32,000 bases of DNA from Nitrosococcus oceani ATCC 19707 (GTDB lineage Bacteria > Pseudomonadota > Gammaproteobacteria > Nitrosococcales > Nitrosococcaceae), in the NCBI RefSeq assembly GCF_000012805.1, contig NC_007484.1, positions 750,001 to 782,000 on the forward strand, in the 5' to 3' direction. A model generated the notes under the pieces. It saw nothing but the letters and a program-made list of their open reading frames with translations, was not told the DNA's origin and searched no databases. Numbering within the stretch: the first letter of the stretch is position 1; each line of letters opens with the position of its first letter. Positions 1 through 32,000 of the stretch are shown here, piece after piece. Both the position numbers and the translations under genes were made by a program.

Positions 1-695
1 GAATAGATGCCGAATTGGCGGTTGATCAGGCGCACTTCGCCCATAACGCTGTCATCATAGCGCCATGGGGCGGTCTGACCTTTGCGCAAGGCGTTCATTA
101 CCTCGTAACCCTTGAGCATAGCCATAGGCCGTCTTCATCGATTTGAATTCCAGTGTCGGCTTGCCATGATCAGCCTCGACAATGTTGTTGAGGTATTTCA
201 CCTGACGATGCTGCGTCTCCAGCGGACACCTACCCTCCGCCTTCAGTTCGGTAATGGCGGGCCCATAAGCCTGTGCCTTGTCGGTGTTGATGGTTTCCGG
301 CTTTTCCCCATCCTTCAAACCGGCCAGCGCTTTGCCCAGGAAGCGTTTGGCCGCCTCGGCATTGCGCGTGGACGACAGATAGAAGTCGATTGTGTCACCG
401 CGCTTGTCGACGGCCCGATAGAGATAGACCCACTTGCCCTTGACCTTCACATAGGTTTCGTCAACCCGCCAGCTGCACCACATCGACGGTCGTTTCCAAT
501 ACCAGCGCAGGCGCTTTTCCATCTCTGGCGCATAGTGTGCTGCACCCATCGATAGATTGTCGTGTGATCAACCTCGACGCCGCGTTCGCACAGCATGTCT
601 TCAAGATCGGGGTAGCTGACCCCGTATTTGCAATACCAACGCACTGCCCAGAGGATCACCTCGCCGCGAAAATGACGCCATTTGAAATCGCTCAT
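1..695 (-). pseudogene. IS6-family DDE transposase, disrupted by frameshifts
   Basis: Three frame segments each match IS6 transposase: MSDFKWRHFRGEVILWAVRWYCKYG..DHTTIYRWVQH (695->~540), YAPEMEKRLRWYW..DETYVKVKGKWVYLYRAVDKRGDTIDFYLS..INTDKA..HRQVKYLNNIVEADHGK..FKSMKTAYGYAQ (~540->~110), and YEVMNALRKGQTAPW..GEVRLINRQFGIY (~110->1). The first break is a 2-nt surplus in a CACAC tract (cag cac AC tat gcg on the minus strand, about 533-540). Confidence 0.85.
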
Positions 696-760
696 AAAAC
701 ACCTGCCTCAAACCATCCGCGGCTCAGATTGCACAATCACCAACTTTTTGTAACAGGAGC
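1..760 (-). mobile_element. IS6-family insertion sequence (IS26/IS6100-like), partial; continues off the 5' edge of the window
   Basis: The transposase frames at 1-695 (-) follow the IS6 layout. The element terminus, read on the minus strand from 760 to 741, is GCTCCTGTTACAAAAAGTTG. This resembles the GGCWCTGTTGCAAA terminal inverted repeat of IS26/IS6100. Confidence 0.85.
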
Positions 761-762
761 AT

Positions 763-1010
763 GACTGGCGAGGCGACGGTATTCCTTACAAAAATGGCAA
801 GCGCCGGGAAGCATTCAACATTGTCTTGTCCATGCCTCCAGGAACAGATCGTGTTTCAGTTAAGAGGGCGGCCATGACGTTTGTGGCAGAGCTATTCGGC
901 AACCATCAGTATGTTTTCGCTGCACACGACGATGAGAAACACCTGCACGTTCACCTATCGATCAAGGCTGTTGATCATGATGGCATACGACTTAATCTTA
1001 ATCCAGGCAC
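763..1010 (+). pseudogene. Relaxase/mobilisation nuclease fragment (VirD2/TraI-type Relaxase domain), truncated at both ends
   Basis: In-frame translation from 763 reads DWRGDGIPYKNGKRREAFNIVLSMPPGTDRVSVKRAAMTFVAELFGNHQYVFAAHDDEKHLHVHLSIKAVDHDGIRLNL. It has the relaxase-type ..vlSMPpG.. segment and the histidine triad motif H-D-x3-H-x-H-x-H. The N-terminus is cut by the IS6 end at 760. Similarity is lost near 1005, where the DNA turns AT-rich. Confidence 0.6.
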
Positions 1011-1064
1011 GGCCGATATAAAACCGATTAAAGGAGCTCTTTTTATTTTTATATAGGAGAAATA

Positions 1065-1481
1065 ATGAAAACTTGGTTAGTTAACACGAATATAAGACCT
1101 GAAAATGGCAATCCGAATGCCTTTAAATACATGCTACGCCAAAACAAAGCAGCAGCTTTCTACGGGAGAGCCGTAGAAATAGATAATATTTGTAGGGGTG
1201 ATTTGGTGTGCTTATACCATAATGACAATCGTATTATTGCAGTAGGCGCAGTTGTAGAACCTTATCAAGGACACGATTTCGAAGAGATGGAATTAATTGA
1301 GCATTGGGTTGATGTTAATTGGCTCTGGAAAGCCGATTTTAACGATAGCTTTGAGCCTCTAAATTCTATCGATCGGCGTGAATTAGGTATCAAGATGGTA
1401 AATGGCACTGTGATTAATATCACCGACCAAGTTAATTATAAAGAACTACTTACGCAAATCGCGCAACGCCCAATCTTTTAA
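1065..1481 (+). CDS. Hypothetical protein, 138 aa, in an AT-rich block; weak PUA/EVE-like pattern
   Basis: Strong Shine-Dalgarno (AGGAGA) sits 7 nt before the ATG and the frame is clean. Pattern MKTWLV..GDLVCLYHNDNRIIAVGAVVEP..WVDVNWLW loosely recalls EVE/PUA-like small domains, but the family is not recognised with confidence. Confidence 0.55.
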   Translation: MKTWLVNTNIRPENGNPNAFKYMLRQNKAAAFYGRAVEIDNICRGDLVCLYHNDNRIIAVGAVVEPYQGHDFEEMELIEHWVDVNWLWKADFNDSFEPLNSIDRRELGIKMVNGTVINITDQVNYKELLTQIAQRPIF

Positions 1482-1598
1482 AATAACTATGAAACTCTCA
1501 ATAATTTAAGTTATCGGCACATAAGAAAAATAATACAGGAATGGGGTAGCGCCCAGCTCGCTGTAAAAATACACGCTAAGGATTTTGGTTAGCACAAC

Positions 1599-2171
1599 TC
1601 ATACTCTATTGGTCTTTTCTTGCGCCTCCCGGACATAGCTATAGAGAGTGGGCTTTGAAATCCCCATCATCTCGCAGATTTTCGTGACCGGCAATTTCTT
1701 CTCTTCATAGAGAGACACCACCAACGCCCGCTTATCGGAATTGAGGGACTTGCGCCGACCCCCCAAGCGACCTCGCGCCCGCGCCGCTGCCAGACCCGCC
1801 TGGGTGCGCTCCTGAATGAGATTCCGCTCGAACTCCGCCAAGGCCCCGAACAGATGAAAGGTCAGCCTGCCGGTGGGCGTGGTGGTATCAATCGACTCAT
1901 GCAGGCTTTGCAGTCCCACCCTCTGTGCATCGAGGGTGCGTATCTGCTCGATCAGATCGCGCAACGAGCGGCCCAGCCGATCCAGCCGCCAGACCACCAG
2001 GGTATCCTCCTCGCGCAACAGCTCTTTGACCTTTTCCAGGCCCGGCCGCTTCGCCACCGTACCGCTGATCTGATCCACGATCATCTTCTCGCACCCGGCC
2101 GCCTCCAGGGCATCCCGTTGCAAGCTCGGATTTTGATCCAGGGTGGATGCTCGCGCATAGCCGATTTTCAT
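1599..2171 (-). CDS. Serine recombinase (resolvase/invertase family)
   Basis: MKIGYARASTLDQNPSLQRDAL.. carries the catalytic Ser motif (YARAST.DQ). Also present are ..VWRLDRLGRS.., ..GALAEFERNLI.ERT.AG.. and a C-terminal HTH (ICEMMGISKPTLYSYV). An SD-like GGGAGAGG lies upstream. Confidence 0.9.
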   Translation of the reverse strand: MKIGYARASTLDQNPSLQRDALEAAGCEKMIVDQISGTVAKRPGLEKVKELLREEDTLVVWRLDRLGRSLRDLIEQIRTLDAQRVGLQSLHESIDTTTPTGRLTFHLFGALAEFERNLIQERTQAGLAAARARGRLGGRRKSLNSDKRALVVSLYEEKKLPVTKICEMMGISKPTLYSYVREAQEKTNRV

Positions 2172-2369
2172 GATTTGCCTCTCCCTGCGTAAAGAAACGC
2201 GATAATCAGACTTTTATATTAACGTAGATTATTTTACTCAGTAAATTGCCTATCCTGGCCGCGACAAGCAAGCAAACAGCGGGGCAGGGCAGCGAGTAAA
2301 ACAAACCCTCGTTGTCTTCAGGCTGTCTGACGCTACGTTTCATTTATCTACTGTGGGAGTAGAAAAAAG

Positions 2370-2675
2370 TTAGCCACGCAACTGCTCTGTTTGCTCAGCT
2401 GATTGTAAAGCACGGATCGGCGGATGAGAGCGCTGCCGGGCCAGAGCCAGATCAAAGTTCACCTGCATGGCAAGCCAGGTGTGGGCGGTGCTAACACCGG
2501 CCATTTCCAAGCGCAAAGCAAGATCAGGGCTGATCGCTGCTCGACCGTTCAGGACGCGGGATAGCGCTACGCGAGATATTCCCAGCCGATCAGCGGTTTC
2601 TTTCACCGTCAAGCCAAGCTCGGCAATTACGTCTTCGCGCAGTAGTTCGCCAGGGTGCGGAGGATTAATCATCAT
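2370..2675 (-). CDS. higA: HigA-family antitoxin / XRE-type HTH protein
   Basis: MMINPPHPGELLREDVIAELGLTVKETADRLGISRVALSRVLNGRAAISPDLALRLE.. is the typical HigA N-terminus and HTH. AGAGGA lies upstream of the ATG at 2675. The longer ORF in the track (to 2804) is a read-through artefact. Confidence 0.8.
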   Translation of the reverse strand: MMINPPHPGELLREDVIAELGLTVKETADRLGISRVALSRVLNGRAAISPDLALRLEMAGVSTAHTWLAMQVNFDLALARQRSHPPIRALQSAEQTEQLRG

Positions 2676-2688
2676 AGCGTTGTTTCCT

Positions 2689-2739
2689 CTAGTGGTAATC
2701 AATATAATTGACCAATTCGATATGAGCAGCTGAGAGTGG
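2689..2739 (-). pseudogene. higB: higB (RelE/ParE-superfamily killer) remnant; only the last ~16 codons remain
   Basis: The minus-strand frame reads PLSAAHIELVNYIDYH then stop (TAG at 2691-2689), 13 nt before the higA ATG. A ..(V/I)DYH end directly upstream of higA is the usual HigB arrangement. An in-frame stop lies just upstream (2742-2740) and there is no N-terminal part. Confidence 0.4.
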
Positions 2740-4097
2740 TCATTGAAAAAATAGGTAAAATAAAAAATCATCGCGTATTCCGATAATTTGTTTGGCTGGA
2801 TCATCTTGTCGGTTTTAAAGAAAAGAATTTATTGTATGGCTGGAATGGCACCGGTAAATCGAAAAGAGAAGCGCAATCGAAGAAGGTGAAGTCGGGTTGG
2901 TTATATCCGGCCGCAAGGTTGATGGTGCGGCTCTCTCAACGACTCAAGGGCTTCCTCAAGTCCGCGTCTTCAATAAAGTCTTTATTGAAGACAATGTATT
3001 TACCAGTCATGGCTCAGTAGCCCCTATCTTCTTCTCGGGCGAAGAAAACATCGAGAAGCAGAAACAGGTTGAAAAGCTCAAGGGCGACCTTGACCAATCC
3101 GAGAAAGAAGATCGCGAAAAAGATACCGAAAAGCACCGGTCAGAAAAGGCTCTTGATGATTTCAAAAAGGAGCGGGCTAAATCCATCAAAGACTTGCTGA
3201 GCTCATCTGGTGGAAATAATCCTTACAACAATTATGACAAGCGCTCGTACCAGGTAAAGTATGATGAGCTGCTTAAGCTTTCTGCTACTGAGCAAAAAGC
3301 AAAGATTTTGAGTGAGTCTGATTTTGCTGTACAGAAACAGAAGAAAGAAGTCGGCCCCGCAGGATAAATTACAACCTCTCAAGTTTAGCTACCCTGATAC
3401 CCAGCAATTAACCGATCAAGTCGTTGCTTTGCTTAAGAAAACAGTAGTTTCTTCAATCATAGAAGCTCTCAAGAACGACCAGGTGCTCTCTGGATGGTCT
3501 AGTAAAGCATAAAAAAAAAGGATCATCCCAATGATTGTCTTTTTTAAACAAGATGATTAGCAGGCACAATGAAGGGAGCGATAATTTTCAATCAGAGATC
3601 GGTGCAGCGAGAATAGCAATAGAAGGATTTCTGGTTGCGCAAAGTCTGACGGAGTATCAGTAGAAAAAGAATGAGGCCGATGTGATCGCTGACGCTCTTC
3701 AGACGGCCTTCAATAAAGCCGCCGCGTTAAAAACTGAAATTCGGAAGATAGAGAAAGATATTGAGGAACACCGCAGACCTGCCGATGAATTGAATGCCAA
3801 TATTTGTTCCTATCTTGGCAGAAAGGAGTTCACCTTTGAAATTCAAGGCAATGGTTATCAAATCAGCCGTAATGGCGCACCAGCTAAAAACCTGAGTGAA
3901 TTGGATTCATGAAAGACAGGACAAAAGACGCTGGAGAACTGCGACAGCAACTCGATCTTATCGATTTTGATGCTGCGAAAAAGGCTAGAATTATCAGATT
4001 TCTTCATACTTACTCTCATGCAGGCCAGATGTCTGATCCGGAACACGATCCATCAATTTTGACTGAAACAAAGCAGATATTATATCTAAATTTATAA
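2736..4097 (+). pseudogene. AAA_13-family ATPase (RloC/PrrC-like abortive-infection/anticodon-nuclease-type ATPase), multiply disrupted
   Basis: The N-terminus VVIEKIGKIKNHRVFR*FVWLDHLVGFKEKNLLYGWNGTGKS has its Walker A at 2835-2861 and an in-frame TAA at 2784-2786. A deletion/frameshift follows directly after the Walker A. Further family-like pieces sit in different frames: VFNKVFIEDNVF..PIFFSGEENIEKQK.., ..LKNDQVLSGW.., a degenerate CxFC region at about 3530-3560, ..LGRKEFTFEIQGNGYQISRNGAPAKNLSE, and ..RFLHTYSHA. There are several stops between 3513 and 3681. Confidence 0.6.
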
Positions 4098-4134
4098 ATA
4101 TTGAGACATTTGTGTTATATTCATTCATACTGTT

Positions 4135-4969
4135 GTGATGAGATGTTCAATTGATTTGCGCAAACGAGTAATCGATTTTGTAAGGGGCGGTGGAAGCAAG
4201 GCGGAAGCGGCCCGGAGATTTCAGGTAGGCCGCGCGAGCATTTATCGCTGGTTGTCGCAGGATGATGCGCTGTGTTACGAGCGTCCCGGCCCTCGCCGTT
4301 CACACAAGCTGGACTGGGAGGCTTTACGGGTCCATGTGGAAGACAAGGCTGCTCTCACCTATAAAGAACGCGCCCGGCATTTTGGCGTTTCGTATTACTG
4401 TATTTGGCATGCGATGCACAAAATGGGGTTAACCCGTAAAAAAAATGACGGGGTACACGCAGCGCTGTAATATGAAAAGAAAGAGCTTTCTTCGCCTTCG
4501 TGAACGCTATCGCCGCCGCGGCAAAAGATTTGTCTATCTTGATGAAAGCGGTTTTGAGCCGGAGGTTTCCCGTCGTTACGCTTACGCTCCAAAGGGGCGG
4601 CGTGTTTATGGTCTGATCTCCGGTCATCGCAGACCGCGAACCTCTTTATTGGCCGCCCGTATGGATGAAGGCTTTGAAGCGCCGTTTCTATTTGAGGGAA
4701 CCTGTAACACGGCTGTGTTCAATGCATGGCTGGAAAAAGAGCTTTGCCCCTTGCTCAACAGCAACCACATTGTCATCATGGATAATGCTCCGTTCCACAA
4801 AGCCGTTTCTTCACGTGAAATCATCAAAAAAACAGGGGCGGGAATTTTATTCCTCCCCCCTTATTCCCCTGACTTTAACCCCATAGAAAAAGACTTCGGA
4901 AATATCAAAAAAATCAGAGAATACAACGAACATGAAACCCTTGAGAATATCGTTGCAGCGTATCAGTAA
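4135..4969 (+). CDS. IS630-family DDE transposase, in two overlapping frames joined at a poly-A tract
   Basis: The N-terminal HTH part (..RKRVIDFVRGGGSKAEAARRFQVGRASIYRWL..) occupies 4135-4470. The catalytic part, with DDE residues in YLDESGF / VIMDNAPFHK / LPPYSPDFNPIEKDF, occupies 4445-4969. The frames overlap at the A8 run 4438-4445. The likely ATG is at 4138. Confidence 0.85.
4438..4445 (+). other. A8 homopolymer at the transposase frame junction (slippage site or frameshift mutation)
   Basis: GTAAAAAAAATGAC. ORF1 is in frame 1 and ORF2 in frame 2, so one nucleotide must be skipped (or two re-read) to fuse ..LTRKK to (K)TGYTQR.. Confidence 0.4.
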
Positions 4970-5057
4970 TTATAGATTTAGCTATAAATGACCTACTTTG
5001 CTTGATTCAAAAGGACGATGACCGCCACTTTGAGGAGATGAAGGCATTGGCCACCAA

Positions 5058-6314
5058 ATGAGAGTCCTTCACACATCCGACTGGCACATAGGGCGTACCC
5101 TGTACGGTAGAAAACGCTATGAGGAGTTCGAAGCCTTTCTGAACTGGCTGGCGGAGACGATTCAGCAGCATGAAATTGATGCCCTGCTGGTGGCAGGTGA
5201 TGTCTTTGACACCAGCACTCCGAGCCATCGTGCTCAGGAGCTCTATTACAGGTTCCTGTGTTGGGTGGCCGCCTCATCTTGTCGGCACGTTATCGTTGTC
5301 GCGGGAAACCACGATTCACCGTCCTTTCTCAATGCTCCCAAGGAGCTACTTAAGGCCCTTGATGTCCACGTGGTTGGAAGCACGACTTCTGACCTGGAAG
5401 AGGAAGTACTGGTGCTCAGGAATGAACAGGACGCTCCAGAACTGATTGTCTGTGCGGTACCTTACCTGCGCGACAGAGATATTCGGGTGGCGGAAGCGGG
5501 TGAGAGCGTCGAGGACAAGGAGCGCAAGCTTATTGATGGTATCCGCACTCATTACGCCGCCGTCGCTGCCCTAGCAGAACAGAAACGCGAGGAACTTGGA
5601 GGCGATATTCCTATCGTCGCTATGGGGCATTTGTTCACCGCTGGCGGACAAACCGTCGATGGCGATGGTGTGCGCGAACTCTATGTGGGCTCCCTGGCCC
5701 ATGTGACAGCCGAGGTTTTCCCGGCGAGCTTTGATTACCTGGCCCTTGGACACCTTCACGTCCCGCAAAAGGTGAAGGGCTCCGAAACCATGCGCTACAG
5801 CGGCTCTCCACTGCCCATGGGGTTCGGCGAGGCAAAACAGCAGAAGAGCGTTTGTCGGGTTGCCTTTGATCCTATAGAGGGTCACAGCAGGGCTGCATCG
5901 GTACAACTGATCGACGTGCCGGTGTTTCAAAAACTCGAGCGCATCAAGGGAGACTGGGGTGGTATTTCAAGCCGCCTCCTTGAATTGTCGGCAATGGGCC
6001 CCCCCAATGGATTAAGAATCTGGCTCGAAGTCATTTACGAAGGTGACGAAGTGGTCGGCGACCTGCGCGAGCGCCTTGAGGCTGCGATTGCCGGCACCCC
6101 AATGGAAATCCTTCGAATAAAGAACAACCGCATCATCGACCGCATGCTGGGACAAATCCATGCAGAGGAAACGCTCGACGATCTGAACGTGAATGACGTA
6201 TTCGAACGATGTCTCGCCATTCATGAGGTGCCTGAAGACCAGCGGCCGGAGCTGCTTAGGGTCTACCGGGAAACGCTCTCGTCTCTTTATGAAGACGACG
6301 TGCAGGCGCAGTAG
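5058..6314 (+). CDS. sbcD: Exonuclease SbcCD, nuclease subunit D (Mre11-like)
   Basis: MRVLHTSDWHIGRTLYG.., ..LLVAGDVFD.., ..VVAGNHDSP.. and ..ALGHLHVPQ.. are calcineurin-like phosphoesterase motifs in SbcD order. The gene lies directly upstream of sbcC. Confidence 0.9.
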   Translation: MRVLHTSDWHIGRTLYGRKRYEEFEAFLNWLAETIQQHEIDALLVAGDVFDTSTPSHRAQELYYRFLCWVAASSCRHVIVVAGNHDSPSFLNAPKELLKALDVHVVGSTTSDLEEEVLVLRNEQDAPELIVCAVPYLRDRDIRVAEAGESVEDKERKLIDGIRTHYAAVAALAEQKREELGGDIPIVAMGHLFTAGGQTVDGDGVRELYVGSLAHVTAEVFPASFDYLALGHLHVPQKVKGSETMRYSGSPLPMGFGEAKQQKSVCRVAFDPIEGHSRAASVQLIDVPVFQKLERIKGDWGGISSRLLELSAMGPPNGLRIWLEVIYEGDEVVGDLRERLEAAIAGTPMEILRIKNNRIIDRMLGQIHAEETLDDLNVNDVFERCLAIHEVPEDQRPELLRVYRETLSSLYEDDVQAQ

Positions 6315-6325
6315 ATGGGCCGGCG

Positions 6326-9300
6326 ATGAGAATACGGCAGGTACGCTTTAAGAATCTGAACTCACTGGTCGGCGAGTGGGAAATCGACTTGACGCACCCA
6401 GCCTTCGTGTCTGATGGCATCTTCGCCATTACAGGCCCTACTGGCGCGGGCAAGACGACTATTCTCGATGCCATTTGTATGGCTCTTTACGGGCGGACGC
6501 CTCGCCTAAACAAGGTCACTAAGCGTGGCAACGAGATTATGTCCCGCCAGACCGGCGAATGCTTTGCAGAGGTGACCTTCGAAACCCAGACTGGGCGTTA
6601 CCGCTGTCACTGGAGCCAGCACCGGGCACGCAAGAAGCCTGATGGCGAGCTCCAGGCTCCGAGACACGAAATTGCCAATGCCGATTCCGGTGAGATTTTC
6701 GAATCCAAAATCAGAGGGGTCGCGGACCAGATCGAGTCGGCTACCGGTATGGATTTCCACCGTTTTACCCGCTCCATGTTACTGGCCCAGGGCGGCTTTG
6801 CCGTGTTCCTCCAAGCGGTGCAGGATGAGCGGGCGCCGATCCTTGAGCAGATCACGGGCACGGAGATTTACAGCCAGATTTCCATCCGTGTTCATGAGCG
6901 CCAACGGGAAGAGCGGGAAAAACTGAACCTGCTTCAGGCTGAAACGGAAGGCATCGTGATGCTTGAGCCGGAACAGGAACAAGAGATTGGGCAGACGCTT
7001 GAGATAAAGCGGAAGGAAGAGGCAGACCTTACCGCCAAGTTCGCCGACACTGGGCAGGCCATGGCCTGGCTCACCACCATCGATGGTCTGAAGAAGGAAA
7101 TCGTCAACCTGGCCGATGAGGTGCGCAAGCTGCAAAACGATATCGAGGCGTTCAGACCGGATCGTGAAAAGCTCAACCGGGCTTTGAGTGCTGCCTCACT
7201 GGACGGCGCATACGCAACGCTCACAGCCATCCGCAAACAGCAGGTGGAGGACAGAGAAGCCTTGAAAGCTGAGGGAGAAGCGCTTCCTGGATTGGAATCC
7301 TCCGCCAAGGAGCAGGCCGAGTCACTAAAATCGGCTGAGCAACAAACCGCTCGGGTCAAAGAAGAGCTAAAAGTTGCCGCACCTACCTTGCAGAAGGTTC
7401 GCTCCCTGGATCAGGAGCTCGCCAATCTCAAAAAAACTGCGGCAGAAGATAAACAGGATTGCCAACAGGATCTTGAAAAGATTGATACAGACAAACAAGC
7501 CCGGCTTGAGGAGCAGGAAAAACGTTCCACGGCTCACGGGAATCTGGAACTTGTTGACAGCTACCTCAAGGAGCATGCACAGGATGAATGGCTGATCAGC
7601 GGCCTGGCTGGTGTGGAAGAACAGGTGAGCAGCCTACTCTCCAGGCAAAATGAAATCCATCAAAAAGAGATTGACCAGGATAAGGCCGCGAAAGCCTTGG
7701 AACAGGCGACAAAGTCACTCGACGATTGTCAGAAGCAATCTGACCTTCGGAAGCAGGCGCTGGAGGACTCATCCAAACAGCTTCAGCAGGGCAAAGATGC
7801 TTTGAGCCAGCTACTGGGGAACCGCTTATTGCGAGAATACCGCACCGAGAAGGAAACCCTGCTGCGTGAAATGGCCTTCCTGGCGAAAATAGCGGAGCTT
7901 GAAGATCACCGGGCAAAACTGGAAGATGGCAAGCCCTGTCCACTTTGCGGCGCAACCGAGCATCCCTTCGCGGCAGGCAATGTCCCTGTTGCCGATGAAT
8001 CCGAACAGAAGATCGACGCGTTGACCAGGCTGATCAGCGAAGTCGAGGATCAGGAAACCGCCATCAAGGAACACGAAAAAGCTGAAAGCTTGGCCCATAA
8101 GGACCTGACGGAGGCTGAAAAACAGGAGTCAGCAGCAGCTAATGGCAGGAAGGTTGCCGAAAAAGCCCTTGCCGAAGTGACGGACAGCTTGGAAAAACTC
8201 CGGGCTGATTTTGCTGAACGCAGGCAGGCCGTTGCTGCCAAACTTCTGCCCCTTGGTATCACGGACATCCCTGAAACGGATATTTCATTACTACCCGAAA
8301 TCCTCAGAGCACGACTGAAGGCGTGGCAGGCCCAGGTCAAGAAAAAGGCGGATATTGAGAAACAGATTACCGACCTCGACAGCGAGGTGAAACGGCTGGA
8401 TGCGGTCATTGAAACCCAAAGCACCGCTCTGGCCGAAAAGCTGAAGCGCCTGGAGAGCTTAAAGAAGGAACTCGCCACCGTGAGTGATGAGCGAAATGCA
8501 CTGTACGGCGGCAAGAATCCCGACGATGAGGAGCGCTGCTTGAACAAGGCGGTTGCTGATGCGGAAGGCGTCGAAAGGTGGGTCAGAGAGCAGCACAATG
8601 AACTCCAGCAACAATGGAAAACCGGGAAGGCCCTTGTCGAATCGTTGAAGAAAGGCATTGACCAACGAGAGCCGGAACTGAGTAGGCTGGAAACAGAATT
8701 CTTCGCAGCACTTGTGTCCGTGGATTTTTCAAATGAAGAACAGTATCTGGCAGCCCTATTGTCTTCAGAGCGGAGGGCTGAGCTGGTGACTACGGCCAAG
8801 GATCTGGATGATTGCCAAACGGACCTCAAGGCTAGGCAAAAAGATCGGGAAACGCACTTGGCTACGGAAATGGCCAAAAAGGTTACTGACCAATCTATTG
8901 AGGAACTGGAGTCGCAATCCAAGGAGTATGAAAACACACTGAAAGAGCTGCGAGATATCATTGCCAGTCTTAAGCATAAGCTCAGTGAGAATATGGCTGC
9001 CAAAGAGCGGCTAAAGGAGAAGCAAGGGGCTATCGAAGCCCAGAAAAAAGAATGTCGCAGGTGGAAGAACCTGCATGAATTAATCGGCTCCGCAGATGGT
9101 AAGAAGTACCGCAATTTTGCCCAGGGGTTGACCTTTGAAGTGATGGTTGGCCATGCCAACCGGCAACTGCGGAAAATGACTGACCGTTACTTGCTAGTCC
9201 GTGACGAGGCTCAGCCCCTGGAGCTCAACGTGGTTGACAATTACCAGGCTGGGGAGATTCGGTCCACGAAGAACCTTTCCGGCGGTGAAAGCTTTATCGT

Positions 9301-9601
9301 CAGCCTGTCCCTGGCGCTGGGTTTGTCCCATATGGCCAGCAAGAATGTCCGGGTGGACTCGCTGTTCCTGGATGAAGGCTTCGGCACCCTGGACGAAGAA
9401 GCCCTCGACACCGCCTTAGAAGCCCTTGCGGGCCTGCAGCAGGATGGCAAGCTGATCGGGATCATTTCACACGTACCTGCCTTGAAAGAACGGATTAGCT
9501 CCCAAATCCAGGTAACACCTCAAACCGGTGGCAGGAGCAAGATATCGGGGCCTGGATGCGGTGGGTTGAGTGCTGCAAAATGGGCCAAAGAAGCGGGTTA
9601 A
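6326..9601 (+). CDS. sbcC: Exonuclease SbcCD, ATPase subunit C (Rad50-like)
   Basis: Walker A is ITGPTGAGKTTILDAI. Long coiled-coil arms are present, with the zinc hook GKPCPLCGATEHP (about 7931-7960). The ABC signature is LSGGESF and the Walker B/D-loop is SLFLDEGFGTLD. Confidence 0.9.
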   Translation: MRIRQVRFKNLNSLVGEWEIDLTHPAFVSDGIFAITGPTGAGKTTILDAICMALYGRTPRLNKVTKRGNEIMSRQTGECFAEVTFETQTGRYRCHWSQHRARKKPDGELQAPRHEIANADSGEIFESKIRGVADQIESATGMDFHRFTRSMLLAQGGFAVFLQAVQDERAPILEQITGTEIYSQISIRVHERQREEREKLNLLQAETEGIVMLEPEQEQEIGQTLEIKRKEEADLTAKFADTGQAMAWLTTIDGLKKEIVNLADEVRKLQNDIEAFRPDREKLNRALSAASLDGAYATLTAIRKQQVEDREALKAEGEALPGLESSAKEQAESLKSAEQQTARVKEELKVAAPTLQKVRSLDQELANLKKTAAEDKQDCQQDLEKIDTDKQARLEEQEKRSTAHGNLELVDSYLKEHAQDEWLISGLAGVEEQVSSLLSRQNEIHQKEIDQDKAAKALEQATKSLDDCQKQSDLRKQALEDSSKQLQQGKDALSQLLGNRLLREYRTEKETLLREMAFLAKIAELEDHRAKLEDGKPCPLCGATEHPFAAGNVPVADESEQKIDALTRLISEVEDQETAIKEHEKAESLAHKDLTEAEKQESAAANGRKVAEKALAEVTDSLEKLRADFAERRQAVAAKLLPLGITDIPETDISLLPEILRARLKAWQAQVKKKADIEKQITDLDSEVKRLDAVIETQSTALAEKLKRLESLKKELATVSDERNALYGGKNPDDEERCLNKAVADAEGVERWVREQHNELQQQWKTGKALVESLKKGIDQREPELSRLETEFFAALVSVDFSNEEQYLAALLSSERRAELVTTAKDLDDCQTDLKARQKDRETHLATEMAKKVTDQSIEELESQSKEYENTLKELRDIIASLKHKLSENMAAKERLKEKQGAIEAQKKECRRWKNLHELIGSADGKKYRNFAQGLTFEVMVGHANRQLRKMTDRYLLVRDEAQPLELNVVDNYQAGEIRSTKNLSGGESFIVSLSLALGLSHMASKNVRVDSLFLDEGFGTLDEEALDTALEALAGLQQDGKLIGIISHVPALKERISSQIQVTPQTGGRSKISGPGCGGLSAAKWAKEAG

Positions 9602-9723
9602 ATACTTCGTGTTGATAGATGGCCTACGTCGCAGTATCGACAAGGCCGCTAAGTCTGGATGATTGAGCTGGCCGGGGCGTCGCAAGCACTAAGCACCTTA
9701 TGCGATAGTCGTTCTCGCTACGC

Positions 9724-9860
9724 TTGGTTAATATCCATCATAGGTTTCTTCATGTTGCCGATATCTATCTCGACAGTGCTCTGCATGAATTCGAACGGTA
9801 TGAAGGTGTGCCGGTAGATGAGCTTCGAAGTGCCACCCGCCCTAGGTTCCGCGAACAAGC
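9724..9860 (+). pseudogene. N-terminal stump of a second metallophosphoesterase (DNA-repair exonuclease, SbcD/YhaO-like)
   Basis: ..RFLHVADIYLDSALHEFERYEGVPVDELRSATRPRF.. matches the F(L/I)HxADxHLDSPL..YEG.P...R.ATR N-terminus of this nuclease family. Motif I reads DIY instead of DxH. Similarity is lost after about 9860 and the rest of the gene is absent. Confidence 0.5.
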
Positions 9861-9924
9861 CCATGCTAGCGTCAATTCATGGCAAAAAACAAGCAATGTT
9901 GGCTCGCACGCTCGCGAGGGGGTC

Positions 9925-9953
9925 ATTAAACATCCATGTTTAATCCCAATGAT
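9925..9953. repeat. Left copy of a 29-bp direct repeat with palindromic core (ATTAAACATCCATGTTTAATCCCAATGAT)
   Basis: It is 26/29 identical to 17942-17970. The core ATTAAACAT/ATGTTTAAT is a 9-bp inverted repeat. Confidence 0.85.
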
Positions 9954-10074
9954 TTGCCCATAAGCTTACAGGTTATCCTTTTTACTCGCCATTCAGGGGT
10001 TGTTGAACAGGCGGGGGAATTGCGAACTTCGGTGAAAATCTGTGTACATGAACTGTAATCAAACGAGTTAGCCA

Positions 10075-11484
10075 GTGACCGAAGATTGGATCAGTTATCT
10101 TTCTGCAGCGTTCCGGTTTGTCGACCTCCATGACAGTGCACGGAGTTTCGGGGTTACACCCACTACTCTTAAGGAAGAGCGGACAGGACGGCGTGACGGA
10201 GTATGGCTACATCTGGCATGCCATTTACTTTCCTACCTCGATGAATGCGACCTGGAAACCAACGAAGGATGGAATTCTATTGGGCCATTCGTAAAAAATA
10301 TTCGTGGTAGATACCGGCACCTGAAGGACGATGATATTCAGCTGATCATTAGCTATCTGTCTACGCCGACTGAGATTTATTTTCTAAAAGACGAGTCGGC
10401 CGAAAGGCAACTGCGCGTTGCCAGTACAAAAGACACAGCACTGATTGAGCGTCGATCGGCCCGGGGGCAGACGGACTTGTGTCGTCTGACTCAGCGGGGC
10501 CGCTTGGCCATTACCTTGGCTAAGGTGTCACACAATTGGCTCTATACTCATCACGATGCAGACAAATTGATGACGGCGCTCCAGTATGGAGAATTCCATG
10601 ACATCCCACGGCAATGTGCTTCTCTTGGGCAGTCGATCCGAGCGTTTGCACATGAAATCACCCGGACCATGGAGCAGCCAGGAAAAAACGACGTCATTGT
10701 GCATTTTCTTGATCGCGGCAATCAGTACCTCGATTCCATTCGTAAGGTTCAAACGGCTGTACAGAATGCGCGTGAATACCTGGGAACCGTGGATGTACGA
10801 GAGCGTTTTAATCAATGGTTAGATCAGAATGAAGACATGGGACTGGATCTCGGAGTGATACGTCGAACGCTGGATGAACTTATGCAGACGGTTGAGCGTT
10901 TGAGCCGTCGTTTCTCTGCCTTTCTTCATCAGGTCACTGGCACACAACGTGAGGTGGTTGGGGCTATTCCATTCGAGAAGGTGGCACTGGCGTTCGTGTT
11001 TCAGGCGCCTTCATTTCCACTAATGGATATGCTGGCCGGCAAACTTTGGGCATGGCTGCCGCAAATGTGTTTCAGTGCGCCTGAGGACATGCAGGGTATT
11101 CTCCGAGCGGAAATTGATCGGCACCAGATCAGTCAGCCGAAGGTTTTTGGGGAAGACACTAACACTATACGAAAACGAACAGTTATGGAGCTGTTTGTTC
11201 ACGAACACCGCGAGGCAATGTTGACTGCCTTGAAAGCAGGCCCGGTACGGCTCAGTACAGCGTTCACAATGGGCTGGGCAAAGATTGCGGGCCAGTGCCA
11301 TTTGACTGAACTGGTCGGTATCTATAGCGCCCCTTCGTGGCTGGGCTGTGGCAGCGACGCCATCCAGCTTACACTCAAGCCAGGTAGCCTGGATGCCCAT
11401 GTGGAAGGACGCACTTGGTTGGCGGGAGATGACATCGAAATGCGGTTGGTTCAGAAACAAGGAGAGAGCAATGGACTTAAATGA
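10075..11484 (+). CDS. jetA: Putative kleisin-like subunit of a Wadjet/Mks-type SMC system (JetA/MksF position), 469 aa
   Basis: It is the first gene of a tightly packed four-gene operon. Its size and position match JetA/MksF. No enzymatic motif was recognised and the assignment rests on context only. It starts at GTG with a weak RBS, so the start is uncertain. Confidence 0.55.
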   Translation: MTEDWISYLSAAFRFVDLHDSARSFGVTPTTLKEERTGRRDGVWLHLACHLLSYLDECDLETNEGWNSIGPFVKNIRGRYRHLKDDDIQLIISYLSTPTEIYFLKDESAERQLRVASTKDTALIERRSARGQTDLCRLTQRGRLAITLAKVSHNWLYTHHDADKLMTALQYGEFHDIPRQCASLGQSIRAFAHEITRTMEQPGKNDVIVHFLDRGNQYLDSIRKVQTAVQNAREYLGTVDVRERFNQWLDQNEDMGLDLGVIRRTLDELMQTVERLSRRFSAFLHQVTGTQREVVGAIPFEKVALAFVFQAPSFPLMDMLAGKLWAWLPQMCFSAPEDMQGILRAEIDRHQISQPKVFGEDTNTIRKRTVMELFVHEHREAMLTALKAGPVRLSTAFTMGWAKIAGQCHLTELVGIYSAPSWLGCGSDAIQLTLKPGSLDAHVEGRTWLAGDDIEMRLVQKQGESNGLK

Positions 11485-12268
11485 TATGGGACAATTGCAT
11501 GCCTTTCTCATGCGGTACCGGTGCATTGAATCGCGCCCGCGTAGCCGCAATTTGCGGCGCAATGAAAGTGAGCTGGCCAGCATCTTAATCGAATCCGGCA
11601 CTGAAGGTCTTGAACAGATGAATCGTTTTCTTGCCGCTCAAGGCTTGGATCTGATCGAATTTACGGATACGGATATGCCGGGTATCACCACGGGTGGCCG
11701 AGTATGGGTACTTGCACGCAGTCTGGAAGCTGCGCCTCCAGCATACTTTTCGATTGAACAAGTGATGGGGCGCATGAAGTTGCGGGATGATAGCCGCGAG
11801 GTAGCGGCAGTCTGGTATCTGCATATCTGGCTTATTCACTTGGCGCTACTGTACAGCCACAAGGGGCGGGCGGTGTCGGCAGTCTCGGGGTACCTGGATA
11901 GTGCCTTTGAAAAGGAGACTCTGATTCAGTGCGTGCGAGATCACATTGAACGTGTCCGGGGTGTTGGTCTTGAGACGGGGGCAGAACAACGTGTTTACCA
12001 GATCCTAACGGATGAGCGCGGCACGGATATTCCCAAACGGGTCCGGATGTTTCTAGGGTTGATGGTGGATTCTGGATTGCTTAGCCGTGCTGACAGCGGC
12101 GTTTACGAACAAACTTTACTGGGTGCTGTGGAGATCCGCCAAAACTTTAGCCGGACCCTGCAGCACATCCTTCCGGATGAGGATGCCCTGTCCAATATTG
12201 TTAACCTCTCTGCACCGGTAGCAGAGAAAGGAGAAGAGGAGGAAGCAGGGATGAAGGAAACGGAGTAA
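11471..12268 (+). CDS. jetB: Putative KITE-like subunit (JetB/MksE position), 265 aa with an acidic C-terminal tail
   Basis: The ATG at 11471 is preceded by AAGGAGAGAG and overlaps the upstream stop by 14 nt. Its size fits a tandem winged-helix protein. The tail is ..AEKGEEEEAGMKETE. The assignment is by position and size. The longer track ORF (from 11348) overlaps jetA and is not preferred. Confidence 0.5.
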   Translation: MDLNDMGQLHAFLMRYRCIESRPRSRNLRRNESELASILIESGTEGLEQMNRFLAAQGLDLIEFTDTDMPGITTGGRVWVLARSLEAAPPAYFSIEQVMGRMKLRDDSREVAAVWYLHIWLIHLALLYSHKGRAVSAVSGYLDSAFEKETLIQCVRDHIERVRGVGLETGAEQRVYQILTDERGTDIPKRVRMFLGLMVDSGLLSRADSGVYEQTLLGAVEIRQNFSRTLQHILPDEDALSNIVNLSAPVAEKGEEEEAGMKETE

Positions 12269-12270
12269 CC

Positions 12271-15200
12271 ATGTCTACAATCAATCGCATAGAGATCGCT
12301 AATTTTCTCAACCTCAATGGCGAGGGAGAAGCGGAGATATGGGAACCACGTTATCGTGCTGTGACCTTCAACTTCCATGGTCAGTCTACGGCATTGAATA
12401 TGACAAATGGAGTAGGCAAGACCAGCAATGTCGAGGCGTGGCTTGCTCTGCTCACCCGAGATCCGCAGCTGATTTCGAGAACCCGCGAAAAGATGGCACC
12501 GGAGCGTGATGGCTACTACTCGCACATTCGGATTGAATTTGTCGTCCCTGAGCGGGGTGCGACGGTACACGATGATCTTTTCGTCCAGCAGGGGTCACCG
12601 GTGGGCGGCAAGGAAACCTGGGTGTTTGGCATGTATGGCTATCGGTCTGCAGGAAGCATCAATTTCTATTACTACCGTGGCAGTCTAGGGCAAGTACCGG
12701 TGGCCGATACAACCACCAGGGCGGTGGCCTTGTTACCTAACCAAGAATTTCGCGCAGCGCTAAAGGCCGCGGAACGTAATCGGCATAACCCCGTGCGGGA
12801 AGATTGGATTGCCGAGTTAAGTTTGCATGTTTCTCCCGTCAGCATGCGGCGCCAAGCGGAGTATCAAAAGCGAGGGGGTGGCGACAAGAGTGCCGAGCTG
12901 TTTGCCTTAAAGAGTCGCAAGGGCGAGAACTATGATGTCACCTTCTTCTATGAAATCATCGCCCCCGAGTTATTGTCCGGGCTCATGGATCGAGAAGGAG
13001 AAGAAGGCGAACATGAGTTAGAGGATACCATCCTCAATGCGGTGATGGATGTGATTCGCACGCGCCATAACACCCTTCGCAAAAAGATTGAGTTGGAAAA
13101 AGTGAAAGAGGTGTTAGGTGTTCTGGACGAAAATGCAGGGAAGGCGGCGGAGGCGGAGCAGGCGCAAGGACAGTATGAGCAGCAGCGAACGCGCATGGCT
13201 CAAGATGTTGCGCTACTTCAGAATTTAGTCCAACAACAGCCCTTGCCGGGTATCCCTGAATCACCGAGCGGGAAGGATCTTATTGATAGACTAAAGGCCA
13301 GCATCATCATTGAACTGGGAAATCGGGACTATCGGGTTCTTGATGCTGGCATCGCAGGCTTGACCGGAGAATCAGTTAGAGCTCTAAATCAGCGTGCCCA
13401 TGAGGCTCGGTCAGAAGGGCGCAAAATTCCACAAGCTATTGTAATACCCTGTGATAGTTCATCCGGTGAGCGCTCGAGCCTAAAACCTAATTCGTACACT
13501 CCGGCCGTGGCGCGTGATCTTGTGGAATCGAGTAGCAGGTGGGCCAATGGTCTCACTCGACAGATGGCATTGGGTCTGCTCGAGGATCTGGAGAGGTGGT
13601 TTTTGAGTGATGCCGCGCACCGTAACCCCTATCGCACTGAACGAAATGAGCTTGAATACGATATCGAACAGTTAGGACGTGATTTGAGTGCCCAGCAGGA
13701 ACGGAGCAGTGCGATTGCTCAGGAACTTGATGGGCTGCGCGATCAACAAACGCGCATGAAAGAGGATGAGGCCGCTTATAGAGATGTGCAGGCCAGCGGT
13801 GAATTCACCGAAGAGGAATGGAGCGATCCGGGACGCACGGCAGAACAGGTGGTGATTGAGTACCAAAAAGCTGACCAAGCACGGATGGAATTTCTAGGAA
13901 AAAAAGCTCGTATCGAGGTATGGAAGCCGCAATGGGATGACTTTATCCGTCGATTTCCAGAGGAGCCCGATCCAGAAATAGTTCACCAGCAACACCAGGA
14001 AGCCAAGGGAATTGCCGCCCAACACCTGGATGAAGCCAGCCGGCAGAAGGAACAGGCAGAAGATGAAGGCCGTGCCCTGCACGCCAAGGCATCAGAGGGA
14101 GAGTCGGCAGCCACCAGCTACCGGACTCAGGCGGAGCGATTTGATCGGCTGGATGGAGCCCTCGGGACTTATGCTAAGGAATTTGGCAATGAATCTCCCA
14201 CCCGGCTGGATAATCGGGTGGTTCAGGAAAAGGTACAGGCTGAAGCAGATATCAATGCCACGCGTGAGAAGATCGCGAGGTTCCAATCAATGGCGGACGA
14301 TCTGATGCGGTTTTACAGTGAGACGGGGGCCTCCTCTCCAACTGATTGGTTGTCAGCATGTGAGAAAAAGCGAGCCAAGCTCCAGGCGCGTAAGCCAGTG
14401 GTGGAAAGGGAAAGGTCCGAGCTAATACGCCAGCGTCAGGACCTTGAGGAAGAACAGGTTGCAGCCAACCCTTCTGCCCGGCAGGCATTGGACTACCTTG
14501 ACGCAGCCGATGTCCCCTTTAGCCCACTGCATCGGGCCATCGAAGCAATGGGTTTGGATGGCGATCGGCGGAGGGGAGTGCTTTCCTGTTTCTCAGCGGT
14601 CCTGTTTGCACCGGTGGTGGCAACAGACGACGCAGCCCTTGCGGCAGCAGCATGTCTTGCCGAACATGACGTTCAGATCCCCGTGTTTATGGTTGGTGCC
14701 TTGGAGTCCTTCGCAAGGGAGGGGGATTTGAAGGCTGATAAGGACCAGGACTTTTACTACGGGCTGATTGCCGGTGTGACCACCAGGGCTGTCGCCTGCC
14801 TTCTAGATCCGGGTCTCGTGGAACGCGAGAAGGAACGTTTGGATAGTCTCATTGGTAATTTGGTTCAAGAGGCAGGTCAGATCGAGCGCCGGTTAAAGGC
14901 TACGGCCGAAAGCGCACCCTTGATCGTACTGGCCCGTAAGGCACAACTCGCGGTCGAGGCCAATGCTGAATCGGAGCTAACGCGACATAGCGAGCATCTG
15001 AGGACCCTCGAAGACCGTCTACCGATCTTGAAACGGCGCGCATCGGACGAATCACTGAATGCTATTCGGGCAGCTCAGGAGTTTGACCGACTCGGTGGTC
15101 AAAGGAAACGTGATGAGGTCATCCGCAACCTAGAGGAACAGAAACGGCGGCTGGACGACCTTCGGCGCAGGGAGGAGCAGAACAGAACTCAGCGCGAAGC

Positions 15201-16857
15201 ATTAGTACAGGAAGTGAGTGGGGCACAGCAGCGCTTGGAGGTAGCTTACCCTGCTGATCTTCGGGTGTTACTGGAACAGGCGAAGGAGTTCTCAATTCAA
15301 GGAGGTGTCGAGTTCCTTAAGTCGGCACCACGCCGGGAGCAGGAACTGGCAGAAGTGTTGAACCGGGCAAATGCCCGCAAGGAGTACCGCCTGAATCTAG
15401 TCCGGGCAGTAACATATCTGGCTGCAATCCAACGGGCACAAGCGGGAGAGGATATCAATGAGTTGATCGCTAAAAAGAAGGGCGAACTCAAACAGGCGAG
15501 GACCGAGGTTGCTCGTGTGTCCGGGAAGCGGGACGAGTTAATTGCGCGCTGCGAGCCCTTGGACGATGCGATGAAAGCCGTCGATCAGGCAGCTCAGTTG
15601 GCCCTGCAGCATTTTCAACCAGCGTCTAGGGTAGCTCTCGATCTGCCGGGCAGGGATATTGATCGCGAACAGTTGGAATCCAATGAGATTTTTCAGCAAG
15701 CCGATTCGCTACGGGTGGCTGTCGAAAGAGGCTATGACTTGGCGGAGGTGGTTCGACAGGCTGAAACACTCCAGGATCTGCTAAGTCAGTTGGAGATTGA
15801 AAGGGATCTGCAGGAGTTGCGTAGGCTGAAAAATCAGAGTGACAATCACAGGAATACATTTCTTGAGTCAGTCCATCAAGCGAGCAAATATGAAGGGTTA
15901 GGCGATGTTGAACGAGAGAGACTGCAGACGGTTCGAGATCTGAGCGGCACCCAACTCGTTATTGCCATGGCTCGGGATATCCGTGAGATCTATGAGCGAG
16001 AACGATCTCTATATGAGCAGGCCGCGGAGGCTGAGAGCGAGAGCCGCTCACTGGTGACCAAGCGGATTGGTTACTTCATTGAATCGGCACAGGACAATCT
16101 GGATTTGTTTAAACGTGTGGCCAGGGCAAAGCACGGCAATGAGTCGGCACATTTCCAAGTGTCGGCGGATATGATCTCCCGTGAGGAGTCCGAAGCGCTG
16201 ATAGAAAATATAATTTCCACTCTTGATGAAGAGGAAGCAGCACGTAAGAAGCGCCAAAAGCGGGGGATGGAAAATACCGAGAGCGGCGATCAATACCGTG
16301 GCCGGCTTCGTGATCTCATCCGGCAAAACACTTATCGTCGTATTTTTAGATCGCCATCGGTTAAGTATGTGAGTCCCCATATTCGAAACGATGAGCGTCC
16401 ACGATCCTTAACTCGGAGTCTCAGCAGCGGGCAGCGCACGGCCATGACCTTGCAGTGGATTATCCGGCTAGCGGAGTTTGCTATATCCAGGGAACTACAA
16501 GGCTCTATCTCGCGCGTTTCCGCGCGTCGGCGTGCGAGAGAGCGGGCCCAGAGTATTCTCTTCATTGACGGGCTGTTCTCGGATCTATCTGATGAGCAGC
16601 TTATCCGGGAAGCCATGAGCGGTATTCGTAATACTCGGGGGCGGTTCCAGTTGATTGGCTTGATACACAATACGAAATACACCAACGATTTCGATGTATT
16701 TCCCGTACTGCTCTTGGGCAAGGTCATTACCAGCCTTAATGGTTTCGGCGGTTGGGTCATTATTGATGAGAATAATGAAGAGACCAGCACTTTGGCTGAC
16801 ACGGTGCAGGTAGCCGAACTCCGTAAGGAGGTGCGGCCGGCCGAGAATGATAGATGA
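12271..16857 (+). CDS. jetC: SMC/ABC-type ATPase with long coiled coils and a central hinge-like region (JetC/MksB-like), 1528 aa
   Basis: - N-terminal head: INRIEIANFLNL..ALNMTNGVGKTSNVEAW, with Walker A at 12397-12426.
- Two long E/R/Q/A/L-rich coiled-coil stretches.
- A non-coiled A/G/V-rich segment at about 14500-14830 (..FSAVLFAPVVATDDAALAAAACLAEHDVQIPVFMVGALESF..).
- C-terminal head: signature LSSGQRTAMTL (about 16420) and Walker B SILFIDGLFSDLSDE (about 16552-16596).
- An RBS (ACGGAG) lies before the ATG. Confidence 0.8.
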   Translation: MSTINRIEIANFLNLNGEGEAEIWEPRYRAVTFNFHGQSTALNMTNGVGKTSNVEAWLALLTRDPQLISRTREKMAPERDGYYSHIRIEFVVPERGATVHDDLFVQQGSPVGGKETWVFGMYGYRSAGSINFYYYRGSLGQVPVADTTTRAVALLPNQEFRAALKAAERNRHNPVREDWIAELSLHVSPVSMRRQAEYQKRGGGDKSAELFALKSRKGENYDVTFFYEIIAPELLSGLMDREGEEGEHELEDTILNAVMDVIRTRHNTLRKKIELEKVKEVLGVLDENAGKAAEAEQAQGQYEQQRTRMAQDVALLQNLVQQQPLPGIPESPSGKDLIDRLKASIIIELGNRDYRVLDAGIAGLTGESVRALNQRAHEARSEGRKIPQAIVIPCDSSSGERSSLKPNSYTPAVARDLVESSSRWANGLTRQMALGLLEDLERWFLSDAAHRNPYRTERNELEYDIEQLGRDLSAQQERSSAIAQELDGLRDQQTRMKEDEAAYRDVQASGEFTEEEWSDPGRTAEQVVIEYQKADQARMEFLGKKARIEVWKPQWDDFIRRFPEEPDPEIVHQQHQEAKGIAAQHLDEASRQKEQAEDEGRALHAKASEGESAATSYRTQAERFDRLDGALGTYAKEFGNESPTRLDNRVVQEKVQAEADINATREKIARFQSMADDLMRFYSETGASSPTDWLSACEKKRAKLQARKPVVERERSELIRQRQDLEEEQVAANPSARQALDYLDAADVPFSPLHRAIEAMGLDGDRRRGVLSCFSAVLFAPVVATDDAALAAAACLAEHDVQIPVFMVGALESFAREGDLKADKDQDFYYGLIAGVTTRAVACLLDPGLVEREKERLDSLIGNLVQEAGQIERRLKATAESAPLIVLARKAQLAVEANAESELTRHSEHLRTLEDRLPILKRRASDESLNAIRAAQEFDRLGGQRKRDEVIRNLEEQKRRLDDLRRREEQNRTQREALVQEVSGAQQRLEVAYPADLRVLLEQAKEFSIQGGVEFLKSAPRREQELAEVLNRANARKEYRLNLVRAVTYLAAIQRAQAGEDINELIAKKKGELKQARTEVARVSGKRDELIARCEPLDDAMKAVDQAAQLALQHFQPASRVALDLPGRDIDREQLESNEIFQQADSLRVAVERGYDLAEVVRQAETLQDLLSQLEIERDLQELRRLKNQSDNHRNTFLESVHQASKYEGLGDVERERLQTVRDLSGTQLVIAMARDIREIYERERSLYEQAAEAESESRSLVTKRIGYFIESAQDNLDLFKRVARAKHGNESAHFQVSADMISREESEALIENIISTLDEEEAARKKRQKRGMENTESGDQYRGRLRDLIRQNTYRRIFRSPSVKYVSPHIRNDERPRSLTRSLSSGQRTAMTLQWIIRLAEFAISRELQGSISRVSARRRARERAQSILFIDGLFSDLSDEQLIREAMSGIRNTRGRFQLIGLIHNTKYTNDFDVFPVLLLGKVITSLNGFGGWVIIDENNEETSTLADTVQVAELRKEVRPAENDR

Positions 16858-17933
16858 GCCCCATGCCGTTGCGCGACCGCATTACCAATTATCTGCGAAA
16901 GAGAGCCCGGATGAATGCCTCATTACGTGGAAATGGACTAGTTGAGCGGCTTGTGCGCGATCTCCAATGTGATCGCACGGAGGTACTTCGCGAATTCCGG
17001 GAACTGCGCGCAGAAGGAATCCTTGTATGCGACGATTGGCTGCGAGAAGAGCCCCTCAGCAAGGTAACCGTCAATCTTCCGGAAGAATCCAACCCAACGG
17101 TCAAGCTTTGGCACGCTGTGCTGGAACAGGCGGCTAAAATACAGGGCGAATTCGCCGCATTGGAACCTTTGGGTGAAATTATGGAAGGGCTCCATGCGTC
17201 CGAGATGACGGGGCTATTGAATGGTCTCGTCTCGTTGAAGCAAGACCAAGAGCGTCTGCATAACACACCTAGGTTTGAGGTCAGTGCCCGGTATCTACTC
17301 GGCTCATCCAAGTTGCTGGACGCTTTGCCAACTGCATCTTTGCGGCAGTTCGGCATTGATGTCAATCGTTTTCCGGCCTTTCCCGGATATGTCATGGTGG
17401 CCGGCCCACCGGATCCTTGTGTAGTAGTCTTAGTTGAGAACCCACACGCCTTTGAGTGTGCACTCGATGCCCGGGGTACAGATAGAGCGGCTTGGGTGTG
17501 CACCTATGGTTATGGGCTGAGTCTGAAGTACAGCCAACATGGTGAGCAGCTTGCCGCGATTCTTGAGAGCCGGATTCCGCCGAGGACAGTGGTTCGAAAA
17601 GGCAGCCCACCTAGTTGGGACACGCTTCTTCGTCATGACTGGATTCGCTTTTGGGGGGATCTAGACTTTGAGGGCCTTGCGATCTTCGAAAGGCTACGTA
17701 GGTACAATCCGAGCATAGTATTGAGCGGACTCTATAAGCCGATGGTTGATTGTTTGCGCGAAGGTGAAGGGCATCCGTACTGTAAGGCCGTGGGGAAGAC
17801 AGGACAGGCGCCCAATAAGTATGGCAATGATATTGCGCCATTATTAGCCCTCTGCCTGGAGCAAGCGGTGGATCAGGAGTTTGTGTCGAAAAGCCAGATT
17901 TCACAGTGGTGGGATACTGAGCTTGAGATCTGA
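16854..17933 (+). CDS. jetD: Toprim-motif protein (JetD/MksG-like putative nuclease), 359 aa
   Basis: It has an ATGA start/stop overlap with jetC. The C-terminal half carries Toprim-like motifs spaced as in the TopoVI-A/JetD fold: VVVLVENPHAFE (E195, 17436-17438) and FWGDLDFEGLAIFERLR (D269-x-D271, 17658-17666). Confidence 0.7.
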   Translation: MSPMPLRDRITNYLRKRARMNASLRGNGLVERLVRDLQCDRTEVLREFRELRAEGILVCDDWLREEPLSKVTVNLPEESNPTVKLWHAVLEQAAKIQGEFAALEPLGEIMEGLHASEMTGLLNGLVSLKQDQERLHNTPRFEVSARYLLGSSKLLDALPTASLRQFGIDVNRFPAFPGYVMVAGPPDPCVVVLVENPHAFECALDARGTDRAAWVCTYGYGLSLKYSQHGEQLAAILESRIPPRTVVRKGSPPSWDTLLRHDWIRFWGDLDFEGLAIFERLRRYNPSIVLSGLYKPMVDCLREGEGHPYCKAVGKTGQAPNKYGNDIAPLLALCLEQAVDQEFVSKSQISQWWDTELEI

Positions 17934-17970
17934 TCCTTGGAATTAAACATTCATGTTTAATTCCAAGGAT
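17933..17970. repeat. Perfect 18-bp-stem palindrome (ATCCTTGGAATTAAACAT-TC-ATGTTTAATTCCAAGGAT) containing the right copy of the 29-bp direct repeat (17942-17970)
   Basis: Read directly from the sequence. It starts at the last base of the jetD stop codon and no T-tract follows it. Confidence 0.85.
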
Positions 17971-18108
17971 AACCAGAAGTACCTGAAATAGCAGGCTTGG
18001 CTGCTGTAAACTTAGTATATGCTCTATTTCAAGACTATTTGGGAGCATGCCAGCAAATAGCCTTTTTTCAGCAAAATATCAGATCAAATCGTGCGCTCTA
18101 CCTAAATT

Positions 18109-19437
18109 CTAGCCACCCATCCCCTGCAAGCGATCCATGGTTGTAGGCAGCCAGAGTCCTATTTCGGGAAAGACCAACAGGAGTGCCAGGGTAATGAGCT
18201 GGATAGCCACAAAGGGCAGTATGCCGCGATAGAGGTGGGTGATATGGACTTCAGGGGGGGCTACCGCCTTTAAATAAAATAGGGAAAAGCCAAAGGGCGG
18301 CGTGAGAAAAGAGGTTTGCAAGTTAAGCGCAATCAATACCGCAAACCAGAGCGGGTTAAGCCCTAGGTGGATAGCCACGGGGGTAAGAATGGGGACCACA
18401 ATAAAGCAAATTTCAAGGAAATCCAGAAAAAATCCCAGCAAGAAAATTAGTAACATGCTGAGGGCGAGGAAAGTCCAGCTTCCTCCCGGCAGTCCCGTCA
18501 TTAATTCCAAGACCAGAGTGTCACCTCCCATTCCCCGAAAAACCAGGCCAAAAGCAGTGGCGCCAATTAAGATAATAAACACCATACTGGTCAGGCGTAC
18601 GGTCTGGGCGCTAGCTGCGTGCAAGTTAGCCAGTGTTAGCCGCCGGTGCCAGAGCGCCAGGAGGATTGCGCCGAGAGCGCCCACAGCTGCCGACTCGGTG
18701 GGGGAAGCAATGCCAAAAAAAATGGAGCCTAATACCGCGATTACTAAGGTTAGTGGAGGAATAAGACTTTTCGCTACCCGCCGTCCTAAGCTGGGGTTAC
18801 CCTGGGATACCACCCTATTCAGAGCTGGCGCAGCCTCTGGTCGCCGCCAGGCGGTTATCGCGATATGGAAAATATAGAGCAGGATTAGCAGAACTCCAGG
18901 GACGACTGCCGCCATAAATAACTGGCCTACCGCTACCCCCATCACGTCTCCTAATAGAATCAGCACAATGCTAGGAGGGATGATCTGCCCTAATGTACCT
19001 GCAGAGGCAATAGTCCCTGTCGCCAGCTCCTTGGCGTAGCCATGTTTGAGCATGGAGGGTAAAGCAATAATCCCCATGGTGACTACCGTAGCGCCCACTA
19101 CCCCCGTCGTTGCCGCCAACAAGGCGCCTACCACAACGATGGAGATTCCTAATCCTCCCCGCAACCGGCCAAACAATAAACCCATGGTTTCCAGCAGATC
19201 TTCGGCTAACCCTGATTTCTCTAGGATGACTCCCATAAATACAAACAAGGGCACCGCCAATAAAGTGAAATTGGTCATGATGCCCCAGATACGTAGGGGC
19301 AAAAGCCGGAAGAAATCCATATCCAGGAATATTGCGCCGAAAGCTAGCGCAACACCGCCCAGGGTGAAGGCAACCGGATAGCCCAATAGCAGCAGTGCAA
19401 ATAGCACTGCGAACATGACTAGCGCCCAAACTTCCAT
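18109..19437 (-). CDS. dctM: TRAP transporter large permease subunit (DctM family)
   Basis: A 442-aa polytopic membrane protein with the typical DctM N-terminus (..FALLLLGYPVAFTLGG..). It shares one base (19437) with the upstream small-permease gene. Confidence 0.85.
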   Translation of the reverse strand: MEVWALVMFAVLFALLLLGYPVAFTLGGVALAFGAIFLDMDFFRLLPLRIWGIMTNFTLLAVPLFVFMGVILEKSGLAEDLLETMGLLFGRLRGGLGISIVVVGALLAATTGVVGATVVTMGIIALPSMLKHGYAKELATGTIASAGTLGQIIPPSIVLILLGDVMGVAVGQLFMAAVVPGVLLILLYIFHIAITAWRRPEAAPALNRVVSQGNPSLGRRVAKSLIPPLTLVIAVLGSIFFGIASPTESAAVGALGAILLALWHRRLTLANLHAASAQTVRLTSMVFIILIGATAFGLVFRGMGGDTLVLELMTGLPGGSWTFLALSMLLIFLLGFFLDFLEICFIVVPILTPVAIHLGLNPLWFAVLIALNLQTSFLTPPFGFSLFYLKAVAPPEVHITHLYRGILPFVAIQLITLALLLVFPEIGLWLPTTMDRLQGMGG

Positions 19438-19976
19438 TATTGGGTGGTCTCCGAAATGTGCCGCAGCTTTAGTAAGTTGCGGATAAAATCAGCTACGCCT
19501 TGGAGTGCGAGCAAACTAAAGGCAAGGGGAATGACCGCTTTTAGAAGATAGCGATCAGGGAGGCCACCGGGATCAGGAGAGCCTTCGTTTTGCAAAAAGG
19601 CATTACGGACAAAAGGCCAGGAAGCGGTAATAATGATGAGGCAGAAAGGGAGAAGAAAGATAAGGGTGCCGAGGAGATTGATCCAGATTCGCGCTCGGAG
19701 GCTTAACCATTTATCCTGATGAAAAATATCGACCCGCACGTGGCCATCATCCTTTAAGGTGGGCGCGGCGCCCAATAAAAAGATAAGGGCAAAGAGATGC
19801 CATTCCAATTCCTGCAAGGCCACCGAGCCGTTGTGGAAAAGGTAGCGCATGCTGACGTCATAACAGACTAATAACACCAAAAGCAGGACTAGCCAGGCAA
19901 CTAGGTGGCCTATCCTAGCGCTTAATTTATCGGCAAAAGTTACAAACCGTTGGAGTTTTTGTTCTGGAAATTCCAT
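19437..19976 (-). CDS. dctQ: TRAP transporter small permease subunit (DctQ family)
   Basis: 179 aa with four predicted TM helices and a DGHVRVDIF-type motif. It lies directly upstream of dctM. Confidence 0.7.
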   Translation of the reverse strand: MEFPEQKLQRFVTFADKLSARIGHLVAWLVLLLVLLVCYDVSMRYLFHNGSVALQELEWHLFALIFLLGAAPTLKDDGHVRVDIFHQDKWLSLRARIWINLLGTLIFLLPFCLIIITASWPFVRNAFLQNEGSPDPGGLPDRYLLKAVIPLAFSLLALQGVADFIRNLLKLRHISETTQ

Positions 19977-19981
19977 ATTTT

Positions 19982-20449
19982 TTATTCGGTTGTTGCTGTT
20001 TGAACTGCTGGCGGAATCTGCAAGGTAAAAGTGACAGGGCCATCATTGGTCAGGGAGAGCTGCATGTGGGCGCCGAAGCGGCCTGCCGCGCATCTAGAGT
20101 AACGGGCCTTAGCCTGGGCAAATAGATATTCGAATATTTGCTTACCCAATGGGGGTGGGGCGGCCGGAGTAAAGCTGGGACGGGTTCCTTTGCCGGTATC
20201 GGCTGCCAAGGTGAATTGGGGCACCACCAAGAGAGCGCCTTCCACATCGGCCAGGCTCAGGTTCATGTGTCCTTTGGAGTCGGCAAATACCCGGTAACTC
20301 AATAGACGTTCTAGGAGCCGTTCGGCTTGGGGTGGGCCATCGCCCCGCTCGATTCCCACCAACACCACTAATCCGGGACCGATGCGCGCAATAACTTCTC
20401 CCGCGACGGTGACTTGAGCCTGGGTGACTCGTTGCAGCAAAGCAATCAC
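19982..20449 (-). CDS. dtd: D-aminoacyl-tRNA deacylase
   Basis: MIALLQRVTQAQVTV.GEV...IG.GL.VL.G.E..D.., ..VVPQFTLAADT.KG.RPSF.. and ..NDGPVTF.LQ are collinear with E. coli Dtd. Confidence 0.9.
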   Translation of the reverse strand: MIALLQRVTQAQVTVAGEVIARIGPGLVVLVGIERGDGPPQAERLLERLLSYRVFADSKGHMNLSLADVEGALLVVPQFTLAADTGKGTRPSFTPAAPPPLGKQIFEYLFAQAKARYSRCAAGRFGAHMQLSLTNDGPVTFTLQIPPAVQTATTE

Positions 20450-20458
20450 TGGTTGGTT

Positions 20459-21403
20459 TTACCCTACCCGCCTTGCCATGAGGTTCGTTGCCCGAATTAG
20501 CGCGTCCGCGATGGCTGGCTCGGTTGCTCCATGGCCGGCTAGGGGCACGATTTGCAGCTCGGATGAAGGCCAGGCTTGATGCAGCTCCCAGGCATTGCCG
20601 GCAGGGCAAATGACATCATAGCGGCCATGGACGATGATTCCAGGAATATTTTTTAATTGATGGGCATGATCGAGTATCTGATTGGGTTGAATAAAGTAAT
20701 GATGTCTGGCGTAGTGAATAAGCAAACGGGCGTGGGCTAGCAGTGTGGTGCGGCCTGATTGGGAAGGTGCCTCGCTGTTGACAAGGCGCATACAACTGGA
20801 CTCCCAGGCATGTAGGGCCTTAGCCGCCGCCATCTGGGCCAGCTCGTCGGGACCCTTAAGACGGTGGTGGAAGAATTCTATGAGGTTATTTCTCTCCTCG
20901 GCGGGAATATCCTCTACCAAGGCCGCCCAAGCATCGGGAAAAATTCGCGGCGCGCCCTCTTGCAGGAACCAGCGGGTGTCTTGCTCCCGGCCCAGGAAGA
21001 TGCCGCGTAAAATGAGCCCTAAAACCCGGCTTGGATGAGTTTCTCCGTAGAGTAGCCCGAGGGCGGCGCCCCAGGAGCCACCAAAAATAAGCCAGCGCTC
21101 AATCTCTAAGTGGTTGCGGATAAATTCCATATCCGCAAGTAGCGCTGTAGTGGTATTTTTCTCCAACTCGCCATGGGGTTGGGATCTGCCGCAACCACGC
21201 TGATCGAATAAAATTACCCGATAAATGTCGGGATCAAAAAAGCAGCGGTGATGGGGTTGGCAGCCACTACCTGGCCCTCCGTGGAGAAAGAGGATGGGGA
21301 GTCCTCCCGGGTGGCCGCATTCCTCGACATAGAGTTCATGGGGCGGGTCCACCGTTAGGGTATGGCGTACATAAGGCTTGATGTCGGGATAGAGAGTCAG
21401 CAT
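20459..21403 (-). CDS. pip: Prolyl aminopeptidase (proline iminopeptidase), alpha/beta hydrolase
   Basis: Motifs: LYPDIKPY.., LFLHGGPGSG, the nucleophile elbow GGSWGA, and a C-terminal ..GH....EP. Confidence 0.85.
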   Translation of the reverse strand: MLTLYPDIKPYVRHTLTVDPPHELYVEECGHPGGLPILFLHGGPGSGCQPHHRCFFDPDIYRVILFDQRGCGRSQPHGELEKNTTTALLADMEFIRNHLEIERWLIFGGSWGAALGLLYGETHPSRVLGLILRGIFLGREQDTRWFLQEGAPRIFPDAWAALVEDIPAEERNNLIEFFHHRLKGPDELAQMAAAKALHAWESSCMRLVNSEAPSQSGRTTLLAHARLLIHYARHHYFIQPNQILDHAHQLKNIPGIIVHGRYDVICPAGNAWELHQAWPSSELQIVPLAGHGATEPAIADALIRATNLMARRVG

Positions 21404-21471
21404 CCAATATTTCGCCTACAATTCATATTTGTGGACATAATAATACTATTGTACTCAAATGGGCTCAAAAT

Positions 21472-22641
21472 ATGATTTTGCATGAATTTCAGGCTAAATG
21501 CCTATTCTCGGATTATGGGATTCCCGTTCCTTCCGGAGGTCCCGCTGGGTCCGTGGAGGAAGCTCGCGCATGGGCGCGGAAGTTAGGGGGTGAGCGCTGG
21601 GTAGTCAAAGCCCAAATTCATGCTGGGGGGCGTGGCAAGGCTGGTGGAGTGCGCGTAGTTTCCAGTGCGGAGGAATTATCGGGCTTTTGTTCCCATTTGC
21701 TGGGGACCCGTTTAGTGACGGCGCAAACCGATGCCGCAGGGTTGCCGGTGCAAAGCCTCTTGGTGGAACAGCCAGCGGCGATAGCCCGGGAATTTTATCT
21801 TGCCGCAACCTTGGACCGCCAGTTGGAGCGGGTGGTCATCATGGCTTCAAGCCGTGGTGGGGTAGACATTGAACAGGTAGCAGCGAAGTATCCCGGCGAG
21901 ATTCTCCGATTGGCAGTCCATCCCATAGTGGGGTTACAGCCTTATCAGTGTCGGCGGGTGGGCTTTGCTTTTGGATTAACTTCGGAACAGCGTCGGCAAC
22001 TCGTCCAGATCATGGAGAAAATGTACCGCTTGTTTCTGGAACGAGATGCTAACCTGGTGGAGATGAATCCGTTAGTGGTGACGGAGCAGGGCGATTTGCT
22101 TGCTTTGGATGCCAAGGTGGTCCTGGATGATAATGCCGCTTTCCGGCACGCTGCTTGGGAGGCGTTACGCGACCCTACCCAAGAAAATCAGAAAGAAGTT
22201 GAAGCCCGGACCCATGGTTTAAGCTACATTGCGCTGGAAGGGGATATTGCCTGTATGGTCAATGGGGCAGGTCTGGCCATGGCGACTATGGACTTGATAA
22301 AGCTCCAGAAGGGCGAGCCAGCTAATTTCCTTGATGTGGGGGGTACAGCGACGGCTGAACGGGTGACCGAAGCTTTTAAGTTGATCCTTACCGATACTAA
22401 GGTGAAGTCGATTCTGGTCAATATTTTTGGCGGTATCGTTCGCTGTGATCTGATTGCGGAAGGGATTATTCAGGCAATGCAAGAGGTAGAGATTCAGTTA
22501 CCGGTCGTGGTGCGTTTGGAAGGCACGAATGCCAAACAGGGCCGTACCCTATTACGGGAGAGCGGAATGAAGCTAATTACGGCGGATAATTTGACGGATG
22601 CCGCACGCAAAGCAGTCGCTGCGGCGGGGGAGAGGGCATGA
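21472..22641 (+). CDS. sucC: Succinate--CoA ligase (ADP-forming) subunit beta
   Basis: [20 protein letters not shown].. and ..[17 protein letters not shown].. are collinear with SucC. Confidence 0.95.
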
Positions 22642-23513
22642 GTATCTTGGTTGATAAGCAGACACGGGTCATTTGCCAAGGTTTTACGGGTAAGCAAGGC
22701 ACTTTCCATTCCCGGCAAGCCTTAGAGTATGGCACGCAGCTGGTGGGCGGCGTAACGCCAGGCAAGGGAGGGCAGACGCATCTAGGGCAGCCTGTATTCA
22801 ACACGGTAGCGGAGGCGGTAGAGGCGACCGGCGCTAACGCCACCATGATCTATGTTCCCGCAGCTTTTGCCGCCGATGCTATTTTAGAGGCCGCGGATGG
22901 GGGAGTCCCCCTTATCGTGTGTATTACCGAGGGGATTCCCGTTCTTGATATGCTCAGGGTTAAAGCCGCTCTGGCAGGTCTCCCATCCTATCTAGTAGGA
23001 CCTAATTGCCCTGGTATTATTACTCCCGGGGCTTGTAAAATCGGTATTATGCCAGGCGATATTCATCAAGCGGGCCGGATTGGCATCGTTTCCCGCTCAG
23101 GCACCCTTACCTATGAGGCAGTCTATCAAACGAGCCGAAAAGGGCTGGGTCAAAGTACCTGTGTGGGGATTGGAGGGGATCCTATCCAAGGTATGAGCTT
23201 TGTCGATTGCCTGACTCTTTTTGAGCAAGATCCCCAGACTGAGGGGGTGATTCTAGTGGGTGAAATAGGTGGCAGTGCTGAAGAAGAAGCCGCCGAATAT
23301 ATTCAGCATCATGTTAGCAAACCTGTTGTTGCCTATATCGCGGGGTTGACGGCCCCCAAGGGCAAACGTATGGGACATGCTGGCGCCATTATCAGTGGTG
23401 GTAAGGGAACGGCGGAAGGTAAGTTGAAAGCATTATCCGCGGCGGGTGTGTCTATTGCTCATTCACCGGCCGAGATGGGAGAGTGTATGGAACAGGCCAT
23501 GGGCGATAGGTAA
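22638..23513 (+). CDS. sucD: Succinate--CoA ligase subunit alpha
   Basis: [45 protein letters not shown].. and the phosphohistidine loop ..[11 protein letters not shown].. are present. It has an ATGA overlap with sucC. Confidence 0.95.
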
Positions 23514-23741
23514 GAGAAATAAAACCAATGTTTGAAATGTTGCTTTGCCGTTGAATTCGCGCTAGAGTTTCCCCTCTCATAGAGGGTTATGAGTCGAGCA
23601 GAAACGATAAAATTCCTGATGTTACGGTAAAAAATTACCCCAGAGAAATTATGGGGAAACAGCGATTTATCAGATAGGTAAGATTGAGTAAGGGGCAAAA
23701 TTGAGACTGGTTATGATAAAACTCCAAATTTTAAAGAGTAG

Positions 23742-24083
<342 letters not shown>

Positions 24084-24395
24084 GCGGTGGCGCTTTCCTC
24101 AAAAGGTCAATTGGGTTTAAGGGCGGTATTTCGAGAGGAAGGAGAGACTGCTCGCCAGCCGGGAGGCAGCGGCTTCGTGGGGAAGGGTGGCAATTAATTT
24201 AGTTATTGTTCCTGCAGCATGCCCTCCTCGACATCAGGGAAAAATAAGGCTAGGGTTTTTATCCTGGCGGGACTTTTCTTCCGCACGGAGGCATGAAATT
24301 GTCTTTTTTTCAGGGAAGGCCCGTCCTACAGCCACCTACGGGGAAGGTTGGCGTTATGATTCTTGAGGGCGTTTTACTGCAAATAACCTACAATT

Positions 24396-25181
24396 CTATT
24401 TTACTGCTTTAAGCATCCTCGCCTTGGCAATACCAGGATGTCCTGGAAAGCTAGCTTCCAGCACTCGCAGGGTATCTTCCTTTAGCTCATTTAAGCCAAG
24501 AATTTCATATCCCCGTGCCATAATGGTAAGTGCTTCAGGCACCGGGGGAGTGCGCTGGTAATTTTCCACGACATATTTGGCGCGATTGATGGCTCCAATA
24601 TAGGCACCCCGTCGCATATAATAGTGGGCCACATTAATTTCGTGTTGTGCGAGCCGATTACGCAGGTAGACGATGCGTTGGGCGCTGTCTTCGGCATATT
24701 TGCTATCAGGGAAGCGCTGAATCAATGTCTTGAAACTCTTGAGGGCATTCCGGGCGGATTCTGGGTCTCGCTGGGTCTCATCCCGGGGAATATATTTTTC
24801 TACGAGCCCAACTCCGCGATGAAAGCTTACCAACCCTTTAAGGTAATGAGCGTAATCCATATGAGAGTTGAGAGGATACAAGCGAATGAAACGGTCTAAC
24901 GCGGCAAGCGCCGATTCGGGTTCATTGAATTTGTAGTAGGCATAAGCGGACTCTAGGAGTGCTTGCTGGGCATAAGCGCCAAAGGGATAACGGGCTTCGA
25001 GCTGCTCATAGAAAGAGATGGCTTTTTGGTAATCGCCGGCATCAAGAGCGGTTTTGGCCTCGGCATAGAAGCGTTCAACAGTCCAATCAGCTTCCGGCTG
25101 CTTGGGGGGAGGTTTGTCAAGCCAAGCACATCCTCCAAGCCATAGAACTAGGCACAAGGACAGAAATTTAAGAAACCACAT
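24396..25181 (-). CDS. bamD: Outer membrane protein assembly factor BamD (TPR lipoprotein)
   Basis: The lipobox is LWLGGC. Also present are ..FYEQLEARYPFGAYAQQALLESAYAYYK.., ..RFIRLYP.. and ..VAHYYMRRGAYIGAINR.., collinear with BamD/YfiO. Confidence 0.85.
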   Translation of the reverse strand: MWFLKFLSLCLVLWLGGCAWLDKPPPKQPEADWTVERFYAEAKTALDAGDYQKAISFYEQLEARYPFGAYAQQALLESAYAYYKFNEPESALAALDRFIRLYPLNSHMDYAHYLKGLVSFHRGVGLVEKYIPRDETQRDPESARNALKSFKTLIQRFPDSKYAEDSAQRIVYLRNRLAQHEINVAHYYMRRGAYIGAINRAKYVVENYQRTPPVPEALTIMARGYEILGLNELKEDTLRVLEASFPGHPGIAKARMLKAVK

Positions 25182-25263
25182 GCTGTTAGATTACCCTAAC
25201 TGGGGGCAGGAGCAAAGCAGATACTGAGCAAAACCAAAAACTATACTGAGAAATAATATTTTT

Positions 25264-26262
25264 ATGGTTAAATCGAAGATAGTGCGTCTTATTATCACAA
25301 ATTTTTATACTAGTATAATAGCTTCTGCCATTCTTTTTTCTACTCCTGCCCTGGCAGTAACTTTTGCATTGCCTTCGTTAGGAGAGACAGTAGTGGGGCG
25401 CAATCTTGTAGTCCCTGCAAAAGCTTCCGAGACTTTGCTGGACATTGCCCGCCGCTATGATGTTGGTTACAGTGAAATTAAAGCCGCTAACCCTGATGTC
25501 GATCTCTGGTTGCCCAAGGAGGGTAGTCTAGTAGTGGTTCCAACGCGGTATGTATTGCCACAAGCGCCCCGTAAAGGCGTAGTCATTAATCTGGCTGAAA
25601 TGCGGCTGTATTATTTTCCGGAATCCCCAACGGCGCAGCCAAGCACTGTCGTCACCCATCCTATAGGGATTGGGCGAGAGGGTTGGTCTACTCCCTTGGG
25701 GCGGACTTCAGTGATTAGCAAGAAAAAGAATCCCACCTGGGTTCCGCCAGAGTCGATTCGGGCAGAGCACGCAGCTGATGGAGATCCGTTACCAAAGATA
25801 GTTCCACCTGGTCCCGACAATCCTTTGGGTAAATTTGCCATGCGCCTAGGGATGCCGGGTTATCTAATTCATGGCACTAACCGTCCTTGGGGCGTAGGGA
25901 TGCGGGTGAGCCATGGCTGCATACGGCTCTATCCGGAAGATATTCTGAGCTTATTTAATCAGGTGAAGGTGGGCACTCCAGTCAATATTGTTTATCAGCC
26001 TTTTAAAGCTGGGCTCAAGGACGGCATACTTTATCTTGAAGCCCATGCCCCTCTTCCAGAACTAGAGAATTCGGAACAAGGTGGGTTGACCTCCATGGTA
26101 GCGGCTATCGTTGCCGTTACCGAAAAACCGGTTCCTGAAATTAACTGGGAACTGGCTAAGCGTACCACTGCTGATCGCACCGGGATTGCAACGCAAGTAA
26201 GTGGAGTAGGCGATGGAAATTCCCTGTCTCGAGCGGATAGGGACGCTGGGAACGAATGGTAA
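25264..26262 (+). CDS. L,D-transpeptidase (LysM + YkuD domains; ErfK/YbiS/YcfS-like)
   Basis: It has a signal peptide, a LysM-like segment (..ETLLDIARRYDVGYSEIKAANP..) and the YkuD catalytic motif ..IHGTN.PWGVGMRVSHGCIRLYPEDI.. Confidence 0.85.
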   Translation: MVKSKIVRLIITNFYTSIIASAILFSTPALAVTFALPSLGETVVGRNLVVPAKASETLLDIARRYDVGYSEIKAANPDVDLWLPKEGSLVVVPTRYVLPQAPRKGVVINLAEMRLYYFPESPTAQPSTVVTHPIGIGREGWSTPLGRTSVISKKKNPTWVPPESIRAEHAADGDPLPKIVPPGPDNPLGKFAMRLGMPGYLIHGTNRPWGVGMRVSHGCIRLYPEDILSLFNQVKVGTPVNIVYQPFKAGLKDGILYLEAHAPLPELENSEQGGLTSMVAAIVAVTEKPVPEINWELAKRTTADRTGIATQVSGVGDGNSLSRADRDAGNEW

Positions 26263-26302
26263 AGTTGAAATCAGTTACAAGGAAATTTTAACTTTTAAAA
26301 TA

Positions 26303-26356
26303 TCGTCTGGCCCGACTGCTTCGCTATTTTAGCGTAATAGCAGCCAGGTCAGACGA
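26303..26356 (-). terminator. Candidate intrinsic terminator for the Lpp-like gene, between convergent genes
   Basis: There is an imperfect 17-bp inverted repeat (TCGTCTGGCCCGACTGC .. GCAGCCAGGTCAGACGA, 3 mismatches) with an inner CGCTA/TAGCG mini-stem. On the minus strand it is followed by TATTTTAAAAG. Confidence 0.4.
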
Positions 26357-26370
26357 TGAGTGCTACATAC

Positions 26371-26682
26371 TTATTTACTCATTGCCTTTTCAAACATACG
26401 ATCAACTTTTTGTAGGGCTTCCTCGGCTGTTTGTTGGGCTTCCTCGGCTGTTTGTTGAGCATTGTCAGCCTTTATGGAGGCATCTTCCGCCGATTGTGAG
26501 GCAGAAGCAGCAGCATTTTGGGCGCTACGAGCAGTGTTTTGCGCTTCTTCGGCCGCATTTTTTACCTCTTGGACTTGGGATTCTAGCTGTTCTACCCGGG
26601 AGGTACCCGCGCAGGCACTGAGCAGCACCAAAAAAATCATGACGATACCGGACCTTAGGAGGTTATGAAAGCATTTTTTCAT
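26371..26682 (-). CDS. Lpp-like (Braun-type) coiled-coil outer-membrane lipoprotein with C-terminal Lys
   Basis: It has a signal peptide with lipobox LLSAC, an A/Q/E-rich heptad coiled coil, and a terminal ..FEKAMSK. Confidence 0.65.
   Translation of the reverse strand: MKKCFHNLLRSGIVMIFLVLLSACAGTSRVEQLESQVQEVKNAAEEAQNTARSAQNAAASASQSAEDASIKADNAQQTAEEAQQTAEEALQKVDRMFEKAMSK
26415..26456. repeat. Perfect 21-bp tandem duplication inside the Lpp-like gene
   Basis: GGGCTTCCTCGGCTGTTTGTT occurs twice (26415-26435 and 26436-26456). It encodes QQTAEEA twice on the minus strand. Confidence 0.95.
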
Positions 26683-27060
26683 TGTGGACTCCTTAATTAT
26701 TTCGTAAGAGAAGTTGCTGTAAAGAAGGGCGAATAAACAGAATGATCACTACATTTAAAGAACAGCATGAAAACTAGCAGGAAAAATTCAGAAAGTCCAA
26801 TAAAAGACTTGCAATTATAGCAGCAACTTACTGTTAATTAGGAATAACCGCCAGCATTATATTTCTATATTTAGAAGATTCTTTTACAAAATCGTGGCCC
26901 ACCGCCCTCCTGGGGACGAAGGGATTAAGCTGCCTACCGTTTGCGGCGGGCAAAATTCACAAGGTATTATAATATATAATATTTGCAGGGTCCGCCGCAT
27001 TGTTGGATGTGGCGCTAGCCATTTGATTTTTAAACCGCGTTTTTAGAAAAGGTTCTATTC

Positions 27061-27858
27061 ATGCATCCCCTCCTTAATATTGCTGTGCGTGCTGCGCGCG
27101 GCGCTGGTAATCTAATTGTGCGCTCTTTAGACCGAGTTGACCACCTCGAAGTGACGGTAAAGGGACGGAACGATTTCGTCAGCGATGTTGATCGCCTGGC
27201 CGAACAGGAAATTATTAGTGTCATCCGCAAAGCGTACCCTAGCCATGGGATTTTGGCTGAAGAAGGCGGTGGGCAAGCGGGGGATGAGACGGTTTGGGTC
27301 ATCGATCCTTTAGACGGTACGACTAACTTTCTCCATGGGTTTCCCCAGTTTGCCGTATCTATTGCCATAAAACACAAAGACCGCTTGCAGCATGCTGTAA
27401 TTTACGAGCCTCTACGGCAGGAACTGTTTACTGCCTCCCGGGGAGGCGGTGCCCAATTGAATGATCGACGGATACGAGTCAGCCAACAAAGAGGATTAGA
27501 AGGAGCCCTCTTGGGGACGGGGTTCCCCTTTAAAAAGCATCACTATTTAGATCGCTATCTGGCGACCTTTAAGGCCCTATTTCGCGATGCCGCCGATATT
27601 CGCCGGCCTGGTTCGGCGGCTTTGGATCTCGCCTATGTAGCGGCAGGACGTTTAGATGGGTTCTGGGAGATGAGCCTTGCCGAGTGGGATATGGCTGCCG
27701 GAGCATTGCTTATTCAGGAAGCAGGCGGCATTGTGACTAGTTTTTCTGGGGATCATGATTTCTTCGCTACTGGCAATGTGGTGGCGGGAAACCTTTCGGT
27801 GCATAAGGCCATCCTGCAAGCCATTCAGCCTCTGTTGGCGGAGGAATTTACCTCATAA
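27061..27858 (+). CDS. suhB: Inositol monophosphatase family protein (SuhB)
   Basis: Motifs: ..ILAEEGG.., ..WVIDPLDGTTNF.. and ..AALDLAYVAAGRLDGFWE.. . Confidence 0.85.
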   Translation: MHPLLNIAVRAARGAGNLIVRSLDRVDHLEVTVKGRNDFVSDVDRLAEQEIISVIRKAYPSHGILAEEGGGQAGDETVWVIDPLDGTTNFLHGFPQFAVSIAIKHKDRLQHAVIYEPLRQELFTASRGGGAQLNDRRIRVSQQRGLEGALLGTGFPFKKHHYLDRYLATFKALFRDAADIRRPGSAALDLAYVAAGRLDGFWEMSLAEWDMAAGALLIQEAGGIVTSFSGDHDFFATGNVVAGNLSVHKAILQAIQPLLAEEFTS

Positions 27859-27993
27859 TTCTTGCTTAACCCTAGCAGCTGCTTATGGGCTGTGCTTCAT
27901 CGTGTTTTGAAAGAGTAGCGGTATTACCCTCTGTCATTTCAGGGATTTTATTTTTTTCATCAAGATAAATTCATAGAGTCGGTTTCTATAAAT

Positions 27994-29823
27994 ATGGTCG
28001 ATAAACTACGTAATATCGCTATCATTGCTCATGTGGACCACGGCAAAACCACCTTGGTCGATCAATTGCTTAAGCAGTCTGGCACTTTTGATGAGTGGGA
28101 GACTGTGGCTGAACGGGTACTCGATTCCAATGATTTAGAACGGGAACGAGGAATTACTATCCTTGCCAAGAATACTGCCATCGAATGGAACGGTTACCGG
28201 ATTAATATTGTAGATACCCCTGGTCATGCCGATTTCGGTGGCGAGGTAGAACGGGTGCTGTCCATGGTGGATTCTGTGCTATTACTGGTGGATGCCGTAG
28301 AGGGTCCGATGCCCCAGACTCGGTTTGTGACCCAGAAGGCTTTTGCTCTGGGTCTTCGCCCTATTGTGGTGATTAATAAAATTGATCGGCCGGGCAGTCG
28401 CCCCAATTGGGTGCTGGATCAAACGTTTGATCTGTTCGACCGCCTTGGCGCAACCGAGGAGCAGCTAGATTTCCCGGTGGTTTATGCTTCTGCGCTTCAA
28501 GGCTATGGGGCCTTGTCGCCGGAGGTGCGTACTGGAGATATGACCCCTTTATTTCAGACCATCGTTCAATGCGTCCCCCCCCCGCGGGTAAACCTAGAAG
28601 GCCCCTTCCAAATGCAAATCAGCAGTCTGGATTATAGTCCTTACGTAGGGGTGATCGGCATTGGTCGCATTCAGCGGGGTGCGGTTAGTACCAACACCCC
28701 CGTGGAGATTTTGGATAGGGAAGGTCAGCGGCGCAGGGGACGGGTGCTGCAAGTCATGGGTTTTAGGGGGTTGGAACGGGTTGAGGTGCCTGAAGCCCAG
28801 GCGGGGGATATTATCGCGGTTTCGGGCATCGATAATCTGCGAATCTCTGATACCCTTTGCGACCCTGCCCAGGTTGAGGGGTTGCCGCCTTTAACGGTGG
28901 ATGAACCTACCGTGAGCATGACCTTTCAGGTAAATAATTCTCCTTTTGTCGGCCGGGATGGAAAATATGTAACCAGCCGACAGTTACGGGAGCGTTTACT
29001 CAGAGAGCTGATCCATAATGTTGCCCTGCGCGTTGAGGAAGGTGAAGACCCGGATAAATTCAAGGTCTCGGGACGAGGCGAGCTCCACCTTTCCATCCTT
29101 ATTGAGAATATGCGGCGGGAAGGGTATGAATTGGGTGTGTCCCGGCCCGAGGTGATCGCCAAGGAAATCGAGGGGGAACTGTGTGAACCTTATGAACAGC
29201 TCGTGGTGGATGTGGAGGAGCAGCATCAAGGCGCCGTAATGGAAAAACTGGGTGAGCGCAAAGGAGATCTTGTGGATATGGTGCCCGATGGCAAGGGACG
29301 GGTGCGTTTGGAATACTCTATCTTATCCCGCGGCCTCATTGGTTTTCAGACCGAATTTCTGACGGCAACTTCGGGCACCGGTTTAATGCACCATGTTTTC
29401 GACCGGTACGGGCCTATTAAAAAAGGCACCATTGCCCATCGCAAGAATGGGGTTTTGGTAGCCAACGGTGTTGGAAAAGCTTTGGGATATGCCTTGTTTA
29501 ATTTACAAGAGCGGGGGCGGCTCCTCATCGGGCCGGGCACTGAAGTTTATGAGGGCATGATCATCGGTATTCATTCGCGGGAGAACGATCTGGTTGTTAA
29601 TCCTCTAAAAGCTAAGCAGCTTACCAATATCCGTGCGGCTGGAAGCGATGAGAATATCTTGCTGACTCCCCCCTTACGATTGAGTTTGGAGCAAGCCTTG
29701 GAGTTTATCGATGACGACGAATTGGTCGAGGTGACCCCCGAGCATATCCGCTTACGCAAGAAATTTTTGCTGGAACACGAAAGGAAACGGGCCGCGCGGA
29801 GCAAAGTGGCGGCAGAAGGGTAG
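27994..29823 (+). CDS. typA: Translational GTPase TypA/BipA
   Basis: [19 protein letters not shown], ..[14 protein letters not shown].., ..NKIDR.. . At 609 aa it is collinear with BipA. Confidence 0.95.
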
Positions 29824-29827
29824 CGAA

Positions 29828-30055
29828 ATGCGGTTATTATTTCTTGGTTTGGTTGCGTTATTAGCCTATTTTTTATTAAGAAAACTATTAAAGAATTATC
29901 AATTTAGCCGAAAGAATCAAGTAATAGATACTAGGCGGATGGTTCGTTGCGCTCATTGTGGGATTTTTCTTCCCGAGAGCGAAGCCCTGACAGAGGGCAG
30001 TCACAATTTTTGTTGCCGTGAGCACCGTGAATTGGCAAAAAGCGATAAAGGATAA
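29828..30055 (+). CDS. Small membrane-anchored Cys-rich protein (PP0621-family-like)
   Basis: It has an N-terminal TM helix and then a C-x2-C ... C-C-x2-H pattern (RCAHCGIFLPE..HNFCCREH). It lies directly upstream of a sensor kinase/response regulator pair, as is usual for this family. Confidence 0.5.
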   Translation: MRLLFLGLVALLAYFLLRKLLKNYQFSRKNQVIDTRRMVRCAHCGIFLPESEALTEGSHNFCCREHRELAKSDKG

Positions 30056-31685
30056 AAGAATCATCGAGATTGATGGCCAGGATATAGCGGAAGGACCTCT
30101 TCCTCCTTGGCGGCCGCTTGCCGTTTTTTGTCTCTATCGCTTGTTAATTGTCTCCTTGCTTTTGGTGGCCGTCATTACTGGTGCTGGCCCCGGTTTTCTG
30201 GGCGAATCTCACCCTAATCTATTCTTGATTACTAGTCTGGTTTATGCCGCCGCCGCCATTGCCCTAGGTGTTGCCACGATAGCTCGGATGGGCGGATTTT
30301 GCTTTCAAGTGTGGTTCCAGTTAACCTTGGATATTGGCGCTATTACGCTTTTGATGCATGCCAGTGGCGGTGTGCTCAGCGGCCTGGGAATGCTGCTGGT
30401 GGTAGTGATTGCCGCCGGGGGTATTTTAACGGTGGGGCGGACCGCTAGCGCCTTTGCTGCCCTGGCCACATTGGCGGTGTTGCTTGAACAGTCTCATGCT
30501 CTCGTATTCCGTGATTTCGATACCGTTCACTATACTCAGGCGGGTTTATTAGGCGCCACCCTATTTGCCACGGCTCTACTAGCCCAGGTGCTGACAGCGC
30601 GGATTCGAGAGAGTGAGGCCCTCGCGGCCCAGCGGAGCTTGGATCTGGCAAATATCAGCCAGCTCAATGGGTACATTATCCAGCACCTACAGTCTGGAGT
30701 CCTTGTGATAGATAGGGAGGATACCCTGCGGCTCATTAATCAGGCTGGGCGAGCACTATTAGGGTTGAAGCCGGGAGGAGAAAAAAAATCGTTGGACCGG
30801 ATAGCCCCATGCCTGGCTAAACAGCTTAATTGCTGGCGAGAAGGACTACGCTCTCATCAGCCTGAAGCTTTCCGGTCACGTTGGGGACAATCCGAGATAT
30901 TGTCTAAATTCATCAGCCTGGGGCCCCGCTCAGGCACACTGATTTTTTTAGAGGACGCTTCGGCTTCGGCTCGCCAAGCTCAGCAATTGAAGCTAGCTTC
31001 CTTAGGACGGCTTACAGCGAGCATTGCCCATGAAATCCGTAATCCTCTGGGCGCCATCAGTCATGCCAGTCAACTTCTAAGAGAATCTTCCACCCTAAGT
31101 CAAAGTGAGCAGCGGCTGTTGGAAATTATTCTTAATCACTGCACCGGGGTAAACGGGATCGTTAAGAATGTCTTGCAGTTGAGCCGCCGGCAGCAGCATA
31201 GCCGTCTAAAAGTGTTAGCCCTCAAGCCATGGTTGCTGGATTTTCTGGATGAATTTTGCCGTACCCAAGGAATTGACCGGACAGAGGTGGCGCTCCAAAT
31301 TCGCTCCGGCACAGTTCAAGTTCATATGGACCCTTCTCAGTTTCACCAGATATTGTGGAATCTTTGCGATAACGCTCGGCGTCATTCCCGAAGCTTGGGC
31401 CGTATTCCTTGTTTTCAAATTTCAGTAGAGAGCGCAGTGGATATGGGCCAAGTCTTTTTGGAGGTCCTGGATAGGGGATCCGGTATTCCCAACGATATAG
31501 CCGATAAAATATTCGAGCCCTTTTTCACAACCCAAGGCACAGGTACCGGGCTAGGTCTTTATTTGGCCCGCGAACTATCGGAATGTAATGGTGCCAGTCT
31601 GGAGTATCGTCCAGCGCCTGGCGGAGGAAGCTGTTTTCGGCTTTGCTTTGCCCCCCTGGGCATGATGGGGGCGAATGTGGCATGA
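30018..31685 (+). CDS. Sensor histidine kinase, PilS/NtrB-like (multi-TM N-terminus)
   Basis: It has about 6 TM helices, the H-box SIAHEIRNPLG, the N-box ..LWNLCDNARRH.., and the G-boxes DRGSGI / GTGLGLYLAREL. The start is uncertain (GTG at 30018 or 30027) and it overlaps the preceding ORF. Confidence 0.8.
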   Translation: MSTVNWQKAIKDKRIIEIDGQDIAEGPLPPWRPLAVFCLYRLLIVSLLLVAVITGAGPGFLGESHPNLFLITSLVYAAAAIALGVATIARMGGFCFQVWFQLTLDIGAITLLMHASGGVLSGLGMLLVVVIAAGGILTVGRTASAFAALATLAVLLEQSHALVFRDFDTVHYTQAGLLGATLFATALLAQVLTARIRESEALAAQRSLDLANISQLNGYIIQHLQSGVLVIDREDTLRLINQAGRALLGLKPGGEKKSLDRIAPCLAKQLNCWREGLRSHQPEAFRSRWGQSEILSKFISLGPRSGTLIFLEDASASARQAQQLKLASLGRLTASIAHEIRNPLGAISHASQLLRESSTLSQSEQRLLEIILNHCTGVNGIVKNVLQLSRRQQHSRLKVLALKPWLLDFLDEFCRTQGIDRTEVALQIRSGTVQVHMDPSQFHQILWNLCDNARRHSRSLGRIPCFQISVESAVDMGQVFLEVLDRGSGIPNDIADKIFEPFFTTQGTGTGLGLYLARELSECNGASLEYRPAPGGGSCFRLCFAPLGMMGANVA

Positions 31686-32000
31686 AGGGACGCCCCGTGG
31701 TCCTTATAGTGGACGATGAGCCGGATATTCTGGAATTACTGGAGCTTACCCTGGCGCCCTTGGGTGTTGTCTGCCAAAAAGCGAGTGATCTTGCCAGGGC
31801 CCGTCAGCATCTGCAGCAACAGTCCTTCGATTTCTGTTTGACTGATATGCGTCTTCCGGATGGAGATGGCATCGAGCTGGTTAGGCTGATTAGTCAGTAC
31901 TGCCCGGAAACGCCAGTGGCGGTGATTACCGCCCATGGCAACGTGGAGACTGCCGTTGCGGCCTTGAAAGCTGGCGCTTTTGATTTTATCTCAAAACCGG
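31682..32000 (+). CDS. Response regulator receiver domain (probably a sigma-54-dependent NtrC/PilR-type regulator); 3' end outside the window
   Basis: MKGRPVVLIVDDEPDILELL..DMRLPDGDGIELV..VITAHG..A..ALKAGAFDFI.KP. It has an ATGA overlap with the kinase stop. Confidence 0.8.
   Translation, partial: MKGRPVVLIVDDEPDILELLELTLAPLGVVCQKASDLARARQHLQQQSFDFCLTDMRLPDGDGIELVRLISQYCPETPVAVITAHGNVETAVAALKAGAFDFISKP

What the first reader, a model, noticed from the sequence alone, without database searches (positions are those of the whole stretch)
10075..17933. Intact four-gene SMC operon (kleisin-like / KITE-like / 1528-aa SMC ATPase / Toprim protein): a divergent Wadjet (JetABCD/MksBEFG)-type system, possibly an unclassified subtype
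**Seen in the sequence.**
- Four same-strand ORFs are packed with a 14-nt overlap, a 2-nt gap and a 4-nt ATGA overlap, which indicates translational coupling.
- Gene 3 has a split ABC head: Walker A NGVGKTS at the N-terminus, and LSSGQR plus Walker B at the C-terminus. The two halves are separated by two very long coiled-coil stretches and a central non-coiled hinge-like block.
- Gene 4 has an E...DxD Toprim-type motif pair (VENPHAF, GDLDFEGLAIF).

**Established knowledge.** The combination SMC-like ATPase + kleisin + KITE + Toprim nuclease defines Wadjet/MksBEFG. These systems extrude loops on small circular DNA, cleave it, and so restrict plasmids.

**Inference.**
- Genes 1 and 2 are assigned only by size and position. 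I do not recognise the N-terminal signatures I associate with the DUF3375 or DUF2397 JetA families.
- JetC is unusually long and JetD unusually short.
- This may therefore be a subtype outside types I-III.
- It is the only undamaged accessory module in a stretch otherwise full of decayed mobile and defence genes, which suggests ongoing selection.
Basis: partly seen in the sequence, partly recalled or inferred. Interest (0 to 1): 0.9.

Follow-up and report, generated by a model that had tools for sequence, protein, structure and literature searches.

The report
Divergent fourth-type Wadjet SMC-nuclease system
This is an intact four-gene DNA-defence operon distantly related to the plasmid-cutting Wadjet system; standard annotation models recognise only its nuclease, and its motor protein lacks the glutamate that known Wadjet motors need to burn ATP.

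Summary
Four intact, tightly coupled same-strand genes (469, 265, 1528 and 359 aa; Nitrosococcus oceani Noc_0705-0708) form an operon. Its order is kept in every complete related locus I found.

Gene 4 is a clear JetD Toprim nuclease. Genes 1-3 hit nothing in Pfam, PADLOC, NCBIfam or PDB sequences. Profile-profile comparison with type I Wadjet profiles I built, and AlphaFold/Foldseek, link gene 3 to JetC/MukB and gene 1 to JetA/MukF. Gene 2 is linked to JetB only weakly (E 0.023), so its KITE role rests mainly on position and size.

The family is rare: 38 of 185,579 species genomes, about 196 clusters among 1.84 billion representatives. It is under purifying selection and often sits next to a WYL/BrxR regulator.

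It differs from types I-III in four ways:
- MukB-length arms.
- A ~130-aa globular insertion above the head.
- An H-loop histidine.
- A Walker B Asp-Gly instead of Asp-Glu in every family member checked, plus Ser for the D-loop Asp.

The JetC E-to-Q mutant is dead in type I, so the ATPase cycle here may differ.

Verdict: new variant of a known kind. Function is inferred, not tested.

The parts
10075..11484 (+). Gene 1 (Noc_0705, 469 aa): kleisin subunit, JetA/MukF-like. Layout: N-terminal winged-helix region, helical bundle, disordered linker (~289-365), C-terminal winged-helix-like domain.
   Evidence: AF2 model pLDDT 70. Foldseek PDB top hits: MukF 9gm7_C (E 1.5e-4), Wadjet-II JetA 9qe1_E (E 1.2e-3), MukF 3euh/3rpu. 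hhalign against a 28-sequence type I JetA profile: 61.6%, E 7.8e-5, residues 36-461 against 34-494; cross-controls are 0.4% or lower. No Pfam, PADLOC or NCBIfam hit.
11471..12268 (+). Gene 2 (Noc_0706, 265 aa): putative KITE subunit (JetB/MukE position). Assignment is weak.
   Evidence: Always lies between the kleisin and SMC genes. Size fits a single KITE. hhalign against JetB is colinear but weak (E 0.023, 2.1%). Its C-terminal half matches the JetA N-terminal winged helix (E 1.5e-3). No hit in Pfam, PADLOC, NCBIfam or PDB.
12271..16857 (+). Gene 3 (Noc_0707, 1528 aa): SMC-family ATPase, JetC/MukB-like. N-head 1-245, neck helix 250-322, globular insertion 323-452, arm helices 453-745, hinge 746-847, return arm from 848 (the model ends at residue 1200), C-head ending at 1528.
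   Evidence: AF2 model of residues 1-1200, pLDDT 83.4. Foldseek: MukB 7nyx_A 8e-16, 9gm7_A 1.5e-14, Wadjet-II JetC 9qe0_B 3.0e-13 and 9qe0_A 5.0e-13, MukB hinge 3ibp prob 1.0. hhalign against JetC: 96.8%, E 2.8e-10, near full-length at low mact. Head-only: 95.2%, E 2.6e-8.
12406..12426 (+). Gene 3 Walker A / P-loop, N46-G-V-G-K50-T-S52
   Evidence: N46, G47, G49 and K50 are invariant in 45 homologues. Aligned with JetC GSTGVGKSS by hhalign.
13237..13626 (+). Gene 3 residues 323-452: family-specific globular alpha/beta domain inserted in the head-proximal N-arm
   Evidence: Mixed helix/strand segment between the long helices 250-322 and 453-508; most 10-residue blocks have pLDDT 85-92, dipping to 60-71 around a disordered loop at 397-403. 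Conserved motifs PLPGxP and DTNPYR. No Pfam or PDB sequence match. No counterpart in JetC.
14506..14811 (+). Gene 3 hinge (residues 746-847), MukB-type; no CxxC zinc hook
   Evidence: Second conservation peak of the protein. Alpha/beta fold in the model. Foldseek hit to the MukB dimerisation domain 3ibp, prob 1.0. The sequence contains no CxxC.
16420..16434 (+). Gene 3 ABC signature motif L1384-S-S-G-Q1388
   Evidence: S1385, G1387 and Q1388 are 90% or more conserved. Aligned with JetC SGGE by hhalign.
16555..16572 (+). Gene 3 Walker B I-L-F-I-D1433-G1434: Gly replaces the catalytic Glu. The D-loop position is Ser1440.
   Evidence: The regex found Asp-Gly in 156 of 157 matched long family members (one 'LIDRVFT'). 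Five of the six non-matches show DG by eye; the sixth, P0056, shows no Walker B in the tail printed. All canonical JetC with a matched motif have Asp-Glu. hhalign pairs FIDGLFS with MIDEAFD. BLASTP pairs LFIDGLF with LFLDEGF of the window's own SbcC.
16648..16668 (+). Gene 3 H-loop Q1460-L-I-G-L-I-H1466
   Evidence: H1466 is 90% or more conserved. Canonical JetC has AMP[ST] or similar, without His, at the aligned position.
16854..17933 (+). Gene 4 (Noc_0708, 359 aa): JetD-type Toprim nuclease
   Evidence: PADLOC JetD1 PDLC00527 8.1e-20, residues 73-346 against model 104-383 of 387. Pfam JetD_C and DUF2399 above their cut-offs. hhalign against JetD: 99.6%, E 2.3e-24.
17436..17441 (+). Gene 4 Toprim catalytic E195-N196
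   Evidence: Invariant across 21 family members and 2 canonical JetD.
17652..17666 (+). Gene 4 Toprim W267-G-D269-L-D271 (DxD metal site)
   Evidence: W267, G268, D269 and D271 are invariant across the family and canonical JetD.

Best explanation
The operon encodes a very divergent Wadjet-type (JetABCD-like) SMC-nuclease complex.

**Shown by homology and structure prediction**
- Gene 3 is a MukB/JetC-like SMC ATPase with a hinge and arms of about 50-55 nm.
- Gene 1 is a MukF/JetA-like kleisin.
- Gene 4 is a JetD Toprim nuclease with all catalytic residues intact.

**Inferred from position only**
- Gene 2 is the KITE partner.

**Inferred mechanism, by analogy with type I and II Wadjet**
- Gene 3 dimerises at the hinge.
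- The kleisin closes the ring between neck and cap and binds a gene 2 dimer.
- The holocomplex loads on DNA and uses its ATPase cycle to scan it, presumably by loop extrusion.
- When it senses a small circular or otherwise foreign DNA, it licenses the gene 4 dimer to cut.
- The result is restriction of plasmids or other invading DNA.

**How the family departs from known Wadjet**
- Asp-Gly instead of Asp-Glu in Walker B.
- Ser instead of the D-loop Asp.
- A retained H-loop His.
- A ~130-aa globular insertion above the head.
- Frequent linkage to a WYL/BrxR regulator.

The kinetics or chemistry of ATP hydrolysis probably differ from type I. Whether true loop extrusion is retained is open.
For: - **Gene 4 is JetD.**
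- **Gene 3 is JetC/MukB-like.** hhalign 96.8%, E 2.8e-10; head-only 95.2%, E 2.6e-8. All cross-controls are 1% or lower except gene 2 against the JetA winged helix, 17.1%. The AF2 model has pLDDT 83.4. Foldseek ranks MukB, then Wadjet-II JetC, then condensin, Smc5/6, cohesin and Rad50, with the MukB hinge at prob 1.0.
- **Gene 1 is a kleisin.**
- **Gene order is conserved.** The four-gene order is kept in all 38 genome loci with flanks, in L001/L002 and in Burkholderia plasmid pMSMB43.
- **The arms behave as an antiparallel coiled coil.** Insertions in the N-arm (after residue 664) and C-arm (after 968 and 1000) co-occur in the same subfamily.
- **The genes are under purifying selection.** dN/dS 0.11-0.20.
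- **The context looks like defence.** A WYL/BrxR regulator lies next to gene 1 in about 23 loci. Neighbours include ubiquitin-like, ThiF, PLD and HNH genes. The taxonomic spread is patchy, and orthologues are about 83-88% identical across gammaproteobacterial orders.
- **Published mechanism of canonical Wadjet.** 10.1101/2022.10.04.510915, PMC10586767 and 10.1101/2025.03.10.642339.
Against: - Nothing was tested functionally.
- Gene 2 has no significant similarity to any KITE (E 0.023 at best). No structure could be predicted for it.
- The Walker B catalytic Glu is absent in every family member checked. The equivalent E1022Q change abolishes ATP hydrolysis, DNA cleavage and plasmid restriction in E. 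coli JetABCD. A hydrolysis-driven extrusion mechanism therefore cannot simply be assumed.
- The C-terminal head half (residues 1201-1528) was not modelled. The active-site geometry and any compensating residue are unknown.
- The kleisin Foldseek hits have low TM-scores (0.15-0.2) because the model is multi-domain and flexible.
- The hinge shows no significant sequence similarity to the JetC hinge (E 0.078).
Confidence: 0.7

Rival explanations
1. The proteins are the same, but the complex works as an ATP-binding clamp or sensor rather than a loop-extruding motor. With Gly in place of the Walker B Glu and Ser in place of the D-loop Asp, the heads would engage on ATP but hydrolyse very slowly. 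The complex would clamp a target DNA structure and switch on the JetD nuclease, with slow hydrolysis acting as a timer. This resembles what is proposed for Lamassu LmuB, which naturally carries Glu-to-Gln.
For: - Asp-Gly in 156 of 157 regex matches and in 5 further family members by eye, against Asp-Glu in all canonical JetC checked.
- The alignment is confirmed against both JetC and SbcC.
- JetC(EQ) cannot hydrolyse ATP.
- There is a precedent: the natural E-to-Q in LmuB (PMC10586767).
Against: - The family keeps Walker A Lys, the Q-loop Gln, the signature motif and an H-loop His. It also keeps MukB-length arms, which are costly if no motor function is needed.
- In some ABC ATPases the H-loop His carries much of the catalysis (from my own knowledge, not tested here).
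- Conserved acidic residues (E247, E251, D252, E1442) could substitute for the missing Glu.
- No structure of the assembled head was obtained.
Confidence: 0.25
2. The system mainly targets phages or other linear invaders rather than small circular plasmids.
For: - It is linked to BrxR/WYL regulators and defence-island neighbours typical of anti-phage systems.
- The remodelled ATPase and extra domain could mean a different trigger.
Against: - Published work on type I and type II Wadjet describes plasmid restriction, and type I cuts circular DNA specifically.
- The catalytic residues and most of the fold of JetD are conserved.
- No phage-related evidence was found here.
Confidence: 0.15
3. It is a chromosome- or replicon-organising condensin (MksBEF/MukBEF-like). 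The Toprim protein would act as a topology partner rather than a defence nuclease.
For: - The arms are MukB-like in length and the best structural match is to MukB.
- The system occurs on large plasmids.
Against: - It is present in only 38 of 185,579 species genomes, with a patchy phylogenetic spread and signs of recent transfer.
- Its neighbours differ from locus to locus.
- WYL regulators accompany it.
- The JetD catalytic residues are conserved.
- A truncated copy lies beside a Tn3 transposon. These are features of an accessory defence gene, not a housekeeping one.
Confidence: 0.05

Closest known systems
Type I Wadjet (JetABCD; PADLOC JetA1/B1/C1/D1), especially the subclade represented by the Cupriavidus taiwanensis and Variovorax plasmid systems (L043, L044)
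   Same: - Four genes in the order kleisin, KITE, SMC, Toprim nuclease, translationally coupled.
- JetD is clearly homologous, with identical catalytic residues.
- JetC and JetA are homologous at the profile-profile level.
- The KITE-position gene has the size of a single, unfused KITE.
- The system occurs on chromosomes and on large plasmids.
   Different: - No PADLOC, Pfam or NCBIfam model for JetA, JetB or JetC fires.
- The SMC is 1528-1900 aa against about 1100-1220 aa.
- The arms are about 54 nm if straight, against 29.5 nm for E. coli JetC.
- There is an extra ~130-aa globular domain at residues 323-452.
- Walker B is DG, not DE; the D-loop has Ser, not Asp; an H-loop His is present where JetC has none.
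- A WYL/BrxR regulator is frequent.
MukBEF (E. coli condensin)
   Same: - Best Foldseek matches for gene 3 (MukB 7nyx_A, 9gm7_A; hinge 3ibp) and gene 1 (MukF 9gm7_C, 3euh).
- Comparable arm length (58 nm in MukB).
- Globular elaboration near the neck (the MukB 'larynx').
   Different: - MukBEF has no nuclease subunit.
- MukBEF is a vertically inherited housekeeping system of some gammaproteobacteria.
- MukB has Walker B DE.
- There is no significant sequence similarity (best E 0.26 at the P-loop).
Type II Wadjet (Neobacillus vireti JetABCD-II, PDB 9qe0/9qe1)
   Same: - Foldseek matches for gene 3 (3.0e-13 to 5.0e-13) and gene 1 (1.2e-3).
- Arms longer than in type I (41 nm).
   Different: - Type II has a fused tandem KITE and a distinct JetD aCAP fold. 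Here the KITE-position gene is single-sized.
- JetD here scores best against type I models.
Lamassu LmuB (Rad50-like SMC-like defence ATPase)
   Same: A defence-associated coiled-coil ABC ATPase that naturally lacks the Walker B glutamate (E-to-Q in LmuB; PMC10586767).
   Different: - LmuB is about 650 aa with roughly 20-nm coils, often a zinc hook, and no kleisin, KITE or JetD partners.
- Here there is a hinge, long arms, a kleisin and JetD.

Membership tests
Wadjet (JetABCD/MksBEFG) in the broad sense | JetD-type Toprim nuclease subunit with a catalytic Glu and a DxD motif | tested here: met
   PADLOC JetD1 8.1e-20; Pfam JetD_C and DUF2399 above their cut-offs; hhalign 99.6%. E195, D269 and D271 are invariant and shared with canonical JetD.
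Wadjet (JetABCD/MksBEFG) in the broad sense | SMC-family ATPase (JetC, MukB-like): split ABC head, long antiparallel coiled coil, hinge dimerisation domain | tested here: met
   hhalign against JetC: 96.8%, E 2.8e-10; head-only 95.2%. AF2 model pLDDT 83.4. Foldseek: MukB 8e-16, JetC-II 3e-13, MukB hinge prob 1.0. Arm insertions are paired between the N- and C-arms.
Wadjet (JetABCD/MksBEFG) in the broad sense | Kleisin subunit (JetA/MukF-like) with an N-terminal winged helix plus bundle, a flexible linker and a C-terminal winged helix | tested here: met
   The Foldseek top five are all MukF or JetA chains (E 1.5e-4 to 9e-3). hhalign against JetA: E 7.8e-5 over 384 columns. The predicted domain order fits. 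Support is moderate, not strong.
Wadjet (JetABCD/MksBEFG) in the broad sense | KITE subunit (JetB/MukE-like tandem winged helix) | tested here: inconclusive
   hhalign against JetB gives only E 0.023 (colinear), and the C-terminal half resembles a JetA winged helix (E 1.5e-3). Nothing in Pfam, NCBIfam or PDB. No structure prediction was possible. Position and size fit.
Wadjet (JetABCD/MksBEFG) in the broad sense | Conserved operon order jetA-jetB-jetC-jetD | tested here: met
   Same order and tight coupling in all complete loci.
Wadjet (JetABCD/MksBEFG) in the broad sense | Catalytic Walker B glutamate in JetC, required for ATP hydrolysis, DNA cleavage and restriction in type I | tested here: not met
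   Asp-Gly in every family member where the motif could be read (156 of 157 regex matches, plus 5 by eye), against Asp-Glu in all canonical JetC checked. The requirement in type I comes from 10.1101/2022.10.04.510915.
Wadjet (JetABCD/MksBEFG) in the broad sense | Restriction of small circular plasmids by ATP-dependent cleavage | not testable with these tools
   Needs transformation or plasmid-stability assays and biochemistry.
Wadjet types I, II or III as currently modelled | JetA, JetB and JetC recognised by the type-specific models (PADLOC JetA1-3/B1-3/C1-3; Pfam DUF3375, DUF4194, DUF3584 and similar; TIGR02677/8/80) | tested here: not met
   Zero hits for genes 1-3 in PADLOC, Pfam and NCBIfam, even at E up to 1. 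The same PADLOC models score up to 1e-209 on a canonical locus. The N-head profile finds only about 196 family members among 1.84 billion representatives and does not reach canonical JetC.
Rad50/SbcC family | Zinc-hook (CxxC) dimerisation and an Mre11/SbcD nuclease partner | tested here: not met
   The apex region 746-847 has no CxxC and folds as a MukB-type hinge. The adjacent sbcDC pair is separate and is not linked in any other locus.
MukBEF/MksBEF condensins | Three-gene SMC-kleisin-KITE system without a nuclease, housekeeping distribution | tested here: not met
   A JetD gene is always present. The system is rare, patchy and horizontally transferred.

The most novel reading that the evidence does not exclude
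This is a fourth, previously undescribed Wadjet type in which every SMC motor checked has lost the canonical catalytic glutamate and the D-loop aspartate. Either it hydrolyses ATP through a new catalytic arrangement (for example H-loop His centred, or an acidic residue from elsewhere in the head), or it senses and destroys foreign DNA without hydrolysis-driven loop extrusion. Either outcome would show that the SMC-kleisin-KITE architecture can be used for immunity with a fundamentally altered ATPase cycle.
Probability: 0.3. Interest if true: 0.8.

Novelty: new variant of a known kind. Interest (0 to 1): 0.66.

Why it matters
- **Detection gap.** PADLOC-DB 2.0, Pfam and NCBIfam recognise only the JetD gene here. 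Model-based detection would therefore most likely miss this system, so the diversity of SMC-based immunity is probably underestimated.
- **A natural experiment.** The family is a Wadjet-like complex with MukB-length arms, an extra head-proximal domain and a Walker B site lacking the glutamate. Laboratory E-to-Q mutants show that glutamate is essential in type I. Working out how this complex cycles ATP would test how tightly plasmid sensing is tied to ATP-hydrolysis-driven loop extrusion.
- **Evolution of bacterial SMCs.** It shares JetD and the gene order with Wadjet, MukB-like arm length with MukBEF, and an H-loop His with Smc/Rad50. It may therefore help to place Wadjet, MksBEF and MukBEF relative to one another.
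- **Practical use.** Model organisms such as Nitrosococcus, Thiobacillus denitrificans, Bradyrhizobium and Burkholderia carry it. It may be one reason some of them are hard to transform.

Tried and rejected
**Searches that found nothing useful**
1. Direct HMM searches of genes 1-3 against Pfam, PADLOC and NCBIfam found nothing relevant. Scanning every family member separately gave only noise: helical-bundle families for gene 1, and single sub-threshold MksE (0.045) and DUF4194 (0.69) hits for gene 2. I do not count these as evidence.
2. phmmer and profile hmmsearch against PDB sequences returned only coiled-coil noise, plus a non-significant MukB P-loop hit (E 0.26).
3. A profile of the gene 3 N-head run against 1.84 billion representatives recovered only the family itself and gave no bridge to JetC.
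4. hhalign against two-sequence canonical profiles found nothing. It worked only after I built profiles of 24-32 sequences from 80 metagenomic Wadjet loci.
5. The inserted domain (residues 323-452) has no match in Pfam or PDB sequences.
6. The promoter/terminator scan was uninformative.
7. Literature searches for a type IV Wadjet, the locus tags or the RefSeq protein ids found nothing.

**Limits of the tools**
The last job went to gene 3 instead.

**Ideas rejected**
9. sbcDC is not part of the system; it is not linked in any other locus.
10. The apex of gene 3 is not a Rad50 zinc hook; there is no CxxC.
11. The N. oceani copy is not a decaying pseudogene set; the ORFs are intact and full length, and dN/dS is 0.11-0.20.

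Full report

Yes. The window comes from Nitrosococcus oceani ATCC 19707: gene 3 is 100% identical to Noc_0707, and genes 1 and 2 to Noc_0705 and Noc_0706.

Four + strand ORFs lie at 10075-11484 (469 aa), 11471-12268 (265 aa), 12271-16857 (1528 aa) and 16854-17933 (359 aa). Reading the DNA confirms a 14-nt overlap, a 2-nt gap and an ATGA overlap, with GGAG-type sites before genes 2 and 3.

In gene 3 these are the Walker A N46-G-x-G-K50, the signature S1385-x-G-Q1388 and the Walker B Asp1433. In gene 4 they are E195 and D269-x-D271.

**2. Is it a unit?**

A scan of one genome per species (185,579 species) with a gene 3 pattern found 38 loci. They come from Gamma-, Beta- and Alphaproteobacteria, Desulfopila, a Sulfurimonadaceae MAG and a Zixibacteria MAG.

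In every locus with enough flank, homologues of all four genes occur in the same order and are tightly packed. The same holds for two further loci and for the conjugative 305-kb plasmid pMSMB43 of Burkholderia humptydooensis. On that plasmid, PGAP names genes 1-3 'hypothetical protein' and gene 4 'JetD domain-containing'.

Against the roughly 83-88% identical orthologues in Ca. Thiodiazotropha endolucinida, dN/dS is 0.13, 0.11, 0.13 and 0.20. The N. oceani copy is therefore intact and under purifying selection.

**3. What are the proteins?**

*Gene 4* is unambiguous.
- PADLOC JetD1 model PDLC00527 scores 8.1e-20 over residues 73-346.
- Pfam JetD_C and DUF2399 are above their gathering scores.
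- Aligned with canonical JetD from two plasmid-borne type I systems (L043, L044), it shares K153, E195-N196, W267-G-D269-x-D271, H307, K315, Q318 and Q341-E342.

*Genes 1-3* gave no hit at all in Pfam, PADLOC or NCBIfam, nor against PDB sequences.
- A profile of the gene 3 N-terminal head was searched exhaustively against 1.84 billion cluster representatives. It found 196 proteins, 190 of them at E of 1e-10 or better, and nearly all full-length ones are 1500-1900 aa.
- The family is therefore sharply isolated in sequence space.

To go further I collected 80 canonical Wadjet loci from metagenomes and built JetA, JetB, JetC and JetD profiles of 24-32 sequences. I then ran hhalign in a 4 x 4 design, so that the twelve mismatched pairs serve as controls.

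| Pair | Probability | E-value | Notes |
|---|---|---|---|
| gene 4 vs JetD | 99.6% | 2.3e-24 | |
| gene 3 vs JetC | 96.8% | 2.8e-10 | residues 4-1523 vs 3-1198 at low mact |
| gene 1 vs JetA | 61.6% | 7.8e-5 | 384 columns, nearly end to end |
| gene 2 vs JetB | 2.1% | 0.023 | colinear |

Eleven of the twelve controls were at 1% or lower. The exception was gene 2 against the N-terminal winged helix of JetA (17.1%, E 1.5e-3), which is itself consistent with a winged-helix protein.

To exclude a coiled-coil artefact I repeated the test on heads alone.
- N-head vs JetC N-head: 95.2%, E 2.6e-8.
- C-head vs JetC C-head: E 1.5e-3.
- Cross-pairs: 0.7% or lower.

**4. Structure predictions**

*Gene 1* (29-sequence alignment, pLDDT 70) has an N-terminal helical/winged-helix part, a long helical bundle, a disordered linker (~289-365) and a C-terminal helix-plus-hairpin domain. 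Its five best Foldseek hits in the PDB are all kleisins: MukF 9gm7_C (1.5e-4), Wadjet-II JetA 9qe1_E (1.2e-3), and MukF 9gm7_D, 9gm9_D and 3euh_B. TM-scores are low, as expected for a flexible multi-domain model.

*Gene 3*, residues 1-1200 (45-sequence alignment), gave pLDDT 83.4. The layout is:
- an alpha/beta head up to about residue 245;
- a 73-residue neck helix (250-322);
- a mostly confident globular alpha/beta segment (323-452);
- arm helices 453-745;
- an alpha/beta hinge (746-847);
- the returning arm, from 848 to the end of the model at residue 1200.

Foldseek ranks MukB first (7nyx_A 8.2e-16, 9gm7_A 1.5e-14), then Wadjet-II JetC (9qe0_B 3.0e-13, 9qe0_A 5.0e-13), then condensin, Smc5/6, cohesin and Rad50. 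The isolated MukB hinge (3ibp) matches with probability 1.0.

The longer subfamilies (about 1650-1900 aa) carry insertions at matching distances on both arms: after residue 664, and after 968 and 1000. This is what an antiparallel coiled coil requires.

There are about 366 helical residues between head and hinge. If the arm is straight, which I infer rather than measured, it would be about 54 nm. That is close to MukB (58 nm) and nearly twice E. coli JetC (29.5 nm).

*Gene 2* could not be modelled. Its KITE role rests on invariant position, size and the weak profile signal.

**5. What is unusual?**

(a) *The ATPase site.*
- hhalign pairs gene 3 F-I-D1433-G-L-F-S-D-L-S1440 with JetC M-I-D-E-A-F-D-K-M-D.
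- BLASTP pairs the same stretch with L-F-L-D-E-G-F of the SbcC encoded in this window.
- The Walker B catalytic Glu is therefore Gly, and the D-loop Asp is Ser.
- Among 163 family members of at least 1400 aa, a regex matched the motif in 157. Of these, 156 have Asp-Gly and one reads 'LIDRVFT'.
- Five of the six non-matches show Asp-Gly by eye. The sixth (P0056) shows no Walker B in the C-terminal stretch printed.
- All canonical JetC with a recognisable motif have Asp-Glu.
- Conversely, the family keeps an H-loop His (Q-L-I-G-L-I-H1466), where JetC has no His. The same holds for MukB, from my own recollection of its sequence.
- In E. coli JetABCD the E1022Q change abolishes ATP hydrolysis, DNA cleavage and plasmid loss (10.1101/2022.10.04.510915).
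- The only precedent I found for a natural loss of this Glu in a defence SMC-like protein is LmuB of Lamassu (PMC10586767).

(b) *The 323-452 insertion.* It has no counterpart in JetC and no match in Pfam or PDB sequences. MukB has a globular 'larynx' at the neck base. The domain here sits one long helix further up, near where SMC joints lie. I could not inspect coordinates.

(c) *A WYL/BrxR-type regulator.* It lies directly beside gene 1 in about 23 of the loci and on pMSMB43. N. oceani has none.

**6. Mechanism**

*Shown:* homology of three subunits to JetA, JetC and JetD; intact nuclease residues; SMC architecture; operon conservation; purifying selection.

*Inferred:* an SMC dimer closed by the kleisin and decorated by a gene 2 dimer loads on DNA, uses its ATPase cycle to interrogate it, and licenses the Toprim dimer to cut foreign DNA, most likely small circular replicons as in types I and II.

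*Open:* whether this cycle is true loop extrusion, given the Asp-Gly Walker B. I put about 0.7 on the general statement and about 0.25-0.3 on a substantially different, hydrolysis-poor or re-wired cycle.

A housekeeping condensin role is unlikely because of the system's rarity, patchiness, variable neighbourhoods, regulator linkage and a transposon-truncated copy.

**7. Comparison and novelty**

The system works like, and is homologous to, Wadjet. Its JetD is closest to a type I subclade. It fails the type I-III model tests for JetA, JetB and JetC, and it fails the Walker B Glu feature. I file it as a new variant, effectively a candidate fourth type, not as a member of an existing type.

Searches of the held literature for a type IV Wadjet, 'Wadjet-like' systems of this kind, the locus tags or the RefSeq ids found no description. 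Papers outside that library cannot be excluded.

**8. Context in the window**

- Window 1-5000 carries IS and defence debris: an IS6-type DDE fragment, a resolvase, an HTH protein, an AAA_13 fragment and a DDE_3 fragment.
- sbcD and sbcC (5058-9601) are intact and unrelated to the system.
- A 473-bp spacer precedes gene 1.
- Downstream genes are housekeeping: TRAP transporter, sucCD, bamD, bipA and pilS.

Noticed in passing
L042 8310-10053 (Pseudomonas aeruginosa plasmid pPUV-6, NZ_MT732184.1): A truncated copy of the system. Only the last ~220 aa of a gene 3 homologue (31% identity) and a gene 4 homologue (39% identity) remain, next to a Tn3-family transposon carrying mer genes. Genes 1 and 2 are absent.
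   Followed up: partly
L002 14136-14702 (also L010, L011, L012, L016, L025; Thiobacillus/Hydrogenophilales group): A fifth gene of 188 aa with a Pfam Zn_ribbon_Top1 domain lies downstream of gene 4 in six loci. It directly abuts or overlaps gene 4 in five of them and lies 1.35 kb downstream in L016. It may be an accessory subunit of one subclade.
   Followed up: no
L002 4873-5739, L045 1328-2140 and about 20 other loci, immediately upstream of gene 1: A ~280-aa WYL/BrxR-type regulator (Pfam WHD_BrxR, WYL, BrxR_CTD) lies beside gene 1, mostly divergently transcribed, in about 23 of 38 loci. It is absent from the N. oceani window, where tblastn finds no remnant.
   Followed up: partly
window 2897-3367 (+): A 156-aa ORF matches only positions 60-185 of the 713-position Pfam AAA_13 model. 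It is a fragment of a larger ABC-type ATPase and sits among IS fragments: DDE_Tnp_IS240 at 55-549(-), resolvase at 1599-2171(-), DDE_3 at 4445-4969.
   Followed up: no
window 5058-9601 (+): An intact sbcD (418 aa) and sbcC (1091 aa, AAA_23 plus SbcC_Walker_B) pair lies directly upstream. It is a second coiled-coil ABC ATPase in the same window. It is not linked to the system in any other locus, and it served as an internal reference for the Walker B alignment.
   Followed up: yes
window 12271-16857, gene 3 residues 201-250: This is a strongly conserved stretch: GGGD, FFYxxxAPELL, and the acidic patch E247/E251/D252. Its pLDDT is low (about 50-68), probably because its partner, the C-terminal head half, was left out of the model. 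It is a candidate source of a substitute catalytic carboxylate.
   Followed up: no
L043 and L044 (Cupriavidus taiwanensis 578-kb and Variovorax 801-kb plasmids); L045 (Burkholderia 305-kb plasmid): Both canonical type I Wadjet and the new family occur on very large plasmids. That fits the published size limit of about 100 kb for Wadjet targets, under which such replicons would escape self-restriction.
   Followed up: no
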